Shown: one piece after another, positions 1-64,000 of the stretch
Layout: each line of letters opens with the position of its first letter
How positions within the stretch are numbered: the first letter of the stretch is position 1
DNA from: an uncultured Thermoleophilia bacterium
GTDB taxonomy: Bacteria > Actinomycetota > Thermoleophilia > UBA2241
Length of the DNA stretch: 64,000 bases
Direction of reading: 5' to 3'
Assembly: GCA_964533575.1 (NCBI GenBank)
Contig: CAZHMG010000006.1
Span: 51 to 64,050 of the forward strand
The notes under the pieces: generated by a model
Database searches by the model: none
Seen by the model: only the letters and a program-made list of their open reading frames with translations
Told to the model about the DNA's origin: nothing
Made by a program: the position numbers and the translations under genes

Positions 1-663
1 GGAGCCAAGCGCTACTACGCTGAGATCATGATGCCGTTCGGAGCACAGGTGACGAAGAACATCGAGAAGGTGATGCAGTATCCGATCTCACTGATCTGTC
101 CCAGTCATGGTCCTGTGTACGATGACCCGGCATTCATCGTGGCCGCCTACCGCGACTGGGCGACGGGGGATCCGCAGAACACCGTGTGCTTGCCGTATGT
201 CTCGATGCACGACAGCACGCGCATGATGGTTGATCATCTGACCGCGTCGCTTATCGATCGCGGCGTGGCGGTGGAACGCTTCGACCTCGTGTCCCTCGAC
301 GCCGGTGAGCTGGCGAGCTCGCTCGTCCATGCCGGGACCATCGTGCTCGGCACGCCGACAATCCTCACCGGTCCTCATCCCCTCGCCGCATACGCAGCCT
401 TTCTCGCGAACGCCCTGCGTCCTCGAGCCAAGTTCGTGACGATCATCGGCTCTTACGGCTGGGCCGGCCAGACGGTCGACATCCTCACCGGCATGATGAC
501 CAAACTCAGCGTCGAAGTGCTCGAGCCGGTCATGGCCAAGGGCATGCCACGCTCCGATGACTTTGCCGCGCTCGATACTCTCGCCGACACGATCGCAGTG
601 AAGCACGCGGACTTGGCCTCACGCAATTTCGCCGACTTGACCGTCTGCCATTTCGACACCTGA
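1..663 (+). CDS. fprA: FprA-family flavodiiron protein, C-terminal part (5' end outside window)
   Basis: Frame 1 is open from base 1 (GAKRYYAEIMMPF). It contains ICPSHGP (metallo-beta-lactamase diiron His) and a flavodoxin domain (YVSMHDST, IGSYGW). Confidence 0.85.
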   Translation, partial: GAKRYYAEIMMPFGAQVTKNIEKVMQYPISLICPSHGPVYDDPAFIVAAYRDWATGDPQNTVCLPYVSMHDSTRMMVDHLTASLIDRGVAVERFDLVSLDAGELASSLVHAGTIVLGTPTILTGPHPLAAYAAFLANALRPRAKFVTIIGSYGWAGQTVDILTGMMTKLSVEVLEPVMAKGMPRSDDFAALDTLADTIAVKHADLASRNFADLTVCHFDT

Positions 664-678
664 GGCTGATCCGCCGGC

Positions 679-1509
679 GTGCTGACCGTCCTGGCAGGCC
701 TGTCGTCGGCGTTCGCCTATGCGGCGAGCGACCTGTTCTCGCAGAGGGTGACCCGGCGGGCGCGTGCGCTCACGCAGGTCGTGTGGGTCCTGACGACCGG
801 CGCCCTCATCATCCTGCCGGTCGCCCTGCTCGTGGACGGCTGGCCTCAGGACGGCCAATGGCGATCGGCAGGAATGGCCGCCCTCGCCGGCGTGGCCTAC
901 GTCGCCGCCTTCTCATGCCTCCTGCGCGGCCTGCAGACCGGAGACCTCGGTCTCGTCTCGACCCTCAACTCGCTCCAGGGCGCTTACGCCGTCCTTGCGT
1001 TCGTCCTTCTGGGCCAGCCCGTGTCACCGGCGCTCGGATTGGCGCTGGCGTTGTGCGCCGCCGGAGCCGCCCTCACGTCCTTGCAGGACCGCGCCAGCAC
1101 GACGGCGGGCGCGGCTTGGGCGTTCGCCTCCGGCCTTCTCTTCGCCACCGTGATGGTCTGCTATAGCTACGCCGATGGGATCAGCTGGCTTTCACAGACG
1201 GCGATCTCCCGGTTCGTGTCGCTGATCCTCGCGTTGCCGATCGCGATGATGACTGGCGGCTTTGCGCTTCCCAAGGGCTTGCGACCTGTCGCCGTGGGCG
1301 CCGGTGCTCTGGAGCTCTGCGGCCTGCTCCTGTTGACGGCGTCGTTGTCGCTGGGACCGTTGACGGTGGCGGGTGTTACGACTACTCAGTTCGGAACCTT
1401 CGCGGTGCTTCTCGGGTTCGCGTTCCTCCGCGAGCGACCGCGGCGTCATCAATGGGTTGGTATCGCCTGTACCCTGCTCGGCGTGACCGCGCTGGCGGCG
1501 CTTGCATGA
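679..1509 (+). CDS. DMT/EamA-family transporter
   Basis: About 10 hydrophobic helices in two repeats, with a C-terminal FLRERP..QWVGI EamA-type signature. Confidence 0.8.
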   Translation: MLTVLAGLSSAFAYAASDLFSQRVTRRARALTQVVWVLTTGALIILPVALLVDGWPQDGQWRSAGMAALAGVAYVAAFSCLLRGLQTGDLGLVSTLNSLQGAYAVLAFVLLGQPVSPALGLALALCAAGAALTSLQDRASTTAGAAWAFASGLLFATVMVCYSYADGISWLSQTAISRFVSLILALPIAMMTGGFALPKGLRPVAVGAGALELCGLLLLTASLSLGPLTVAGVTTTQFGTFAVLLGFAFLRERPRRHQWVGIACTLLGVTALAALA

Positions 1510-1578
1510 AGCACGTGTGCACAACCGCGGCGCCTTGGGCAGGATGGGCATACGTGCGGCGCGACGGGACGGGAGCCC

Positions 1579-4500
1579 ATGCTGCTGATGGATGACAAGG
1601 CGAACACCCCGGGCCGGGACATCGAGGTCCTCTGCTTCGACTGGGACAGCATCAGGCGAGAGGATGGAGGAGAGGATGTCGCGGAGGCGCGCAGCCTCAT
1701 TCAGCGGCTGTGCGCCGTGGGACTCGACATCGCCCTCCTGAGCGATTCCGACGTCGCTGCGGTCGACGACGAGCTCCGTGCGCGGGCGGACGTCGAGGGC
1801 CGCCTCTTCCTCTTCCTGTCGGGGGGTTCGGAAGTCTATGTGGTGGGGCCACAGGGCCCGCGGTTGCTCGCCAGACGGCAGGCGAGCGAGCAGGAGGAGG
1901 CCCAGATGGCGTCAGCTGCGGCGGCGTTCCGTGATGAGCTGGCAGGACGAGGACTTGACGTCTCTCTGACCTACGACGGCTTCAACCGCTGGCGAATCAC
2001 GCTTCCTCCCGGCGCGAAGGACGATGACGGTGAGGAGAAGTTGGTCCACCTCGCCCGGGAGCAGTTGCATGCAGCCGGATTACGGGACCGGGGGGTGAGA
2101 GTTGACGGGTATCAGCTGTATCTGGGCCACACCGATAGACGCAGCAGCCTGCGCGAGGTGATCCGGCATCTGATCCTCGAGCGCCGGCGCGAACTGTCCG
2201 ATCTTCTCGTCATCGGTGACGGTGTCGAGGAACTCGTCCGGCACGTCGCGCCTCGCGGCAGCCGCGGACGGCCGCTCGTGCTGGCCAATGAGCCGGGCGG
2301 ATGGGGCTTGGTGCTGCCGCTTCTCCGCGACCAGCTCGCGCGGCGGACGTCGGCCGCGTACGAGCGCTTCCCCGAGCCGGCACCAGACCCCGCTTGGCGT
2401 TACGAGGTGGTAGGGTTCGATCCATTTCGCGAGCGTGAGTCGGAGACGCTGCTGACCGTGTCCAACGGCGAGTCGGGGACTCGCGGGTCACTCGAAGAGG
2501 GATCTGGGGTCTCCACTCCCGGCACCTTCGTTGCCGGCGTCTTTGGCGACGGCACGGGAGAAATCCGTTTCCGCCAGCCCGTGCCGGCCGCGGACTGGGT
2601 CGGGTTGCGGCTCCTTGTCGGCGGCCTGCCGCTGTCTCTGGCGAACGGGGAGCTGATCGAGCATCGCCGCGTCCTCGACATGCGCCATGGAGTCGTTCAT
2701 CGAATCTGGCGGCAGCGTGACGGGATGGGACGTATCGTGACGGTACGCACAGCTCGCTTCGCGTCTCTCGCCGACCGTCAGATGCTCGCCCTTCGTGCGG
2801 AGGCGACAGCGGATAACTACTCCGGTCGCCTCATCTGGCAGTCCGCGGTGGGAATCTCGCATGCTGGCGGCCCTGTCAAAGAGATGGAGATCCATGACAT
2901 GCCGGATTCACGCCTGCTGGCGCGTACCATGGGCCGTAATGGCGGCGGGCATGTGCTCGCGCTGACCACGCAGCCCGCGTTCGGTTCGCCGATCGTGCGC
3001 TACGTGGATCAGGGCCGCGACGTCATCGGCGGCCTGCTGGAGCCCGGCGATCCCGCGACCGTCGATCGGCTCGCAGCCCTGGTGTCAGCGCGCACCCGCG
3101 TGCCGTCCGCCGCCGCAGTTGATCGAGTCCTCGAGAGGGCGATGCGTCTCGGCTACGACGAACTGCTGCGCCGCCATCGCGCCGCTTGGGAAGATCGATG
3201 GCGTGACGCCGATCTGGTGGTCGAGGGCGATGACGACGATCAGCAGGCCCTTCGATTCAGCATCTTCCACATGATCAGCACGGCCCACCCCACGAATGAC
3301 AGCGTCTCGGTGGGTGCGCGAGGCCTGAGCGGCATGTCCTACTTCCTGCATGTCTTTTGGGATACCGAGATCTTCGTGCTGCCATTCTTCATCTACACCC
3401 ATCCGCAGACAGCGCGAACGCTCCTTGCCTACCGCTTCCGAAACCTCGCGGGCGCTCGGGAGAAGGCGCGCCGTTTTGGTCACCGCGGCGCGCTCTACCC
3501 TTGGGAGTCTGCCGACAAGGGGGTTGAGACGACGCCGCCATACGGGCTCGGCCCCGGTGGGGAAGTGGTGCCCATCCTCTCCGGCCTCATGGAACATCAC
3601 ATTTCGGCTGACGTGGCCTGGGCTGTCTGGGAATACTGGAAGGCAACCGCGGACGACGCCTTCATGACGGGCATGGGCGTCGAAATGCTTCTCGAGACGG
3701 CGCGTTTCTGGGCCTCTCGATCCGTCCCCGACGACGAGGGCAGATACCATATCCGCCTCGTGGTCGGGCCTGACGAGTACCATGAGGCCATCGACGACAA
3801 CGCGTACACCAACGTTCTCGCGCGCTGGAACATCAGACGTGCTCTGGAGGCGTGGGCCTGGTTGCGGGAGGCCGACTCCGGCTACGCCGACGAGCTGTGG
3901 GAGCGCTTGGGTCTGAGTATGGGCGAGTTCGGGGAATGGAGCGCCGTGGCCGAGGGCCTCGTCGACGGCTTCGATCCGCAAACGCTCCTCTACGAGCAGT
4001 TCGAGGGTTTCTACGAGATGGATGATGTACCGCTCGAGAAGTTGCGGCCGCGCCCCATGGCTGCGGACATGCTGCTCGGGCGCGAGGCGACACTGCGTTC
4101 GAAAGTGATCAAACAGGCGGATGTGGTGATGCTCTCCCACGTCCTCTCAGACGAGATCGATGATGCGGTCACGGCCGCCAATTACGACTACTACGAGCCG
4201 ATGACCGCCCACGGCAGCTCCCTGAGTCCGGGAATGCACGCAGCCGTTGCGGCACGTCTCGGGCGAGTCGAGGATGCCGTCGACGACTTCAAGATGGCGG
4301 CGGCGATCGATCTCGGCGATACCATGGGCAACGCCGCGCGCGGCCTTCACCTTGCGACGATGGGCAGTCTGTGGCAGGCCGCGGTCATGGGGTTCGCAGG
4401 CATTCAGCGGCGAGACGAAGTTCTCCTCGTCGATCCCCACCTCCCGCCATCGTGGCGCGTGGTCAGGGTGCCGTTCCTGTTCCGCGGCGCCCGCCTTTCC

Positions 4501-4659
4501 TTTGACTTCGACCGCCGGGACGATGGCCTCGATCTGGGTATAAGCGTTGAACAGTCCGGCGTACGCGTCATCCTGGGCGGCGTGGAACACACGCTGCATC
4601 CGGGACGGCGTACCTTTCGCCGTGGCGAGGGGGGTGTGTGGCAGGAGGTTGACCCATGA
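1579..4659 (+). CDS. Glycoside hydrolase family 65 (trehalose/maltose/kojibiose phosphorylase-like) with an N-terminal HAD-like domain
   Basis: GH65 motifs ESETLLTVSNG..GTRG, GARGLSG..Y..HVFWDTE, GPDEYH, IKQADV and HGSSLS. The N-terminus has FDWD...VIGD HAD-like motifs. GGGAG RBS present. Confidence 0.9.
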   Translation: MLLMDDKANTPGRDIEVLCFDWDSIRREDGGEDVAEARSLIQRLCAVGLDIALLSDSDVAAVDDELRARADVEGRLFLFLSGGSEVYVVGPQGPRLLARRQASEQEEAQMASAAAAFRDELAGRGLDVSLTYDGFNRWRITLPPGAKDDDGEEKLVHLAREQLHAAGLRDRGVRVDGYQLYLGHTDRRSSLREVIRHLILERRRELSDLLVIGDGVEELVRHVAPRGSRGRPLVLANEPGGWGLVLPLLRDQLARRTSAAYERFPEPAPDPAWRYEVVGFDPFRERESETLLTVSNGESGTRGSLEEGSGVSTPGTFVAGVFGDGTGEIRFRQPVPAADWVGLRLLVGGLPLSLANGELIEHRRVLDMRHGVVHRIWRQRDGMGRIVTVRTARFASLADRQMLALRAEATADNYSGRLIWQSAVGISHAGGPVKEMEIHDMPDSRLLARTMGRNGGGHVLALTTQPAFGSPIVRYVDQGRDVIGGLLEPGDPATVDRLAALVSARTRVPSAAAVDRVLERAMRLGYDELLRRHRAAWEDRWRDADLVVEGDDDDQQALRFSIFHMISTAHPTNDSVSVGARGLSGMSYFLHVFWDTEIFVLPFFIYTHPQTARTLLAYRFRNLAGAREKARRFGHRGALYPWESADKGVETTPPYGLGPGGEVVPILSGLMEHHISADVAWAVWEYWKATADDAFMTGMGVEMLLETARFWASRSVPDDEGRYHIRLVVGPDEYHEAIDDNAYTNVLARWNIRRALEAWAWLREADSGYADELWERLGLSMGEFGEWSAVAEGLVDGFDPQTLLYEQFEGFYEMDDVPLEKLRPRPMAADMLLGREATLRSKVIKQADVVMLSHVLSDEIDDAVTAANYDYYEPMTAHGSSLSPGMHAAVAARLGRVEDAVDDFKMAAAIDLGDTMGNAARGLHLATMGSLWQAAVMGFAGIQRRDEVLLVDPHLPPSWRVVRVPFLFRGARLSFDFDRRDDGLDLGISVEQSGVRVILGGVEHTLHPGRRTFRRGEGGVWQEVDP

Positions 4660-5471
4660 CGCTGCTGATTGCCGTTTCAAACGTCGACAGGGATGCCGAG
4701 CTGATCGAATCCGGTCGTGCGCTGGCTGCCGCCGCCGGCTGGGATGTTCTTGCGGTTCATGTTCGCGAAGCCGAATGGGGCTTGGGTGGGGGGGACATCG
4801 ACGGCGTGGAGCTCCTGAACCTGGAGGGGGAGCCGGCCGACGCGCTCGTCACACTGATCTCCAATGCCACGATTGACTGCGTCGGCGTAGGCCTGTCGCT
4901 TGCCGACGGGTCCCCATTCGGGTCGATCGCGCGCTCGCTCCTCGAGCACTTCTCGCATCCGATCCTGCTGGTGAGGCCCGGCATGAGGCCGGTGACGGAA
5001 CTGCAGCGTCTTCTCGTCCCGCTCGAGGGAACGCCCTCCTCGTCTGCCGCGATGCTCTTCGTCGAAAGCGCCTTGTGCGTGCCTGGGCGCGAAATCACCA
5101 TGCTCCACGTAGCCACCGGGAGCGCCCCAGCTGAGGCCGGGAGTCTGCCGGCTCCGCGGTTCATCGACCAGGAGCAGTACGAGTGGAGTGACTGGCAGGA
5201 CGAGTTCTCCATGCGCTTCTCTCAGCGTGCGGAAGGGTGCCGCCATCGCGTTGATGTGGTCGTCGGCGATCCGCCCGGCGCGATCGCGGAGGAGGCCCGG
5301 GCCAGGGACGTCGACCTCATCGTGCTGACGTGGAAGGGCAGCTTCGCGGCCGGGCACGGCCCGGTCGTCAGGCGCCTGCTCGACGTTGCGCCGTGCCCCT
5401 TGGTGCTGGTCCCGTCCACGTGGACGTCAGGCGAGCACGACGTGGCTGCGTCGCTTGGAGCGCACCTGTGA
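4656..5471 (+). CDS. Universal stress protein (tandem USP domains)
   Basis: LLVPLEGT, LIVLT, GPVVRRLL..APCPLVLV. ATGA overlap with the GH65 stop. Confidence 0.75.
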   Translation: MTLLIAVSNVDRDAELIESGRALAAAAGWDVLAVHVREAEWGLGGGDIDGVELLNLEGEPADALVTLISNATIDCVGVGLSLADGSPFGSIARSLLEHFSHPILLVRPGMRPVTELQRLLVPLEGTPSSSAAMLFVESALCVPGREITMLHVATGSAPAEAGSLPAPRFIDQEQYEWSDWQDEFSMRFSQRAEGCRHRVDVVVGDPPGAIAEEARARDVDLIVLTWKGSFAAGHGPVVRRLLDVAPCPLVLVPSTWTSGEHDVAASLGAHL

Positions 5472-5474
5472 CGG

Positions 5475-6245
5475 TCAGGCTTGCCCTCTCTCCGGCAGTC
5501 GCCGGGAGAACACCATAACGAGGACGGCGCCGACAGCCATGCCTGCGAGCGAGACCCACTGCGGCTGCGTGAGCCCCGCATACCACTCAGGGTTGCGGCG
5601 GACGAACTCAACCAGCAGGCGCTCCGCTCCGGAGAGGATCAGGAACCAGCCAAACGTCCACCACCCGGAATGGTTTCTGCCGGCGAGCCACCAGAGCAAC
5701 CATATGATGGGAATCATCATCAGGACCTCGTAGATGGGGGTTGGGTGTACGGTGACTCCCGGGGGAGTCGGCACCGTCCCCTGCGGATACCCCATTGCCC
5801 AAGGGAGCGAGGAGGGGCGGCCGTAGTCCCCGTCACCGGCGAGCTGACAACCGATGCGGCCGATGGCGTAGCCGGCGGCGGTTGCCGGCGCCATGGCGTT
5901 GGCGATCACGCCGAGCGGGACGCGACGGACGAGCGTCCACGCCACGACGGCGAGGAAACCGCCGATGAGTCCCCCATACCAAGTGAAGCCGATGCCGCCG
6001 AACAATGCGCCCGTCAGATCGTCCTGAACTGAGCTCCAGTGTTCGGCGAGGTAGTAGATGCGCGCACCGACGAAGCCACCGGCGCCGGCCGCGATGATGA
6101 GCTCGTAGGCGAAATCGGGGTCGACGCCGCGGCGCCTGATGAGCGGGCGCACGACGAAGATGCCAGGAAGGATCAGCGACAGGGCCGCCATGAGGCCAAA
6201 GCTATGGATGCGAAGGCCGCCGATTTCGAAAAGTATTGGTCTCAT
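5475..6245 (-). CDS. lgt: Prolipoprotein diacylglyceryl transferase
   Basis: MRPILF, GARIYY, GFTWYGG, AIGRIGC, HPTPIYE, ERLLVEFVR. Confidence 0.92.
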   Translation of the reverse strand: MRPILFEIGGLRIHSFGLMAALSLILPGIFVVRPLIRRRGVDPDFAYELIIAAGAGGFVGARIYYLAEHWSSVQDDLTGALFGGIGFTWYGGLIGGFLAVVAWTLVRRVPLGVIANAMAPATAAGYAIGRIGCQLAGDGDYGRPSSLPWAMGYPQGTVPTPPGVTVHPTPIYEVLMMIPIIWLLWWLAGRNHSGWWTFGWFLILSGAERLLVEFVRRNPEWYAGLTQPQWVSLAGMAVGAVLVMVFSRRLPERGQA

Positions 6246-6289
6246 CTCCCCAGTCTAGGCGGGCGAGGCGGGAAGGGGCAATCCGGTGT

Positions 6290-7276
6290 TCAAAAGGCCG
6301 GCGGGCGCACGGAGGCCAGTGCCGTCAGCTCGCGAGCGAGCGCGGGATCGAAGTGGCCCGTGAGGGGAGATGCCGCGTTGGCGGCTGCGACGCCCGCAGC
6401 TGCCGCCAGCGCGGCTTGCGCCGGCTCTCCGGCCTCGAGCGCAACCATCAGCGCCGCCGCGAAGCAGTCGCCTGAGCCGACGGCGTTCCTGACACTGATG
6501 GACGGCGTCAGTATGTGCCATTGCTTGCCGGCGCACAGCGCGACTGCGCCGGCCGCGCCCAGCGTGACAATCGCGTCTCGGGCTCCGGCTGCAGTCAGTC
6601 GCGCGCACAGCTCCAGTCCCTCGGCGGCGGGCTCCGCTCCGGACCGCCAGCCTTCGTCATCGCACGGGCAGGGTGAAGCGCCGACGGCGGAGCGAGCCTC
6701 GGCGAGGTTGACCTTCACGATGTCTGGCCGCGCGGCAAGGCTCTCAACGAGTTGCACGCCGGTGGCGTCGACGAGGACTCGGTACCCGGCTTCGCGCAAC
6801 TCCCGGCAGATGGTCGCATAGAAGCCGTTGGTCGAACCGGGCGGGACCGCGCCGTCTACGATGGCCCACTCGATCGCCCGGGCAGGGCGCGAGCGCACGG
6901 CGGCGTGAAGCGCGTCCTCATCGGTGCCACGGATCACCGGACCGTGTTCGAAGAGACGGGTGGTGACGCCGTCATTGGTCAGAAGGACCGTCGAGATGCG
7001 GGTTTCGCCGTCGCAGATGACCAGGGCTGTGGTCAGACTCTCCTCCGCCGCAAGATCGGCGAACATGCGTCCCGTCAAGCCGGCCGCGAACCCTATGAGG
7101 ACGTCCTGCCTGGAAGCGTTTCGGCTACGAAGCGCTTGCAGGGCCCGGACGACGTTGGCCCCCTTGCCCCCTGCCTGTGTGCTGAGCGCGCGGCAGCGTG
7201 TCAATCCCCCCGAGGAGAGCTCTCCCGCCGTCAGCACTCTGTCGACGGCGAGATTGGGGCAGACGACGAGGGTCAT
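6290..7276 (-). CDS. PfkB/1-phosphofructokinase-family hexose kinase
   Basis: NLAVD, AGGKGANV, VDAT, KVNLAE, VTLGAAGA and the NAVGSGD anion hole. Start set at ATG 7276. Confidence 0.85.
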   Translation of the reverse strand: MTLVVCPNLAVDRVLTAGELSSGGLTRCRALSTQAGGKGANVVRALQALRSRNASRQDVLIGFAAGLTGRMFADLAAEESLTTALVICDGETRISTVLLTNDGVTTRLFEHGPVIRGTDEDALHAAVRSRPARAIEWAIVDGAVPPGSTNGFYATICRELREAGYRVLVDATGVQLVESLAARPDIVKVNLAEARSAVGASPCPCDDEGWRSGAEPAAEGLELCARLTAAGARDAIVTLGAAGAVALCAGKQWHILTPSISVRNAVGSGDCFAAALMVALEAGEPAQAALAAAAGVAAANAASPLTGHFDPALARELTALASVRPPAF

Positions 7277-7389
7277 GTGATTGTGCAAGAGTCGGTCACT
7301 TCATCGGGTAGGGTATACGTCGTCCTGCCCGGAGCCAAACGATGGCGGGACGCGCTGGGCGGCTCAGTCCCTCCGCGTACAATGCTGGT

Positions 7390-8637
7390 ATGCGATCCTT
7401 CCTGATCAGGGAGCGCCTGAGGCGCGCGTTCGTGTGGATCGGCGTCGCGTTGCTGTCCACGGCCGCGCTCGCCGCCTGTGGTTCGACCAGCGACAGCGAA
7501 ACCACGATCTCGCTCCCAGTCCAGGAAGCGGTCACGACTGCTGAGGCCCAAGCGATGTTCGACGAGGCCGCTCGAGCACTGCACAGCCGGGACCTCTCCG
7601 CATATCGCGCCGCCGTGCCGGCTGAACGCGAAGCAGTGCGGCGCTCCCTCAGCCAGATCTATCGCCGCCTCTCGCCGCTCCCGTGGGACTCATTCGCGTT
7701 TGTCGTGACGCCCGTCGCGGGCCGTGAAGAGCAGTTCGCGGTCAAGGCGGTTGGACGGCTCGGCGGCGCCGGCCCGCCAGACCGGATAGGCGCTTTTCGC
7801 ATCTTCCTTATGCAGCGCAATGGAGACGGGGTGATCGCCGTCGCCGACGAGACGCCCCTGGACGCTCGCCGACAGTACCTCATGGCCTTCAGCGATCCCG
7901 TTGCCGTACGCGCCAACGACCTGGTTGTCGTGGCCGATCGCGCGACGATCGGGCGGGCGGAGTCGCTGGCCGCAGCGGGTCTGACTGCGCGGAAACGGCT
8001 GAAGACGGTCCTGGGCATCGCGTCTCGTGAGCCCGTCTTCGTGGCGTTGTACTCCTCGGCCGACCAGCTCCGCGACGCGCTGGGCGGCGGGCCGTCAGAG
8101 CAGCGAATCAAGTTCTTCTCCAGCCCTCCGCCGCGCCTGAGTTCGGCTCCTTGGCGCACCCGCGACATCGGCGTCCTTGCCCCCACCCTGGAAGGGACGG
8201 CCGACTGGATGCCGCTGATGCTGGCCCACGAGCTGACCCACGCCTACACGGTTCGCTGGTTCAAGAACACGGAGCATGCGCCGACACTCCTGCTTGAGGG
8301 GCTGGCGACAGCGGTCGAGGGTGACCGTGATTTCGCGCCGCTGCGCCAGGAGGTCAGCACGGGCAACAAGGTCTGGCCTCTCGCAGAGACGCTGGCGACA
8401 GGCAGCCTGTGGATGGGCAGCTCAACGGAGGAGGTTCACCTCGCCTACCTCGAGGGCAGTTCCCTCGTCCAGTACGTGATCGATCGGTGGGGCTTGCCGA
8501 AGGTGAAGCCCTTCTTCGTCGCGATCGCCGATTCGGATCTGACGAGGAACGAGCTGGACAAGGCCTGCCGGGAGATACTGGAGATGAGCTGGGCAGAGTT
8601 CTACCGCGGTTGGAAGGCCTACGTGCTCACGTTGTGA
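7390..8637 (+). CDS. Lipoprotein with a C-terminal HExxH (peptidase MA/gluzincin-like) domain
   Basis: Signal peptide with lipobox LAAC, then HELTHAY followed by LLEGLA. TACAAT (7378-7383) lies 6 nt before the ATG. Confidence 0.7.
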   Translation: MRSFLIRERLRRAFVWIGVALLSTAALAACGSTSDSETTISLPVQEAVTTAEAQAMFDEAARALHSRDLSAYRAAVPAEREAVRRSLSQIYRRLSPLPWDSFAFVVTPVAGREEQFAVKAVGRLGGAGPPDRIGAFRIFLMQRNGDGVIAVADETPLDARRQYLMAFSDPVAVRANDLVVVADRATIGRAESLAAAGLTARKRLKTVLGIASREPVFVALYSSADQLRDALGGGPSEQRIKFFSSPPPRLSSAPWRTRDIGVLAPTLEGTADWMPLMLAHELTHAYTVRWFKNTEHAPTLLLEGLATAVEGDRDFAPLRQEVSTGNKVWPLAETLATGSLWMGSSTEEVHLAYLEGSSLVQYVIDRWGLPKVKPFFVAIADSDLTRNELDKACREILEMSWAEFYRGWKAYVLTL

Positions 8638-8722
8638 AGCACGCGCGGCCGCGTCTCTGGTTGCGCTTCCGCCTGTAAAGGGGTACACGGTATGGTGGAG
8701 TATTCCTCGGGAAGGAGACGGC

Positions 8723-10051
8723 ATGAGGTGGTCGAGAAGACGCAGTGGAATCCTCGTGGCGCCCGTGATCGTCGCGATCGCCCTGATTGTGGGCGTCGGC
8801 TCAGTCGCCGGGGCCGGCTCGAGTGGGACCCTCCCTCAAATGGCTCCGGAAGAGATCTTGGCCACCATGGCCCAGAGCGACCTGTCGTCGCTGAGCGTCA
8901 GTGGCGAGATCTCTTGGCGGAACGATCTTTTCGGAACCATGGAGATGCCGTCTGACCTCGCCCAGATCCCAGCCCAGTCGCCGCTGCTGAGCAGCGGCTC
9001 GGGGCGGTTGTGGGCCAGCCGGGACGGCGTACGCATCGAGTCTCAGGGGAGCGGCGGCGACGAGATCGCGACCGTCAGCAGGGCGTCGCGAACGGCGTGG
9101 GTATTCGACTCCGCCGCGAACACCGCTCGCCGATACGAACTGACGGGCGAAGAGATGACGTCTCCGTCGTCGTCCCCATCCGCCGGCGCGACCCTCGCGC
9201 CGGTGATGGCGAAGGCATGGCTCCAGCGCCTGTCCCTCTACGCGACCGTGGAGGTTGCGGGTCAGGAGGCGGTGGCAGGACGTTCGGCGTATCTTCTGCG
9301 CATGACGCCGCTCAGCGACGACACTGCGCTTGGGTACGTCCAGGCGGCTGTCGATGGCGAAACCATGCTACCGCTGCGGCTGGAGGTATTCGCGCGAGGC
9401 TATGCGCAGCCGACTCTTCGTCTCGGCTTCGACACCATCTCGTACGCGGACGTCGACGCGTCGCTCTTCGAGTTCACTCCGCCGGACGGCACCGACGTCA
9501 AGACGAAGACGATCGACCCATCGAAGATGCGCGCCGACGGAGAAAGAGATGTGGACGCGGGGAGCAGAGCGGGGGCGCGAAACGAGACCGACAAGGCGCG
9601 CAGAGAGCTGGCGCGCCGTGCGTTGCTCACCATGGAGCAGGCGCAGCGCCTGGTCGACTACGATCTGGCCCGGGCGCGTGACTACGCCGCTCGCCCCTTC
9701 CGCTGGGCGTATGTCTTCGCTGATGAGGGACCGCTGACGGCGCGGGGCGAGGCGCTCTTGACGATGGCTGGGCAAGACGAGACAACTGGGCTCGGCCGCG
9801 TGACGGCTCTTCTTTACGGCTCGGGCTTCGGCGCCATCACGTTGCTGCAGACGAGGACGACGCCGGAACTGACCGAGCAACTGAAGCAGCTACCCGTACT
9901 CGTGCAGACAGAGGCGGGCGGCAGCTCCGTCCGTTCGATCTTCACGCCGCTTGGGGGTGCCGTCGTCTGGCAGCAGGGTGAAACGACGCTCCTCGCTGCC
10001 GGACTGGTGACCCAGACGGAGCTCGAGGAGTTCGTGGACGCGGTGCGTTGA
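8723..10051 (+). CDS. Secreted LolA/RseB-fold-like (DUF2092-like) protein
   Basis: N-terminal signal/TM segment, beta-rich repeats (GRLWAS..GVRIE, VAGRSAYLLRMTP, VDGETMLPLRLEV, FEFTPPDG). GGAAGGAG RBS. Confidence 0.6.
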   Translation: MRWSRRRSGILVAPVIVAIALIVGVGSVAGAGSSGTLPQMAPEEILATMAQSDLSSLSVSGEISWRNDLFGTMEMPSDLAQIPAQSPLLSSGSGRLWASRDGVRIESQGSGGDEIATVSRASRTAWVFDSAANTARRYELTGEEMTSPSSSPSAGATLAPVMAKAWLQRLSLYATVEVAGQEAVAGRSAYLLRMTPLSDDTALGYVQAAVDGETMLPLRLEVFARGYAQPTLRLGFDTISYADVDASLFEFTPPDGTDVKTKTIDPSKMRADGERDVDAGSRAGARNETDKARRELARRALLTMEQAQRLVDYDLARARDYAARPFRWAYVFADEGPLTARGEALLTMAGQDETTGLGRVTALLYGSGFGAITLLQTRTTPELTEQLKQLPVLVQTEAGGSSVRSIFTPLGGAVVWQQGETTLLAAGLVTQTELEEFVDAVR

Positions 10052-10068
10052 ACGCTTGATACTGACAA

Positions 10069-11106
10069 GTGACCACGAGCAGACAGACTGAGGCAGCAGA
10101 GGGATCGCGCCCCGGACAGCGGATCTGTCCGGGGCGCGATCCCATCCTGACCACCCACGCCCTCGTCAAGGAGTTCGGCCCCCTGCGGGCCGTGGATGAT
10201 CTGGACATCTCCGTGTGCAGAGGCGACGTCTTCGGCTTCCTCGGGCCAAACGGCGCCGGCAAGACGACGGTCATCCGGCTCATCCTCGGATTGATACGGC
10301 CGACGAGCGGCTACGCCGAGATCGCCGGGCACCGTGTGCCGGGGGATCTGCAGGGCGCCCTTCGTCATGTCGGCGGCTTTGTTGATGACCCCACCTTCTA
10401 TCCGCTCATGAGCGCGCGGCGTAATCTCCGTCTTCTCGGAAGTATGAGTGGCCCCGTCAGCGGTGACCGCATTGACGAGGTGCTCGAAATCGCAGGGCTG
10501 AGCGATCGCGCCGACAGCCGCGTTGGCGGCTTCAGCCACGGCATGAAGCAGCGTCTCGGCATCGCCCAGGCGCTGCTTCACTCACCAGAGCTCATCGTTC
10601 TGGACGAACCCACCAGCGGCCTCGATCCTCGTGGTATGAAGGACGTTCGGGAACTGATCCGTCGCCTCGGCGCGACCGGCACCACCGTGTTCTTGAGCTC
10701 GCACCTGCTGCACGAAGTCGAGCAGGTGTGCACGCGTGCCGTGATCATCAATCGCGGACGTGTCGTCGTCCAGGGGCCCGTCTCCCAGTTGCGGCCCCAG
10801 AGCGACGCGGTGAAGGTGCTCACAGACGATCAGGCGCGCGCGGCGGAGGTCCTGCGCGCCCAGTTTGGCCTTGAGGGGGTGCGGGAGGACGAGGGCTACC
10901 TCGTGGTGCAGGCCGGTCAGGAATCCGTCGCTGAGATGGTGCGCGGGCTGGTGCGGGACGGCAGGGGTGTTCGCGCCGTCGTGCCGGCCCCGGAACAGGG
11001 TCTCGAGGACTTCTTCCTCGAACTCACGGGAGCCGATGACAGGCGTCCGGCTGCCAGGAAGCAGCAGGGCGGCCTGAAGCGTCTGCTGGCGGGGCGAGGA
11101 CGATGA
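10069..11106 (+). CDS. ABC transporter ATP-binding protein (ABC-2/BcrA-like)
   Basis: GPNGAGKT, FSHGMKQR, LDEPTSGLDP, SSHLL. Confidence 0.92.
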   Translation: MTTSRQTEAAEGSRPGQRICPGRDPILTTHALVKEFGPLRAVDDLDISVCRGDVFGFLGPNGAGKTTVIRLILGLIRPTSGYAEIAGHRVPGDLQGALRHVGGFVDDPTFYPLMSARRNLRLLGSMSGPVSGDRIDEVLEIAGLSDRADSRVGGFSHGMKQRLGIAQALLHSPELIVLDEPTSGLDPRGMKDVRELIRRLGATGTTVFLSSHLLHEVEQVCTRAVIINRGRVVVQGPVSQLRPQSDAVKVLTDDQARAAEVLRAQFGLEGVREDEGYLVVQAGQESVAEMVRGLVRDGRGVRAVVPAPEQGLEDFFLELTGADDRRPAARKQQGGLKRLLAGRGR

Positions 11107-12008
11107 GCTCGACGGCGGACACCACGGCCAAAAGGGCGAACTCGGTCGAGGCGGCTGCGGCGCATGGCAGCACGCTGCCGATGATGCAGGGTCATGCGTG
11201 GGGACCGCTGCGCCGCGAATGGCTCAAGCTCCTCTATCAGCGGCGTTCCTACGTGATCTGGGCGGGCGCCTTCGCCATTCCCTTCCTGACGGCTCTGGCG
11301 CTCTACCTCGCCGATGAGGGCCCGGGTGCGGGCGAGGGTCCGCTGTTCATGTCGCTCGTCACGAGCAACGGCATGTACGTGGCGCTGGCGTCACTCTCAG
11401 CATTGCTGCCGTTCCTGCTGCCGCTTGCCGCGGCCATGGTGGCAGGATACATGATTGCCGGTGAAGCTGAACTGGGAACTCTGCGCATCATTCTGCTGCG
11501 TCCGGTCAGACGAGGCTCGATGCTGCTCGCCAAGTGGAGCATCGCGATGGTGTATCTCGCTGTCGGGTTCGGTCTCATGCTCGCCGGCGGGCTGCTGTTC
11601 GGCGCATTATTCTTTGAGCTCAAACCTATGGTGACGCTCTCCGGCACAACGGTCGGCATCTGGCGTGGTCTGGGACTGACAATCCTCTGCTGCCTCTATG
11701 GGCTGGCGGCTATGGCCTGCATGGTGTCCCTGGCGCTCCTCTTCAGTACGCTGACCGACTCGAGCCTGACTGCGCTGATCGCCACGTTCGTCGTGTACAT
11801 CGTCATCCAGGTCGTGATTTCGTTCAGTTACTTCGACTGGCTTGCCCCTTGGGTCTTTCCTCACTATTTCCTCGAGTACGTGAACTTCTTCCGTGACCCG
11901 ATCCACTGGGATCCGATAGTCCAAGGACTGGCGGCTTTCGGCGCGTGGAGCGCTGCTCTGACGTTTGCGGCCTATGTTGTGTTCCGCCGCAAGGACGTGT
12001 TGTCGTGA
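11103..12008 (+). CDS. ABC-2 type permease
   Basis: About 6 TM segments, IAGEAELGTLR..LLRPV.R...LLAKW, C-terminal FRRKDV. ATGA overlap. Confidence 0.85.
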   Translation: MSSTADTTAKRANSVEAAAAHGSTLPMMQGHAWGPLRREWLKLLYQRRSYVIWAGAFAIPFLTALALYLADEGPGAGEGPLFMSLVTSNGMYVALASLSALLPFLLPLAAAMVAGYMIAGEAELGTLRIILLRPVRRGSMLLAKWSIAMVYLAVGFGLMLAGGLLFGALFFELKPMVTLSGTTVGIWRGLGLTILCCLYGLAAMACMVSLALLFSTLTDSSLTALIATFVVYIVIQVVISFSYFDWLAPWVFPHYFLEYVNFFRDPIHWDPIVQGLAAFGAWSAALTFAAYVVFRRKDVLS

Positions 12009-13156
12009 CAACAGGGCCGGGACAGATTCCCAAGGTCATGCGGGCCGTGCAGTTGACCAAGCCCGCTCCCGTTTCCGAGGCCCCCCTGCGCCTCGTCGAA
12101 CTCCCGGTGCCTGCTCCAGGTCCGGCTGACGTACTGCTGCGCGTCCGCGCCTGCGGCGTCTGCCGCACCGACCTGCACATTGTTGAGGGCGACCTCCCGC
12201 CGCATCGCTCGCCCGTCGTGCCCGGGCATCAGGTCGTCGGCGAGGTCGTGGCATTCGGCGACGGCGCGCGGAATGTCTCGCCGGGAGGCGAGACCGGATC
12301 CGCGCCGCTAAGCCTGAACGAGCGTGTGGGTGTTCCTTGGCTGCACAGGACGGACGGCTCCTGCCGGTTCTGTCGCCGGGGCGACGAGAATCTGTGCGAG
12401 CATCCCCTCTTCACCGGGTGGGATGTGGACGGTGGCTTCGCCGAGTACATGGTGGCGCCCGCCGCCTTCGTCTATCGCCTGCCCGCGAACATGGGCGACC
12501 TCGCCGCAGCGCCTCTGCTCTGCGCGGGCATCATTGGCTACCGCTGTCTGCGACTGGTCGGCATAGTAGGCCGCGAAAGCGGTTTGCCGGGCAGTGGCCG
12601 GACGGTCAGTGGGCGAGCCGGGCAGGACCTGCCGGCTCCGTTGCCGTCGCCGGGAGGCGTTCGCCGTGTCGGCATCTATGGCTTTGGATCTGCCGCATCC
12701 TTGTGCACCCAGGTCGCGCTGTGGCGAGGCTGGGATGTCTACGCGTTCACGCGCGGCGCCCCTCATCGCGACCTCGCTCTCGAGCTCGGGGCCGTCTGGG
12801 CTGGAGAGACCGACGATGACCCTGGCGTACGGCTGGACGCAGCGATCGTCTTCGCGCCGGCAGGCGAGCTGGCGATCGCTGCCCTGCGCCGCTTGGACAA
12901 GGGCGGTATCGTCGCGCTCGGCGGGATCTACAGTACGCCGATCCCGCCGATCGAGTATCCGTGGATCTACCAGGAACGCGTCGTGCGCAGCGTGGCCAAT
13001 TCGACGCGTCAGGATGGGCGGGAGCTCTTGCGCGACGCCGCCCTCATCCCAGTGCAGAGCCGCGTGCAGGAGTATCCGTTCGAGGAGGCCAACAGAGCGC
13101 TCCTCGACCTGAAGCAGGATCGAGTGCGGGGGTCGGCGGTCCTGCGAGTGGGCTAG
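12005..13156 (+). CDS. Zinc-dependent alcohol dehydrogenase family protein
   Basis: CGVCRTDLH, PGHQVVG, structural-Zn C..C..C.......C, APLLCAG, GIYGFG. GTGA overlap start at 12005; alternative ATG at 12038. Confidence 0.88.
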   Translation: MTTGPGQIPKVMRAVQLTKPAPVSEAPLRLVELPVPAPGPADVLLRVRACGVCRTDLHIVEGDLPPHRSPVVPGHQVVGEVVAFGDGARNVSPGGETGSAPLSLNERVGVPWLHRTDGSCRFCRRGDENLCEHPLFTGWDVDGGFAEYMVAPAAFVYRLPANMGDLAAAPLLCAGIIGYRCLRLVGIVGRESGLPGSGRTVSGRAGQDLPAPLPSPGGVRRVGIYGFGSAASLCTQVALWRGWDVYAFTRGAPHRDLALELGAVWAGETDDDPGVRLDAAIVFAPAGELAIAALRRLDKGGIVALGGIYSTPIPPIEYPWIYQERVVRSVANSTRQDGRELLRDAALIPVQSRVQEYPFEEANRALLDLKQDRVRGSAVLRVG

Positions 13157-13509
13157 GTCCGGCGCGATTGGTGGGATGGGACGTCGTACCCACGGGGGAC
13201 AGGTCGTGCCGCGTTGCCTGCCAAGGGCAACGTTTCCTGTCTTCCGGCACGCGTCGCCCGGTCGGAGTCTGAAACCGAAGCGGCTCTGGCCGAACGACAG
13301 AGCTCAGCTTCTCGTCGGCAACCGGAACCCGCCAATCCCGGTCGAGGCCCTTCCGGCAGTGGGCCGCTGAGCGGCTGGCAACCGGCTTCATTCTCACGGC
13401 CCCTCTGAAGGCGGTCCCAGATGGGGAGAAACAGGTGAGGCGGAGGACCTGAGGCGAGATCGGGTCTGTGGCAGCACTGCACAAGGCGCAGGTCTGCCAC
13501 GCCCTCGCG

Positions 13510-13776
13510 CTAGCCGCCGGCGATCGGCGACACCAGGTCCAGACGGTCCCCAGCCTCGAGCTTCGTCGTCATGGCTTCGGGCGCCGGCAGGGATGATCCG
13601 TTCAGCAGCACATGAACAAGGAGCTGCCTGCCCGAGAGGATCCGCCCCGCAAACCGGGGGATCGTGACGGCCACCTGCAGGACGGCGTCTCCGACCGTTG
13701 CCGCCTCTGACTCGAACGTCCGCGCCGGCTCGGGCGCAGTGAGGGTCGACGGCAGGACAACGGTCACGCGCGGCAT
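13510..13776 (-). CDS. MoaD/ThiS-family sulfur carrier protein
   Basis: 88 aa beta-grasp pattern (TVGDAV, VLLNG, LEAGDRL) ending in IAGG. Confidence 0.8.
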   Translation of the reverse strand: MPRVTVVLPSTLTAPEPARTFESEAATVGDAVLQVAVTIPRFAGRILSGRQLLVHVLLNGSSLPAPEAMTTKLEAGDRLDLVSPIAGG

Positions 13777-13819
13777 CTCGGCCCGTCCGCCTGGGATTCT
13801 CCTCGCAGGCTTCGCCTTC

Positions 13820-14750
13820 TCAAGCGATCATCCGCTCAACGGCTCGAAAGGCGGCCTGCCGGATCTGCTCCGGCACGGAGACCTCGTGCTCGAGGACGTC
13901 GTCCCATTCCTCCTCCAGCGTCGCGACGCACTTCTCAAGCGTCGTCCGCTTCATATTGGGGCAGATGGCCGTGCGTGAAGCCGGTACGAAGGTACGGTCG
14001 GGGTAGGACATTCGCAGGCGATGCAGCATGCCGGTTTCGGTGGCGACGACGAACGTCCGGGCCGCGCTGGTGGAGGGATGGCGCAGCATGCCGGACGTGC
14101 TGGTCACGACGTCGGCGATCTCCAGCACCTCGCGACGGCACTCCGGATGAGCCATGAGGACCGCGCCGGGATGCTCAGCGAGCACCTGTGCAATCTCGGC
14201 CGCGCTGAAAGCATCGTGCACATGACAATAGCCCGGCCACAGGATCATGGTGTCCGTGCGGCCCGTGCTCCGCGCCACATAGTCTCCGAGATTGCGATCC
14301 GGGACGAAGATGATCCTCTGATCCTTGGGGAATCGATTCACGACTTCGATGGCATTCGCGCTCGTGCAGCAGACGTCCGTCTCGGCCTTCACGGCTGCAG
14401 ACGTGTTCACGTAGGCAACAACGACGGCATCCGGATGCTCCGCCTTCAGGGTTCGCAGGCCGGCCGCCGTCACCATGTCGGCCATCGGGCAGCCCGCATG
14501 CTTGTCCGGCATGAGCACGGTCTTGTGGGGCGAGAGGATGTACGCCGTCTCGGCCATGAAGTGCACGCCGCAGAAGAGGATGACACTATGGTTGTCGTTC
14601 GCCGCGATCCTCGCCAGCTCGAGCGAATCGCCAGTGTAGTCTGCTGCGCCCTGGACCTCGGCGCGCTGGTAGTTGTGTCGCGAGGCTGACGGTGTCGCGC
14701 TCGACGGCGAGGCGGCGAAGGCGCTGCTGGGGATCGTTCAGTTCAGGCAT
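13820..14750 (-). pseudogene. nadA: Quinolinate synthase NadA with a single-base (+1) frameshift near 14678
   Basis: GGAG RBS, ATG at 14750, MPELNDPQQRLRRLAVERDTVSLA, one extra base, then HNYQRAEVQ..DYTGDSLELAR..FCGVHFMAETA, GCPMAD, YVNTSA, CHVH, AHPEC, CPNMK. The span is 931 nt (3n+1). The ORF track recovers only 13820-14566. Confidence 0.88.
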
Positions 14751-14822
14751 GTGAGGCTCCCGATCGTCGCCACGAATGCTGAGGGGCCGGTGGTGTGTCG
14801 TCCGCCGGCCCCCACCCGACGA

Positions 14823-15788
14823 TTATAGCCGTCCGGCATGCTCGACGGCGTCGTCTGGTGCCCCGGCATCAGCGCGCTCCAGCCGTTCCGCGTCTGCTCC
14901 GGCTTCGTCTATCAGCCGCGGCCCCGCGTCTTCTGCCGGCCGGCGCTCCAGCGCCCGATTCAGCTCCACGCCGATGAGGGCGCCGACGTTCAGGATCCAG
15001 ACCCAGACCAGGAAGGCCACCGCCGCGCCCAGCGTCCCGTAGACCTTGTTGTAGGAGGCGAAATTGGCGAGGTAGAAGCTGAAGCAGATCGAAGCGATGT
15101 ACCAGAGGACCAGGGCCGCGCAGGCGCCTGCGGTGAGGCGCCAGAGCCTCGGCTGACGGCGTGACGGGGCGAATCTGTAGAGCAGTGTGAGCATGACGAG
15201 GGCGGCGATGAAGAGCAGCGGTGACGCGGATTCGGACCACGTGTACAAGGCACCGTCCTCGAAGCCGAGGCTGCGGGCAATGGTGTCGCCGAGTGGACCC
15301 AGGAGGGTCACCATGGCCGCCGCTGTGGTGAAGAGGACGATGAGGAGAAGCGCGAGGCCGACCCGCACGGGCAAGCCCTGCCAGTAGGATCGCCGGGCGG
15401 GAGGATCGTAGATCCTGTCCGAGGCCCACATGAAAGCCATGACGTAGCCGGATGCCGACCAGAGTGAGACGATGACGCCTGCCCCCAGATAGATGCCGGT
15501 GGCTCGCGAATCGAGGATGCTCGTGAGGACGCCGCCGACGAGGTCGACAGCCCACTCCGAATCAGTCCGATCGGCGACGCCGTCCAGCAGTTGCGACAGC
15601 GTATCTGGCGAGAGCCCGATGAATCCCAGCAGCGCGACGACGATGAACAGGGCCGGAAAAAGCGAGAGGACGGTGTAGTAGGTCAGCGCGGCGGACATCT
15701 GCATCACGTTGTGATTGAGAAAGTCGTTCACGAGCGCGAAAGCGTGCCGTCGAGCGCTGCCTGCATATCTTCGGAACTGGACCTTCAC
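14823..15788 (-). CDS. YihY/virulence factor BrkB family membrane protein
   Basis: SAALTYYTVLSLFP, SLWSASG, YNKVYGTLGAAVAFLVWVW, IGVELN. Confidence 0.9.
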   Translation of the reverse strand: MKVQFRRYAGSARRHAFALVNDFLNHNVMQMSAALTYYTVLSLFPALFIVVALLGFIGLSPDTLSQLLDGVADRTDSEWAVDLVGGVLTSILDSRATGIYLGAGVIVSLWSASGYVMAFMWASDRIYDPPARRSYWQGLPVRVGLALLLIVLFTTAAAMVTLLGPLGDTIARSLGFEDGALYTWSESASPLLFIAALVMLTLLYRFAPSRRQPRLWRLTAGACAALVLWYIASICFSFYLANFASYNKVYGTLGAAVAFLVWVWILNVGALIGVELNRALERRPAEDAGPRLIDEAGADAERLERADAGAPDDAVEHAGRL

Positions 15789-15854
15789 CGCTCGCCTGCC
15801 CTAATTTGAGGACTGAAGCTAGCCTACAGTACGCGCAGTGGGTTGGGAGGACCG

Positions 15855-16529
15855 TCAGGAGGCGTCCGGAGCGATCGCCCCGCCTTCTCCCTCGCGCACA
15901 GCCCTCAACCTTTCCTTGAAGCCGGTCTCCTCCATGATCGTCTGGACCTCCTTCACTGCGTCCTCTGGGGGAAAGAGGGGCCCGAGTCCCAGTTCAGCCC
16001 GGATCTCGAGCAGGTGCTCCATATAGGAGGTCCAGTGTTCGCCCCATGCGTCGGCGATGGCCGGGAAGAGCAGGTGCGGATCCCCGCCCATGCCTTTCTC
16101 GTAGAATGTGGCACACCACTCTGCGAACGGCTTCACGTGCCTGTGCGCTTGGCCGCTCTCGACCTGAAGGCCGCGCAGGACCTGATTGATGACCGCCACG
16201 CTGTTGTGCCTGGGGCAACGACTCTGGCACGTGTAGCAGTAGTAGCAGAACCAGAGGGAATCCTCCGTCAGGAGGCTTTCGTCCCCGTCGAGGGCTCGTC
16301 GTGCGATCTCGCGGGGCGAGTAGTCGGTGAACCGCGCGGCGGGACAGCCGGACGTGCAAATGCCGCACTGGATGCAGCTGCGAAACCCTTCTCTGTGATC
16401 GTGCATCCGCGGGTCATCGAGTATTCGCTGAACGAGATCCGGATTGCGTCTGGGCGCCTGCGCGAAGCTGTTATCGGCGATGACAGCGTAGGGATTCACA
16501 GGCGGCGCAGACTGAGCCTCATCGGTCAT
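15855..16529 (-). CDS. hdrC: Heterodisulfide reductase subunit C-like (2x[4Fe-4S])
   Basis: CIQCGICTSGCP and WFCYYCYTCQSRCPR. GGAGG RBS, with ATG 16529 overlapping the upstream stop. Confidence 0.82.
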   Translation of the reverse strand: MTDEAQSAPPVNPYAVIADNSFAQAPRRNPDLVQRILDDPRMHDHREGFRSCIQCGICTSGCPAARFTDYSPREIARRALDGDESLLTEDSLWFCYYCYTCQSRCPRHNSVAVINQVLRGLQVESGQAHRHVKPFAEWCATFYEKGMGGDPHLLFPAIADAWGEHWTSYMEHLLEIRAELGLGPLFPPEDAVKEVQTIMEETGFKERLRAVREGEGGAIAPDAS

Positions 16530-17734
16530 TGCTGGTCCTCCGGAACGTTCGGGGCTGCCCGGAAGAACTCGGGCCAGAAGTGTACAGTCACCGGACAATT
16601 CAGCTCTCTGGCGGCGGAGCGGAGATTGTCGCAACAGAGAGAGCAGGTGCTCACGACGGGCGAATCATGCGTTGCGGCGAAGTCGAGGAGCATCGCGCTC
16701 GCTTTGGTCGCGCCGCGGTACATCCCGCCCAGCGCCCCGCAGCACCCGTTGTGGAGACTCGGATAGGTTCGACGGACCTTGACGCCGGCGAGGCGTGCAG
16801 CAGCGCCGAGTGCGGACAGGGACTGGTCCCGCCGCGCGAGACAGCCAACGTAGGGGACGAAGGAGGGCGACGCAGCCTGCAGGGCGATGCCGCTTCTCTG
16901 AGCCTGCGCGACCAAGGTATCCCACAGCGGGACCGTGGAGACGCCCGCCTTCTCGAGCGTGGCATCACAGGCTGGGCATGCCGTCTGTATGGTCTCCTCG
17001 CTATGGTACCTACTGCCGACGGCGCCCCGGCTGGGATGGCCGCAGCAACCGGCGTCCGCCAAATCCAGGCGGACGCCGAATCCCGCGGCCACATCGTGCA
17101 CCAGGCCGTGCAGCTCGCCGTCCTGCGGCAGAGAGCAGCCTGCGTAGAAGGGCAGGGAGACGACATCGCCGGCTGCCTGGTGTCTCGCAGGGGAGCCCAG
17201 TCGCGCCGCGTCATCCATCCCCGCTGTGGCTCCGGGCAGCTTGCGGGCGAGCGGCAGCTTCTGCCGTGCGAGTCGCATGCCCATGGCGATCATGCCCGGT
17301 TTGTCCTTTGGCACATGGCCATGGGCCATCATTCCGACACCCAGCCGCATCGAATCAATGCGCGGCTGTCGATGCAGTTGTGCAGCGGCAAGGTCCGCCG
17401 CCGATCGCTCAGGGCACCGGATGGTGGTTCCATGCTCGCGCTCGAGCTGCCGCAGGCGGCGAAGGATACCCGCCACGTCTATCTCCATGCGACAGACGTC
17501 GCTGCAGGCCCCGCATCCAGTGCAGCGCCAGAGGTCGTCGCTCTTCAGGACGGCCTCGATGTCGCCGGCCAAGATAAGCCGCACGAGCCTGCGAGGCCCG
17601 CGATACAGCTCGCGTCCGCTCGGGCAGGAGGACGTGCAAGTGCCGCACTGGTAGCAGGGATAACACTCCCGGGCCAGGCTCTTGAACTCGGCCTGCACTG
17701 CCGCCGGGTATGGCTGTCTACCGCTGGTCGCCAC
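16526..17734 (-). CDS. HdrC-like dicluster domain fused to two compact CCG domains (HdrC/B or HdrD-like)
   Basis: CYQCGTCTSSCP, WRCTGCGACSDVC, then FYAGC..GCCG..ACPAC and YVGC..GCCG..TCSLC. Confidence 0.78.
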   Translation of the reverse strand: MATSGRQPYPAAVQAEFKSLARECYPCYQCGTCTSSCPSGRELYRGPRRLVRLILAGDIEAVLKSDDLWRCTGCGACSDVCRMEIDVAGILRRLRQLEREHGTTIRCPERSAADLAAAQLHRQPRIDSMRLGVGMMAHGHVPKDKPGMIAMGMRLARQKLPLARKLPGATAGMDDAARLGSPARHQAAGDVVSLPFYAGCSLPQDGELHGLVHDVAAGFGVRLDLADAGCCGHPSRGAVGSRYHSEETIQTACPACDATLEKAGVSTVPLWDTLVAQAQRSGIALQAASPSFVPYVGCLARRDQSLSALGAAARLAGVKVRRTYPSLHNGCCGALGGMYRGATKASAMLLDFAATHDSPVVSTCSLCCDNLRSAARELNCPVTVHFWPEFFRAAPNVPEDQQ

Positions 17735-20165
17735 AGCCGTTCTCTCCCGTTCGGCCCAGGCCGCACGCCAGGTGGCCTGCAGGGGCGCCGATAAGATCCA
17801 TCTCGCGGTCGATCATCTCTCCGGAGGGGGCTCCTCCCGCTGCTCGGGCGTGGAACATCCGTATCTGCCGCCCGACGTTCTGGCGGTCCACAGCGCAGAG
17901 GTGCCAGAGTTCGAGCGGCAGCGGCGTTCCGGACGCCTGGAGGAGCTCGTCGGCCACGGCCAGCTGCTCTGCCGCGCTGACGTCGCCGCTGCGGTACTGG
18001 CAGCGGCCCGAAGCGCAGCCGGCAAGGAAGACGCCGGCGGCGCCCAAACGAGCTGCTTCAACGATGTGCAGGGCGCTCACGCGTCCGAGGCACGGCAGCT
18101 CGACGAGGCGCACGGACTCAGGGTAGCGATCGCGGCGCTGGCCGCTCAGCCCGATCGCCGCGCCTGCACACTCTCTGCAGTAGAAGCCCACGACCGGCTT
18201 CTCGACGCCCTCCATGACGAGCGCGAGCCGCCCGAAGAGAGAATCGTCACTGAGATTGTGGGTGATGGCCATCTCGGGACAGTTCGCGACACAGATGCCG
18301 CATGCCCTGCATGTCTCCGGGTCGATGACGGCCAGCTTCGCGTCGTCTTTGGCGGTGGCCGGACGTGGCACACCTGCCCGCCGATCGACCAGAGTGATCG
18401 CTCCGAATGGGCAGCGTGTGACGCAGGTGTCGCAGCCGATACAGCGCTCCGCCTCCACGGATGACGCGGCGGTGCCTCTTCGTCCGGCGGAGGTCAGGAA
18501 GTTGTGTATCTCTGTAGCGACCGCCGAGGCCTCTGTGTTGACCTCGATGAGGGCTTTCGGCCCTGCCGCGGACCCGCAGACGAAGATGCCCTCGCTGCTG
18601 GTCTCGGTCGCCCGGTTCTTGCGGTCAAGGATTTCGATGAACCCATCCGCGTCAAGCGCGACGCCGAGTGTCTGCGCGACTTCTGGGGCATCAGACGTCG
18701 GGACCATCCCAGTGCTCAGCACGACCAGATCGGGCCGAAGTACGCGTTTCCGCGCGGCTGTCACGTCCTCCACTTCGATGACAGGCCGTCCGCTTGCGTC
18801 GAACTGGACCTCCGGCGGGGTGCCGCGGAGGAACTCCACTCCCGCTTCGCGCGCCGCCAGGAACCAGTTCTCGTAGCCGACGCCCGCCGTCCTCATCTCC
18901 AGGTAACAGATGATGATCCTCATGTCGGGGAAGAGCGCGCGCAGCCGGATGGCGTGCTTGAGAGCGATCATGCAGCACAGGCGAGAACAATGGGGGAGGT
19001 GCCGGCGATCTCGCGATCCAGCGCACTGCACCATGACGAGTTCCTCGACTGGCGTGTGCCCGAGCGAAGCCTGTGCCGCCCAGTCATCCATGCGCTCGGC
19101 CAGCTCGACCTGCGTGATGACACCTTCATGGCCATAGCCCAGATACGAGAAGTATTCCTCAGGGGCGGGGCGACAGCCAGTTGCCGCAAGGATGGCTCCC
19201 GCGTTGACAGTCGCGCGTTCCGGAGACTGTGAGAAGTGGATGGCGTCGACCGGACAGGCGTCCGCGCAGGCGCCGCAGAAGGTGCATGTGTCCAGGTCGA
19301 TCGTGCGCAGGACGCGGCCGTCGTAGAACTCGCTGAAGATCGTCTTCGTGCCCGGTTCCGAGGAGTCCGCCGGGCAGACCGTCTCGCAGATGCCGCAGTT
19401 CACACACGCGTCCGTGACGATGTTGGGGAGGCGCTTGATGTTCACTTGGTAGTCTCCCGGATGACCGGTCACCGACTCGACAGTGGCACGGCGATGAATC
19501 CTCAGGTTCGGATGGTCAATAGCCACGTTGCGGTGAAAGCACTTCCGGGTTCCTGCCTGGGCATCGGTGGTTGGAAGACACTGGCCGCAGTCGTTCGTGG
19601 GGAAGACCGTGCCGATGCGGGCGGCTCGGCCGCCGAGGAAGGGCCGCCGCTCGACCAGCTCCACGAGATGACCCATCTGGGCGAGTTCGGCGGCGGCCTG
19701 CGTTCCGGCGACGCCGCCGCCGATGACGACGACCGTGTTCTCGCGCTTGGCGTGGCTCATCATGTTTGATTGAGGGGCGGGATACGCTATGGCGGAGGCG
19801 ATGATGCGTTGCGCCTTTTCCGTGACCGTCGGCACATCATCGCCGTGCACCCAGCTGCAGCCCTCGCGAATATCGGCTATCTCGAGGGCGAGGCCGCGCA
19901 CGAACAGCTTGTGGAGCCGCCGCTCGGCAAAATCCTCCGAGCAGCCCGCGAAGACGAGGCGGCTCGCCTCTCCGCCTTGTTCCATCAGCTCCAGCAGCTG
20001 CGCCTGCCCCTCGCGACTGCACCAGTGGCGCCCGCGGACGACGTCTGCCGTCAGGCTTGCCTCGGCCGTGACCCGGTCAAAGTCGATGTTGGCCATCGTC
20101 CCCGCGCATTCGCACAGGAGCAGGAGCGGCCGCTCGCGACCTGTCTCCGCCGGCGGGGTGATCAC
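17718..20165 (-). CDS. hdrA: Heterodisulfide reductase subunit A family protein
   Basis: LCECAG, VIGGGVAG, TVFPTNDCGQC, QCAGSRD..HCSRLCCMIALKH, and four CxxCxxCxxxCP motifs. The C-terminal MvhD-like segment has FYCREC..LVELPCLGRV. Confidence 0.9.
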   Translation of the reverse strand: MITPPAETGRERPLLLLCECAGTMANIDFDRVTAEASLTADVVRGRHWCSREGQAQLLELMEQGGEASRLVFAGCSEDFAERRLHKLFVRGLALEIADIREGCSWVHGDDVPTVTEKAQRIIASAIAYPAPQSNMMSHAKRENTVVVIGGGVAGTQAAAELAQMGHLVELVERRPFLGGRAARIGTVFPTNDCGQCLPTTDAQAGTRKCFHRNVAIDHPNLRIHRRATVESVTGHPGDYQVNIKRLPNIVTDACVNCGICETVCPADSSEPGTKTIFSEFYDGRVLRTIDLDTCTFCGACADACPVDAIHFSQSPERATVNAGAILAATGCRPAPEEYFSYLGYGHEGVITQVELAERMDDWAAQASLGHTPVEELVMVQCAGSRDRRHLPHCSRLCCMIALKHAIRLRALFPDMRIIICYLEMRTAGVGYENWFLAAREAGVEFLRGTPPEVQFDASGRPVIEVEDVTAARKRVLRPDLVVLSTGMVPTSDAPEVAQTLGVALDADGFIEILDRKNRATETSSEGIFVCGSAAGPKALIEVNTEASAVATEIHNFLTSAGRRGTAASSVEAERCIGCDTCVTRCPFGAITLVDRRAGVPRPATAKDDAKLAVIDPETCRACGICVANCPEMAITHNLSDDSLFGRLALVMEGVEKPVVGFYCRECAGAAIGLSGQRRDRYPESVRLVELPCLGRVSALHIVEAARLGAAGVFLAGCASGRCQYRSGDVSAAEQLAVADELLQASGTPLPLELWHLCAVDRQNVGRQIRMFHARAAGGAPSGEMIDREMDLIGAPAGHLACGLGRTGENGCGDQR

Positions 20166-20593
20166 AGGCCTGCGGCCTCAGGTGTCGCACGTGCGTCTTC
20201 TGTGCGCGGTGGACGTCCTTCGATCGCTTGTACCGGGCAGCCACGAACGCATGTGCCACAACCGAGGCACAGGTCGGGAGAGTAGACAATGGTTCGATAC
20301 ACCGTGACGCGCGGCGGAACCTGAACCGGCCCGTCCGGCGCCTGGCGCATGAGGCGCCGAAGCGCGTCGCCGAGAGCGCCACGGCGACTTTCCGGCGGCG
20401 CCTCGAGCAACTGCATCACGTCGAAGGTGTCCCCTCGTCTTGATGCGCCCGATGGACAGTTCACGGCACACCGGCCGCAGCCCACGCAGAGTTTCTCGTG
20501 CCGGACGATCTCACAGCCGATCCCAGAGGTACCCGATGCCAGGTGACCCGGCAGGCGGGACACGATGGCGCGTCCGCGGTCGTTCAGCGGCAC
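20162..20593 (-). CDS. 4Fe-4S dicluster ferredoxin-like protein
   Basis: CVGCGRCAVNCP and CLGCGTCVRGCP. Start placed at GTG 20593 after GGAGTGAGG. Confidence 0.75.
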   Translation of the reverse strand: MPLNDRGRAIVSRLPGHLASGTSGIGCEIVRHEKLCVGCGRCAVNCPSGASRRGDTFDVMQLLEAPPESRRGALGDALRRLMRQAPDGPVQVPPRVTVYRTIVYSPDLCLGCGTCVRGCPVQAIEGRPPRTEDARATPEAAGL

Positions 20594-21048
20594 GACTCGG
20601 CCCTCACTCCGCCGGCCGCGACTGCCACTTCGGGACGCATCGCGGCTGAGTCCGCCCGCTTCAGGGGCGGCAAAGCCTGGATGGTCCGGTCCATCTCCTT
20701 CACCGCCGCGACAAACCGTGGCGGCTCCCCGGCGCTCATGGTGAACATTCGGCATCGTTCCGGCTCGACCCCCACGCTGGTCAGCAGCCGCTGCACGAAC
20801 TTGACCCGGTCAATGGCGTTGAAGTTGCCTTCGCGGTAGTGGCACTGCCCCTCGAGACAGCCCGCCACCATGACGCCGTCCGCGTTCTCGGCCAGCGCCG
20901 CCAGAATATGCATTGGACTTACGCGCCCCGTGCAGGGCATGAGCACGAGGCGCACACTCGGGGGGAGAGAAGTCCGCGAGTTGGCGCTGGCATCGGCCGC
21001 CGCGTAGGCGCACTCGCGGCAGCAGAAGGCGACGATGGAGCGGTCCAT
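20584..21048 (-). CDS. mvhD: MvhD/FlpD-family [2Fe-2S] subunit
   Basis: IVAFCCRECAYAAAD, MPCTGRV, ADGVMVAGC..GQCHY..GN, MSAGE. TGATG overlap at 21048. Confidence 0.9.
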   Translation of the reverse strand: MDRSIVAFCCRECAYAAADASANSRTSLPPSVRLVLMPCTGRVSPMHILAALAENADGVMVAGCLEGQCHYREGNFNAIDRVKFVQRLLTSVGVEPERCRMFTMSAGEPPRFVAAVKEMDRTIQALPPLKRADSAAMRPEVAVAAGGVRAESCR

Positions 21049-24000
21049 CAGACGGTCGCTTCCGCCAGCACTTCGGCGTCGCTGAAGCCGCCCAGTTGCA
21101 TCGCGCCAGTCGGGCATTCAGCCGAACAGATGCCGCAGCCGCGACAGATGTTCGGATTGACGACGGCATGGCTCGCCGCCCCCGCCGTCAGCGTGATGGC
21201 CATCTGCGGACACGAGGTTTCACACACGCCGCAGCCGATGCACACGGTGGGATCGCTTGCCGCCACCTGCGCTGCGGTGAGGGTGAATCCCGATGAGAGC
21301 ATGGAGATGGCGCGTGCCGCCGCCGCTTTCGCTTGCGCGATCGATTCGGGAATCGTCTTCGGGCCCTGTGCCGTTCCGGCCACGAACATCCCGCTACGTT
21401 GCGTGTCGACCGGACGCAGCTTCGGGTGGTACTCGCGGATGAACCCCGCGGAGGCGGTCTGGAGTCCGGCGACGTGAGCGATATCGCGCGTGCCCTGCGA
21501 CGCCTCAAGGCCGGCCGAAAGTACGACCAGGTCGAACAGCTCCTCCTGCTTGCGACCGGTCATGGTGTCTTCGAGCCGCACGCGCAGGCTGCCGTCCGGC
21601 TCCTCCAGGATCTCGCCGACCCGGCCGCGCACGTAGCGCACCCCGCGCCCCTGCACGAGGCGGTAGTACTCCTCGTGGGCCTTGCCCGGGGCACGAAGAT
21701 CCGTGTAGGCGATGGTGACCTCGGCCTGCGGGTCGTGCTGGCGTATGAGTGATGCGTGGAGGGTGGCAAACAGACAGCAGACCGCAGAGCAGTGCTCATT
21801 GCCCGTGGCGGTGCAGTCGCGCGAGCCGACGCACTGGAGCATGAAGATCTTCTTGGGACGGGCTCCGTCTGAGGGGCGCACGAGCTCGCCTGCGGTCGGC
21901 CCCGAGGCCGCGAGCAGCCGTGCGACCTGGCTCTGTGTGAGCACATTGCGATAGCGGTCGTAGCCCAGCGGCTCCTTGCGGCTCGCATCGAACTCCTGGT
22001 GGCCCGTCGCCAGGATGACCGCGCCGACGGTGAGCTCCTCGCTCGTCTCCTGCTGCTCCCAATCGATTGCGCCGGACGGGCATGCTCTGACGCAGGAGTC
22101 GCACTCGCTGCAGATGGCGCAGTTGAGACATCGCTCGGCCTCCGCCACGGCTTGCTCGGCAGTGTAGCCCAGGCTCACCTCGCCCCAGTGATCACGACGG
22201 GCCAGGCCGTCGGCGAGGGCCATCGGTACACGCTGGCCGATCTCGATGGCCGCGAGCTCGGCGCCAGTCGGCCGTGCGGCTTCGCGCTCCACCGGCCAGA
22301 CCGGCAGGAGCCGCCCCCCGCGCAGATGATTATGAATGGCGGCGGCCCCCCGGCGTCCGGCGGCCACCGCTTCGATCGCCGTGTAGTAGCCGAGGGCGGC
22401 CGCATCGCCTCCGGCGAAGACGCCTTCGCGGCTCGTCATCATCGTCTCTCTGTCAATGAGGATCTGGCCGTTCTCCACGCGCAGCCCCTCACAGCCGTGG
22501 ACAAAGTCGTCCACGAGGGCCTGACCCACCGCGAAGATCACCATGTCGGCGGCGAGCTCGAAGTCGGAGCCCTCAACCGGGACGGGCTGGCGGCGGCCTG
22601 AGGCGTCAGGTCGTCCCAGCTCGCATCTCTGCAGCGCCAAGCCCGCAACCCGGTCGTCGCGCTTCGTGATCTCGAGGGGCTGCACGAGAAACTCCACTTT
22701 CAGCCCCTCCTCGCGGGCCTCGTGGACCTCGCCTGCGTTGGCCGGCATCTCAACTCTGCCGCGGCGATAGGTCAACGTGACGTTGGGCTCAAAGCCCGCC
22801 TGACGCTGCAGGCGGATGGCGCTGCGAGCCGCATCGAGCGCGACGTCGCCTCCGCCCACAACGACGACACACTCCCCGACCTCCGGAGTGGCTCCGAGGT
22901 TGAGCGCTCGCAGGAACTCCACCGCTCGCGTCACGCCGCGCAGGTCGTCGCCCGGCAGGCTGACGGAGGCGCTCTGCTGGAGACCCGTCGCAAGGTACGC
23001 GGCGCCGAAGCCGTCGTTGAGCAATCCGTCAATGGAGAAGTCCACGCCGGCGCGCTGGTTGAGCCTGAGTTCGACGCCGAGAGCGAGGATCTGGTCGATC
23101 TCGCGCTGGATGACTTGGTGCGGAAGACGATAATCGGGGATGCCGGTGCGCAGCATGCCTCCGGCTACCGGCTGCGCTTCGAAGACGGTGGCCCGATAGC
23201 CGAGGTGCGCGAGATCGCGGGCGCAGGTGAGGCCGGCGGGGCCGGCTCCGATGATGGCCACGCGTTCCGTGTGCACTGTCTGCGCCGGCTGGACCGGCAC
23301 CCCTGGCCCAACCGTGTCGGCGACGAACCGCTTGAGCGCGGCGATCGCGATCGGCGCGTCCACTGAGCCGCGAGCACAGGCTGTTTCACAGAGGTGGGTG
23401 CAGATGCGCCCGCAGACACTGCTGAACGGGTTGGGCTCGCTCGCGACCCGGTAGGCGTCCTCGAATCGTCCCGCCGCGACCAGGGCGACATACCCCTGGG
23501 CCGAGGTGTGGACGGCGCACGCGCTCTTGCAGGGACTCCAGCCCTTCTTTTCGATGGCGAACGTAGCGGGTACCGCGCCGGCGAACGGGCGCGAAACCGC
23601 CGTGCGAGTCGCAACGCCGAACTCGAAATCGCTCGGACACTCGACCGGACACACTGCCGCGCACTCGCCGCAGCCGACGCAGGCCTCGGTGACATAGCGC
23701 GGCTTGTGCCGCAGTCTGACGCGGAACTCGCCGGGGGGCCCCGAGATCTCGTCAACCTCGGTCAGCGTGTGCACGTGGATGCGCCCTTCAAGCGCTGTGC
23801 TGGTGAGGCGCGGCGCAAGTGAGCACATGGCGCAGTCTTCGGTTGGGAAGGTCTTGCTGAGGCGCGCCATGTATCCGCCGAGAGACTGCTCGCGCTCGAT
23901 GAGATGCACGTCGATGCCGCTCCCAGCCAGCTCCTCCGCAGCCGTCATACCGGCGATGCCGCCACCCACAACCATTGCCGTCCGATGGAGGAAGGTCCGG

Positions 24001-24404
24001 GTACGGGGCAGATCGTGCTGATGGCGGGCGCGGGCGACGGCGCCGGCGACGATCGTTCGTGCCTTCTCCTGGGCCGCCTCCGGTTCGTCCCGATGGACAA
24101 ATGAGCATCCCTCGCGGATGTTGGCGAACGACACTGCATTCTCACCGAGCTTCAGATCGCGCGCGATGCGTTCGAAAGTGGGTCCCTGAAAGCGCGGCGA
24201 GCAACTCGCGATGACCAGATGATCCAAGCCACGGTCCTCGACCGCGCCGGCGATGAGATCGTGACCCTCGGTTCCGCACATGAACTGGCTGGCCGCTACC
24301 GTGCTCACGCCCTCGAACTGGCGAATGTGCTCGGCGAGGGCGGGCAGATCGATGACGCCGCTGATGTTGCCCCCACACTGGCAGAGGAAGACCCCCGCCC
24401 TCAT
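21048..24404 (-). CDS. HdrL-type protein: HdrA with an inserted GltD/NfnB-like NAD(P)H oxidoreductase module
   Basis: HdrA N-terminus (GVFLCQCGGNI, VGGGIAG, SKTFPTEDCAMC). Insert: PCKSAC..NPFSSVCGRICTHLCETAC, IIGAGPAG, VGGGDVALD, YRR. Then HdrA C-terminus (QCVGSRD, CSAVCC, two terminal ferredoxin motifs). Confidence 0.88.
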   Translation of the reverse strand: MRAGVFLCQCGGNISGVIDLPALAEHIRQFEGVSTVAASQFMCGTEGHDLIAGAVEDRGLDHLVIASCSPRFQGPTFERIARDLKLGENAVSFANIREGCSFVHRDEPEAAQEKARTIVAGAVARARHQHDLPRTRTFLHRTAMVVGGGIAGMTAAEELAGSGIDVHLIEREQSLGGYMARLSKTFPTEDCAMCSLAPRLTSTALEGRIHVHTLTEVDEISGPPGEFRVRLRHKPRYVTEACVGCGECAAVCPVECPSDFEFGVATRTAVSRPFAGAVPATFAIEKKGWSPCKSACAVHTSAQGYVALVAAGRFEDAYRVASEPNPFSSVCGRICTHLCETACARGSVDAPIAIAALKRFVADTVGPGVPVQPAQTVHTERVAIIGAGPAGLTCARDLAHLGYRATVFEAQPVAGGMLRTGIPDYRLPHQVIQREIDQILALGVELRLNQRAGVDFSIDGLLNDGFGAAYLATGLQQSASVSLPGDDLRGVTRAVEFLRALNLGATPEVGECVVVVGGGDVALDAARSAIRLQRQAGFEPNVTLTYRRGRVEMPANAGEVHEAREEGLKVEFLVQPLEITKRDDRVAGLALQRCELGRPDASGRRQPVPVEGSDFELAADMVIFAVGQALVDDFVHGCEGLRVENGQILIDRETMMTSREGVFAGGDAAALGYYTAIEAVAAGRRGAAAIHNHLRGGRLLPVWPVEREAARPTGAELAAIEIGQRVPMALADGLARRDHWGEVSLGYTAEQAVAEAERCLNCAICSECDSCVRACPSGAIDWEQQETSEELTVGAVILATGHQEFDASRKEPLGYDRYRNVLTQSQVARLLAASGPTAGELVRPSDGARPKKIFMLQCVGSRDCTATGNEHCSAVCCLFATLHASLIRQHDPQAEVTIAYTDLRAPGKAHEEYYRLVQGRGVRYVRGRVGEILEEPDGSLRVRLEDTMTGRKQEELFDLVVLSAGLEASQGTRDIAHVAGLQTASAGFIREYHPKLRPVDTQRSGMFVAGTAQGPKTIPESIAQAKAAAARAISMLSSGFTLTAAQVAASDPTVCIGCGVCETSCPQMAITLTAGAASHAVVNPNICRGCGICSAECPTGAMQLGGFSDAEVLAEATV

Positions 24405-25366
24405 CGGGCGCCTGCCGTCCGCCGGGCTCCGATGCGCTCGAGGAAGGGCTCGACGTCCTGGGAATGCGATTGGACGCCGACGTCCTTCTCCGGGTCTGCC
24501 CCAAGAGCCAGGGCGAGAAGCTGCTGAACGTGAAGGTGAACGAACGGGTACTCCTCGCCACTCGAGGCGGAGATCATGTCATGGTAGCGGTCGAACTGAA
24601 CATGACAGTTCGGACACATGTGAACGAGCACGTCGACATTCTCCTGTGCGAGCCGGCGCAGCTTCTGCTGGGTCACCGCCATCGAGATGGACGGATTGAC
24701 GAAGCGGTTGCGGAAGCCGGCGCCACAGTGAAGGGTCTTTTCGTTGTAGTTGCCGGTGGGGGTGACCCCGGCAGGCATGAGCAGCTCCTCGGGCACCATG
24801 AAGTTCTCGTTGCTCCCCAGTGCGTCCTCCGGAAAGACCTTGCAGTAGTGGCAGGCGGGGTGCGTCGCGACCCTGACTCCGTCGAGCCGGCGACGGACGA
24901 GTTGCGGAATCGAGTCGTGGGCTCCCCAGAGGATGTCCAAGGTGTGCTTGTGCGCGACCTTGTCGGCGATCTCGTCGTCGTACTGCCGCCCGACCTTCTC
25001 CAGAACCTCGTTGGCGTCGTTGCGGTACTGGTCCACGTCGAGGATGGCTTCTGCCTTCTTGTTGATCGCATAACAGGTGGAGCAGAGGTAGCACATGGTG
25101 GGGTGCTCGTTCTCCACTGCGACGCATGCGTTGCGGGCGGCAAGTGCCACGGTCGTCTCGATGGGCATGAGATCAGAGTAGTACCCGAGACCGGTGCAGC
25201 ACGTCTGCTCCGGATGAATCGTGAATTCGATGTCAAAGCGCTCAAAGAGCCATTTGGTGGCAGCTTCGACTCCAGGATACTCAGCGGAAACGAGGCAACT
25301 GCGGAAGAGGAGGACACCGCCGTCCGTGCGAGGGACGTCGGGAGTCTTGCGGTAACGTTTGGTCAT
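24401..25366 (-). CDS. hdrB: Heterodisulfide reductase subunit B (two CCG domains)
   Basis: FRSC..QTCCTG..LCSTC and HPACH..LHCGAG..MCPNCHVQFD, QLLALALG. Confidence 0.88.
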   Translation of the reverse strand: MTKRYRKTPDVPRTDGGVLLFRSCLVSAEYPGVEAATKWLFERFDIEFTIHPEQTCCTGLGYYSDLMPIETTVALAARNACVAVENEHPTMCYLCSTCYAINKKAEAILDVDQYRNDANEVLEKVGRQYDDEIADKVAHKHTLDILWGAHDSIPQLVRRRLDGVRVATHPACHYCKVFPEDALGSNENFMVPEELLMPAGVTPTGNYNEKTLHCGAGFRNRFVNPSISMAVTQQKLRRLAQENVDVLVHMCPNCHVQFDRYHDMISASSGEEYPFVHLHVQQLLALALGADPEKDVGVQSHSQDVEPFLERIGARRTAGAR

Positions 25367-25398
25367 CTCTTCCCTTCGATCATCGGCTCACTGTGTGC

Positions 25399-25427
25399 AT
25401 TATCCATAAGGTAAGCTACTTCCGCAA
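25399..25427 (-). promoter_or_regulatory. Putative sigma70/sigmaA promoter of the hdr operon
   Basis: Minus strand TTGCGG-17 nt-GATAAT, about 35 nt upstream of the hdrB ATG. Confidence 0.5.
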
Positions 25428-25571
25428 ATAAGACTCTGTGATTGCGGTGGACACTCGGATAAGTCTTGAGAGGAGCGCCGGCGGTTTGCGGAAACGGAGC
25501 CGTGGGTACACACACGCATTCCGTCGCTCATGCTCGCTTCGAGCCGTGGCCCCCGCCTGACAGGAGGACGT

Positions 25572-25820
25572 ATGGGCCGGATCCATCCGTTGAGTCGTCC
25601 TGCTTCCGCGGAGGAGGGTTCCACGACGCCTTCTTCCACATCCCCAGTTCTTCGCGATGTTTCCGCCGCGCCCTTCAGCACATGCAGCCTGTGCGGCGCG
25701 ACGCTCACACTGGAGACATTGCGATATCAGGTTGTATCTCCGCTTTCCGGCGAGGGACCGCTCACCGTCTGTCGCACATGCCGGCGGGCAGCCTTGGGTG
25801 AGGGGTACAGGCCGGCGTAA
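25572..25820 (+). CDS. Small (82 aa) CxxC...CxxC zinc-ribbon-like protein
   Basis: AGGAGG RBS before ATG 25572. TCSLCG and VCRTCR motifs. Confidence 0.6.
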   Translation: MGRIHPLSRPASAEEGSTTPSSTSPVLRDVSAAPFSTCSLCGATLTLETLRYQVVSPLSGEGPLTVCRTCRRAALGEGYRPA

Positions 25821-26027
25821 CAGTTCGCTGCAACTCGGTTATAGCGCGAGCCCCTCGCCAGAGTGGCGGCACGCAGGTGGGCGGCGTCTCACACCGTTCT
25901 TGCTTGATTCCGCCTGGCAGCGCACCGTCTGCTAGAATCTGGCAGCGCCCTGCTTCCGCATCGCTCGTCGCGAGCGCCTGACGTTCGCTTCCAGCCGTCG
26001 TAACCCGGTCTACTCGGAGGGCCTGCC

Positions 26028-27320
26028 GTGCCTCTTACGCCTGACGACATCCACGAACTTCTGCTGACGGGCGACGCCCTCCGGCTTGCTCGCGCGCTCC
26101 GCTTTGCCGCCAGTCGCGAGGAGGCTCGCGCCGCCCATTTCGCTCTCGTGGCGCTCGGTGAGCCCGCCGTGCCGGCGCTCATGGCCTATCTGAAGGACGA
26201 TCTCACCGAGCGAGGCCAGCGCGCATGGTGGACCTTGATTCGAATAGGCCAACCGGCAGGAGCCGATCTGGCTGACTGCGCGCGCTTTGCCTCGGCGCCG
26301 GCAGCGCGCGCCGCCGCCGTCTGGGTGCTAGCGCACCTCCGCGACCGGTCGGTCGACCGTCATCTGGTGCGGGCTCTCGACGACCCTGATCCGCAGGTCC
26401 AGCTGCCCGCGACGCTGATGCTCGGCTATCGCCGCTGCCCGGAGGCCGTTCCGGCCCTCCTGCGCGTCCTGACTCTGGGGCGCTACGACGATCCACGGGC
26501 GCCACATCCTGATCAGCTCGCCCTGCCTCTCCCGGACATGTTCCTGTTCGGCGAAGTCACATCCGACGACGCAGGTGAGTGCGAGAAGAGCCGGCCTCCC
26601 GAACCTTCGCCTCAACTGTACGTGCATCATGACGGTCAGCCTGCCGATGACCTCGAGATCTGTCTGTCGGCCATGGGTGATGACTTCGGAGACGCCGATT
26701 TCTCGGTGTGCGCGTCGTGCGACGAGTTCACGCCCTCCTGGGTGGTCAGGCCGTGGCATCATTGGAGCGCGACAGACGTGCGAGAGGCTGCCGCGCTCTC
26801 ACTTGCCCGTATCTGCGATCCGCGCGCTGTGGAAAGCCTTGCCGCCTGCGCCTTGGACGAGGACGAGCCTGTGTCCCTGCGTCGAATGGCGATCATGGCC
26901 CTCGGCTGCGTCGGCGACGAGCGTGGCTTCGATGCGGTCTACGCGGCGCTCCGTGACGACGACCTAAGGGACGAGGCGTTCAAGTCCCTCGGAGTCTTCG
27001 CCGATCGTCGCGCGCTGCAGCCGCTCCTGCGAGGAGCCTTCTCTGCGGACTACACGCGGTATGGGGCCATCAACGGCCTGTGTCTCTACAAAGACCCCGC
27101 GGTTCTGCCTCACCTGCATCGCCTGGTAGAGGATGACGACACGCTGGTTGTGCGTTATGCGGTCGAGGGACTGGCCCGGCTGGGTTCCCAAGCTGCCTTG
27201 GAGAGGCTGGCCGAGCAGCTCACGCACGGTGATCCCGAGGTTCGTCTCGAGGCGGCCGAGTGGCTGCGCCAGGCACAGGACTGGCGGGAAGCCTCGCGGT
27301 GGGACGGGAGCAAACGCTAG
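26028..27320 (+). CDS. HEAT/PBS-lyase repeat protein
   Basis: Repeated units of type L..AL.D.D..V...A...LG, AVPALL, AVESL. GGAGG RBS. Confidence 0.8.
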   Translation: MPLTPDDIHELLLTGDALRLARALRFAASREEARAAHFALVALGEPAVPALMAYLKDDLTERGQRAWWTLIRIGQPAGADLADCARFASAPAARAAAVWVLAHLRDRSVDRHLVRALDDPDPQVQLPATLMLGYRRCPEAVPALLRVLTLGRYDDPRAPHPDQLALPLPDMFLFGEVTSDDAGECEKSRPPEPSPQLYVHHDGQPADDLEICLSAMGDDFGDADFSVCASCDEFTPSWVVRPWHHWSATDVREAAALSLARICDPRAVESLAACALDEDEPVSLRRMAIMALGCVGDERGFDAVYAALRDDDLRDEAFKSLGVFADRRALQPLLRGAFSADYTRYGAINGLCLYKDPAVLPHLHRLVEDDDTLVVRYAVEGLARLGSQAALERLAEQLTHGDPEVRLEAAEWLRQAQDWREASRWDGSKR

Positions 27321-27358
27321 TCTAGGCGACGCCCCGTTCTGCAGGAATGGCCGGAGGC

Positions 27359-27796
27359 CTAGTACTTCCCGAGCAGCTTCCAGATGATGCGGTGCGGCGA
27401 GTGCATGCTGAAGCCCTTGACGTTGTACATCACCGCGCAGTGGCCGGTGATCACGTGCATGCCTCTCCGCTCAGCCTCGGCGAGGGCCTCGGGAGTATCT
27501 GTCATCTGGTGGATCCAGATCTCCGTTATCCCGGCGTCGGCTGCTTTGGCGACCCACGCGGCGGTCTCCTCTTTCGGCAGTTCCAGCACCACGGCGTCAA
27601 TGGGGCCGGGCAAGTCGGCGAAGTCCTGAAACGCCGTGTCCCCTTCCACATCCTCGCTTTCGGGATCGACCGCGTACGCTGTCTTGCCGCGCTCCTTGAG
27701 CGCCCTGTAGGTGATCGTCGGGAACGGCCGCTGCGCTTGATGGCCCACTACGGCATACCTCTCGCGTTCCCAGAACCTTTCGCACTCCGATGCCAT
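27359..27796 (-). CDS. CoA-binding domain protein (YccU-like)
   Basis: YAVVG, YRAL..RG..AYAVDP, DLPGPIDAVV, IWIHQ, GHCAVM. GAGGAGG RBS before ATG 27796. Confidence 0.8.
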   Translation of the reverse strand: MASECERFWERERYAVVGHQAQRPFPTITYRALKERGKTAYAVDPESEDVEGDTAFQDFADLPGPIDAVVLELPKEETAAWVAKAADAGITEIWIHQMTDTPEALAEAERRGMHVITGHCAVMYNVKGFSMHSPHRIIWKLLGKY

Positions 27797-27807
27797 TGAA
27801 GCCCTCC

Positions 27808-28611
27808 TCACTCCATTGCGCTGGACGCGCCAATCTTCCGCAACGCTTTGCGGACGGCGCTGACATTCATTCCGTTCCTGATCTTCGAGGAGTACATGAT
27901 GCGGATGGCGGCGCCGTCGTCCCGGCTCCATGAGTTGATGGAGGCCGCGTAGTAGAGGACTGAGCGTGTTCGATCCTCGGGTTGCGTGAAGTGGCCCTTG
28001 AAGCCGAGCGCGTGCGTCAGCTCGTGGATGACAACCGGCTGCCGCTGCGCCGGAGACTTCAATATGCCCGCATTGATCTTGATCGCTGCGCTAACGAGGC
28101 CTGGGGCGCCGGTGTAGAAGCGCGTCTCGCAGTTCCCAACGGAGTTGCTGCCCACGGTCAGAGTGTAGGCCTCGTGGGACAGATACTCGATCGTGACTTC
28201 AGCGGGCCCGTCGACGACGGCGAATCGCGTGGCCGACTGCATGCGATTGAGCCGCGAGACGATTCTGCGAACGTACGCTTCCATCCCCGGACCGCCGTTG
28301 TTGACGACGTCGATTCGCACGCGTCGCTTGGTCCACTTGGTCACTTGACCTGGGTACGAGTCCGGTCCGTCTCCCTCGCTGAAGGCGAGTCTCGTGAAGT
28401 ACCGCTGGAACCAGGGCCGGGCAGCCACCTTACGTGTATACGCCGGCAAGGATTCGGTTGAGGCGCTCGCAGCTGCGCGGCGATCCTGCAGACGAAGGAA
28501 CGCTTCGAGTTGCGGTACGAGCCACTGTTGCGGCGCCACGTACACGGACACGAGTGCCGCGGCAACGGCGAGCAAAAGCAAGAGGGAGATGAGTCTTCGC
28601 ACAGTTCGCAT
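27808..28611 (-). CDS. Membrane-anchored putative zinc metallopeptidase (DUF2927/matrixin-like)
   Basis: N-terminal TM segment, VTKWTK, HELTHALGFKGH, SVLYY, D.AAIRIMY. Confidence 0.6.
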   Translation of the reverse strand: MRTVRRLISLLLLLAVAAALVSVYVAPQQWLVPQLEAFLRLQDRRAAASASTESLPAYTRKVAARPWFQRYFTRLAFSEGDGPDSYPGQVTKWTKRRVRIDVVNNGGPGMEAYVRRIVSRLNRMQSATRFAVVDGPAEVTIEYLSHEAYTLTVGSNSVGNCETRFYTGAPGLVSAAIKINAGILKSPAQRQPVVIHELTHALGFKGHFTQPEDRTRSVLYYAASINSWSRDDGAAIRIMYSSKIRNGMNVSAVRKALRKIGASSAME

Positions 28612-28637
28612 CGCTGGGCTCCTCCGCAGGCCCGGGA

Positions 28638-30692
28638 TCAGACCATGTTCTCGACCACTGGCGGCTCGAGGCTGTCGGCGGGCGTGAAGCCGAAGATGCG
28701 GCCGTAGAAGGACAGCACCGCTTCGTGCGCACGGACGATGTTCTCCGCCTTGCGGAACCCGTGCTGCTCACCGGGAAATGCGAGGTATGCGAACGGGAGG
28801 CCATCGGCCCGCAGGGCGGCGACGATGATCTCCGCCTGCTCTGGCGGCACGATGGCATCCTCGAGACCCTGGAGAAGAATGACTGGGCAGGCGATGTCGC
28901 GTACGTGATGGATGGGTGAGCGCTCTCGAAGCGCGTCAACTCCCTCGGGATAGGGGCCAACGAGCCCATCGAGGTAGCGCGACTCGAACTTGTGGGTTCC
29001 TCCAGTTGCGAACACCTCCAGATCCGCGAGACCATAGTACGACGCGCCGGCGCTGAAGAAGCGGTGTCGCGTCAGCGCGTTGAGCGTCGTGTATCCGCCG
29101 GCGCTGCCGCCTTGAATGGCGATGCGGGCCGGATCGGCTTGGCCGCGATTGACGAGATAGCGCGCGGCGTTGATGCAGTCCACCGTGTCGACGATGCCCC
29201 AGTTGCCGCGCAGCCGTTCCCTGTACGCGCGGCCATAGCCGGTGGATCCGCCGTAGTTGACGTCCACGACCGCGACGCCGCGTGTCGTCCAGAATTGGAC
29301 GTCGAGGCTGAGAATCGACTCTCTGGCGGACGTCGGGCCGCCGTGACACATGACGACGAGCGGCGGCCACTGGTCTTCCGGCCCCTGAAAACCCGGATTG
29401 GCCGGCGGATAGTACAGGGCGTGGGCCCGCAGACCGGAGGTATGCTTCTCGAGTTCCTGCAGAATCGGGCCGGACACCGTTCCGGGCTCGTAGGACGTCG
29501 GGAACAGGATCGGTTCGGGCCGGGACAGGTACGTGCGATCAAACGTCAGATCCGTGCCCCGACGGATTCGCTCGAGCTCTCCGGTTTGGACGTCCACCAG
29601 CGCCACCGTCGAACCCTCGCCGGGACTTCCCCCGATCAGCGCGACCGTGTCGCCGCATGTCGCAATATGAGAGAACGTACTGTAGTCGCATGGGATCACG
29701 CGGAGGCCGGGGATGTCCGGCTCGATGATGGCGAGATGGTCCAAACCATTCTCGCTGTAGAAGCAGACGATGCTGCCATCGGGGCGGAATGCATAGCTCT
29801 GCAGACCGAAGACCCAGCCTGGCTTGGCGAATTCGGCGGCCAGCGGGGCAAGCGGTGTCGCCTCGACGGCGCTCGCATCCTCTGGTGCATCAAGCGCGCC
29901 GCTGCGATACAGGTTCCACCAGCCGGTCCGGTCACTGACGTAGTGCAGTCTGCCGTCTCCGTCCCATGCCGGCTGCGCAATGCTCTCGCTCGGGCCGCCC
30001 GCGACCCGGCGGGCGCGACCCAGCCCCGTGGCCGACAGTTCGCCGACCCACAACTCCGTCCCGTCCCAGGGCATCTGCGGATGGTCCCAGCACAGCCAAG
30101 CCAGCAGTCGCCCGTCCGGGCTGACGCGCGGAGCCGCGTAGAAGTCCCGACCTCCGGTGAGTACGAGCTGATCGGTACCTCGAGGGCTGGTCAGGACCGC
30201 GACGAGCTCATTCGTGACGGAGCCGTCCTCGTGGCTTTCGCGAACGGCGACGAGCAGGCGTCCATCGGGCGTAACCCGCCCGTCGGAAAAGCGCAGTGCG
30301 CGAGCCCTCGCCGGCGGACGGGTGATCGGCTGTGGATCCGCGATCTGATCATTCCCGATGTCCTGCCGGTAAAGACGTTGATCGTCGAATTCGCTGTAGA
30401 TGACGGTCGTGCACCGCGACGTGGCGTGGAGCGCATAGGAGCCGCCCCCATATTCATGCACGAGGGTGCGGGCGCTATGCCCTGGCGGCGTCACATCCTG
30501 GGTCACTCCGTCCGCCGTTCGCTGCACAAGGACGTATCGGCCGTCCTCCATCGGCCGAAGCTCCAGCCAGAAGACGCCGCCGCCTGCGGCCTGCAGGCCG
30601 CCGAGGGCGACGCCGGCTTCGGCCACGAGGTTGGCCGTGATGGGCGAAACCCATGATCCGTATGGCGCAATGATGGGTTGGGCAGACGTCAT
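28638..30692 (-). CDS. S9 prolyl oligopeptidase family peptidase
   Basis: APYGSW.SPI, HGGPT, NYGGSTGYGR, GGSAGG nucleophile, LQGLED, GEQHGFR. Start at ATG 30692 with GGAG RBS. Confidence 0.92.
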   Translation of the reverse strand: MTSAQPIIAPYGSWVSPITANLVAEAGVALGGLQAAGGGVFWLELRPMEDGRYVLVQRTADGVTQDVTPPGHSARTLVHEYGGGSYALHATSRCTTVIYSEFDDQRLYRQDIGNDQIADPQPITRPPARARALRFSDGRVTPDGRLLVAVRESHEDGSVTNELVAVLTSPRGTDQLVLTGGRDFYAAPRVSPDGRLLAWLCWDHPQMPWDGTELWVGELSATGLGRARRVAGGPSESIAQPAWDGDGRLHYVSDRTGWWNLYRSGALDAPEDASAVEATPLAPLAAEFAKPGWVFGLQSYAFRPDGSIVCFYSENGLDHLAIIEPDIPGLRVIPCDYSTFSHIATCGDTVALIGGSPGEGSTVALVDVQTGELERIRRGTDLTFDRTYLSRPEPILFPTSYEPGTVSGPILQELEKHTSGLRAHALYYPPANPGFQGPEDQWPPLVVMCHGGPTSARESILSLDVQFWTTRGVAVVDVNYGGSTGYGRAYRERLRGNWGIVDTVDCINAARYLVNRGQADPARIAIQGGSAGGYTTLNALTRHRFFSAGASYYGLADLEVFATGGTHKFESRYLDGLVGPYPEGVDALRERSPIHHVRDIACPVILLQGLEDAIVPPEQAEIIVAALRADGLPFAYLAFPGEQHGFRKAENIVRAHEAVLSFYGRIFGFTPADSLEPPVVENMV

Positions 30693-30721
30693 GGCGCTCC
30701 TATCGTATCCCTGAACGTGGA

Positions 30722-30755
30722 AGAGGCGCGATGAAGTACTTGTCATCGCGCCTCT
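30722..30755. terminator. 13-bp perfect hairpin between rlmKL and the S9 peptidase (possible terminator)
   Basis: AGAGGCGCGATGA-8 nt-TCATCGCGCCTCT. The U tract on the minus strand is weak. Confidence 0.4.
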
Positions 30756-30879
30756 CGCGCTGAGGGGGTACAGCGCGGCCCGCCCTCGCAGAGGATGTGC
30801 TCACACGCATCAGGGTACCCATCCACCTTGGAAGGCAAGCCGTTAGGACAGGAAAGATTGCCTGTCTCACGACCTTCGA

Positions 30880-33213
30880 TCAGGCCCGCACTGAGGCCTC
30901 GCTCTCGATGCGGAAGACGTGATGACGTGCCGCTGACCGCTCGCAGTCGAAGGGCAGCGTCATTCTGGACAGATCTTCCATCCGTACGTCGCTCAGGTCC
31001 TGGGTCGCGAGATGGAAGCCGCGGCGGTTGGTCGAGAACAGGAGGATGCCGTCCGGTGCCAGGAGGCGGCGGATGATCAGGCGGATGAGGTCGGCGTGGT
31101 CGCGCTGAACGTCGAAGGTCGCGCGACCCATCCGCTTCGAGTTGGAAAATGTGGGCGGATCGAGCCAAATGAGATCCCACTCGCCCTCAGCCTCCGCCAC
31201 CCAGCGAAGGCAGTCGGCTTGCACCAGACTGTGGGTTGCGGCGCTCTGGGCGTCGTCAGCACGATCCACCGTTCCCTTGAAGCCGTTGATTGCCAGATTT
31301 CGTTCGGCCCACTCGAGGTAGGTCGAGGAGAGGTCGACGCTCATTGAGGAGGATGCTCCGCCGGCGAGGGCGTTGACCGTCATTGTCCCAGTGTAGGCGA
31401 ACAGGTTCAGAAAGCGCCGGCCGCCGGCCAGGCTTCTCACCAGGCGGCGAGTCAGTCTCTGGTCTATGAACAGGCCCGTGTCGAGGTAGTCCGTGAGATT
31501 CACCAAGTAGGTCAGGCCGTCCTCCGACACGGGATGAAGCCGGCCGCGTCCGCCTTGGCGCTCGTACTGCTTCGCTCCACGCTGCCGGCGGCGCTGTTTG
31601 AGGACGATCCGATCGGCCGTGATTGCGAGCACATCCGTGATCACGGCAAGGGCCTCGTCCAGACGCCGCTGGACCTTGGATGGATCGATTTCCGGAGGAG
31701 CGGCATACTCCTGCACGTGGACCATGTCACCGTACACGTCGACGACAAGGTTGTAGTCGGGCAGGTCGGCGTCGTAGAGGCGGTAGCACGAGATGTCTTG
31801 GCGGCGCAGTTCCCGCGCCAGTCTCTTATGGTTCTTGCGCAGCCGGTTCGCGAGCTGCTCGGCCCCGCCGCCCGGCAGCACGCCGAGCGGCCGAGCAGGG
31901 GCCGGTGTCGCCTCCGCGGGGGTGAGTGACCGCACGTCCTCCTCCCCGCGCACGTGTGATTCGGCCCCAGCTCTGGTTGATGAGCGCGCAGCAGCCCGAG
32001 CTGAGCGCGGCGCGGACGTCAACTCACGGCCCTCGGACGAAAAGTAGGCGAGAGTGCAGCGAATCGGGCCGTTGTACATCGTCGTCTTGCGGCCGACGGC
32101 CAGTCCCAGAGCCTCCAGCTGTTCCTGTCCGACGGCCAGAACGCCGGCACGCCACCCCCGGAAGTCGCAGCGCAACTGCCGGCCGAGAAGCCGGCATACT
32201 GCTATCGCTTCCTCTCGCTCGCCGAGCCGCTCGCCGTAGGGGGCATTCGTGACGAGCAGGCCGCCGTCGGCTGCCGGACGGAGCTGAGCGAGCTCGGCTC
32301 GTTCCAGAGCGACGATGTCGTGCAATCCGGCGCGCTCGACGCACGCTTGTGCGACGCGTAGCGCGTGCGGATCCCGGTCGCTGCCGCAGATGAACCCACG
32401 GTTGCGCCGCTCCCTCAATCGCGCCAGGCCCGCCTGCCGCCTCCCGACGGCGTCGTCGACCAACGCGCGCCAAACGGCGTCTTGATGACCGTTCCAGCGG
32501 AGGAAGCCGAAGCCCTGGCCGCCTTCGGCCCGCGCCAGGCCAGGGGCGATGTCGCCGGCGATGAGAGCCGCTTCGATCGGCAGTGTGCCGGAGCCGCAGA
32601 GCGGGTCGAGGAACATGGCGCCGCCGGCGGCCTCCCGAGGCCATTCGGCATAAAGGAGCATTGCCGCCGCCAGATTCTCCTTGAGCGGCGCCTCGACTTG
32701 GACCTTGTCCAGCCGGTAGCCACGGCGGTGCAGGCTGTCGCCGCTGAGGTCGATGGCCAGCGAAACTCGATCGCGGGACAGATGCGCGTTCACGCGAAGG
32801 TCCGGCGCACGTGTGTCAACGGAGGGTCGGGAGCCGTAGTGCGTCTCGCGGAACTGATCGACGATCGCGTCTTTGACGCGGACGGCCCCGAACCTCGAGT
32901 CGCGAATGCTGTCGCTGGTGCCGGTGAAGCTCACGGCGAGCGTGGCGGCGACCCTCATGTGCTCACTCCACGGGACCGATCGCACCGTGGCGTACAGCTG
33001 CTCAGCATCTCTCGCGCGGCCAGTCGCCACCTGCAGCAGGATACGACTGGCCAGCCGAGACCAGAGACACGCGCGATATGCTGTCTCCAGAGATCCCACG
33101 AACGCGACGCCGGCCGGCTTCTGCCGCAGGTCGCGGGCGCCGAGCGCACGCAGCTCGCCGGCGAGCAGCGATTCCATGCCTTTCGGGACGGTGGCGAAGA
33201 GAGGAAAGTCCAT
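30880..33213 (-). CDS. rlmKL: Bifunctional 23S rRNA m2G2445/m7G2069 methyltransferase RlmKL
   Basis: RACLWSRLASRIL, THUMP region, SLHRRGYR, APLKENLAA, DPLCGSGT, NAPYGER. Second domain: RLYDAD, DYLDTGLFIDQR, FLNLFAYTG, LDPPTFSNSK. Confidence 0.93.
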   Translation of the reverse strand: MDFPLFATVPKGMESLLAGELRALGARDLRQKPAGVAFVGSLETAYRACLWSRLASRILLQVATGRARDAEQLYATVRSVPWSEHMRVAATLAVSFTGTSDSIRDSRFGAVRVKDAIVDQFRETHYGSRPSVDTRAPDLRVNAHLSRDRVSLAIDLSGDSLHRRGYRLDKVQVEAPLKENLAAAMLLYAEWPREAAGGAMFLDPLCGSGTLPIEAALIAGDIAPGLARAEGGQGFGFLRWNGHQDAVWRALVDDAVGRRQAGLARLRERRNRGFICGSDRDPHALRVAQACVERAGLHDIVALERAELAQLRPAADGGLLVTNAPYGERLGEREEAIAVCRLLGRQLRCDFRGWRAGVLAVGQEQLEALGLAVGRKTTMYNGPIRCTLAYFSSEGRELTSAPRSARAAARSSTRAGAESHVRGEEDVRSLTPAEATPAPARPLGVLPGGGAEQLANRLRKNHKRLARELRRQDISCYRLYDADLPDYNLVVDVYGDMVHVQEYAAPPEIDPSKVQRRLDEALAVITDVLAITADRIVLKQRRRQRGAKQYERQGGRGRLHPVSEDGLTYLVNLTDYLDTGLFIDQRLTRRLVRSLAGGRRFLNLFAYTGTMTVNALAGGASSSMSVDLSSTYLEWAERNLAINGFKGTVDRADDAQSAATHSLVQADCLRWVAEAEGEWDLIWLDPPTFSNSKRMGRATFDVQRDHADLIRLIIRRLLAPDGILLFSTNRRGFHLATQDLSDVRMEDLSRMTLPFDCERSAARHHVFRIESEASVRA

Positions 33214-33269
33214 CCCGATAGGCTACCACGGCACACGAGCCCGACTCCGCTGGGCTCCTGCGCTTCGAG

Positions 33270-33550
33270 TCGCCCATCCTTGGTGCATCGTATGCAACAG
33301 CTCGACACTATCCGCGTTCGGTGAGCCGGCTTGGGCCGTGTCATTCTGTGGGACGTCGATCCTCAGGACGGGCAGGACCCGGCAGCTGCCCTGACAGCGG
33401 CACGCGCCTGCTCGGGGTGCAGCCAGGGTCGATCGTGGTCATGCACCTTCGTCCTCACACGGCTGAGGACCTGTCGATCATCCTCCGGGGGCTGCGAAAG
33501 CGGGGGTACGAAGCGGTGTCGCTGCCGGAGTTCTCTTCGCGCGGCCGGCT
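33270..33550 (+). pseudogene. Degenerate C-terminal relic of a NodB polysaccharide deacetylase
   Basis: AGLGRVILWDVDPQD in one frame, then LGVQPGSIVVMHLRPHTAEDLSIILRGLRKRGYEAVSLPE in another. There is an upstream in-frame TGA and no N-terminal half. Confidence 0.6.
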
Positions 33551-33551
33551 G

Positions 33552-35444
33552 TCACTTAGACGTGGACGGACTGTCCATCCGTGTCACGGCGAGAAACACG
33601 TCTCCGTAGCGCTCGAGTTTGGTCTGGCCGACACCGTTGATGCCGAGCAGCGCCTCAGGTGTGCGGGGTTTGAGCGCCGCCATCTCGGCCAGTGTGGCGT
33701 CGCTGAACACGACGTAGGCTGGGACGCCGGCGCTTTCCGCGAGCCGCTTGCGGAGATCGCGCAGTTCGGCGAAGAGTGCCTGCTCCTCTGCGGAAAGGAC
33801 AGGCGGGCCGGCTTGGGTTCGCGCGTGACGTCCCCGTTTCGCGGGGACGCGTGTGCGCGGCCTGGCCAGTTCGAGAGTAGCTTCTCCCCGCAGCAGGGGG
33901 CGTGCCTTCGTGGAGAGACCAAGCACCGAGTACCGTGCGAGGTCCTGGGAGAGGTAGCCTATGTGGACGAGTTGCCGGAGAAGGCCCATCCAATGGTCGC
34001 GTGTCAGGTGGCTGCCGATCCCGAACGTCGAGAGCCGCTCGTGCCCGCGGGCGACCACCTTGTCGGTCAGCACGCCCGACAGAACGTCGGCGACGTGGCC
34101 CGCGCCGAAGCTCTGCCCGACCCGATAGACGCACGAAAGCGCCATACGCGCCTCCTCCGTCGCGTCGTATGTCTCTGGAGGATCGAGACAGATGTCGCAG
34201 TTGCCGCACGCTTGGTCGAGTCCCTCTCCGAAGTAGCCGAGAAGTGCCTGCCTGCGGCAGGAAAGCGCGTCGGCGTACGCGATCATGCTCTCGAGCTTGT
34301 GAAGCTCCACCCGCACCTGTTCATGGTCGCGACCGGCAGAACCGTCGTTCCCGCTGCGCTCGATGAGCGATCGCACGACGGGTGCGTCGCCCAGGCCGAA
34401 CAGGAGCAGGGCCTCCGCGGGCAGCCCGTCACGTCCCGCACGGCCCGTCTCCTGGTAGTAGCTCTCGACGCTCTTCGGGAGGTCGTAATGGACCACGAAG
34501 CGCACATTGCTCTTGTCGATTCCCATGCCGAATGCGACGGTTGCGACGATCACGAGGATGTCGTCACGGGCAAACGCGTCCTGTACCCTCCGGCGATCCT
34601 CGGCGGGAAGCCCGGCATGATAGGCGGCGGCCGGTATGCCGGCGGCGCTGAGCTTGCCGGCAACGTCCTCGGTACGCTTGCGGCTCAGGCAGTAGATGAT
34701 GCCGGCCTCCGATCCATGGCCCTGAAGGAACCTCTTGAGCTGCTGCAGCGGCTCGCGCTTCTCGACCACGGTGTAGCGGATGTTCGGCCGGTCGAATCCG
34801 GTGATGAAGCAAGGAGCCTGAAGGAGCCCCAGACGCATTCGGACGTCCTCGCGTGTCTGAGGATCGGCAGTCGCCGTGCACGCGATGACCGGTGTGTCCG
34901 GGAACAGCCTGCCCAACTCCCCGAGACGGACGTATTCCGGCCGGAAGTCATGGCCCCACTGGCTCACGCAGTGCGCTTCGTCGATCGCGATGAGCGACAA
35001 GCCGGCGCCGTTCGCGACCAGATGATGGAGACGGTCGAGAAAGGCTTCGGTCATGAGGGTCTCGGGGGCGACATAGAGCAGATCGAGCGCGCCGTCGGCA
35101 AGGCGCGAGAGAACCATGCGAGCCTGGTCCGGTGGGAGCGACGAGTTGAAGGCCGCGGCGCTGACCCCGGCGGCCGTCAGCGCGTCGACTTGGTCTTTCA
35201 TGAGGGAGATGAGCGGTGAGACGACCATTCCCGTGCCGGGACGGACGAGGGACGGAAGCTGATAGCACAATGACTTCCCGCCGCCCGTCGGCATGAGCAC
35301 GAAGGCATCGCCACCGTCCAGGAGATGCCCGACGATGCGTTCTTGTGCCGGCCGGTAGTCGCTGAACCCGAACACGTCGCGCAGCGCGGTTCGCGCCCGC
35401 GCGCGGAGATCGGCATCGTGCTGATGGCGAGCGGAGGTAGTCAC
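33552..35444 (-). CDS. recQ: DNA helicase RecQ with RQC and HRDC domains
   Basis: MPTGGGKSLCYQ, IDEAHCVSQWGHDFRPEY, ATVAFGMGIDK, QETGRAGRDG, CGNCDIC, C-terminal HRDC. Confidence 0.96.
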   Translation of the reverse strand: MTTSARHQHDADLRARARTALRDVFGFSDYRPAQERIVGHLLDGGDAFVLMPTGGGKSLCYQLPSLVRPGTGMVVSPLISLMKDQVDALTAAGVSAAAFNSSLPPDQARMVLSRLADGALDLLYVAPETLMTEAFLDRLHHLVANGAGLSLIAIDEAHCVSQWGHDFRPEYVRLGELGRLFPDTPVIACTATADPQTREDVRMRLGLLQAPCFITGFDRPNIRYTVVEKREPLQQLKRFLQGHGSEAGIIYCLSRKRTEDVAGKLSAAGIPAAAYHAGLPAEDRRRVQDAFARDDILVIVATVAFGMGIDKSNVRFVVHYDLPKSVESYYQETGRAGRDGLPAEALLLFGLGDAPVVRSLIERSGNDGSAGRDHEQVRVELHKLESMIAYADALSCRRQALLGYFGEGLDQACGNCDICLDPPETYDATEEARMALSCVYRVGQSFGAGHVADVLSGVLTDKVVARGHERLSTFGIGSHLTRDHWMGLLRQLVHIGYLSQDLARYSVLGLSTKARPLLRGEATLELARPRTRVPAKRGRHARTQAGPPVLSAEEQALFAELRDLRKRLAESAGVPAYVVFSDATLAEMAALKPRTPEALLGINGVGQTKLERYGDVFLAVTRMDSPSTSK

Positions 35445-35498
35445 GATCCGAGTCTAACAAGGTTGAAGGACGGCGAGACGATGTGCGACAAGGGTCAG

Positions 35499-35534
35499 GA
35501 AAGCGGGGGGCGAACAGAATGCTCGCCCCCCGCT
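35499..35534 (-). terminator. Intrinsic terminator after the Fe-S protein gene
   Basis: AGCGGGGGGCGA..TCGCCCCCCGCT stem followed by TT on the minus strand. Confidence 0.7.
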
Positions 35535-35556
35535 CACGTCAGACCGTGTGTGGATG

Positions 35557-35940
35557 CTACCCGTGAATCAACGTGGGCAGGCAGCGTGCGCACGCCCAGA
35601 GGCTCTCGCCCTTGAGCCGGCACGGGAAGAGCACACCCTGATCCTCGTCCCTGCCGCAGTGGAAGCACGTCTGCTTCATGCGGACGCTCGCAGCGAGCGT
35701 GGCGGCCACCTTCTCCGCGGCGGCTTCCTCGTCGAACGCAGGAGCCTCGCGTTTCTCAATTGTCAGAGCGCCCTCCGGACACACGGCCAGACAGAAGCCG
35801 GCGCCGTCGCACAGGTCCTCCTTCATCACCTTCGCCTTGCCGTCGACGATCTCGATGGCGCCCTCGGCGCATGGGGTGACGCACAAGCCGCACCCCGTGC
35901 AGAGCTCTTCGTCGATACGAACGATGCTGCGAACTGGCAT
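35557..35940 (-). CDS. 4Fe-4S binding protein with a C-terminal CxxC...CxxC module
   Basis: IDEELCTGCGLCVTPCAEGAI, CDGAGFCLAVCPEGAL, TCFHCG..ACARC. True start is ATG 35940; the ORF-track extension to 36423 overlaps mttB. Confidence 0.8.
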   Translation of the reverse strand: MPVRSIVRIDEELCTGCGLCVTPCAEGAIEIVDGKAKVMKEDLCDGAGFCLAVCPEGALTIEKREAPAFDEEAAAEKVAATLAASVRMKQTCFHCGRDEDQGVLFPCRLKGESLWACARCLPTLIHG

Positions 35941-36028
35941 GAGAGATCTCGCTTTCGCTAAAACACTACGAGGACAGTGGATATAGTAGCGTACGGCGAA
36001 GCAGTCGGCCATTGGTGTCGATCGTGGC

Positions 36029-37438
36029 TCAAGCCCGCGTTCTCCCGACAGCGACTCTGTCGAGAGTCGCGGACAGCTCCTCTCGTGTCGATGTGGAGAG
36101 GGCGAATTCACGCGGAGCCTCAACGAGCTCGCGCGTCCGCTCCCGCAGGCGCTCGCCGAGCGTCCGGCTGCCGGCCGCTTCCCAGCGATCGTAGACGGTG
36201 TGATCGAAGAGCCGGGTGTGCCAGAAGTCGCGGAGATGCCGCCGTGTGTATTTGGTGGCGAGGTGGTTGCCGCCTGGTCCAACGGCGGCAATCTCGCCCA
36301 GCGCCAGCGCTTCGTCGTCCAGTGAGACTTCCTGCATGAAGGCACGGGTCCAGCCCACCAGCTCGGCGCCCAGGACGATGCTCTCGTGCGAACTCTGCAA
36401 ACCCGACTCCATGTAGCCGACATCGTGCAACAACGTGCCCCTGGATAGCCCGCCGGCCAAGGCCGTCAAGGCGGCCTCAAGCGCCCACTGCTCGTCGAGA
36501 CCCTTGGCGTCGCCGCAGGCGGCGTAGTTGAAGCTCGGCAGCCCGTAGTGATGAGCCATGTCGCAGCCGAGTTGCTGGGCCAGAAACGGCTCCGGCGCGG
36601 CGTAGACCTCGGTGCCCGTACTCATGTCGATTGCGCCGGCGCCGGCGCCGTAGATGAACGGCGCGCCGGGGTTGACGTACTGGTGCAGGACGAGGCCGCT
36701 CAGCACCTCGGCGTTGCCGACGACGACCGCTGCCGCCACCGATCTCGGGGCGGTCGTGCCGCAGTTCGGCGCCGGGGCGTAGATGAGCGGCACCTGCAGC
36801 TCCGCGCAGCGCACGACCTTGCTCAAGGCGTCCCGGTCGTGCATGAGCGGCGGGGAGGGCATGGCGTAGATGGCGATGCTCTCGCGTTCGCCGCACGCGC
36901 CGGCCATGCCGACGAGATCGTCCAGCACGTCGCCGTCCCTGGGCGCCACGATGAGCGGCTTACCGGTCCCCGCCAGCATGGCCGCCACCGGCGCGAGGTC
37001 ATCGACCGCGAGCGGGACGTCCTCCGGCAAGCCCATCGACATGACGAAGTCCAGCTGTGGAAGCTTCTCCGTCAGAGCCGCCATCGACTCGATATCGTCC
37101 ATGCGCGCGCGCCGCCGCCGCCCGGTCACCAGGTCCTGATGGTAGAGGCAGTCAGAGCCGGTTCCATAGAACACGTTGCCGTCGGCCAGTTCGAGGACTT
37201 CATCCCGGCCACGAGACTTGAGCATCCATCGCGAGGGCGAGCTGCGCAGTGCATCGTCCACGAGCTCACCGTTCAGACGGACTCGATCGCCGTCCACTTG
37301 CGCTCCAAGCGCGCGGAAGAGATCCCGGCCCTCGTCCCAGTGGACCGCCACGCCGACCTCCGACAACACCTGCAGGGTCGCCTCGTGCACTCGCGCGCAC
37401 GCGGCATCGTCCCAGACCCTCAGAAACGCGCTGTACAT
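36029..37438 (-). CDS. Trimethylamine methyltransferase (MttB) superfamily protein, non-pyrrolysine
   Basis: VHEATLQVLSEVGV, TAPRSVAAAVV.GNAEVL, GLP, DAK..D.Q..E, LHDVGYMESGL..S.E, FL..T..H-like end. No internal TAG. Confidence 0.88.
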   Translation of the reverse strand: MYSAFLRVWDDAACARVHEATLQVLSEVGVAVHWDEGRDLFRALGAQVDGDRVRLNGELVDDALRSSPSRWMLKSRGRDEVLELADGNVFYGTGSDCLYHQDLVTGRRRRARMDDIESMAALTEKLPQLDFVMSMGLPEDVPLAVDDLAPVAAMLAGTGKPLIVAPRDGDVLDDLVGMAGACGERESIAIYAMPSPPLMHDRDALSKVVRCAELQVPLIYAPAPNCGTTAPRSVAAAVVVGNAEVLSGLVLHQYVNPGAPFIYGAGAGAIDMSTGTEVYAAPEPFLAQQLGCDMAHHYGLPSFNYAACGDAKGLDEQWALEAALTALAGGLSRGTLLHDVGYMESGLQSSHESIVLGAELVGWTRAFMQEVSLDDEALALGEIAAVGPGGNHLATKYTRRHLRDFWHTRLFDHTVYDRWEAAGSRTLGERLRERTRELVEAPREFALSTSTREELSATLDRVAVGRTRA

Positions 37439-37671
37439 ACAAATCCCCCCTGGCGGGCCGAATGCCTTGCTCTTGTCGAATGTCCGTTATGGAGCGGCAC
37501 CTGGTTCGTCTGCCGTGAACCCCTTACGGAGCCGATTCTGCTGCCGCCCGGCGCAGGGGGTCAACCTGTGGACGGAAGGACGATGCACGGATGGTCCTAT
37601 CCGTGGACGAGCGCCGTTGCTAGACTCGTTTGCGATCGAAGGGTCTGCACGGGAATGACAGGGGGATCGAG

Positions 37672-38244
37672 GTGGGCAAGCAGAAGAAGGGGAAGAAGAA
37701 AGCCGGTCGTCCTGCCGCTCTCGCAGAGGCAAGGCCGATTCCGGATGCGGTCGACGAGATTGTTGCCGAGTGGCGGCAAATGCATCCCGACCTCGACGTG
37801 AGCGCGATCGCCGTCGTCTCGCGGATCAACCGGCTCGCGGCGCGCTTTTCGCAGGCGCTGGAGGAGACCTGCGAGGGGTCCGGGCTCACGAGGGCCGGCT
37901 ACGAGGCTCTCGCCGCCTTGGCGAGGGCCGGCGGGTCGAGCGGTCTCTCCCAGACCCAGCTGATGCGCGCATTGGCGCTCAGCCCAGGCACGGTGAGCGT
38001 ACGCGTCTCACGCCTCGTGCAGGAAGGGCTCGTCTCGCGGGCAAGGGATCCTGAGAATCCGCGAGGCGTGATCGTGACCCTCACCAGAGAGGGTGCGGCA
38101 GCCTTCGAGCACGCCCTCGGCTCCCATGTCGACACGCAGCGGCAGCTTCTCGAGGCGCTCAACGGTTCCGAGCGGGAAACGCTCGCTGATCTGCTGCGCC
38201 GGCTGCTGGAGCCAGTTCATTCTCCCGCGCACGGGGTACAGTAG
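37672..38244 (+). CDS. MarR-family regulator (TamR/PecS/UrtR-like N-terminal helix)
   Basis: DAVDEIVAEW..HPDLD, LSPGTVSVRVSRL..GLV.R..DP.NPRG. GTG 37672 follows a G-rich RBS. TGcTAGACT extended -10 at 37618-37626. Confidence 0.85.
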   Translation: MGKQKKGKKKAGRPAALAEARPIPDAVDEIVAEWRQMHPDLDVSAIAVVSRINRLAARFSQALEETCEGSGLTRAGYEALAALARAGGSSGLSQTQLMRALALSPGTVSVRVSRLVQEGLVSRARDPENPRGVIVTLTREGAAAFEHALGSHVDTQRQLLEALNGSERETLADLLRRLLEPVHSPAHGVQ

Positions 38245-38306
38245 CAGGAGGCTGCGGGGGGAGCTGTCTCCACGGCCGGTTCATCCGCGGCGGTCAGGAG
38301 GCCTGA

Positions 38307-40007
38307 ATGGATTCGTTCTCGGTGCTCGTCGGCGGAAGGGCGGGCGACGGGATCGTCGAAGCCGGCAGGACGATCGCCTACGTCCTGAACCAGCTCGGGT
38401 ACTCCCTCTACCAGCATATTGATTCGCCGTCGCTGATCCGGGGCGGACACAACTTCGTCATCGTGCGCGCTCACCGCCGTCACATCGGCGCTCATCGGGA
38501 TCATGTGAACGTGCTGATTGCGTTCAATCAGGAAACCGTCGACAGACACGAATGGCGGCTCAAGGACGAGCCGGTCGTCGTGTACGACAGCGAGTCGGTC
38601 GATGGCTCGAGTCTTCCGCCACGAGCGCATGCCGGATGCACGGGCGTTCCGGTCAAGGCCATCCTGCGCGAGGAAGACGCGCTCCCTGTCATGCGCAACT
38701 CGGTCATTCTGGGCGCGTTCTGCAAAGCGCTCGCGATCCCGTGGGCGGTGCTGGAAGAAGTGATGATCCGGCATCAGCCCAAAGGGACCGAGCTGAACCT
38801 CAAGGTCGCCCGGCGCGGGTACGACGTCGCCGCCGAAAAGCTCGTCATCCACCTGCCGGGAGGACCGCCGCGGCCCATCATGGCGGGACTGGAAGCCATG
38901 GGCCTCGGCCTCATTGAGGCCGGTCTGAGGGCGTACGCAGGCTACCCGATGACGCCGACCTCCGGTCTCCTGCACTTCTTGGCTGAGCAGGCGCCACGGT
39001 TCCGGCTCAAGGTCTACCAGCCGGAAGGTGAGATTGCGGTGATGCTGATGGCTCTGGGCCATGCCTACGCCGGCGAACGCGTTGCGGTCGGCACGTCAGG
39101 CGGCGGCTTCTCCCTCATGGTCGAGGGGCTGAGCCTTGCCGGGCAGGCGGAGCTCCCCATCGTCATCGTGCTCGGGCAACGGCCCGGTCCGAGCACCGGC
39201 CTTCCGACCTACACCGCCCAAGGGGACCTCGACTTCGCGATCAGCGCCGGTCAGGGAGAGTTCCCGCGCGCTGTGATCGCGCCGGCCGATGTCGAGCAAG
39301 CTTATGCATGGAGCAGACTCGGGCTGGACCTCGCATGGCGTTACCAGCTCCCCGTCATCATGCTCGGCGACCGGACGCTGAACGACAATGCGCAGAGCTT
39401 CGACGGCGAGGAGGTTCCGCAGCTCCCGCGCCTGCAGCAGGTGGACTGGGACGGCACGGCGGCGGACGAGGAGGTGGATCTCGCCTATAGACGCTATGCG
39501 ATCACCGCCGATGGCGTGTCACCCCTCGCGTTTCCCGGACGCGGAGGCGCCGTCGTGAAGGGCAACAGCTACACGCATGACGAGTGGGGGATCACGACGG
39601 AGGACCCGGGAATGACGATGCGCATGCAGGAGAAGTGGCTGCGAAAGGCAGCCGCCATGGCCGACGAGCTTGAGGGTCTGACGCTCGTGAACGTGTATGG
39701 AGACCCGGGAGCGTCCTCGGCTGTGGTGACGTGGGGCTCGCCGACGGGCGCCTTGCGCGAGATCGGCGAGCTGTCCGGCATTCGAGTGGTCCAGCCGGTC
39801 GTGCTGTGGCCCTTCCCTGCCAAGCAACTGCGCCGGGCGCTCGAGGGATGCAAGCGCGTGGCTGTGGCGGAAGTCAACGCGACCGGGCAGCTTGCCGGCC
39901 TCATGGAGCGCAACGGATTCAAGGTCGACGCCCGACTGAACCGGTACGACGGAAGACCGTGGCCGGTCGGCGAGCTCAAATGGCGCGTCGAGGAGGTGCT
40001 GGCATGA
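38307..40007 (+). CDS. 2-oxoacid:ferredoxin oxidoreductase alpha subunit (gamma-alpha fusion)
   Basis: GG.AGDGI, SLIRGGHN, YAGYPMTP, TSGGGFSLM.E, QRPGPSTGLPT, VAEVNATGQL. Confidence 0.92.
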   Translation: MDSFSVLVGGRAGDGIVEAGRTIAYVLNQLGYSLYQHIDSPSLIRGGHNFVIVRAHRRHIGAHRDHVNVLIAFNQETVDRHEWRLKDEPVVVYDSESVDGSSLPPRAHAGCTGVPVKAILREEDALPVMRNSVILGAFCKALAIPWAVLEEVMIRHQPKGTELNLKVARRGYDVAAEKLVIHLPGGPPRPIMAGLEAMGLGLIEAGLRAYAGYPMTPTSGLLHFLAEQAPRFRLKVYQPEGEIAVMLMALGHAYAGERVAVGTSGGGFSLMVEGLSLAGQAELPIVIVLGQRPGPSTGLPTYTAQGDLDFAISAGQGEFPRAVIAPADVEQAYAWSRLGLDLAWRYQLPVIMLGDRTLNDNAQSFDGEEVPQLPRLQQVDWDGTAADEEVDLAYRRYAITADGVSPLAFPGRGGAVVKGNSYTHDEWGITTEDPGMTMRMQEKWLRKAAAMADELEGLTLVNVYGDPGASSAVVTWGSPTGALREIGELSGIRVVQPVVLWPFPAKQLRRALEGCKRVAVAEVNATGQLAGLMERNGFKVDARLNRYDGRPWPVGELKWRVEEVLA

Positions 40008-40849
40008 GACCTCTGGACACCTATGCCGAGAATACCTGGTGCCCTGGGTGCGGCGACTTCGCCATTCTCAACGCGATCAAGGCGGTCTTCCGGCAGCTGA
40101 TCGAGGAGGGCACGCCTCATGAGAATATCGTCCTCGTCTCGGACATCGGGTGCGCCGGGAAGATCATGGACTACGTGGGAGTCAACAGCTTCGACTCGCT
40201 GCATGGCCGCTCTGTTCCCACCGCTCAAGGGATCAAGCTCGCCAACGCCGATCTCAAGGTGGTCGTGCACGTCGGCGACGGTGGCGCCTATGCGGAGGGG
40301 CTCGAACACATGATGTTCGCCGCCAAACGCAACACCGACATCACGGTGATAGTCCACAACAACGGCGTGTACGGCCTGACGGTGGGCCAAGCAGGACCGA
40401 TGACGCCCCCCGGCTTCACTGGTCGCTCGACTCCGTACGGGAGCGAGACAGCGCCCTTCAATCCCCTCGACCTGCTGTGGACGGCAGGGGCCTCCTGGCT
40501 GGCCCGTGGATACACGCACGGCATCGATCTGCTCAAGCATCTGTTTCGGGAAGCGATTCTGCATCCCGGATTCAGCGTGGTCGACACCCTTCAGGTATGC
40601 GTCACCTTCCGCAATATGTACCAGTGGTACAACGACCGTGTCTATGAGCTCGAGGGACATGACCCCCGGGACGAGCGGCAGGCGCTCGCCAAGATCCGCG
40701 AGTGGGACTACATGTCCGACGGGCCTGTGGCGCTGGGCGTCATGGCCGTGCGTGATCTGCCGATGTTCGGTGCCGAATTCGCCAAGTACGAGCCGGGTCT
40801 CGTCGACGTCGAGGCGGAGGTGAAGGCGGTCATCGACGGGCTGATCTGA
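40004..40849 (+). CDS. 2-oxoacid:ferredoxin oxidoreductase beta subunit
   Basis: TWCPGCGDF, SDIGC, LHGR, GDGG.YAEG, NNGVYGLT.GQ, QVCVTF. ATGA overlap at 40004. Confidence 0.92.
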   Translation: MRPLDTYAENTWCPGCGDFAILNAIKAVFRQLIEEGTPHENIVLVSDIGCAGKIMDYVGVNSFDSLHGRSVPTAQGIKLANADLKVVVHVGDGGAYAEGLEHMMFAAKRNTDITVIVHNNGVYGLTVGQAGPMTPPGFTGRSTPYGSETAPFNPLDLLWTAGASWLARGYTHGIDLLKHLFREAILHPGFSVVDTLQVCVTFRNMYQWYNDRVYELEGHDPRDERQALAKIREWDYMSDGPVALGVMAVRDLPMFGAEFAKYEPGLVDVEAEVKAVIDGLI

Positions 40850-40949
40850 GCGAAGGCCAGGAGCGTCATGATGCCGTCGCGGTTGCGGCGATCGGACGTC
40901 CGGCTCAGCGTCTCGGGTGTCGACGCGCCGACCCTCGCCCGGCCCTCGA

Positions 40950-40978
40950 TTGACCGCCGCATGCCACGGTTGTAGCCT
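40950..40978 (+). promoter_or_regulatory. Promoter of the cob operon
   Basis: TTGACC-17 nt-TAGCCT directly upstream of the riboswitch. Confidence 0.65.
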
Positions 40979-40982
40979 TCAT

Positions 40983-41122
40983 GCGTTGTCTCTCAGCCGC
41001 TGGGAAGCCGGTGCAATGCCGGCGCTGCCCCGCAACTGTAGGCGCGGACGACCGCCGCACTCAGCCACTGTCATCGGACGGGAAGGCGCGGCCAGTAGGA
41101 CGAAGCGCGAGCCAGGACACCA
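40983..41122 (+). ncRNA. Cobalamin (B12) riboswitch
   Basis: GGGAA-GCCGGTGCAATGCCGGC-GCTGCCCCGCAACTGTA ... GCCACTG ... GGGAAGGCG ... AGCCAGGACACC. It sits upstream of corrinoid genes. Confidence 0.92.
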
Positions 41123-41165
41123 TGGCTGGGGGAGCATCGCGACAGAGCCTCGAGGGAGGGCTGCG

Positions 41166-41906
41166 GTGGGATTCGAGGATCGACTCATCCTCGTCACGGG
41201 CGGGGCCCGTAGCGGCAAGAGCAGGTATGCCGAACGGCTCACCGCCATGGTGGCGGAAGGGGCACAGGGTTCCCGCGACGGGGTGATAGAGCCATGCCGC
41301 GTCGTCTACCTGGCGACGTCCGAAACGAACGACGAGGAGATGGCGGCGCGCGTCGCCGCTCATCGTGCGTCCCGCCCTGCAGGCTGGACAACTGTCGAAT
41401 GCCCGGTCGAGGTGCCGGCAGCGCTGCGCGCCGAGACGGCCACACGGGGTCCTGCCGTCTTCCTGCTCGACTGCGTAACCTTCTGGGTGAGCAATCTCAT
41501 CTTCGCCGGTGGCGACCTTGGCGGGACGGACCCTGGCGAGGACTTCAACTACGACAAGTCCCTGCTGACGGCGCGGCAGGAGACGGAAGCGGCCAGCCGG
41601 GTGGAGCACGCCGTCGACGATCTGCTTGCGGCGCTCTCCGGCACCGGATCCACGCTGATCGCGGTGTCCAATGAAGTCGGCCTCGGCGTCGTCCCGGAGT
41701 ATCCTCTCGCGCGTCTCTATCGAGACCAGCTGGGCTGGGTGAACCAGCGCCTGGCACTCGAGGCCGAGCATGTCTACTTTCTCGTTTCTGGCCTGCCGCT
41801 CGACGTGAAACTGCTGGCGGCGCCGCTTTCCTCGCCGTCGCGGACGGCCGTCCGGCTCCGTTCGACCGAATCCCTCCCCCGACCCTCGTCCAAGGAGACC
41901 CAGTGA
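41166..41906 (+). CDS. cobU: Adenosylcobinamide kinase/adenosylcobinamide-phosphate guanylyltransferase
   Basis: LVTGGARSGKS.YAE, YLATS, EM..RV..HR, LLDCVT, VSNEVGLG, RDQLG.VNQ. GTG 41166 after GAGGGAGG. Confidence 0.93.
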   Translation: MGFEDRLILVTGGARSGKSRYAERLTAMVAEGAQGSRDGVIEPCRVVYLATSETNDEEMAARVAAHRASRPAGWTTVECPVEVPAALRAETATRGPAVFLLDCVTFWVSNLIFAGGDLGGTDPGEDFNYDKSLLTARQETEAASRVEHAVDDLLAALSGTGSTLIAVSNEVGLGVVPEYPLARLYRDQLGWVNQRLALEAEHVYFLVSGLPLDVKLLAAPLSSPSRTAVRLRSTESLPRPSSKETQ

Positions 41907-42988
41907 TCTCGCCGCTTGAGCACACCATCAGTCAGATCCGGCCGCTGGATGCCGAGGCAATGCAAGCGGCGGAGGCGCGACAGATGCAGCTCACCAAGCC
42001 CCCGAGGGCGCTTGGGCGTCTGGAATCGCTCTCCATCCGCCTTGCCGGCATCAAGGCGGTGCCGCTACCGAGAATCGAACACAAGGCCATCGCCGTCATG
42101 GCCGCGGACCACGGCGTCACCGCGGAAGGCGTGAGCGCTTTCCCGCCCGAGGTGACCCCCGCGATGGTGCTGAACTTCGCTGCCGGCGGGGCCGCCATCA
42201 ACGTGATCGGGCGCCACGTGGGTGCGCGCGTGATCGTCACGGATGTCGGCGTGAACGCCGATCTGTCCGGCACGCGCGGGGTTCGTCACAGGAAGATCCG
42301 TATGGGGACAGCCAACATGGCCGATGGTCCGGCGATGACGCGCGACGAGTGTCTCGCGGCAATCGCCGTCGGCATGGAGCTCGTCGAGGAGGAGGTGGCT
42401 GAGGGCCTCGACATCATCGCGACGGGTGAGATGGGCATCGGGAATACAACCGCAGCCTCCGCCGTGATCGCTGCTCTCACCAGCGCGCCAGTCGCACTGG
42501 TGACAGGACGCGGAACCGGCATCAGCGCGGAGGCATTGCCCGCGAAGGTGGCCGTCATCGAGCGGGCGCTCGCCGTGAATCAGCCAGATGCCGGCGACCC
42601 GGTCGACGTGCTCGCCAAGGTCGGCGGGCTGGAGATCGCCGCCATGACGGGCGTGTTCCTCGGTGGTGCCGCCCATCGAACGCCGGTCATCATGGACGGC
42701 TTCATCAGCGCGGCCGCCGCATTGGCGGCCGTCCGCCTTTGTCACGAATGCGTCGACTACATTCTCCCCAGCCACGTGAGCATCGAGATCGGGCATCAGG
42801 TAGTGCTTGACGAACTTGGCCTGACGCCCCTCTTCGATCTGCAGATGCGCCTCGGCGAGGGCACCGGCGCAGCCCTCTCGATGAGCATCATCGAGGCCGC
42901 GGCCCGCATCCTTGCCGATATGGCGACGTTTGAAAGCGCCGGAGTGGCAGGCGATCCGAACGCGGTCCACGCAGAACTCCGCAGCTGA
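41903..42988 (+). CDS. cobT: Nicotinate-nucleotide--dimethylbenzimidazole phosphoribosyltransferase
   Basis: LTKP..ALGRLE, AADHGV, GGAAIN, GEMGIGNTT, GRGTG, DGFIS, MRLGEGTGA. Confidence 0.95.
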   Translation: MISPLEHTISQIRPLDAEAMQAAEARQMQLTKPPRALGRLESLSIRLAGIKAVPLPRIEHKAIAVMAADHGVTAEGVSAFPPEVTPAMVLNFAAGGAAINVIGRHVGARVIVTDVGVNADLSGTRGVRHRKIRMGTANMADGPAMTRDECLAAIAVGMELVEEEVAEGLDIIATGEMGIGNTTAASAVIAALTSAPVALVTGRGTGISAEALPAKVAVIERALAVNQPDAGDPVDVLAKVGGLEIAAMTGVFLGGAAHRTPVIMDGFISAAAALAAVRLCHECVDYILPSHVSIEIGHQVVLDELGLTPLFDLQMRLGEGTGAALSMSIIEAAARILADMATFESAGVAGDPNAVHAELRS

Positions 42989-43006
42989 AGCGCCCTGCCG
43001 CGGTCA

Positions 43007-43858
43007 ATGGAGGACGGCGCCGAGAATATGCGACCAGACGGGCTCGACAGCGGAGCCGCGCCCGCGCATGAGTGGGCCGGCGGCCGCGTCAGACACGCCA
43101 CCCTCGCGGTTACGTTTCTGACCGGCATTCCGCTGCGGCAGCGAGGCGAGTCGCGTCCTGCCGACCTGTGGCGCAGCATGGGCTGGTACCCGCTCGTGGG
43201 CCTGATGCTCGGCGCCGCGGCATGGGGAGCCTACTCGATCCTCATCGTGATTCTGCCGGGCCTGGTGGCCGCCGCCACCGTGGTTCTTCTGCTCGAGGTC
43301 GTCACGCGCGGCCTGCACATGGATGGGCTCATGGACACGGCGGACGGTCTGTTCAGCGGTGCACCCCGTGATCGCGCTCTGGAAATCATGAAGGACAGCC
43401 ACGCCGGCGCCATGGGCGTTCTCGCTGCGATCCTGGTCGTCACGCTGAAGATCACAGCCTTGGGCTCGCTGGCCGGTCCGGACGCCGCGCTTCCCCTGAT
43501 CGCGGGGTGGGCGATTGCGCGAGCGCTGCCCCCGCTGGACGTGTACATTTGGCCGTATGCGAGGCCGGCTGGCACTGGTGAGGCTTTCACCAGGGAGCGG
43601 ACACTGGGCCCGGTCGCGCTGGCAGGTGGGTTCGTCGCGCTCGCGCTCGTTCTGGCCGGGGTCCTGGCCTCGGGGATCGGTGGCGCGGGCAGCTGGTGGG
43701 GCGGGATTGTCATGGCGGGGGCGTGTCTTGCGGTGGTCCTCGGCGTGCATGTCGTCGTCGCGAAGCGCCTCGGTGGCTTGACTGGCGACGTCTACGGCAT
43801 GGGCGTCACGCTGGCCGAGACGATCGCGCTCGTTGTCGGTTGCGCTCTGGCGCAGTGA
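43007..43858 (+). CDS. cobS: Adenosylcobinamide-GDP ribazoletransferase (cobalamin synthase)
   Basis: FLT.IP, TRGLHMDGLMDTADG, IMKDS.AGAMG, GGLTGDVYG. The start may be ATG 43028. Confidence 0.93.
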   Translation: MEDGAENMRPDGLDSGAAPAHEWAGGRVRHATLAVTFLTGIPLRQRGESRPADLWRSMGWYPLVGLMLGAAAWGAYSILIVILPGLVAAATVVLLLEVVTRGLHMDGLMDTADGLFSGAPRDRALEIMKDSHAGAMGVLAAILVVTLKITALGSLAGPDAALPLIAGWAIARALPPLDVYIWPYARPAGTGEAFTRERTLGPVALAGGFVALALVLAGVLASGIGGAGSWWGGIVMAGACLAVVLGVHVVVAKRLGGLTGDVYGMGVTLAETIALVVGCALAQ

Positions 43859-43875
43859 CGTCAGGAAGGGACGGG

Positions 43876-44607
43876 ATGAGACTCTATCTTGTGAGGCACG
43901 GAGCCTCGACGGGAAACACTCCGGGGAATCTTCTCGGGCATGCGCCTCATCCGCTCACTCCCGTCGGTATGGTCCAAGCCCGCGCCGTGGCCGCGCGTTT
44001 GGCGCCGCTGGGACCGATGCCGGTCTATTGCAGCGACCTTCTGCGGGCGCGCCAGACCGCGGAGTGCATCGCCGCCGTGTGGCCGTCCGCGTTGCCGGGA
44101 GAAGCGGACGGCGTCGCTGTTCTGCCCTTGGACGACCCAAGACTTCGGGAGCTCGACCTCGGCCGTTTCGAGGGACGCTCGTGGGACGAGTTCCTCGGCG
44201 ACGAGGAGTTGAATGCGGCGATGATCGCCGACCCGCTTCACACTGCGTTGCCTGGCGGCGAGTCACTGGCGCAGATGAAGGAGCGCGTCCTCGCAGCGAT
44301 CGACGACATCGTCGCCCGTCACGCCGCTGAGGCCGGCACACCTCCGCCCTCGACGCGGGCTTCGGTTCCGCTCGGTGCTCTCACTCCGGCCGGGTCTGAT
44401 GTCGCGGTCTGTGTCGTCGCTCACGACGGCCCCCTCAGAGTCATCCTGAACCACTTCCTTGGGGTGCTGCCCGAGAAGTGGTGGGCGCTGACGACAACGC
44501 ACGGAGGCCTTTCGATGCTCGAGTGGTCGAACGGCTGGGTGAACGTCCGCTTCGTGAACGGGACCAGCCACCTTGCAGGTGTCGGCGGGAAGACCAGCTC
44601 GTCATGA
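43876..44607 (+). CDS. cobC: Histidine phosphatase, probable alpha-ribazole phosphatase
   Basis: LYLVRHG, SDLLRARQTA, LRELDLG.FEG, PGGES, VAHDG. Located inside the cob operon. Confidence 0.8.
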   Translation: MRLYLVRHGASTGNTPGNLLGHAPHPLTPVGMVQARAVAARLAPLGPMPVYCSDLLRARQTAECIAAVWPSALPGEADGVAVLPLDDPRLRELDLGRFEGRSWDEFLGDEELNAAMIADPLHTALPGGESLAQMKERVLAAIDDIVARHAAEAGTPPPSTRASVPLGALTPAGSDVAVCVVAHDGPLRVILNHFLGVLPEKWWALTTTHGGLSMLEWSNGWVNVRFVNGTSHLAGVGGKTSSS

Positions 44608-45551
44608 TGCTCGCGCCGTACGATTGGCCGATGGCGCTTGCGATGGTGCTGCTCGCAGGCGTGCTCGACGTCGCCTTTGGCGAACCGCCGGCCCGTCTTC
44701 ATCCCGTGGTCTGGCTGGGGCGGCTGATCGGCGCCATCGAAGCGCGGCGGCCGCACTGCAGGCCGCGCCAGGAGCTTGCCTACGGCGTCCTCATCGTGGT
44801 CGTCGTGGTTTCCGTCTCCGTCGCCGCGGGCCTGTTGCTCGTCGTCGTGATGAGGTGGCTGCCGTGGTTCTTTGCGCTACCGCTGGGCGCCGTCATTCTC
44901 AAGACCACCTTCTCCCTCCGAGGGCTGGTCGCGGCGGCCAACGAGGTACGGCGCGCCCTCGTCGGCGACCTCGACGCTGCTCGTGCCAGCCTTGTCGCGC
45001 TGGTGAGCCGGGACCGCGAGCTGGACTCCCCAGGCATCGTCTCTGCCACTGTCGAATCTCTTGCGGAGAACCTCGTCGACAGCGTCGTCTCGCCGTTGCT
45101 GTACTTCGCGCTGTTCGGTCTGCCGGGAGCGCTTGCTTACCGCGCCGTCAACACGATGGACGCGATGATCGGCTACCGGGGCGAGTACGAGTTCGTCGGC
45201 AAAGCGGCAGCGCGTTCGGATGACGTCCTCAACTGGATCCCGGCGCGCCTCACGGGGCTGCTGCTCGTGGCCTTGGCCTCGGTGCGTGGCACGGCGCGGA
45301 TCGCATGGACAACACTGCGCAGCCAGCGGCATCTCTCCGACAGCCCGAACAAGCTCTGGACGATTGCCCCGATGGCAGGCGCCCTGCGGGTGCGGCTGTG
45401 TCGCCCCGGATCGTATGCGGTCGGTCAACCCGTTCGTCCCCTCACCACAGCCGTCATCGGCGAGGCGGCTGCCTTGGTCTGGGCTGGCGGCGGGATCGTC
45501 ATCAGCGCCGCCGCCGCGCTCTCCGCCTTCGTCGCTTGGGCAGTGTGGTGA
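44604..45551 (+). CDS. cbiB: Adenosylcobinamide-phosphate synthase
   Basis: D..FGEPP..LHPVVWLG, ARASL..LVSRD, ESLAEN..D, YRAVNTMDAMIGY, DD.LNWIPARL, SPN. Confidence 0.93.
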   Translation: MMLAPYDWPMALAMVLLAGVLDVAFGEPPARLHPVVWLGRLIGAIEARRPHCRPRQELAYGVLIVVVVVSVSVAAGLLLVVVMRWLPWFFALPLGAVILKTTFSLRGLVAAANEVRRALVGDLDAARASLVALVSRDRELDSPGIVSATVESLAENLVDSVVSPLLYFALFGLPGALAYRAVNTMDAMIGYRGEYEFVGKAAARSDDVLNWIPARLTGLLLVALASVRGTARIAWTTLRSQRHLSDSPNKLWTIAPMAGALRVRLCRPGSYAVGQPVRPLTTAVIGEAAALVWAGGGIVISAAAALSAFVAWAVW

Positions 45552-45554
45552 TCG

Positions 45555-46637
45555 GTGCGCAGAGTCGCTGCTGCGGTGCACGGCGCCGTCGATCCGCAAG
45601 CGCTGCTCTCCGAGGGCGTGAGCCCCGAGGACATCATTGATTTCAGCTCCAATCAGGCCCCCGCCGGTATCGCCGCGGAGGTCGCGAGGGCCGTGCGGGC
45701 CGCCAGGTTCGACGCCTACCCGGATCCCCGAGCCTTCGACTTCTGCAGGGCGGCGGCTGCCCGTCACGGCGTGGGCGAGAGTTGTGTGGTGGCAGGCAAC
45801 GGTACGACGGAGCTGATTCGGCTCATTGCACAGCTCACACTCGGACCCGGCGATGTCGCAATGTCGCTGGCGCCTTCGTTCGGCGAGTACGTGGTCGCGA
45901 CGGCGCTCACGGGCGCTCGCCTGTCCGAAGTGCGACTCGTGAGCACTGGTGCCGGCGACGGCTTTCACTACGAAAGCGGCGCCGTCGCGGCGGCGCTAGA
46001 GGAGATGGCGCCGCCTCTCTGCTGGATCTGCTCCCCAAACAACCCCACCGGCGCCCTGGTGTCTCCCGCGGAGATCGTCTCTCTCGTCCGCGGGCATCCC
46101 GGAACGCTGTTCGTGCTCGACGAAGCGTACTGCGACCTGCTGGCGGAACCGCAGTGGTCAACGGAGCTCCTCGGCGGCGGCAATCTCGTCGTGCTCCGGT
46201 CGATGACCAAGGTCTGGGGTCTCGCGGGTCTACGCCTCGGGTACGCTCTCGCCCACGAAGAGGCGGCTGCGGCGCTGCGCGCCGCAGCTCCGCCTTGGAG
46301 CGTGAATGCGTGCGCTCAAGCCGCCGGCGTGGCCTGCTTCCGAGAAGCTGGACATTACCGGCGCAGCATGGACCTCTTGCTAAGCGAGCGCGATCGCATG
46401 ACAGGTGCGCTACGGCGGTCAGGCTGGATCGTTGAGCCGTCCCAAGCCGGCTTCTTCCTCGTGAGGGTGGGAGACGCCATGGCGACGAGGCGACGCCTGC
46501 TCCAGCACGGGCTCCTGCTGAGGGATTGCGCCTCGTTCGGCCTGCCTGACTGTCTGCGGCTCAGTCCTCGCGGTCCTGGCGATAACGACCGCCTCCTCGC
46601 CGCCTTCGCCACGCTGCACCCGGCCACGTACCACTGA
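45555..46637 (+). CDS. cobD: L-threonine-O-3-phosphate decarboxylase (PLP, HisC-like)
   Basis: VHGA, DFSSN, YPD, GNGTTELI, CSPNNPTG, DEAY, LRSMTK.WGLAGLRLGY. Located in the cob operon. Confidence 0.82.
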   Translation: MRRVAAAVHGAVDPQALLSEGVSPEDIIDFSSNQAPAGIAAEVARAVRAARFDAYPDPRAFDFCRAAAARHGVGESCVVAGNGTTELIRLIAQLTLGPGDVAMSLAPSFGEYVVATALTGARLSEVRLVSTGAGDGFHYESGAVAAALEEMAPPLCWICSPNNPTGALVSPAEIVSLVRGHPGTLFVLDEAYCDLLAEPQWSTELLGGGNLVVLRSMTKVWGLAGLRLGYALAHEEAAAALRAAAPPWSVNACAQAAGVACFREAGHYRRSMDLLLSERDRMTGALRRSGWIVEPSQAGFFLVRVGDAMATRRRLLQHGLLLRDCASFGLPDCLRLSPRGPGDNDRLLAAFATLHPATYH

Positions 46638-46694
46638 CAGGCGCCGGTTCACTGCTCTCACCGCGCCCAAGCGAAGTCCGAGCGCTGGCCTGCA

Positions 46695-46724
46695 TTGACG
46701 CTCAGCTGTTCGGGTTGATAGTCT
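46695..46724 (+). promoter_or_regulatory. Promoter of the fur-DUF71-btu operon
   Basis: TTGACG-18 nt-TAGTCT with an extended TGn motif. Confidence 0.6.
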
Positions 46725-46734
46725 CTCTCAAAGA

Positions 46735-46755
46735 GAATGAGAAACGTTCTCATTC
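46735..46755. promoter_or_regulatory. Fur-box-like operator
   Basis: Perfect palindrome GAATGAGAA-ACG-TTCTCATTC between the promoter and the fur start. It resembles the AATGATAATCATTATCATT Fur-box pattern. Confidence 0.75.
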
Positions 46756-46773
46756 CGAGAAGGAAGGCCGGAT

Positions 46774-47211
46774 GTGAGCGGAGTGATGCCGCAGGATATC
46801 GAGGAACTGTTCCGCTGCAAGGGCATCCCGTTCACCCGGCAGCGTCACTTGATCTGGGAGTACTTCGCCGCCGGCGATCGGGCGGCTACGATCGCCGAGG
46901 CGGCAGAGGCTCTGCGCGACTCCGATGTCGGTCAAGCCACTGTCTACCGTACCGTGACCCTTCTCTCAGACCTTGGTCTGCTGGCCCGAGTTCAGGATCG
47001 CGGCGGGCAAATCTGCTACACCGCGCCGCCCATCGGCCACAGCCACCCACTCGTCTGCGGGATCTGCCGTCGCGTTGTTCGTTTCGACGGCGACGGCGAT
47101 GTCGCGGCACTGGAAGAGCATCTGTCCGCAACGACGGGCTTCTCCATCTATGGCCACCATCTCGAGGTGTACGGCATCTGCCCTGACTGTCGCGAAGCGA
47201 ACGAGCGATGA
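46774..47211 (+). CDS. Fur-family transcriptional regulator (atypical metal sites)
   Basis: T.QR..I, VGQATVYRT..LL, HSHPLVCGIC, GHHLEVYGICPDC. Confidence 0.9.
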   Translation: MSGVMPQDIEELFRCKGIPFTRQRHLIWEYFAAGDRAATIAEAAEALRDSDVGQATVYRTVTLLSDLGLLARVQDRGGQICYTAPPIGHSHPLVCGICRRVVRFDGDGDVAALEEHLSATTGFSIYGHHLEVYGICPDCREANER

Positions 47212-47912
47212 CGGAAGGGGAGCTGAAGGGCAGACGATTCTTCTGTTCGTGGAGCGGCGGTAAGGACGCGTGTCTCGCGCTGCATCGGGCCGTTGCCGCC
47301 GCGGGCAGGCCTGTCGCTCTCCTGTGCATGCTGCAGGAGGACGGCGTGTCGAGCCGCGGTCACGGCCTGCCGCTGAGCGTCCTTGAAGCCCAGGCGGCGG
47401 CACTCGGGCTTCCGCTCATGACGAGGGCGACGAGCTGGGCTGAGTACGAACGACACTTCCTCGATGCCGTGCGGGAGCTTCGCGCCCAAGGCGTTGAAGC
47501 CGGCGTCTTCGGTGACATCGACCTGCAGGAGCATCGCGACTGGGTGGAGGCTGTGTGTGCCGAGGTGGGACTGTCCTGCCATCTGCCGTTGTGGCATGAG
47601 CCGCGGCGGCGGCTCGTGGAGGAACTCATCAGCTCCGGCGTATCCGCCACCGTCGTCGCTGTCGATGCCTCCAGGCTCGGCGAAGAGTTCCTTGGCCGAA
47701 CCGTCGACTCGGCGCTCGTCGCCGACCTTGTCGCCTCCGGCGCAGACGTCTGCGGCGAGGAAGGCGAGTATCACACCGTGGTGACGACCGCGCCTCTCTT
47801 TCGAGCGCCTGTTTCTCTGCGCTGGCATGGCCACGAGCAGCGCGACGGTCATTGGGTCCTGAGATTTGATTCCGTTCATTCAACAGATCGTCGAGGGGGT
47901 TCCGATTCATGA
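47208..47912 (+). CDS. DUF71/diphthine--ammonia ligase-like PP-loop ATP pyrophosphatase
   Basis: SWSGGKDA, SRGHG, QA.ALGLP, VFGDID, PLW, FLGR, D.CGEEGEYHT.V. Confidence 0.88.
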   Translation: MTEGELKGRRFFCSWSGGKDACLALHRAVAAAGRPVALLCMLQEDGVSSRGHGLPLSVLEAQAAALGLPLMTRATSWAEYERHFLDAVRELRAQGVEAGVFGDIDLQEHRDWVEAVCAEVGLSCHLPLWHEPRRRLVEELISSGVSATVVAVDASRLGEEFLGRTVDSALVADLVASGADVCGEEGEYHTVVTTAPLFRAPVSLRWHGHEQRDGHWVLRFDSVHSTDRRGGSDS

Positions 47913-48877
47913 ACGTGCTGCGCCTGCGTCGCCCAACCATCCGCGTCATTGTCCTGCTGGCAGCTCTCGCCCTGATCGCTGCCGCCGCCCTCGTCTCAGG
48001 CGGGTGTGGGGCGAGTGATGCGGCCGGCTTGAGTCCTTCTCCATCTGCCTCATCCGGCCCCATCACCGTGACCGATGACGGGGGCGAAGAAGTCACGCTT
48101 GCGGAGCCTGCCGAGCGCGTTGTCAGCCTCGCTCCCGCCAATACGGAGATGGCATACGCCATCGGCGGCGGGGACAAGATGGTGGGCGGCACCAGCTATG
48201 ACGACTACCCGGAAGATGCGAAGGCGTTGCCCAAGATCGGCGACTTCTCCAGCCCGAGCACTGAGCGCATTGTTGCGATGAAGCCCGACCTCGTGCTGGC
48301 GGCTGGCGGCATCCAAGCCGGCCTCCGCAGCAAATTGGAGAAGCTCGGCATGGAGGTGTATGTCATAGACCCCTCCACCTACGAAGCTGCGGTAGACGAC
48401 GTCCGTGAGCTCGGGCAGCTCATGGGTGTACAGGCTCAAGCCGAACAGGTCGCGCAAGACATGGAAGCCGCGGCGGTCGACGTGACGGCGAAGGTGGGAT
48501 CTCTCGACAAGGCGGTGACGTTCGTGGAGATCTACAGCCAGCCTCTCATGACCGCTGGCTCAGATTCTTTCATCGCCGACCTCGTGGCTCGCGCAGGAGG
48601 CGTCAATCTGGGAACCTCCGCAGGCCCGGGCTACCCGACGTTCAGCAGCGAAACCCTGATCACTGAGGACCCAGCCGTCTACATCGCCGTCTCCGGGGCG
48701 CAGAGCACACCGGGGGAGATCGCCGACAGACCTGGGTACGCGGGCTTGAGCGCCGTCAAGAACGAACGCGTCTACGTTATCGAGGACAACCTCATCGCGC
48801 GGCCTGGTCCGCGGCTGGCGGAAGGTCTGCAGCAGCTCGCCCAGATGATTCATCCAGAGGCGTATCAGGCCCAGTGA
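47909..48877 (+). CDS. Cobalamin/iron-chelate ABC substrate-binding lipoprotein (BtuF-like)
   Basis: Lipobox SGGC, VTDDGG, RVVSLAPANTE, E.IVAMKPDLV, RPGPRL. Confidence 0.88.
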   Translation: MNVLRLRRPTIRVIVLLAALALIAAAALVSGGCGASDAAGLSPSPSASSGPITVTDDGGEEVTLAEPAERVVSLAPANTEMAYAIGGGDKMVGGTSYDDYPEDAKALPKIGDFSSPSTERIVAMKPDLVLAAGGIQAGLRSKLEKLGMEVYVIDPSTYEAAVDDVRELGQLMGVQAQAEQVAQDMEAAAVDVTAKVGSLDKAVTFVEIYSQPLMTAGSDSFIADLVARAGGVNLGTSAGPGYPTFSSETLITEDPAVYIAVSGAQSTPGEIADRPGYAGLSAVKNERVYVIEDNLIARPGPRLAEGLQQLAQMIHPEAYQAQ

Positions 48878-49869
48878 TCGGGCGGGCACGCATTGGGGGC
48901 GGGCTTGGCCTTGCCCTTGCGGTCCTTCTGTTTGTGGCGTGTCTGATAGCGTCACTCCTGTTCGGCCCGGCCTCGCTACCGCTCGGTGAGCTCGTCGAGC
49001 ACATCCGTACGGGGCCGGGCGCGGACACCGCGGGGTCTGTCATCTTCTGGGAGATCCGCCTGCCGCGCGTTCTGCTGGCGTTCCTGGTAGGCGCGTCACT
49101 CTCGGTGGCCGGCGTTATCCTGCAGGATCTGTTTCTGAATCCGCTCACCGACCCGTACGTCACGGGGGTGTCCTCGGGGGCGGCGCTCGGGGCCACTATC
49201 GGCATCGTCTTGAAGCTCGCGCCGCTGCCCTGGGTCACGGTGCTCGCTCTGGCCGGCGGTTTCGCGACGCTCGCCGTGGTCTGGGTGGCGGCCCGGCGCC
49301 GTGGCAGGATCGACATCTACGTCCTGCTGCTGGCTGGAGTAACCATTTCCTACCTGGTCACGGCCGCCATCAGCGTGATGATGATTCGTGCGGGCGAGGA
49401 CATGTACGCGATCGTCTACTGGCTCCTTGGAAGCTTCAGCGGGCGTACCTGGCAGGAGGTGCAGGTCGCTCTGTTCGTCCTGCCGTTCCTGGTCGTGCCG
49501 TTCTTCTTCCTTGACGAGATGGACATTCTCCTGCAGGGGGAGAAGCGGGCCCTCGAGCTGGGTGTCGAGGTCGAGCGGGCCAAGCGCATTCTGCTGGTCA
49601 CGGCGGCGGCACTCACGGCGATTGCCGTGAGCGTGTCCGGCATCATCGGCTTTGTCGGCCTCGTCGTACCTCATATCGTACGGCTCCTGGTGGGCCCGGG
49701 GCACCGCCGCCTGATTCCCATCGCCCTGCTGGGCGGCGCCGCGCTGATGGGAATCGCCGACCTGTTGTCCCGCACGATGTTTGCGCCGACAGAGGTACCG
49801 GTCGGCGTCGTCACGACGTTCGTCGGCGCGCCGCTGTTCGTCTACCTGCTGCGGAGAAGGCGGGCATGA
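48874..49869 (+). CDS. FecCD/BtuC-family permease
   Basis: IRLPRV, NPL.DPY..GVSSGA, GIIGFVGLVVPH, EVPVGVVT..GAP.F. Confidence 0.92.
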   Translation: MIGRARIGGGLGLALAVLLFVACLIASLLFGPASLPLGELVEHIRTGPGADTAGSVIFWEIRLPRVLLAFLVGASLSVAGVILQDLFLNPLTDPYVTGVSSGAALGATIGIVLKLAPLPWVTVLALAGGFATLAVVWVAARRRGRIDIYVLLLAGVTISYLVTAAISVMMIRAGEDMYAIVYWLLGSFSGRTWQEVQVALFVLPFLVVPFFFLDEMDILLQGEKRALELGVEVERAKRILLVTAAALTAIAVSVSGIIGFVGLVVPHIVRLLVGPGHRRLIPIALLGGAALMGIADLLSRTMFAPTEVPVGVVTTFVGAPLFVYLLRRRRA

Positions 49870-51104
49870 GCGGCGCACCGTCGACGGCCCTGATCTCCGT
49901 TCGTGATCTGAGCTTCGCCTACGACGCGCGTCCGGTCCTCAAGCGCGTCTCGTTCGAGGCCGAGGCGGGCGACTTCGTCGGCGTGGTCGGTCCCAACGGG
50001 AGCGGGAAGAGCACCCTGCTCGACCTGATTGACGGTGTGCTCAGACCGGCGTCGGGCCAGGTGGAGGTCGCCGGACGGCCCACGGATGCCTACAGGAGAC
50101 GCGACATGGCGCGTCAGGTCGCCCTGGTCCCACAGCATTTCGCCCTCGAGTTCGACCTCGGCGTCCGAGAAGTCGTGGAGATGGGCGCGTACTGCCGCGC
50201 CGGGGAGGGCGGTTCGCAGGACGAGGCTGAGCAGATGCTTGCGCGGCTAGGTGTGAGCGGGCTGATCGATCGCCGCTTCTCCGAGCTCTCGGGCGGCGAG
50301 AAACAACTCGTCGTCCTCGCCCAGGCCCTGATGCAGGGGGCGCCTCTGCTGCTGCTCGACGAACCCGCCTCCGCGCTCGACGTCTCCCACCAGCTACGAC
50401 TGTTCGACCTGCTCAAGAAGCTCAACGCGGACGGCCTGACGGTCGTGTGCGTGCTCCACGACCTGAACCTCGCTCTCCACTACTTCGACCGGCTGCTCGT
50501 CTTCTCTGATGGCGAGGTGGCGGCATATGGTCCTCCCGAGGTGGTGCTGCGGCCGGAGATCGTGGAGGCCGTTTACGGCATACGGGCGTTCCTGCACAGA
50601 CATGCCGGCCGCACGTATCTGACATTCTCGCCTCGCGCTCGGGGTGAGCGCCGGGGCCGGGTGCATGTCATCTGCGGGGGCGGCACCGGGTCTGGCCTGA
50701 TGCGCGACTTGGTAGACGCCGGATACGACGTATCCGCCGGCGTCCTCAACGCTCTCGATACCGATGAGGAGACAGGGCGGGAGCTAGGCTTGCCGATGGC
50801 CGTCGAAGCGCCGTTCTCGCCCATCGGCGATGAGACGCACCGCGAGAATCTGGCGCTCATCGACGCCGCGGAAGTCGTGGTCGTCGCGGCCGTTCCCGTG
50901 AGCCACGGCAACGAGCGCAATCTCGTCGCGGCCCTGCAGGCGGCCGCCGCCGGCAAGCCGGTCTGGGTCGCATCCGGCATTTTCGACAGTGACTTCACAG
51001 GGATGACCGCGAGTCTGGCGACTGCCGGCGTGCAGTTCTATGGCCTGCAGTCCGAACTGTTCTCTGCGCTGAAGAGCCGCCCGGATCAGTGCTATCCGAG
51101 CTGA
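49866..51104 (+). CDS. BtuD/FecE-type ATPase with a roughly 150 aa C-terminal extra domain
   Basis: GPNGSGKS, LSGGEKQ, LDEP...LD, LHDLN. The extension has VHVICGGG.G, SAGVL...DTD, PFSPI and GNERNL. Confidence 0.9.
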   Translation: MSGAPSTALISVRDLSFAYDARPVLKRVSFEAEAGDFVGVVGPNGSGKSTLLDLIDGVLRPASGQVEVAGRPTDAYRRRDMARQVALVPQHFALEFDLGVREVVEMGAYCRAGEGGSQDEAEQMLARLGVSGLIDRRFSELSGGEKQLVVLAQALMQGAPLLLLDEPASALDVSHQLRLFDLLKKLNADGLTVVCVLHDLNLALHYFDRLLVFSDGEVAAYGPPEVVLRPEIVEAVYGIRAFLHRHAGRTYLTFSPRARGERRGRVHVICGGGTGSGLMRDLVDAGYDVSAGVLNALDTDEETGRELGLPMAVEAPFSPIGDETHRENLALIDAAEVVVVAAVPVSHGNERNLVAALQAAAAGKPVWVASGIFDSDFTGMTASLATAGVQFYGLQSELFSALKSRPDQCYPS

Positions 51105-51142
51105 ACAGGCAGGGAGTTACAGTCCAGCCCTTGCCTTCGACA

Positions 51143-51580
51143 TCAAACCGTCATGGCGCGCAACTCCGCGGCTGCTGCGCGCGCCTGATCCGCCGATTTC
51201 GCAAACGCCCGGGCGGAGTCGCCTAGCGCCTCCGCACACTCGCGGGCGAAGTCCTCATGAAAGCGCGCGGTTTCGAGCTCGGCATCGATGAGCTGCTCGA
51301 CGGCAGTGGGCCAGTTCGTTGCCGGCTCGACTCCCAGCTTGCTCACATAGTCGCGGCCGTCCAGCGATCGCAACGGGGAATTGGCGCCGCCACGCCTGAC
51401 GGCGAGCTTCTCGACGCGATCGTCATGGGCGCACACCAGTTCCTCCAGCTTCGCCTGCCACACATCATCAGGCGCGAGCACTCCGGCTGCGGCGGCGAAG
51501 TCGGCGCAGGCGCGTTCCGCCTCGAGGGCGAAGCTGAATGCGGATGTGCAGGTGATGATCTCGGGGAACTGGCGTGCCAC
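51143..51580 (-). CDS. Hypothetical helical protein, possibly ferritin-like
   Basis: All-alpha pattern with FALEAE, AHDDR, DAELE..FH. GTG overlaps an AGGAG RBS region downstream of the SBP gene. Confidence 0.5.
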   Translation of the reverse strand: MARQFPEIITCTSAFSFALEAERACADFAAAAGVLAPDDVWQAKLEELVCAHDDRVEKLAVRRGGANSPLRSLDGRDYVSKLGVEPATNWPTAVEQLIDAELETARFHEDFARECAEALGDSARAFAKSADQARAAAAELRAMTV

Positions 51581-51598
51581 GGTGACTCCTCTCGATAA

Positions 51599-53287
51599 CT
51601 ACTTCTTCCAGTACTGCGCGATATCAAGTTGATACACGTTGTGCAGATAGAAGCCGGCCACCTGCCTTGAACAGGCGCTCGTCTGCATGAAAGAGACGAG
51701 AGGTACGTAGGGGACTTCGGCGGCGATTGTACGTTGCATCGCCTGGTACGCGAGAATGCGCGCCTGATGATCCGGCAGCTGGTTGGCCTTGGCGCGCTGC
51801 TCCTCCAGAGCGGGGCTCCACCAGCGGCTCAGATTGGTGCCTTCTGGCTCTGCGGCCCGCCTGCTGCAGAGTTCTTGCACCCACTCATCGGGGTCCGGCA
51901 TCGAGGCCTGCCACGTGATGACCCCTAGCGTCGGCCGACGCCCTGTATCGATCTGCCGCTGGTACCGTTCTGTAGACAGGACTTCGAGACGGGTGTTCAC
52001 GCCGACGGCGGCGAGGTCATTCCGCAACGCTCCCACGAGTTCCGTGGTCTGGGCTCCTCGCTCGACCGTGAGCGTCACATCAAGGCCGGATTGATAGCCG
52101 GCTTGAGCCAGCAGTCTCCTGGCCTTTGCCGGAGAGTAGGCGCGGAAGGCAGTGCTGCTCTCATGCCCCGGCAGTCCGGCAGGGTAATACTGCCACAGCG
52201 CTTCGAGGCGCTCGTTCTGAAGGGTCGCCAAGCGCTCGCGGCTGATCGCCCAGGCCAGGGCGCGACGGACGCGCACATCGTCGAACGGCTTCCTTTTCGT
52301 GTTCATGAACAGGTACGAGGCCGCCAGCTGGGGACGGGAATGGACCTGCCCCCGCAAAACGGAATCAGCGGTGAAGTCCGCGAGCGCGTCCGCGGACAGG
52401 CCGTAGGCAAGGGCGTCGACTGCGCCCGTGCGAATCCCGGCCGCGCCCGCGGCCGGTGTCAGACCGAGCTCACAGTCGACCGCGTCCACGTGAGGCTTGC
52501 CGGTCTCCCAGTAGAGCGGGTTCCGGGCCAGCTTGATTCGGACTCCTGGGTCCCACTTCAGGAAGACGAAAGGCCCCGTCCCCAATGGATGACGTTCGAA
52601 CTCCTCGCCCCACCGCTCGACCCATTCCCGCGCCACGATGTGGCTGGACTGGTCCGCGAGGAGGTTGAGGAACGAAGGATCGGCTCTTCGCAGCCGGATT
52701 CTGACGGTAGCGTCATCGATCACGTCGACCCCTTCGATCTCACCGGCCTTTCCCATGCGGAACTGGACTGCGCCTGCGATGCCCATGTACCGGTCACGCG
52801 TCTTCTGAGGCGCCGCCCTCAGAAGACGCTCGAGCGTGTACTTGACGTCTGCCGAGGTGACCTGACGGTTGAGCGGCGGCTGGAACTTGACGCCCCTTCG
52901 AAGCGTGAAGGTGTACGTTCTGCCATCGGCCGAGATCCCGCCGTTGGCTTCGCTGGGCATGTGGCCGGCCAGACACGGGATCAGGACCGTTCCGTCCTCG
53001 CCCTGCTTGCCGTCGTATTGCAGCAGGCCTTGATAGACGGCATGCACGATGCTGCGCTCGGTGGTGTCCTCGGCTCGCGCGGGATCGAGGCTTTCAGGCT
53101 GCGCCAAATATGCGACGGTCAGCGTCCCGCCCGCCTTTGGCGTCTCGGATGTGGGCAGGACGACATTCGCCGCCGTTCCGTCCGTCGGTGAGCCACAGGC
53201 CGCCGCGAACAGGCCCAGTGCTGCGACCGCCATCAAACAGACGGCCAGCGCGATGGCATTTCTCGTTCCGCTGGCCGTCTTGGTCAC
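51599..53287 (-). CDS. Family 5 ABC substrate-binding lipoprotein (OppA/DppA-like)
   Basis: Lipobox AAAC, SLDPA, S.DG.TYTF.LR.GVKF, T.ADV.YT..R, GTGPF, PF.DVRVR.A. Confidence 0.9.
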   Translation of the reverse strand: MTKTASGTRNAIALAVCLMAVAALGLFAAACGSPTDGTAANVVLPTSETPKAGGTLTVAYLAQPESLDPARAEDTTERSIVHAVYQGLLQYDGKQGEDGTVLIPCLAGHMPSEANGGISADGRTYTFTLRRGVKFQPPLNRQVTSADVKYTLERLLRAAPQKTRDRYMGIAGAVQFRMGKAGEIEGVDVIDDATVRIRLRRADPSFLNLLADQSSHIVAREWVERWGEEFERHPLGTGPFVFLKWDPGVRIKLARNPLYWETGKPHVDAVDCELGLTPAAGAAGIRTGAVDALAYGLSADALADFTADSVLRGQVHSRPQLAASYLFMNTKRKPFDDVRVRRALAWAISRERLATLQNERLEALWQYYPAGLPGHESSTAFRAYSPAKARRLLAQAGYQSGLDVTLTVERGAQTTELVGALRNDLAAVGVNTRLEVLSTERYQRQIDTGRRPTLGVITWQASMPDPDEWVQELCSRRAAEPEGTNLSRWWSPALEEQRAKANQLPDHQARILAYQAMQRTIAAEVPYVPLVSFMQTSACSRQVAGFYLHNVYQLDIAQYWKK

Positions 53288-53412
53288 TGTCCCTCCGGCG
53301 ATGCGTGATTTCAGTCTACCGCACGCATCGTCTCGCCGACGGGGGAGCTTGCCGCCTCGCCGGACGTTGCCGCATGAAGGCCGAAAGAATATCGGCTTGG
53401 ACCTGCTGTGCT

Positions 53413-54510
53413 TCAGCTGGTCGGACGCTCGCCGAGCGTGACGTCCAGTGTGCGTTCATCACCATCGCGCACGATGACGAGCTGGACGGTCTCCCCTGGC
53501 TCCTGAACGCGGAGGTATGCGAACAGGTCGACTTCCGAGTCGACCTGGCGATCCCCTATCTGGATGATGATGTCTCCCTGTCTGACTCCCGCCTCGGCTG
53601 CAGGTGACCCCTGCTCGACCTGTACGACAAGGGCGCCTTCCGATCGGCTCAGGTCATACTCCTGCTGCAGGCTTGGCGTGATGGTCGTCGTCTGGATGCC
53701 GAGGTAGCCGTAGCTGACTCTGCCGTCTTCTATGATCTGATCCACAACATGGATGACGGTGTCCGACGGGATGGCGAAGCCGATGTTCTGGGCCCTTGTC
53801 TGAATGTCGGCGGCGGCCACGTTGATACCGATCACACGCGCTTGCGCATCGGCCAGCGCTCCGCCCGAGTTGCCGGGGCTGATGGCGGCGTCAGTCTGGA
53901 TCAGATCGACCGTACCGAGCGATCCTGCGGTCGGTACTTGGCGATTGATGGCACTGACAATGCCCATGGTCACCGAGCCTTGCAGGCCAAGGGGAGTGCC
54001 GAGCGCGAACGCGTATTCGCCGACGCGGACGTCAGACATATCGGTGAGGAAGGTTGCTGCAGGCAGATCCTGTCTGTTGATCTGTACGACAGCGAGATCG
54101 GAGAGGGCATCACGACCGATGAGCTCCGCGTCGAAGCTCTGACCTGTTGCGAGGGTGACTGTGATGTTCGGCGCGGGCTGATTGCCGCCGGCGGTCACGA
54201 CGTGATTATTGGTCACGATCATCCCATTCGCGCGGTAGATGACACCCGAACCGATGCCCATGCCCTGCCCTTGGGCATCGGCAACCGCGACGTCCACAAC
54301 GCTCGGCTGCAGGGCTTCAGCGACGGCGATGGCGGGGCTGTCACCTGCTGCTGCCACCACCGGTCCGGTCGCTGCCGGCGCGTCTGCCGGTGGGGTGGCG
54401 GAATCGGTGCCTGCGGACCCGCAAGCAGCCGCCACCAAGAGGAGGAGTGCGAGAACCGACAGTGATCCGATCCTTCTCGCGTGGTTCATGCGCTTTCCGG
54501 CGGTCTTCAT
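53413..54510 (-). CDS. HtrA/DegP-like serine protease with a PDZ domain (lipoprotein)
   Basis: AGGAGG RBS and ATG 54510, lipobox AAAC, catalytic triad TNNHVV / DLAVV / ISPGNSGG, PDZ (YLGI, SPAAEAG...GD.I). Confidence 0.92.
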   Translation of the reverse strand: MKTAGKRMNHARRIGSLSVLALLLLVAAACGSAGTDSATPPADAPAATGPVVAAAGDSPAIAVAEALQPSVVDVAVADAQGQGMGIGSGVIYRANGMIVTNNHVVTAGGNQPAPNITVTLATGQSFDAELIGRDALSDLAVVQINRQDLPAATFLTDMSDVRVGEYAFALGTPLGLQGSVTMGIVSAINRQVPTAGSLGTVDLIQTDAAISPGNSGGALADAQARVIGINVAAADIQTRAQNIGFAIPSDTVIHVVDQIIEDGRVSYGYLGIQTTTITPSLQQEYDLSRSEGALVVQVEQGSPAAEAGVRQGDIIIQIGDRQVDSEVDLFAYLRVQEPGETVQLVIVRDGDERTLDVTLGERPTS

Positions 54511-54587
54511 CGTTCCTCCTGTGCGGCTTTGCCCGTGTGTACCCCTATTCCCGCAACGCTGCGCCTGGCTACCGTGCGCCGAAGGCG

Positions 54588-55355
54588 TCACATGGTTGTG
54601 TGTGCTCCCGCATCGACGTGGAGGATCTCGCCGGTGATTGCTCGTGCGAGATCGCTGAGCAGGAAGACGGTCGCGTCCGCGACCTCTTCCGCATCCACAT
54701 TGCGGCGCAGCGGCGTGTGGCCGGCGAGCAAATCCAGCATGCCCCCGAAGTCCTTGATCGTTCTCGCCGCGACAGTGGCGATGGGACCGGCTGAGATCGC
54801 GTTGACCCTGATGTTGCCCGGGCCAAGATCGGCGGCCAGGTAGCGGACGACGCTCTCGAGCGACGCCTTCGCGGGACCCATGACGTTGTAGTTGGGGACG
54901 ACGCGCCATGAGCCTGCGTACGTCATCGTCACGATGGCTCCATTGTGCTTCATGAGCCGTCGCGCCTCCCGGCTCACGGCAATCAGCGAGTACGAACTGA
55001 TGTCGTTGGCCTGGGCGAAGCCGGCCCGCGTCGTCTCGACGAAGCTGCCCTGCAGATCCTCGGCCGGCGCCCACGCGACGCTGTGAACCAGACCATCCAG
55101 CGTGGGCGTGACGATCGCCAGTGCGTCGATGGCTTCACGAATTGCGTCATCGTCGGCAACGTCGCACTCGATCATGGGCGCTCCGCCCAGTTCATCTGCG
55201 AGCGGCCGGACCCGTCCCTTGAGACGCTCGGACTGATACGTCAGGGCGACGGCGCCGCCATGGCGCTTGATCGCCAAGGCGACAGACCAGGCGATGGAGC
55301 GAGAGTTGGCGGCACCCATCACGAGATAGGTGCGTCCCTGCAGAAGACCGGTCAT
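54588..55355 (-). CDS. fabI: Enoyl-ACP reductase (NADH)
   Basis: GAANSRSIAW, CDV, VHSVAWA, DISSYSL, YNVMG.AKASLE, VNAISAGPI.T. ATGA overlap at 55355. Confidence 0.93.
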   Translation of the reverse strand: MTGLLQGRTYLVMGAANSRSIAWSVALAIKRHGGAVALTYQSERLKGRVRPLADELGGAPMIECDVADDDAIREAIDALAIVTPTLDGLVHSVAWAPAEDLQGSFVETTRAGFAQANDISSYSLIAVSREARRLMKHNGAIVTMTYAGSWRVVPNYNVMGPAKASLESVVRYLAADLGPGNIRVNAISAGPIATVAARTIKDFGGMLDLLAGHTPLRRNVDAEEVADATVFLLSDLARAITGEILHVDAGAHTTM

Positions 55356-56059
55356 GAGCCCTGCTCCTTCAGCGAGACTGGTACCCCGATGTGCGGCGGC
55401 TTCTCTGCAACCAGAAGGAATTGCCGCGCCCAATAATCGCGGAAGACGTACAGAGAGAACAACAGACAGGCGGCACGGATCGATCGGTAGCGCGTGAAGT
55501 ACGGTTCGACGCGCAGGACGTGCAGCCCCGCTCCTTCGAGGAGTGCCGTCATGTCCCGCTTGCCGAAGAAGCGCACATGAGTGTAATCGAAGATGCCGGA
55601 ATTGCGGCGAGGCCAGCGTTTGAACAGCAGATTATAGAAGACGACGACGTGCGCGACGTTAGGGATCGAGGCGACGACGAGACCACCCGGACGCAGGTGA
55701 GTCACGCTGCGGGCAAGCACCACGTGCGGCTCGACCAGATGCTCGAGGACGTCGCTGGCGAGGATGACATCGAACAGTTCGGGACCTAACACCACTGGGT
55801 CGAAGTCGGCGAGATCGCTCTGGACTACGGCATCCAGACGCCGGCGTGCTTGCTCGCACGCCGCGGCATCGCGCTCCACGCCTGCGACCCACGCAGCCCC
55901 GGCTCCTTTGAGGAGCTCCCCGTTATGGCCGCCGCCGCAGCCCAGATCGAGGATGCGGAGTCCACGCGGGTCGAAGAGTGCGAGGAACGCCGGCTTCGCG
56001 TCGCCGAAATATCGGCCACGGAATTCCTGGCTCAGCTGCGTCGTGGCGGGAGGCCTCAT
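55352..56059 (-). CDS. Class I SAM-dependent methyltransferase
   Basis: ILDLGCGGG, GVE, FDVILASDVLEHL..P, LRPGG..VASIPN, D.THVRFF. Confidence 0.85.
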   Translation of the reverse strand: MRPPATTQLSQEFRGRYFGDAKPAFLALFDPRGLRILDLGCGGGHNGELLKGAGAAWVAGVERDAAACEQARRRLDAVVQSDLADFDPVVLGPELFDVILASDVLEHLVEPHVVLARSVTHLRPGGLVVASIPNVAHVVVFYNLLFKRWPRRNSGIFDYTHVRFFGKRDMTALLEGAGLHVLRVEPYFTRYRSIRAACLLFSLYVFRDYWARQFLLVAEKPPHIGVPVSLKEQGS

Positions 56060-56108
56060 GCGCCCGAATCATAGCAGGGCGCCTCGCACGATGAGGTTTC
56101 TTGCCTGC

Positions 56109-56999
56109 TCAGGGCAGACGAACCTTATCCGGATCGACTTCTGCCGGTAGCGGGAGGGCGATTGCGTCGCGGCCGCTGTCGACAAAGAGCAGTTCGTCAT
56201 ACGGCGCCGGGGAGCTGGGATCGGGGGACGCTTGCGCTGGTGGAGACGAGCCTGGTGAGGCAGCCGTGCCGGGACTGAGACTCGGCTCGACCTTCCCAGG
56301 GCCGGCCTCTCCCCTGCCGAGATCGTCCGGGGCGAGGTACAGCACATGCAGCACGCCTGCTTGAGCCGGCGTGGTCTGCACACGCAGGCGGAGAACGGCG
56401 GGAGCAGAGCCCCGGAGCACGCGTATGACGTCGAAGCGCTGGAATCCATCCCTAACGATGCTCGCGCGCGCGACGAGCACAACACCATAGTGCCGCAGTG
56501 CCGGCTTGTCGGGAAGACGCTCCACACTGCCGACGGTGTCGTCCGCACGCGACGGGGTTGCCAGCTCCGGGGCTGCGTTGTCCCCGACGTTGACGGCGGT
56601 TCCATTCTGCTGCTGCAGAGCCACCCCTCCGGCAAGGGCAAGCAGCAGCGCTGCCGCGGCCGGCACAAGTATGCGGAGTCGGCGAGATGCCTTCGGCCGG
56701 CGCAGATGTTCAGCCGGCGAGGCCGGCGAAGCGGGTTGCAGGTAGGGGGTCAACCCCCTCCAGGCCTGTCGACGGACGTCGGTGTACTCCTCGTCGGGCG
56801 CGGGAACGGCGCGCCTGATCTGCCCTTCGATCACGTTAATCTCAGCGCGCAACGCGTCGATTCGGCTTCGGAGCGCCTCGTCCGCCGCCGCTGCCGTCTC
56901 GAGATCGGGATCGTCATCGAGGCCGAGCACGTGGGCGAGCAGGCGGTCGTCGTCGGGCACGAGCGGCTGCCTTCCTTCGCGCGGCGGGAGCTCAGTCAT
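56109..56999 (-). CDS. Putative anti-sigma factor (single TM)
   Basis: Overlaps the ECF sigma stop. Cytoplasmic helical N-terminus (LLAHVLG..D), one TM (ILVPAAAALLLALAGG), and a Pro-rich extracellular part. Confidence 0.6.
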   Translation of the reverse strand: MTELPPREGRQPLVPDDDRLLAHVLGLDDDPDLETAAAADEALRSRIDALRAEINVIEGQIRRAVPAPDEEYTDVRRQAWRGLTPYLQPASPASPAEHLRRPKASRRLRILVPAAAALLLALAGGVALQQQNGTAVNVGDNAAPELATPSRADDTVGSVERLPDKPALRHYGVVLVARASIVRDGFQRFDVIRVLRGSAPAVLRLRVQTTPAQAGVLHVLYLAPDDLGRGEAGPGKVEPSLSPGTAASPGSSPPAQASPDPSSPAPYDELLFVDSGRDAIALPLPAEVDPDKVRLP

Positions 57000-57528
57000 G
57001 ACGGTCGAACCCCCGTTCATCAAGGGAGGTCCTGAGCCGCTTCATCGCAGTGTGCAAACGCGACTTCACGGTGCCGACCGGGACATTCTGCGCGGCAGCG
57101 ATCTCGTCGAGCGCAAGGTCTGCGAAGAAGCGAAGGGCGACGCACTCGCGCAGATCGGGCGGGAGCGTCCCCAGCGCGTGCCGCAGGGCAGGATCGGCCG
57201 GACCACCGGGAGCATCGGCAGCGCCATCGACCGCGACATTCTGCAGCTTGTCGAGCAGCCCCAGTCGTGTCCGGCGCCGCCTGCCATGATCCCGCCCGGT
57301 ATTGAGGATGATGCTGTAGAACCACGGCAAGAGCGTCGCCTCGGGCGGGATGCTCGACCTGAACACCTTGATGAAGACGTCCTGCACAGCGTCGTCTACC
57401 TCCTCGCAATACCCTTGGAGGAAGAGGATCCGCCGCGCTTGTGGGGCGTAGCGGCGGAAGAATTCGACTCGTGCCTCTGGTTCACCCCTGCGTAGGCGGT
57501 CCGCCAGGCCGTGCGGCAGGTCCTCGAT
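56992..57528 (-). CDS. ECF (sigma-70 group 4) sigma factor; predicted start is non-canonical ATC
   Basis: LADRLRRGEPEA..EFFRRY, VDDAVQDVFIKVF, LLPWFYSI..N..RDH.RR, LP...RECV.LRF, L.EIA......GTVKSRLH.A. No ATG/GTG/TTG lies in frame upstream of 57387. Confidence 0.85.
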   Translation of the reverse strand: MEDLPHGLADRLRRGEPEARVEFFRRYAPQARRILFLQGYCEEVDDAVQDVFIKVFRSSIPPEATLLPWFYSIILNTGRDHGRRRRTRLGLLDKLQNVAVDGAADAPGGPADPALRHALGTLPPDLRECVALRFFADLALDEIAAAQNVPVGTVKSRLHTAMKRLRTSLDERGFDRHD

Positions 57529-57612
57529 CGTCTTCCTCCCAATGCAGAGTGAGAGACGCAGGCGCTCCCAAGCGCGTTCGCGCCGACTGCGAGGAAGTAT
57601 AGCGCCCCGGCG

Positions 57613-58518
57613 TCACAGGCCCAGGAGTCGCACTTCCTCGACCAGCGCGTGGCCGCTGTCTTCACGCACGCGCCGCTTAACCTCGTCCGCGAGGGCAACG
57701 ATGTCGGCGGCTGTCGCGCCGGGGAGAGCTATGAAGAAGTTCGCGTGCTTCTCGCTGACTCGGGCCTTGCCGAAGGTGAGGCCCTTAAGGCCGGCCGATT
57801 CGATCAGTGAGGCCGCCGGAAGCTCACGTGAGGGGTTCTTGAAGTAGCTGCCGCAGGTCGCATACTCGAGCGGATGCTTGCCGCGGCGGAGCTCGGCATC
57901 GGCGGTCACTTGCGCGCGCAATCCATCTGGCTCTCCTGGTTGCAGAGCAAACGTCGCCGACAGGACGATCAGGTCGGGCAGTTGCTTGAAAAGGCTGGTG
58001 CGATAGCCGAACTCCAGCTCGCCGGGCGCCTTGACATGCTCGGTTGCTCCGTCGAGGAGGTGCACGCCGAGGAGCGCCTCGCTGACAGAGCGGCCATACG
58101 CCCCGGCGTTGCCGACAACCGCCCCGCCGACGGAGCCCGGGATGTTGCCGGCAAATTCGAGACCGGCCCACCCGAGATCGGCCAATTCGGCGACGAGCGT
58201 CGGCAGCTCGGCCCCGGCTTCGACGCGCAGCACACGATTGTCGATGCTCCACGAACCGTTGCGTGTGAGGATGGTCAAACCGGACAACCCGGTGTCGGCC
58301 ACCAGGACGTTGGTTGCTTGCCCGAGAACCGTCAGAGGAATGCCGTGCTCTCGTGCGGCTCTCACTCCATGGACGAGTTGGTTCGTCGTGGTGGCACGCA
58401 AGAGGAACTCGGCGGGGCCTCCGACATGATACGCGCACAGCGGCGCGAGAGGCACCGCCTCCTCAAGACCGGGCAGCTCTCGCTGCAGGACATCGCGGAT
58501 TCGACTCATGACGGCCAT
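57613..58518 (-). CDS. murB: UDP-N-acetylenolpyruvoylglucosamine reductase
   Basis: YHVGGPA, LGQATNVLV.D, GLEFAGNIPGSVGGAVVGNAGAYG, F.YRTS, GSYFKNP, SEKHANF, EEV..LG. The start may be ATG 58509. Confidence 0.93.
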   Translation of the reverse strand: MAVMSRIRDVLQRELPGLEEAVPLAPLCAYHVGGPAEFLLRATTTNQLVHGVRAAREHGIPLTVLGQATNVLVADTGLSGLTILTRNGSWSIDNRVLRVEAGAELPTLVAELADLGWAGLEFAGNIPGSVGGAVVGNAGAYGRSVSEALLGVHLLDGATEHVKAPGELEFGYRTSLFKQLPDLIVLSATFALQPGEPDGLRAQVTADAELRRGKHPLEYATCGSYFKNPSRELPAASLIESAGLKGLTFGKARVSEKHANFFIALPGATAADIVALADEVKRRVREDSGHALVEEVRLLGL

Positions 58519-58553
58519 GGTACCAGCATCGATATGGCGGCGGCCCGAGCCCC

Positions 58554-58582
58554 TTGACGGCACGAAGAGCGGGCCATAAAAT
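58554..58582 (+). promoter_or_regulatory. Strong sigma70/sigmaA promoter of rrf2-metY
   Basis: TTGACG-17 nt-TAAAAT. Confidence 0.75.
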
Positions 58583-58640
58583 ATCCAAAGCCTAGGAACA
58601 ACTAGGAATGGATGGTGGCGCACTTTGTGGGCGGAGGCCT

Positions 58641-59060
58641 GTGCAACAGTGCTCGTCGAAAAGCGACTACGCGATAAAGGCGCTGGTGTGTCTTGCTTTG
58701 GACGGCGGTGACGAGCCGGTTCAGGCGCGGCGGATCGTCGCCTTCGCGGGCATCCCTCCGAAGTACCTCGACCAGGTGATGCATGACCTCCGGCACGGCG
58801 GCTTGGTCGAGAGCAGACGTGGCTCCGGCGGGGGCTATGTCTTGGCGCGCCCCCCCGAGAAGATCAGCTTCCTGGATGTGACTGATTTGATTGACGGCTC
58901 GCATGGCGGTAAAGGTCGAATGCGTGACGGCGGCCAGGCGGAACTCCTGGTCACACCCGTGTGGGACGAGGCGAGGGAGTGCCTGCGCCGGATCCTTCGC
59001 TCGGCGACGATTGCCGACGCGGCGGCCCGCGCCTCCACCGAACCGATGTATCACATCTGA
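58641..59060 (+). CDS. Rrf2-family regulator without Fe-S cysteines (CymR-like)
   Basis: [38 protein letters not shown]-terminal MYHI. GGAGG RBS before GTG 58641. Confidence 0.88.
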
Positions 59061-59071
59061 CAGGAGACCCC

Positions 59072-60370
59072 ATGAGCTCAAATAATGCACCGACGTTCAC
59101 CGGGTTCGAAACGCTCGCGCTTCATGCCGGCCAAGAGCCTGACTCGGCGACGAATGCCCGCGCAGTGCCCATCTACCAGACCACATCCTACGTGTTCAAC
59201 GACGCGGAGCATGCCGCCGACCTCTTCAGCCTGCGGCAGGCGGGAAACATCTACACGCGCATGATGAACCCCACGACGGATGTGTTCGAGAAGCGGGTCG
59301 CCGCTCTCGAGGGGGGCGTGGGCGCGTTGGCCTTCTCATCTGGTTCTGCAGCCATCACCTTCGCCGTTCTCAACATCGCCGGCGCCGGCGATCACATCGT
59401 CAGCGCCAACAGCCTGTACGGTGGCACGTACAATCTCTTCGTGCACACGCTGCCACGCTTTGGACTCGAAATCGACCTTGTGGACCCGGCTGATCCCCAG
59501 AACTTCCGGCACGCGATCAAGCCCAACACCAAGGCGATCTACGCCGAAACCGTCGGTAACCCGAAGCTCGACACGCTGAACATCAAAGCCGTCGCGTCGG
59601 TCGCCCACGAAGCGGGCATTCCCCTCATCATCGACAATACCCTGACGACGCCCTATCTCGTGCAGCCGTTCGACCATGGCGCGGACATCATCGTGCACTC
59701 AGCCACGAAGTTCATGGGCGGCCACGGTACGTCCATCGGCGGCGTGGTTGTCGATGGCGGCTGCTTCGACTGGACACAGAACGACAAGTTCCCGGGACTC
59801 GTCGAGCCTGATGTCAGCTATCATGGACTGAGGTTCTGCGAGGCGCTGGGATCGGCCGCCTATATCGTCAAGCTGCGTGTCAGCCTTCTGCGCGACATCG
59901 GAGCGGCGCTCTCCCCGTTCAACGCGTTCCTTCTCTTGCAGGGTCTGGAGACTCTGCCGCTTCGCATGGAGCGCCACAGCGCCAATGCCTTGCGGGTGGC
60001 GCAGCACCTCGAGCAGCACCCGAACGTGAGCTGGGTGAGCTATCCCGGGCTTGCGTCTCACCCTGCGCATGAAACGGCGCGCACGTACCATCATCGCGGC
60101 CTCTACGGGGCGATCATAGGGTTCGGCATCAAGGGCGGGCGTGAGGCGGGACGCCGCTTCGTCGAGAGCACCACGCTGCTGTCGCACCTCGCCAACATTG
60201 GGGACGCCAAGTCTCTCGTCATTCATCCGGCCACGACGACACATTCGCAGCTGAGCGCAGAGGAGCAACTGCTGGCCGGAGTGAGCGATGACTTCGTCCG
60301 TCTCTCGATTGGTCTCGAGACGATCGGAGACATCCTCGAGGACATCGACCTGGCCCTCGCTCCGGCGTGA
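59072..60370 (+). CDS. metY: O-acetylhomoserine aminocarboxypropyltransferase (sulfhydrylase)
   Basis: [60 protein letters not shown]. Confidence 0.95.
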
Positions 60371-60491
60371 CGGTCATCGCCTGGGCCGTGCCGAGGAGGA
60401 ATGAGGGAAGGCGCACGATGTGCGCCGCGCGTAGAATGGGGGACGGGCGGCTCGTTCACGCCGCCGATCCTTCCTCCGTCCGCAGCAAGCA

Positions 60492-61697
60492 ATGACCGAC
60501 GCCAGAGACAAGCTGACCAAAGAGATCGGCGACGTGCCGATCGGTACGGGCGACGACGTCGCCTCGGCCGGTATCGTCAGCCCCCAGTTCGTCACCTTCT
60601 CCCAGCCGACCGAGCGTCTTAAGCTGGAGGGCGGCGGCCGACTCGGTCCGTACACGCTGGCCTATCAGACCTACGGGAACCTCAGCGAGCGCCGTGACAA
60701 CGCCATCCTCGTCACTCATGCCTTGTCGGGGGATGCACATTGCGCGGGACTTCACCAAGCCACGGACAAACGTCCAGGCTGGTGGGACATGATGGTTGGT
60801 CCCGGCAAAGCTCTGGACACCGACAAGTACTTCATCATCTGCTCGAACGTGATCGGCGGCTGCAGCGGCTCCACAGGTCCATCCTCCATCAACCCAGCCA
60901 CGGGTCGGCCCTTCGGCACCGACTTCCCCATCATCACCATCGGCGACATGGTGAATGCCCAAGTCATGCTGATCGACCACATGGGCATCAGCAAGCTGCT
61001 CGCCGTGGTGGGCGGCTCCATGGGCGGCATGCAGGTGCTGGAATGGGCGATCTCACACAGTGGCCGGCTGCATCTCTGCGTGCCACTTGCAACAGCCGCG
61101 CGGCAGCCGACGCAGGCAATAGCCTTCAACGAAGTCGGCCGCCAAGCCATCATGGCCGATCCAAATTGGAGTGAAGGCCACTACTACAGCGGATCTGCGC
61201 CGGCCAAGGGCCTCAGCGTCGCGCGTATGCTGGGTCACATCACCTACCTCAGCGACGAGGCCATGCAGGAGAAGTTCGGACGCCGGCTGCGGAACATCCA
61301 CGATTATTCGTTCACGTTCTCGGCCGACTTCGAGGTTGAGAGCTACCTGCGCTACCAGGGGTTGTCGTTCACGGACAGATTTGATGCGAACACGTATCTC
61401 TACATCACTCGAGCGCTCGATTACTTCGACCTTACCAGGCAGCACGGGAGCCTTGTGCAGGCCTTCCGAGGTGTCAGGGCCCGCTTCCTCGTGCTGGGTT
61501 TCACGAGCGACTGGCTGCATCCGCCCTATCAGCTCAAGGAGATCGTGAGCGCGTTGCGGGCCAGTCACAAACACGTGAGCTACTATGAAGTCGAGAGCCA
61601 TTATGGCCACGACGCCTTCTTGCTCGAGCGCGAGAAGATGGAAGGTGTCGTCGCCGCCTTCCTGGCCAGTGGCGCCCGCACCTACTCTCTCGGCTGA
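60492..61697 (+). CDS. metX: Homoserine O-acetyltransferase
   Basis: HALSGD.H, GWWD..VGPG, SNVIGGC.GSTGP, GGSMGGMQ, ARM..HITY, YGHDAFLLE. Confidence 0.95.
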   Translation: MTDARDKLTKEIGDVPIGTGDDVASAGIVSPQFVTFSQPTERLKLEGGGRLGPYTLAYQTYGNLSERRDNAILVTHALSGDAHCAGLHQATDKRPGWWDMMVGPGKALDTDKYFIICSNVIGGCSGSTGPSSINPATGRPFGTDFPIITIGDMVNAQVMLIDHMGISKLLAVVGGSMGGMQVLEWAISHSGRLHLCVPLATAARQPTQAIAFNEVGRQAIMADPNWSEGHYYSGSAPAKGLSVARMLGHITYLSDEAMQEKFGRRLRNIHDYSFTFSADFEVESYLRYQGLSFTDRFDANTYLYITRALDYFDLTRQHGSLVQAFRGVRARFLVLGFTSDWLHPPYQLKEIVSALRASHKHVSYYEVESHYGHDAFLLEREKMEGVVAAFLASGARTYSLG

Positions 61698-61701
61698 TCA
61701 C

Positions 61702-62298
61702 ATGCGACGGATCGACTACGCGCTGATCGAAGGCCTCGTCCCGACGGGGGCGACCGTTCTTGATCTCGCCTGTGGAGACGGAGAGCTGCTCCACGAGCTC
61801 ATGACCACGAAGAGAGTGCACGGCAGCGGGGTCGAGGTCTCCAAGGAAGCCGTTGAAGCGTGTGTCGGCAAAGGTCTGTCGGTGTTCCACGGCGACCTCG
61901 ATGAGGGTCTGGCCGACTTTGCCGATGGGTCACACGACGTCGTCATCCTGAGCATGAGTCTGCAGCAGCTGCGTCGGCCGCGAATGATCGTTCGCGAGAT
62001 GGCGCGCGTCGGAAGTCGATGCATCGTCAGTTTCCCGAACTTCGCTCACTGGGTGCCGCGAGTGCAGCTTGCCCTGGGCGGGCATATGCCGGTGTCTCGG
62101 GAGTTGCCGTACGAGTGGTGGGATACCCCCAACATACACCTCTGCACCATCAAGGACTTCCGCGGGCTCTGTCGGCAGGAGGGGTTCGTGATCGAGCAGG
62201 AACTCTTCCTCACGAACGTCCGAAAGGAGCCGTCCCGTCGCGTACTCGCCCCCAATCTCATGGCCCGTATCGCCATCTTCCTGGTCCGTCGCCAGTGA
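61702..62298 (+). CDS. metW: Methionine biosynthesis protein MetW
   Basis: VLDLACGDGELL, GDLDEGL..F.D.S.D.VILS, SFPNFAHW, WWDTPNIHLCTI.DF. Confidence 0.92.
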   Translation: MRRIDYALIEGLVPTGATVLDLACGDGELLHELMTTKRVHGSGVEVSKEAVEACVGKGLSVFHGDLDEGLADFADGSHDVVILSMSLQQLRRPRMIVREMARVGSRCIVSFPNFAHWVPRVQLALGGHMPVSRELPYEWWDTPNIHLCTIKDFRGLCRQEGFVIEQELFLTNVRKEPSRRVLAPNLMARIAIFLVRRQ

Positions 62299-62444
62299 CG
62301 CCAGCAAACTTTGTGACGACGTTCAAAGGGGCTACACTGTGGGTACGCTTTGCGCCCCGAAGACCGGCGTGAGTGTCACAGGGGGGCGCCATCCAGCCCT
62401 CCAGTGCGACAAGTGGATGCGCCGCGAGACAGAAGGAGACAGAA

Positions 62445-62795
62445 GTGCCTCAGGGTAAAGTCAAATGGTTCTCGGCCGAGAAGGCCTACGGCTTCATCGA
62501 GCAGGAGAACGACAACGACATCTTCGTGCATGTCACCGGTCTGGCTCACGGCGTGACCACCCTCGAGAAGGATCAGCTCGTCGAGTACGAGACGGAGCAG
62601 GGGCGCAAGGGACCGCAGGCGACGAACGTCAGGCCTACGGCGGCGCCCGCCTCAGGCGTCGAGCAGGAGACGCCGCAAGAAGAGGCGGAAGAAGCTGCTG
62701 AGGAAGCGGAAGCAGAGGAAGCGGAAGCAGACGAAGCGTCAGAAGACGAAGCGTCAGAAGAGGAAGCGTCAGAAGAAGAAAAAGAAGAAGACTAG
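62445..62795 (+). CDS. Cold-shock domain protein with an acidic low-complexity tail
   Basis: GKVKWF..EK.YGFI (RNP1), DIFVH (RNP2), GRKGPQATNV, then about 50 aa rich in E/A/S. AAGGAG RBS and GTG 62445. Confidence 0.92.
   Translation: MPQGKVKWFSAEKAYGFIEQENDNDIFVHVTGLAHGVTTLEKDQLVEYETEQGRKGPQATNVRPTAAPASGVEQETPQEEAEEAAEEAEAEEAEADEASEDEASEEEASEEEKEED
62703..62777 (+). repeat. Five tandem 15-bp coding repeats
   Basis: GAAGCGGAAGCAGA(G/C) x2 then GAAGCGTCAGAAGA(C/G/A) x3, encoding EAEAE/EAEAD/EASED/EASEE/EASEE. Confidence 0.9.
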
Positions 62796-62811
62796 CAGCG
62801 ACATCTGCGGC

Positions 62812-62860
62812 AGGGCCAGCTGCCCCGGGAGTGTTCCGGGCAGCTGGCCCTTCGTTTCTT
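62812..62860 (+). terminator. Intrinsic terminator of the csp gene
   Basis: GGGCCAGCTGCCC..GGGCAGCTGGCCC stem followed by TTCGTTTCTT. Confidence 0.75.
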
Positions 62861-62896
62861 CCGATCCGGATCGTTGAGGCATGATAGGGAGGGGCA

Positions 62897-63544
62897 ATGA
62901 TCGACGGCATCCACTGGCTCGGGCACGACACGTTCCGCATTGAAGGCTCGAGCATCGTGTACTTCGACCCGTGGAAGCTTCCGCGCTCGGCTCCGCCCGC
63001 GGACGTCATCCTCGTCACGCACGAACACTACGATCACTTCAGCGTCAAGGACATCGAAGCGGTTTCCCATCAGGGAACCGTGCTCGTGGGACCGTCATCC
63101 GTCACCAGCGCCCTCGAGAACGTGAAGGGGCTTTCGCTCATCACGATCGAGGCTGGACAGACGGTTCAGGCGGGTGCAGTCACCGTAACGGCGTTTCCCG
63201 CCTACAACACAGATAAGTTCCGGTCTCCCGGCGAGCCGTTCCATCCCAGGCAGGCGGGAGGGCTCGGATACGTCATCGACATGGATGGGCGGCGGATCTA
63301 TCATGCCGGCGATACGGACAGGATTCCGGAGATGGGCGCAGTGTACTGCGACGTCGCATTCCTCCCGATCGGCGGGACGTACACGATGACAGTGGACGAA
63401 GCCGCGATCGCGTGCGAACTCATACACGCCTCGGTGGCTGTGCCCATGCACTACGGAGACATCGTCGGGAACCGGGCGGACGCTGCGCGCTTTGCCGAGG
63501 CGAGCCGTCTTCCCGTGACCATCCTGGTGCTCGAGCGCTGTTAG
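62897..63544 (+). CDS. MBL-fold metallo-hydrolase
   Basis: WLGH..F.I, FDPW, LVTHEHYDH, YHAGDT, LPIGG.YTM, PMHYG. Confidence 0.88.
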   Translation: MIDGIHWLGHDTFRIEGSSIVYFDPWKLPRSAPPADVILVTHEHYDHFSVKDIEAVSHQGTVLVGPSSVTSALENVKGLSLITIEAGQTVQAGAVTVTAFPAYNTDKFRSPGEPFHPRQAGGLGYVIDMDGRRIYHAGDTDRIPEMGAVYCDVAFLPIGGTYTMTVDEAAIACELIHASVAVPMHYGDIVGNRADAARFAEASRLPVTILVLERC

Positions 63545-63566
63545 CGCCCGGAAGCAGGGAGGATCG

Positions 63567-63779
63567 TCAGTCCTCGGCCCACTCGAGGACAACCGCCTCT
63601 TCAGGGCAGGCTTCGGCGGCGCGCTCCACGGCGTCCCACAAGGTCTGGTGCGGCAACGGCTCGAGCACCTCAGCCAAGCCGTCGTCCCGCAGGAAGAACA
63701 CGTCCGGGCAGACTTGTTCGCAGGCGCCAACCCCGGTACAACGCTCGTAGTCTATGGAGGCTTTCAGCTTGTGTGACAT
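63567..63779 (-). CDS. Monocluster ferredoxin (probably [3Fe-4S])
   Basis: CTGVGACEQVCPDVF ... ACPEEA; the second motif Cys is replaced by Val. TACTCT lies 6 nt before ATG 63779. Confidence 0.85.
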   Translation of the reverse strand: MSHKLKASIDYERCTGVGACEQVCPDVFFLRDDGLAEVLEPLPHQTLWDAVERAAEACPEEAVVLEWAED

Positions 63780-63814
63780 AGTCCGAGAGTACACGGGAAA
63801 AACGGGAGGGCAGA

Positions 63815-64000
63815 ATGCTCAGCGAGGGAGACAAGGCTCCGGCGGTGATCGGCACCTCGTATGACGGCAGGACGTACAACCTCGGGGCTCCCGGGAAGCC
63901 GACGGTCCTCTGGTTCTATCCAAAGGCGGCGACCGGCGGTTGAACCACCGAAGCCGTTGAGTTCAACGGCCTGCTGGAGGAGTTCGAGCGCGTGGGGGTG
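63815..64000 (+). CDS. BCP/AhpC-TSA peroxiredoxin with selenocysteine at the peroxidatic position (3' end outside window)
   Basis: MLSEGDKAP..VLWFYPKAATGG-TGA(63941-63943)-TTEAVEFNGLLEEFERVGV matches the BCP motif FYPKxxTPGCTTEA. The frame stays open after the TGA. GGAGG RBS. Confidence 0.85.
63953..63970 (+). promoter_or_regulatory. Bacterial SECIS-like hairpin
   Basis: GCCGTTG-AGTT-CAACGGC begins 9 nt after the TGA. The loop starts 16 nt after the TGA and has G at position 2, followed by U. Confidence 0.75.

Follow-up and report, generated by a model that had tools for sequence, protein, structure and literature searches.

P0001, the 234-residue product of a DUF71-type gene, is encoded within a window of 64,000 nucleotides, by which we mean the whole stretch of DNA that was analyzed. 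The host is an uncultured soil actinobacterium, assigned to Thermoleophilia by its nearest relatives, and the genome assembly that contains the window comprises 2.51 Mb in 140 contigs and is 95.6% complete. The gene lies downstream of a riboswitch-headed set of cobamide-assembly genes and upstream of those for an ABC importer.

40949..41139, + strand, cobalamin riboswitch aptamer at the head of the operon (RF00174, 88.3 bits, E 1.8e-20)
41166..41906, + strand, cobU, cobinamide kinase / cobinamide-phosphate guanylyltransferase (P-loop GGARSGKS in the translation)
41903..42988, + strand, cobT, NaMN:DMB phosphoribosyltransferase (PF02277, E 2.5e-135; TIGR03160, 441.9 bits, above cut-off)
43007..43858, + strand, cobS, cobamide 5'-phosphate synthase (PF02654, E 4e-47)
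43876..44607, + strand, cobC-type alpha-ribazole phosphatase (PF00300, E 2.1e-40; TIGR03162, 113 bits, below cut-off)
44604..45551, + strand, cbiB, adenosylcobinamide-phosphate synthase (PF03186, E 1.5e-81; TIGR00380, 233.2 bits, cut-off 165.9)
45555..46637, + strand, cobD, aminotransferase of the L-threonine-O-3-phosphate decarboxylase type (PF00155, E 2.5e-48)
46695-46722, + strand, promoter-like site in the cobD-fur gap
46735-46755, + strand, perfect 9-3-9 palindrome, GAATGAGAA-ACG-TTCTCATTC, in the cobD-fur gap
46774..47211, + strand, Fur-family transcriptional regulator (PF01475, E 6.7e-14)
47208..47912, + strand, PP-loop ATP pyrophosphatase of the DUF71-B12 subgroup (P0001), 234 aa (PF01902 match)
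47909..48877, + strand, BtuF-like substrate-binding protein, Peripla_BP_2, with a signal-peptide-like N terminus (PF01497, E 2.6e-38)
48874..49869, + strand, BtuC-like FecCD permease (PF01032, E 1e-89; best NCBIfam match BtuC, PRK09535, 280 bits)
49866..51104, + strand, BtuD-like ABC ATPase (PF00005, E 5.3e-33)

Operon organization and the salvage genome

The riboswitch is the single match of its kind in the whole assembly. The cobU gene, whose product is 65-70% identical to syntenic CobU matches in loci L094 and L095, probably starts at a GTG codon 27 nt past the riboswitch and overlaps cobT through a GTGA sequence. The likely start codons of the cobC-type gene and of cbiB are the ATGs at 43876 and 44604, respectively, the latter in an ATGA overlap with the cobC stop codon. 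For CobD, the best NCBIfam match was TIGR01140, just below its cut-off (256.9 bits against 290.6).

The DUF71 gene is tightly packed between its neighbors. Its ATG at 47208 overlaps the fur stop codon (TGA, 47209-47211), its own stop codon (47910-47912) overlaps the btuF ATG at 47909, and further overlaps follow at btuF/btuC (GTGA) and btuC/btuD (ATGA). The translational coupling to fur and the substrate-binding protein proposed in an initial annotation of this DNA is thus borne out by ATGA overlaps on both sides. That annotation also placed DUF71 directly after cobU-T-S-C-cbiB-cobD. The identity of the upstream genes was confirmed with Pfam and NCBIfam, and cbiB lies 1.7 kb 5' of DUF71 in the same strand run, but cobD and fur lie 136 nt apart (46638-46773). 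The palindrome in this gap is a candidate operator of the Fur-like regulator, and its core recurs 5' of fur in a related genome, G008 (L094:7732-7748). In G008 and G080, which are syntenic with the window, the cobD-fur junction holds cobQ.

No FecCD-family gene other than that of the permease was found in the assembly. The ATPase matched PRK09536 ('corrinoid ABC transporter ATPase') best among the NCBIfam models, at a score of 288.8 bits that is below cut-off, and its C-terminal extension of approximately 150 residues had no Pfam match when 162 residues were scanned. The BtuF-like protein scored 120 bits against BtuF (PRK03379), below cut-off; against structures in the PDB it gave 109 bits with the B12-binding protein 5YSC, 87-90 bits with E. 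coli BtuF and 86.8 bits with the heme binder ShuT. This is the cell's only BtuFCD-type importer; the sequence of its binding protein is compatible with a corrinoid or a heme ligand.

No cobQ/cbiP gene is present in the window, and the best match of an assembly-wide TIGR00313 search reached only 20 bits, on a different contig. CbiZ (PF01955) gave no match in the window or the whole assembly, nor did the assembly contain any match to cobB/cbiA (TIGR00379) or to the ring-synthesis marker CbiC (PF02570), and TP_methylase was matched a single time across it. The absence of cbiP/cobQ and cbiZ that had been noted for the window therefore extends to the rest of the 95.6% complete assembly, as does that of ring-synthesis genes. 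The assembly does contain 15 matches to B12-binding domains and an adenosyltransferase of the CobA/BtuR type. By this gene content the host is a pure corrinoid salvager, as neither cobQ nor cbiZ nor ring synthesis was found.

P0001 and the DUF71-B12 subgroup

The only family match of P0001 is PF01902, Diphthami_syn_2 (E 1.8e-42, 145.8 bits; residues 14-216 aligned to positions 6-210 of the 219-position profile); CbiA-type nucleotide-binding, GATase_3, and CbiZ domains are lacking. An AF2 model (pLDDT 94.3) superimposes with a TM score of about 0.8 onto the Dph6 structures 2D13 and 3RK1, the latter with ATP. The description of P0001 as a bacterial DUF71/Dph6-like PP-loop enzyme is therefore sound. 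The family is large, as the P0001 query matched more than 5,600 clusters at E <= 1e-5. Its cultured carriers include Sporosarcina, Syntrophaceticus schinkii, and P. furiosus (PF0295).

In Dph6 of Pyrococcus furiosus (PF0828), ATP is contacted by S12, G13, G14, K15, D16, H48, and T189 (PMC3541065). The PP-loop of P0001, SWSGGKD, occupies residues 14-20. S14 to D20 and H52, the counterpart of PF0828 H48, are invariant in an alignment of 39 diverse homologues, and T190 (T189 in PF0828 numbering) is nearly so. By this conservation, the ATP site of P0001 is intact, and the adenylate-forming first step of Dph6 is presumably common to both enzymes.

The resemblance to the diphthine-ammonia ligases (PF0828 and PH1257) has limits. 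P0001 is only about 25% identical to Dph6 in the structural alignment and reaches no more than 102.9 bits with TIGR03679, the equivalog model of Dph6, whose cut-off is 197.3. At residues 183-190 it carries the signature GEEGEYHT, in which His189 of EEGEYH (184-189) aligns with Glu188 of Dph6, where the Dph6 structures read EGGEFE. The GALxSxYQR block of Dph6 is replaced in P0001 by GDIDLxxHRxW, a block that is subgroup specific and invariant in the 39-homologue alignment. The host is also a bacterium, and diphthamide is absent from bacteria (PMC3541065). Given the sub-cut-off Dph6 score and the replacement of the catalytic Glu by His, P0001 is, as far as its sequence tells, not a diphthine ligase. 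The Glu188-to-His change and the invariant GDIDLxxHRxW block point to a chemistry that differs from that of Dph6 in some respect.

These features assign P0001 by sequence to the DUF71-B12 subgroup of PF01902/COG2102, described in 2012 by de Crecy-Lagard, Forouhar, Brochier-Armanet, Tong, and Hunt in Biol Direct and recognized by its ENGE[F/Y]H motif, whose His stands where Dph6 has Glu188 (PMC3541065). Like members of that subgroup such as P. furiosus PF0295, P0001 combines the domain, an intact PP-loop, the His substitution, and clustering with btuFCD and cbiB. It departs from the published description in that Glu replaces the Asn of the motif (EEGEYH), that a Fur-family gene precedes DUF71 here and across the Thermoleophilia clade, and that an anticorrelation with CbiZ, discussed below, appears to fail in this clade, although the host genome itself has no CbiZ. 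In the more general form GE-x-GE-[FY]-H, the signature was found in 79 of 80 related loci. The 2012 work supports the earlier statement that comparative genomics ties DUF71 to B12 salvage: B12 transporters adjoined 75 of the 102 members surveyed (PMC3541065). Our literature searches found no experimental characterization or assayed reaction for any DUF71-B12 member, in agreement with the initial annotation, which regarded the reaction as not established. Nor did the literature available to us contain papers on cobalamin monocarboxylic acids.

Partners of DUF71 and the alternatives they bear on

The fur-DUF71-btuFCD module is kept in all 20 Actinomycetota loci. It also recurs in 21 fetched relatives, with fur directly 5' of DUF71 in 20 of them, and frequently adjoins cobC, cobD, or cobQ. 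The assembly enzymes vary: among 32 DUF71 carriers in the taxonomic family, CbiB was found in 26, CobQ in 19, CbiZ in 16, and CbiC in 5, and among 50 diverse carriers CobS was found in 36, CobQ in 27, CbiB in 27-29 (and missing in 21-23), and CbiZ in 12. The constant partners of DUF71 are fur and btuFCD, not one assembly enzyme. Fusions of DUF71 to BtuD, BtuF, CbiB, CobT, Fur, or a MoCF domain are rare singletons, whereas a more distant aminotransferase-DUF71 fusion (34% identity) has 44 members; a glutaminase turned up neither fused to DUF71 nor as its partner. Some members (in Algisphaera, Thermoactinomycetaceae, Lentisphaeraceae, and Chitinophaga) lack such context and have housekeeping genes as neighbors. 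Two genomes with DUF71 and none of CbiB, CobQ, CbiZ, CbiC, and CobS (G168 and G020) were rejected as proof of a module without cobamide assembly; their DUF71 copies are divergent (35% and 46% identity), and fur or btu genes are not nearby.

The 2012 paper proposed that DUF71-B12 proteins do the job of CbiZ in bacteria, making adenosylcobyric acid out of either adenosyl-pseudo-B12 or cobinamide, or following another remodeling route, with re-entry through CbiB (PMC3541065). In salvagers, the gene for CbiZ, an amidohydrolase of adenosylcobinamide and pseudo-B12, likewise neighbors btuFCD and cbiB, but CbiZ has an unrelated fold and no ATP requirement. The host genome fits this proposal, since it has cbiB and cobD without CbiZ, CobQ, or ring synthesis and would need a source of cobyric acid unless this is imported as such. 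Moreover, cbiB is in the operon, the CbiB and DUF71 matches are only about 150 bp apart in another genome (G044), and one CbiB-DUF71 fusion exists. The phyletic argument for the proposal was a strict anticorrelation of bacterial DUF71-B12 with CbiZ (PMC3541065). However, of the 16 CbiZ-bearing carriers in the taxonomic family, 15 have a verified orthologous fur-DUF71-btuFCD module, CbiZ is present in 12 of 47 diverse bacterial carriers, and a Scalinduaceae genome has the gene order btuFCD-cbiZ-DUF71. A simple CbiZ-DUF71 equivalence is unlikely because the two co-occur in half of the related genomes and are adjacent in Scalinduaceae. The lack of CbiB in 21-23 of the diverse carriers argues against the broader proposal, as does an objection raised by a reviewer of the 2012 paper, that ligation is the usual direction of PP-loop enzymes and an amidohydrolase PP-loop ATPase is without precedent (PMC3541065). 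We thus regard a CbiZ-like role as unlikely.

DUF71 might instead assist CbiB, by adenylating the f-propionate of cobyric acid for attachment of aminopropanol (phosphate), an ATP-dependent activation on behalf of a membrane enzyme. The shared operon, the close spacing in G044, the CbiB-DUF71 fusion protein (P0127), and the presence of CbiB in 26 of the 32 family-level carriers are in line with such a role. Most CbiB-bearing genomes nevertheless do without DUF71 (one family, f6, has CbiB in 18 of 21 genomes and DUF71 in none, and eight genomes of family f4 have CbiB only), many diverse carriers have no CbiB, and the fusion was found a single time, its CbiB part being truncated. A helper function is accordingly improbable in our estimation.

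A function unrelated to corrinoids was also considered, in which a Fur-controlled type-II importer brings in heme, a siderophore, or a cobalt or nickel complex and DUF71 acts on that cargo. The Fur-family gene at the head of the module would fit, as would the similar scores of the binding protein against BtuF and the heme binder. No cobalamin riboswitch was detected within 10 kb of the module in 10 Thermoleophilia loci. In addition, a clade of Chitinophagaceae and Jeongeupia, placed with a quick tree, has His-type DUF71 without B12 genes nearby; no cobamide-assembly genes were found in those Chitinophagaceae genomes, and no cobalamin riboswitch near DUF71 in seven Chitinophaga/Jeongeupia loci. 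On the other side, the module directly follows cob genes in the window and in seven relatives (G008, G080, G098, G138, G148, G188, and G193), its importer is the only FecCD importer of a corrinoid-dependent genome in which no ring synthesis was found, the best NCBIfam matches of the permease and ATPase are corrinoid transporters, and the 2012 survey points to B12 (PMC3541065). A non-corrinoid cargo therefore has little probability.

The reading favored in the initial annotation, that DUF71 replaces CbiP/CobQ, and perhaps CbiA, by amidating imported cobyrinic acid intermediates to the cobyric acid used by CbiB, which would explain why cbiB and cobD are kept, agrees with the gene content of the host and with the amide-ligase chemistry that is the norm of the family, but is very improbable, given that CobQ occurs in 19 of the 32 family-level and 27 of the 50 diverse carriers. 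DUF71 is not a CobQ substitute because relatives carry both, in one operon: in G008 and G080, which share the taxonomic family and gene order of the window, cobQ sits between cobD and fur. Four genomes of the same genus even combine the verified module with CbiC, CobQ, and CbiB, so that a separate cbiP next to de novo synthesis does occur in close relatives. As for cbiB, eight relatives (family f4) keep it without CobQ, CbiZ, CbiC, or DUF71. Imported cobyric acid is salvaged directly through CbiB in Salmonella, and the retention of cbiB and cobD is already explained by this route.

Import-coupled re-amidation as the proposed role

Our leading guess, a tentative one that takes up the repair half of the proposal in the initial annotation, is that P0001 adenylates and re-amidates side-chain carboxylates of imported corrinoids at the expense of ATP. 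The link to corrinoids comes from the riboswitch-headed cobUTSC-cbiB-cobD operon, the single FecCD permease and single riboswitch of the genome, the B12-binding domains, the CobA/BtuR-type adenosyltransferase, the lack of ring synthesis, the conserved fur-DUF71-btuFCD module, the rare fusions to BtuD, BtuF, CbiB, and CobT, and the 2012 survey. With the importer and the Fur-type regulator as constant partners, attention turns to the side-chain carboxylates of complete or nearly complete corrinoids, and a role on the corrin side chains themselves is suggested because it fits all the CbiB, CobQ, CbiZ, and CbiC backgrounds of the carriers. The ligase direction is favored as the normal one for PP-loop enzymes, as the reviewer of the 2012 paper pointed out (PMC3541065). 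The corrinoid as substrate, the carboxylate as the group attacked, and ammonia as the nucleophile are all three inferred.

In this scheme, ATP would be bound in the PP-loop of cytoplasmic P0001, a side-chain carboxylate of the newly imported corrinoid would be adenylated, and ammonia would then resolve the acyl-adenylate, restoring the amide. The chemistry would be that of Dph6 with another substrate (carboxylate + ATP + NH3 -> amide + AMP + PPi). Deamidated or under-amidated cobamides, cobinamide, or corrinoids at the level of cobyric acid may be the targets, for repair or completion. Cobyric acid synthase (CobQ/CbiP), which exemplifies the reaction type of the earlier proposal, also amidates corrin side-chain carboxylates with ATP; it differs in belonging to the MinD-like ATPase + GATase_3 superfamily, in activating by phosphorylation, and in using glutamine as its nitrogen source. 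As CobQ-bearing relatives already own an enzyme that amidates positions b, d, e, and g, a second amidase would need a distinct substrate range. P0001 would be an accessory to uptake that neither takes the place of CobQ/CbiP nor has to provide CbiB with its cobyric acid. Extended to the subgroup, and put forward somewhat more tentatively still, DUF71-B12 proteins may be import-coupled re-amidases that restore hydrolyzed acetamide and propionamide side chains of scavenged cobamides. The Glu188-to-His change and the GDIDLxxHRxW block, the missing glutaminase partner, the ten riboswitch-less loci, the nearly equal scores of the binding protein against BtuF and a heme binder, and the His-type clade without B12 genes count against re-amidation.

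B12 scavenging shapes microbial communities, and an enzyme welded to the importer that has had no assigned reaction since 2012 leaves a true gap in our knowledge. The gap is not closed by this locus, but the comparative data narrow the function to one that is neither substitution for CobQ nor simple replacement of CbiZ. If re-amidation is correct, the DUF71-B12 proteins would represent a new class of cofactor-damage repair, which would explain why DUF71 travels with the importer and not with any one assembly enzyme.

Operon organization and host genome

The open reading frame at 47208-47912 was confirmed as real and encodes a protein of 234 aa, nearly the whole length of which is covered by PF01902 (Diphthami_syn_2; E = 1.8e-42), in agreement with the DUF71/Dph6-like gene call of the initial annotation. 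ATGA overlaps at both ends bear out its proposed translational coupling to fur and to the gene of the Peripla_BP_2 binding protein, and the btuF/btuC and btuC/btuD junctions overlap likewise. The factual statements of the initial annotation were correct.

Features of the DUF71 locus
40949-41139: cobalamin riboswitch, at the head of the cob genes
Upstream of fur-DUF71: cobU, cobT, cobS, cobC-type phosphatase, cbiB and cobD, in this order
46695-46755: promoter-like site, then the perfect 9-3-9 palindrome GAATGAGAA-ACG-TTCTCATTC, shortly before the Fur-family gene
47208-47211: overlap of the fur stop with the DUF71 ATG
47208-47912 (+): DUF71
47909-47912: overlap of the DUF71 stop with the ATG of the binding protein gene

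The promoter-like site and the palindrome lie in the 136-nt spacing between cobD and fur. The palindrome core is also present upstream of fur in a relative, G008 (L094:7732-7748), and none of the other loci searched has an exact copy of it. It is a candidate operator of the Fur-type regulator, which here would take the place of a riboswitch in controlling a corrinoid importer. At its C-terminal end the BtuD-like ATPase is extended by ~150 aa (50616-51104) that match no Pfam family; PRK09536, a haloarchaeal model named "corrinoid ABC transporter ATPase," covers part of this extension.

Searches of the whole host assembly (2.51 Mb, 140 contigs, 95.6% complete) for cbiP/cobQ, cbiZ and ring-synthesis genes found none: CbiZ, cbiA/cobB and CbiC were not found, and the top match for cobQ reached just 20 bits. 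A single TP_methylase is present. The genome contains 15 matches to the B12-binding domain (e.g., C124:2624-2962, C12:39835-40173 and C14:41788-42117) and a CobA/BtuR adenosyltransferase. Its single cobalamin riboswitch is part of the DUF71 operon, as is its single FecCD-family permease. This 2.5-Mb genome, in which no corrin synthesis was found, thus appears heavily dependent on corrinoids; it is that of a corrinoid-dependent salvager, with the DUF71 operon as its visible uptake and assembly system. Several B12-binding-domain matches fall in open frames of ~160 to 310 aa, like methyltransferase corrinoid proteins.

Membership of the DUF71-B12 subgroup

The protein falls short of the cut-off of TIGR03679, the archaeal Dph6 equivalog (102.9 bits versus 197.3). 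A sequence search of the PDB matched only the Dph6 proteins PF0828 and PH1257, and the AF2 model (pLDDT 94.3) superposes on the Dph6 structures 2D13 and 3RK1 with a TM of about 0.8. In the alignment, GEGGEFET of both Dph6 proteins is replaced by GEEGEYHT, and the block GDIDLxxHRxW stands where Dph6 has GALxSxYQR. The DUF71-B12 subgroup was defined by the change of EGG[E/D]xE188 to ENGE[F/Y]H188 with the ATP-contact residues kept, and its members adjoin B12 transporters in 75 of 102 cases and cbiB in 18/102 (2012 comparative study, PMC3541065). As judged from its Glu188-to-His type change, the window protein is a member.

Invariant in 39 diverse homologues are the PP-loop, H52, P127-L128, R133 and G183-E184-x-G186-E187-x-H189, as well as the block G102-D103-I104-D105-L106-x-x-H109-x-x-W112. 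The family is large, numbering over 5,600 clusters at E <= 1e-5, and it is well conserved; the top matches are 63 to 75% identical, and every one of the closest relatives comes from a Thermoleophilia MAG. In 2016 the laboratory of the 2012 study still tabulated this subgroup under "function unknown, B12 salvage," and our literature search found no later experimental paper on it. The window gene therefore joins an already known, uncharacterised subgroup. A recurrent fusion (P0131, 613 aa, 44 member sequences), in which a class-V aminotransferase domain is joined to a DUF71 domain of lower similarity (34% identity), probably represents a different subgroup with another substrate.

Gene context and co-occurrence

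GE-x-GE-[FY]-H is encoded at 79 of the 80 related loci examined in genomes of GTDB species. The order fur-DUF71-btuF-btuC-btuD is kept in all 20 Actinomycetota loci, ten of which showed no cobalamin riboswitch within 10 kb, and the module occurs in 21 further regions from the taxonomic family of the window, once without fur. The importer and the Fur-type regulator are the only constant associates of DUF71. Two relatives, G008 and G080, keep the whole cobU-T-S-C-cbiB-cobD ... fur-DUF71-btuFCD order and have cobQ between cobD and fur (486 and 500 bits, above the cut-off).

cobQ at the cobD-fur junction, the 136-nt gap of the window
L094 (G008:C1): about 7846-9318
L095 (G080:C56): 7813-9336

It was either lost in the window or gained in these relatives. 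The presence of mere CobQ fragments in G038 and G178 suggests that the gene is undergoing decay in the genus. The DUF71 orthologue is in two pieces in G173 (L102 = G173:C12) and has an in-frame TGA in G158 (C1:326684-327307); these copies are possibly pseudogenes or sequencing errors.

The search within the class covered 201 Thermoleophilia genomes with a completeness of 85% or more. DUF71 is present in 32 of the 37 genomes of the window's family, which are kin and not independent, so that the figures are counts and not statistics.

Corrinoid genes in the 32 DUF71 carriers of the family
CbiB: 26
CobQ: 19, some fragmentary
CbiZ: 16
CbiC: 5

The orthologous module was verified in 15 CbiZ-positive and 4 CbiC-positive carriers (54 to 69% identity); the DUF71 copies of G020 and G168 are divergent and outside the fur-btu context. 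Four genomes, including that of the window, combine CbiB and DUF71 without CobQ or CbiZ. Three DUF71-free members of the family also lack CbiB, CobQ, CbiZ and CbiC, and the complete de novo producer G014 likewise has no DUF71, which is absent from another family of de novo producers (0/21). Eight genomes of a further family (G004, G046, G070, G088, G112, G118, G124 and G160) have CbiB without CobQ, CbiZ, CbiC or DUF71; these are either salvagers that depend on taking up ready-made cobyric acid or hosts of an unknown enzyme that forms it.

Across phyla, 50 diverse DUF71 carriers comprise 12 with CbiZ (all bacteria), 27 with CobQ, 27 to 29 with CbiB and 36 with CobS; a Scalinduaceae genome has the order btuF-btuC-btuD-cbiZ-DUF71. 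Fourteen carriers lack all four genes, and ten of these are Chitinophagaceae, whose copies form a separate supported clade with Jeongeupia and one Lentisphaeraceae copy. Neither B12 context nor a riboswitch was found near members of this clade, which may differ in function and were given no weight in the argument. At six Chitinophagaceae loci (L055, L060, L061 and L071 among them), the gene directly after DUF71, ~140 nt away and in the opposite orientation, encodes a DUF6580 membrane protein; searches at five of these loci found no riboswitch. In a Lentisphaeraceae MAG, the gene of an 802-aa ferrochelatase-MFS transporter fusion (L076:1789-4197) precedes DUF71 within one strand run.

Possible roles of DUF71

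The chemistry of PP-loop enzymes is to activate a carboxylate or carbonyl oxygen by adenylation for attack by a nucleophile. Because the ATP site is intact and the gene is coupled to uptake, we tentatively propose that DUF71 would use ATP to adenylate a side-chain carboxylate of an imported corrinoid, and that amidation of the activated carboxylate would then repair or complete deamidated corrinoids. Hydrolysis is known to yield deamidated cobalamin monocarboxylic acids, which are poor or antagonistic as cofactors.

A CbiZ-like or other remodelling route is rather doubtful. The 2012 case for CbiZ equivalence was built on strict anticorrelation of the two genes (PMC3541065), and it loses its main support because such anticorrelation is absent from the genomes counted here (CbiZ in 16/32 family and 12/50 diverse carriers), although it keeps some probability, since the substrate ranges of the two enzymes could differ. 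We consider it improbable that DUF71 is a helper of CbiB, and equally so that it acts on a non-corrinoid cargo. The initial annotation had also offered DUF71 as a possible reason for the retention of cbiB and cobD; this retention needs no DUF71, since CbiB-only salvagers exist and direct salvage of cobyric acid via CbiB is established in Salmonella.

Its placement of the gene in a B12-salvage PP-loop family holds, given the subgroup motif and the operon, but the role of CbiP stand-in supplying cobyric acid to CbiB is unlikely, as close relatives, with both genes in the same operon, provide the kind of evidence that the initial annotation itself had named against it. Substitution for CobQ is the least probable reading, with CobQ in 19/32 family carriers and 27/50 diverse ones. 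What is new here is that co-occurrence counts against DUF71 both as a CobQ substitute and as a CbiZ equivalent.

Follow-up and report, generated by a model that had tools for sequence, protein, structure and literature searches.

The DNA analyzed here, a stretch of 64,000 nucleotides from an uncultured Thermoleophilia bacterium (the window), ends inside a reading frame that raises a simple question: does the TGA triplet that interrupts this frame stop translation, or is it read as selenocysteine (Sec)? The frame lies on the forward strand and occupies positions 63815 to 64000, which hold the first 62 codons of a gene that leaves the window. Its ATG, at 63815, stands 5 nt downstream of a Shine-Dalgarno-like GGGAGG (63804 to 63809, forward strand, read off the sequence). 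From there the frame translates to MLSEGDKAPAVIGTSYDGRTYNLGAPGKPTVLWFYPKAATGG-TGA-TTEAVEFNGLLEEFERVGV and is open through base 64000. An earlier note on this DNA, made from its letters, had proposed a selenocysteine peroxiredoxin that ORF calling had missed, with an in-frame TGA at the peroxidatic cysteine of a BCP motif, valine in place of a resolving cysteine, and coding-like sequence up to the window's edge. Our analysis agrees with this description of the locus. The TGA (63941 to 63943, forward strand) is codon 43 of the frame and falls at the last position of the PxxxTxxC motif. It completes the active-site motif P36-K-A-A-T40-G-G-U43 (PxxxTxxU; 63920 to 63943, forward strand), which was assigned from the sequence and from alignment with FYPKDSTPGC of the Xanthomonas BCP. 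Codon 48 (GTT; 63956 to 63958, forward strand) encodes Val at the +5 position, the site of the resolving cysteine in BCPs of the CxxxxC type. In the NCBI record the gene appears as two ORFs, one of 42 aa and the other of 93 aa. TGA is the usual stop codon in the window, ending 38 of its 48 confidently called genes, and therefore the genetic code is not reassigned. We consider it very probable that the region from 63815 to approximately 64273 is one intact gene, encoding a 152-aa cytoplasmic BCP/PrxQ peroxiredoxin with Sec as its peroxidatic residue.

The TGA triplet is also present in read-derived contigs. The stretch occurs in four rock-metagenome runs, and Logan contigs of three of them (X1, X2, and X4) cover positions 63941 to 63943 with zero differing letters. 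These runs may include the sample or samples from which the window itself came, so that their agreement excludes an assembly slip but does not constitute independent biology. The possibility, raised earlier, that the reads carry TGC or TGT was not borne out, as these read-derived contigs show TGA. Logan depth rises from 8x to 76x across 63947 to 63978, which is the hairpin region described below (a 32-mer), and one loose Logan end reads ...WFYPKANTS ahead of an identical GGT-TGA. Other organisms in this rock therefore have related genes that share the UGA and the hairpin.

The gene's continuation past the window was reconstructed from several pieces. A 69,529-nt NCBI contig carries proteins of the window, namely a 215-aa MBL-fold protein, a 401-aa hydrolase, a 630-aa RecQ, and the 42-aa N-terminal piece of the peroxiredoxin. 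A 93-aa protein (P0030), found in NCBI only and as a singleton, lies on one contig only, whose length is also exactly 69,529 nt, and its first residues, MGV, correspond to GTG GGG GTG at 63992 to 64000, in the reading frame set by the ATG. A 506-nt Logan contig that begins at 63949 bridges to the conserved gene downstream of the peroxiredoxin in L001, the orthologous locus to which rock-metagenome contigs were aligned at 80% likeness; the downstream sequence itself was not recovered by this route. The gap between the aligned parts of the 506-nt contig is 359 nt, compared with 323 nt in L001, which fits three additional C-terminal residues plus a short spacer. P0030 was assigned to the window gene because its contig has the identical length, it is a singleton, its first three codons match, and the 506-nt contig shows a fitting spacing. 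The 42-aa and 93-aa pieces would thus join into a gene of 152 codons ending near 64273. The earlier note had reasoned that a frame closing shortly past the window's edge would count against a selenoprotein; with P0030 as the probable continuation, 93 further codons lead instead to a complete 152-aa enzyme. None of the metagenome contigs searched contained an exact copy of a 41-mer taken from the end of the window, and the 215-aa neighboring protein, used as a query, retrieved only a 1.1-kb Logan contig.

Relatives of the gene were collected with a one-genome-per-species scan and a metagenome scan, and the source genome itself is not among them. The one-genome-per-species scan yielded four orthologues (L001 to L004; 69 to 79% identity) in metagenome-assembled genomes of Thermoleophilia and Actinomycetes, all with TGA, and the metagenome scan yielded four more (70 to 78% identity). 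L001 to L004 have kept the same upstream order of genes (MurB, a pyridoxal phosphate-dependent Cys/Met enzyme, an alpha/beta hydrolase, a small protein, a cold-shock protein, an MBL-fold protein, and a ferredoxin), and thus these are orthologous loci. All eight close orthologues, from Thermoleophilia and other Actinomycetota, have TGA at codon 43 followed by the hairpin, and all eight read through to proteins of 149 aa. Two related loci in which the codon specifies Cys (L141 and L144) share the cold-shock and MBL-fold genes upstream and also the HD-domain gene that directly follows the BCP gene. A search of 5.8 billion protein sequences returned 280 matches. Among the 120 listed, 118 are fragments of 81 to 113 aa, and every one of these fragments starts at residue 44 or later, directly past the UGA, with starts scattered from residue 44 to residue 69. 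Among the matches listed, only P0002 (81% identity; FFYPKAATGGCTTEAKEF) and P0003 (70% identity; FFYPRASTGGCTTEAVEFNGL) are full length, and both are Cys forms whose genes sit in the same gene neighborhood as the window gene. Alignment of the Cys homologues, which had been suggested as a check on the Sec assignment, places the TGA with the catalytic cysteine of orthologues at the syntenic locus.

The earlier note had also reported a perfect 7-bp hairpin with an AGUU loop 9 nt downstream of the TGA. This hairpin, GCCGUUG-AGUU-CAACGGC, was confirmed at 63953 to 63970 on the forward strand. Bases 63953 to 63959 pair with 63964 to 63970, and the loop, at 63960 to 63963, begins 16 nt past the TGA. 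Its folding and its invariance among orthologues make it a candidate bacterial SECIS-type hairpin. The description of bacterial SECIS elements as hairpins directly 3' of the UGA that carry a guanosine in a small apical loop (PMC1088965) is matched by the AGUU hairpin, and no bulged U is evident in it. The hairpin was rejected as stand-alone proof, as the chance of a perfect 7-bp hairpin 5 to 15 nt after a given codon is appreciable (p ~0.013 per codon in this window, where 20 of 1,752 TGA triplets are followed by one) and the fold z-score is only -1.7. By itself the hairpin is weak evidence, and the comparative data are decisive.

Comparison of the orthologues revealed that the hairpin is constrained as nucleic acid. 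Its codons are GAA GCC GTT GAG TTC AAC GGY, which include those for the peptide AVEFNG. Among degenerate codons whose amino acid is invariant across the orthologues, six of seven within the hairpin are also invariant in nucleotide sequence versus 9 of 62 elsewhere in the gene (Fisher p = 2.6e-4). The single hairpin codon that varies changes from GGC to GGT, a substitution that keeps the pairing as G-U. The hairpin retains GAA and GTT, which end in A or T, in a genome with a GC3 of ~80% and in a gene family with 80 to 98% G+C at third positions. No compensatory base changes were found within the clade, the hairpin being invariant.

The protein-coding signal is equally strong on both sides of the TGA. 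Among seven orthologues, the median dN/dS is 0.24 for codons 2 to 42 and 0.22 for codons 53 to 149, values obtained with dS near 1, close to saturation, among the orthologues compared. A dN/dS of 0.22 past the TGA indicates that the downstream part is therefore translated in the same frame. The conserved TGA, the constrained hairpin, and purifying selection before and after the codon support the selenoprotein that the earlier note had proposed.

The same pattern extends to the wider family. At 138 related loci, the aligned codon is TGA in 51 and TGC or TGT in 87. Reading through the TGA gives BCP-like proteins of 122 to 164 aa in 46 complete single-domain genes; among the remaining TGA loci, four end at a contig edge, and the frame of one (L032) extends to 426 aa. 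A hairpin starting 4 to 16 nt past the UGA is present in every distinct Sec form; its loop starts 11 to 25 nt past the UGA (16 to 21 nt in all but three), and the loops, such as AGUU, GUU, and CGUGAUC, nearly always have G as their first or second base. When the 48 nt past the codon were folded and compared with shuffled sequences, Sec forms folded better than Cys forms (median z of -1.23 versus -0.29; p = 6.6e-6).

In a maximum-likelihood tree of 122 proteins, the window gene's relatives form a clade of eight Sec and two Cys forms (support 100/100) on the canonical Cys BCP side of the tree. Both Cys forms branch from within the Sec forms of the clade, and they differ in what has become of the hairpin. 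In L141 the hairpin region now reads GAG GCG AAG GAG TTC AAC GCC; both protein and DNA have changed, and the stem is lost. In L144 the hairpin is kept letter for letter, so that this gene looks as if it had switched from Sec to Cys recently and kept a fossil SECIS. A large separate Sec clade contains 33 Sec and 2 Cys forms with the motif WFYPKAATPGUT.(E/Q)G.GFRD, its Sec forms often having Cys at +5 (UTRQGC), and there is a third, small Sec pair. The well-supported branches require at least three changes of Sec/Cys state. The tree position of the clade and its different hairpin sequences suggest that it acquired Sec independently and that two members then reverted to Cys. Such an independent acquisition would fit the repeated Cys-to-Sec events published for peroxiredoxins (PMC1794560).

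Genes for Sec insertion were sought in the window and at the related loci. ARAGORN and Rfam detected no tRNA genes in the 64 kb of the window, where the sole Rfam match is a cobalamin riboswitch, and no SelA, SelB, or SelD domains were found among the 49 window ORFs scanned against Pfam. The 145 fetched loci contained no tRNA-Sec and no convincing SelB or SelD. A "tRNA-???" call at positions 7491 to 7574 of L004 was dismissed as spurious, as it is without Rfam support. A tblastn search of the window and the loci with approximate E. coli SelD and SelB queries returned only GTPase-domain matches, which lie in a 903-aa IF2-like ORF of Planctomycetota loci and are not SelB. No second selenoprotein gene emerged when the window was screened for genes interrupted by an in-frame TGA and flanked by coding signal; the five candidates were all off-frame or intergenic artifacts.

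Several other explanations for the TGA deserve consideration. The triplet could be a nonsense mutation in a pseudogene, or a sequencing or assembly error at a position that is truly TGC or TGT. The public annotation does take the TGA as a stop between two small ORFs, and the contigs that were checked may stem from the same samples as the assembly. However, those contigs come from three runs and contain no variant, the same TGA is found in eight orthologues from independent assemblies as well as in the TGA forms among the 138 related loci, and the low dN/dS past the TGA was measured where synonymous change is saturated. The probability of a mutation or error is thus next to negligible. Another possibility is that translation does stop at the UGA and that two separate polypeptides, produced for example by termination and reinitiation, work as a split enzyme, with the in-frame GTG at 63992, the annotated start of the 93-aa ORF, as the second start site. 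Yet a break at this point would part the active-site loop from the remaining thioredoxin fold and lose the catalytic residue. Moreover, past the TGA there is no conserved start codon or ribosome site, the annotated starts being those scattered over residues 44 to 69, and the Cys orthologues are single polypeptides. A split enzyme is therefore exceedingly unlikely.

A different kind of alternative accepts that the UGA and hairpin are decoded but assumes that this happens without selenium, either with a Cys-charged tRNA that resembles tRNA(Sec) or through near-cognate read-through (Trp or Cys), so that the product would be a thiol peroxiredoxin. No sel gene lies within the 64-kb window, and the comparative data demonstrate recoding, not the identity of the residue. 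On the other hand, the UGA coincides exactly with the redox-active cysteine of a family in which many Sec members have been catalogued, and the geometry of the hairpin and the G in its apical loop fit the description of bacterial SECIS elements. In addition, the switches from Sec to Cys within the clade use TGC, a change that would be pointless if the UGA already gave Cys. We therefore regard decoding without selenium as very unlikely. It is very unlikely indeed that, more specifically, the Thermoleophilia lineage is without canonical selA, selB, selC, and selD and decodes the UGA and hairpin with a tRNA(Sec)-like Cys-tRNA or a lineage-specific recoding factor. Thus, a selenoprotein remains the preferred reading; the comparative evidence, drawn from sequences, establishes recoding, and Sec is the amino acid that we infer to be inserted at residue 43.

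The joined 152-aa protein matches PF00578 (AhpC-TSA) with 100.1 bits (cut-off, 26) and PF08534 with 65 bits. Scores against the NCBIfam BCP equivalog PRK09437 were below its cut-off of 140 (82.5 bits for L001 and 76.5 bits for P0002). As judged from these scores, the protein is a member of a divergent BCP/PrxQ branch and not an E. coli-type equivalog. A candidate catalytic arginine is found where AKR(113)TTWLID aligns with IERSTFLL of 5IIZ/3GKK, an assignment that depends on P0030 being the C-terminal part of the window protein, and an equivalent of Arg113 is present in all orthologues. Both known sites for a resolving cysteine are empty, with Val at +5 and Ala at the position of Xanthomonas Cys84. 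Orthologues L001 to L004 and L082 to L085 contain no cysteine anywhere, and the window protein has a single, nonconserved cysteine at residue 128. Cys occurs at position 144 (VLADC) in 45 of the 118 fragments, where the window protein has Ala. We read the predicted enzyme as a 1-Sec type with no conserved resolving cysteine. The earlier note had offered a 1-Sec BCP as one reading, and it holds for the window protein and its cysteine-free close orthologues.

These features are consistent with the following mechanism. During translation, the UGA at codon 43 would be read by Sec-tRNA(Sec), with SelB recruited by the coding-sequence hairpin GCCGUUG-AGUU-CAACGGC 9 nt past the UGA. From what is established for peroxiredoxin chemistry, Thr40 and Arg113 would activate Sec43, whose selenolate would attack the peroxide and be converted to a selenenic acid. 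Because there is no conserved resolving cysteine, an external thiol reductant would be expected to recycle Sec43 directly, as in 1-Cys peroxiredoxins. The partner is likely to be a protein resembling thioredoxin or mycoredoxin.

Sec peroxiredoxins are well documented. The Prx family (COG1225 [Bcp]/PF00578), with TxxU or PxxxTxxU motifs, comprises catalogued selenoproteins (Kryukov, Zhang, Gladyshev; PMC1088965, PMC1794560, PMC13188914) and has been catalogued since 2004 to 2005. Twelve Sec peroxiredoxin genes were known from bacterial genomes in 2006, when Actinobacteria were listed among three selenoprotein-rich phyla (PMC1794560). By 2016 the count was 91 genes in 78 organisms (PMC5029168), and a 2026 review includes the family under the PxxxTxxU motif (PMC13188914). 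Our literature search found no paper on Sec peroxiredoxins or selenoproteins in Thermoleophilia.

Enzymes of this type have been familiar for some twenty years, and the current understanding of selenoproteins is unchanged by this gene. Its significance lies elsewhere. For annotation, the public record splits the gene into 42-aa and 93-aa ORFs, and for at least 118 cluster representatives of the clade nothing but a C-terminal fragment is on record. The gene would imply that an uncultured rock and soil lineage of actinobacteria, the Thermoleophilia, uses selenocysteine. With its own putative SECIS and two probable nested reversions, the clade offers a clean, small example of Sec/Cys turnover. 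A single selenol without a resolving cysteine may also provide enzymologists with a simple system in which to evaluate the benefit of Sec over Cys, for example in resistance to overoxidation.

Among characterized systems, the best match of solved structure for the window protein is the BCP/PrxQ of Xanthomonas campestris (3GKK, 5IIZ; E = 4e-19). Xanthomonas FYPKDSTPGCTTEGLDFNALLPEF aligns with FYPKAATGGUTTEAVEFNGLLEEF of the window protein, and alignment extends to the GHA motif and the conserved Arg. The Xanthomonas enzyme is a Cys-based, atypical 2-Cys peroxiredoxin, whereas the window protein would have Sec as its peroxidatic residue and has Ala at the position of Cys84. Furthermore, the loop ahead of the conserved Arg is 6 residues shorter than in Xanthomonas BCP. 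AhpE of Mycobacterium tuberculosis (1XXU/1XVW; E = 1.6e-14) is a related small peroxiredoxin with a single redox residue and without a resolving cysteine that is recycled by an external reductant, and the same mechanism may apply to the window enzyme. However, the redox residue of AhpE is Cys rather than Sec, and AhpE belongs to another subfamily.

A familiar counterpart of the hairpin is the SECIS of E. coli fdhF, a coding-region hairpin a few nucleotides past the UGA whose small loop includes G-U and is located ~16 to 18 nt from the UGA. The window hairpin resembles it in position and in its small apical loop with G-U. The two sequences are unlike, and binding of the window hairpin by SelB is a prediction.

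PrxU of Eubacterium acidaminophilum, which according to the work of Sohling et al. (2001), as cited in PMC13188914, is a biochemically characterized, thioredoxin-dependent Sec peroxiredoxin, has Sec as its peroxidatic residue, as the window protein would have at U43. Identity with PrxU was rejected because the window protein scored 51.9 bits against the PrxU equivalog NF040737, which has a cut-off of 270. PrxU is an AhpC/Prx1-like protein of 233 aa, in contrast to the window protein, a predicted BCP/PrxQ protein of 152 aa.

The closest counterpart is the catalogued Prx selenoprotein family itself. The window gene has in common with it the PF00578 fold, the probable Sec in PxxxTxxU, the candidate SECIS that immediately follows the UGA and has G in its small apical loop, the widespread Cys homologues, and the routine misannotation of its members as truncated proteins. 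In comparison with the large Sec clade of that family, the window clade is a separate branch with 100/100 support, and its hairpin is built from other codons, those that encode AVEFNG.

The NCBI annotation does not present the peroxiredoxin as one selenoprotein gene but splits it into a 42-amino-acid open reading frame (P0124, window 63815-63943) and a 93-amino-acid open reading frame (P0030) on the contig beyond 63992. The 42-amino-acid pieces from other genomes cluster with P0002, a full-length Cys-form peroxiredoxin. The Cys-form orthologues at two syntenic loci, L144 (2514-2963) and L141 (3001-3459), have TGC at the position of the Sec codon. L144 retains the whole hairpin (GAA GCC GTT GAG TTC AAC GGC) despite TGC, which suggests that this hairpin is a fossil SECIS. 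The hairpin is gone from L141, which reads GAG GCG AAG GAG TTC AAC GCC.

In the rock-metagenome runs X1 and X2, the depth of the contigs rose from ca. 8x to ca. 76x at window 63947-63978, exactly the SECIS 32-mer, and a loose contig end encoded ...WFYPKANTS-G-TGA. The depth spike and the loose end together indicate that sister Sec-BCP genes with an identical hairpin are present in several other organisms of the same rock metagenome. The Sec-BCP-like gene of a Chloroflexia metagenome-assembled genome (MAG; L032, from 10001) yielded a 426-amino-acid open reading frame when it was read through TGA. In the product, a peroxiredoxin domain appears to be joined to ca. 280 C-terminal amino acids of unassigned function.

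Among the matches listed, 45 of the 118 C-terminal fragments from the clade (P0004-P0121) have Cys at the position corresponding to Ala144 of the window protein (VLADC, last helix), and 7 other fragments have Cys in PLLCD. The VLADC Cys may be a resolving Cys in a sub-branch. The window protein lacks both of these cysteines. Its Cys128 is unique, with Tyr at that position in the orthologues.

The genes upstream of the peroxiredoxin, both in the window (58961-61694) and in L141-L144, include a conserved module resembling methionine biosynthesis: an O-acetylhomoserine sulfhydrylase-like Cys/Met PLP enzyme (58961-60367) and a MetX-like alpha/beta hydrolase (60492-61694). The next gene in the relatives encodes a MetW methyltransferase; the window instead has a 125-amino-acid open reading frame on the opposite strand (61933-62307), with no Pfam match. 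In the Sec orthologue locus L001 (6468-9911), from a long-read MAG, the PLP enzyme, hydrolase, and MBL-fold genes each align as two pieces in different frames. These breaks are probably assembly indel errors rather than pseudogenes.

Region 40917-51104 contains a cobalamin riboswitch (40949-41139, 88 bits), then the operon cobU-cobT-cobS-cbiB-aminotransferase and, at 47909-51101, genes for a BtuF-like binding protein, a FecCD permease, and an ABC ATPase. The longest CobU open reading frame overlaps the riboswitch. The Pfam match of this frame does not begin until residue 91, and the actual start codon therefore probably lies downstream of the riboswitch. The 469-amino-acid MttB-family (trimethylamine methyltransferase-like) gene (36032-37438, minus strand) contains no in-frame TAG. 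Its product is a non-pyrrolysine member of the MttB superfamily and possibly a glycine-betaine-type methyltransferase.

A heterodisulfide-reductase-like cluster on the minus strand (16529-25366) encodes a 402-amino-acid Fe-S protein (16529-17734), an 815-amino-acid fusion of an HdrA-like flavoprotein with an MvhD/FlpD domain (17721-20165), a 1,118-amino-acid GltD/HdrA-like Fe-S flavoprotein (21051-24404), and a CCG-domain HdrB-like protein (24404-25366). In some organisms HdrA and MvhD/FrhD are selenoproteins. The Hdr-like proteins of the window are Cys forms because their open reading frames run without interruption.
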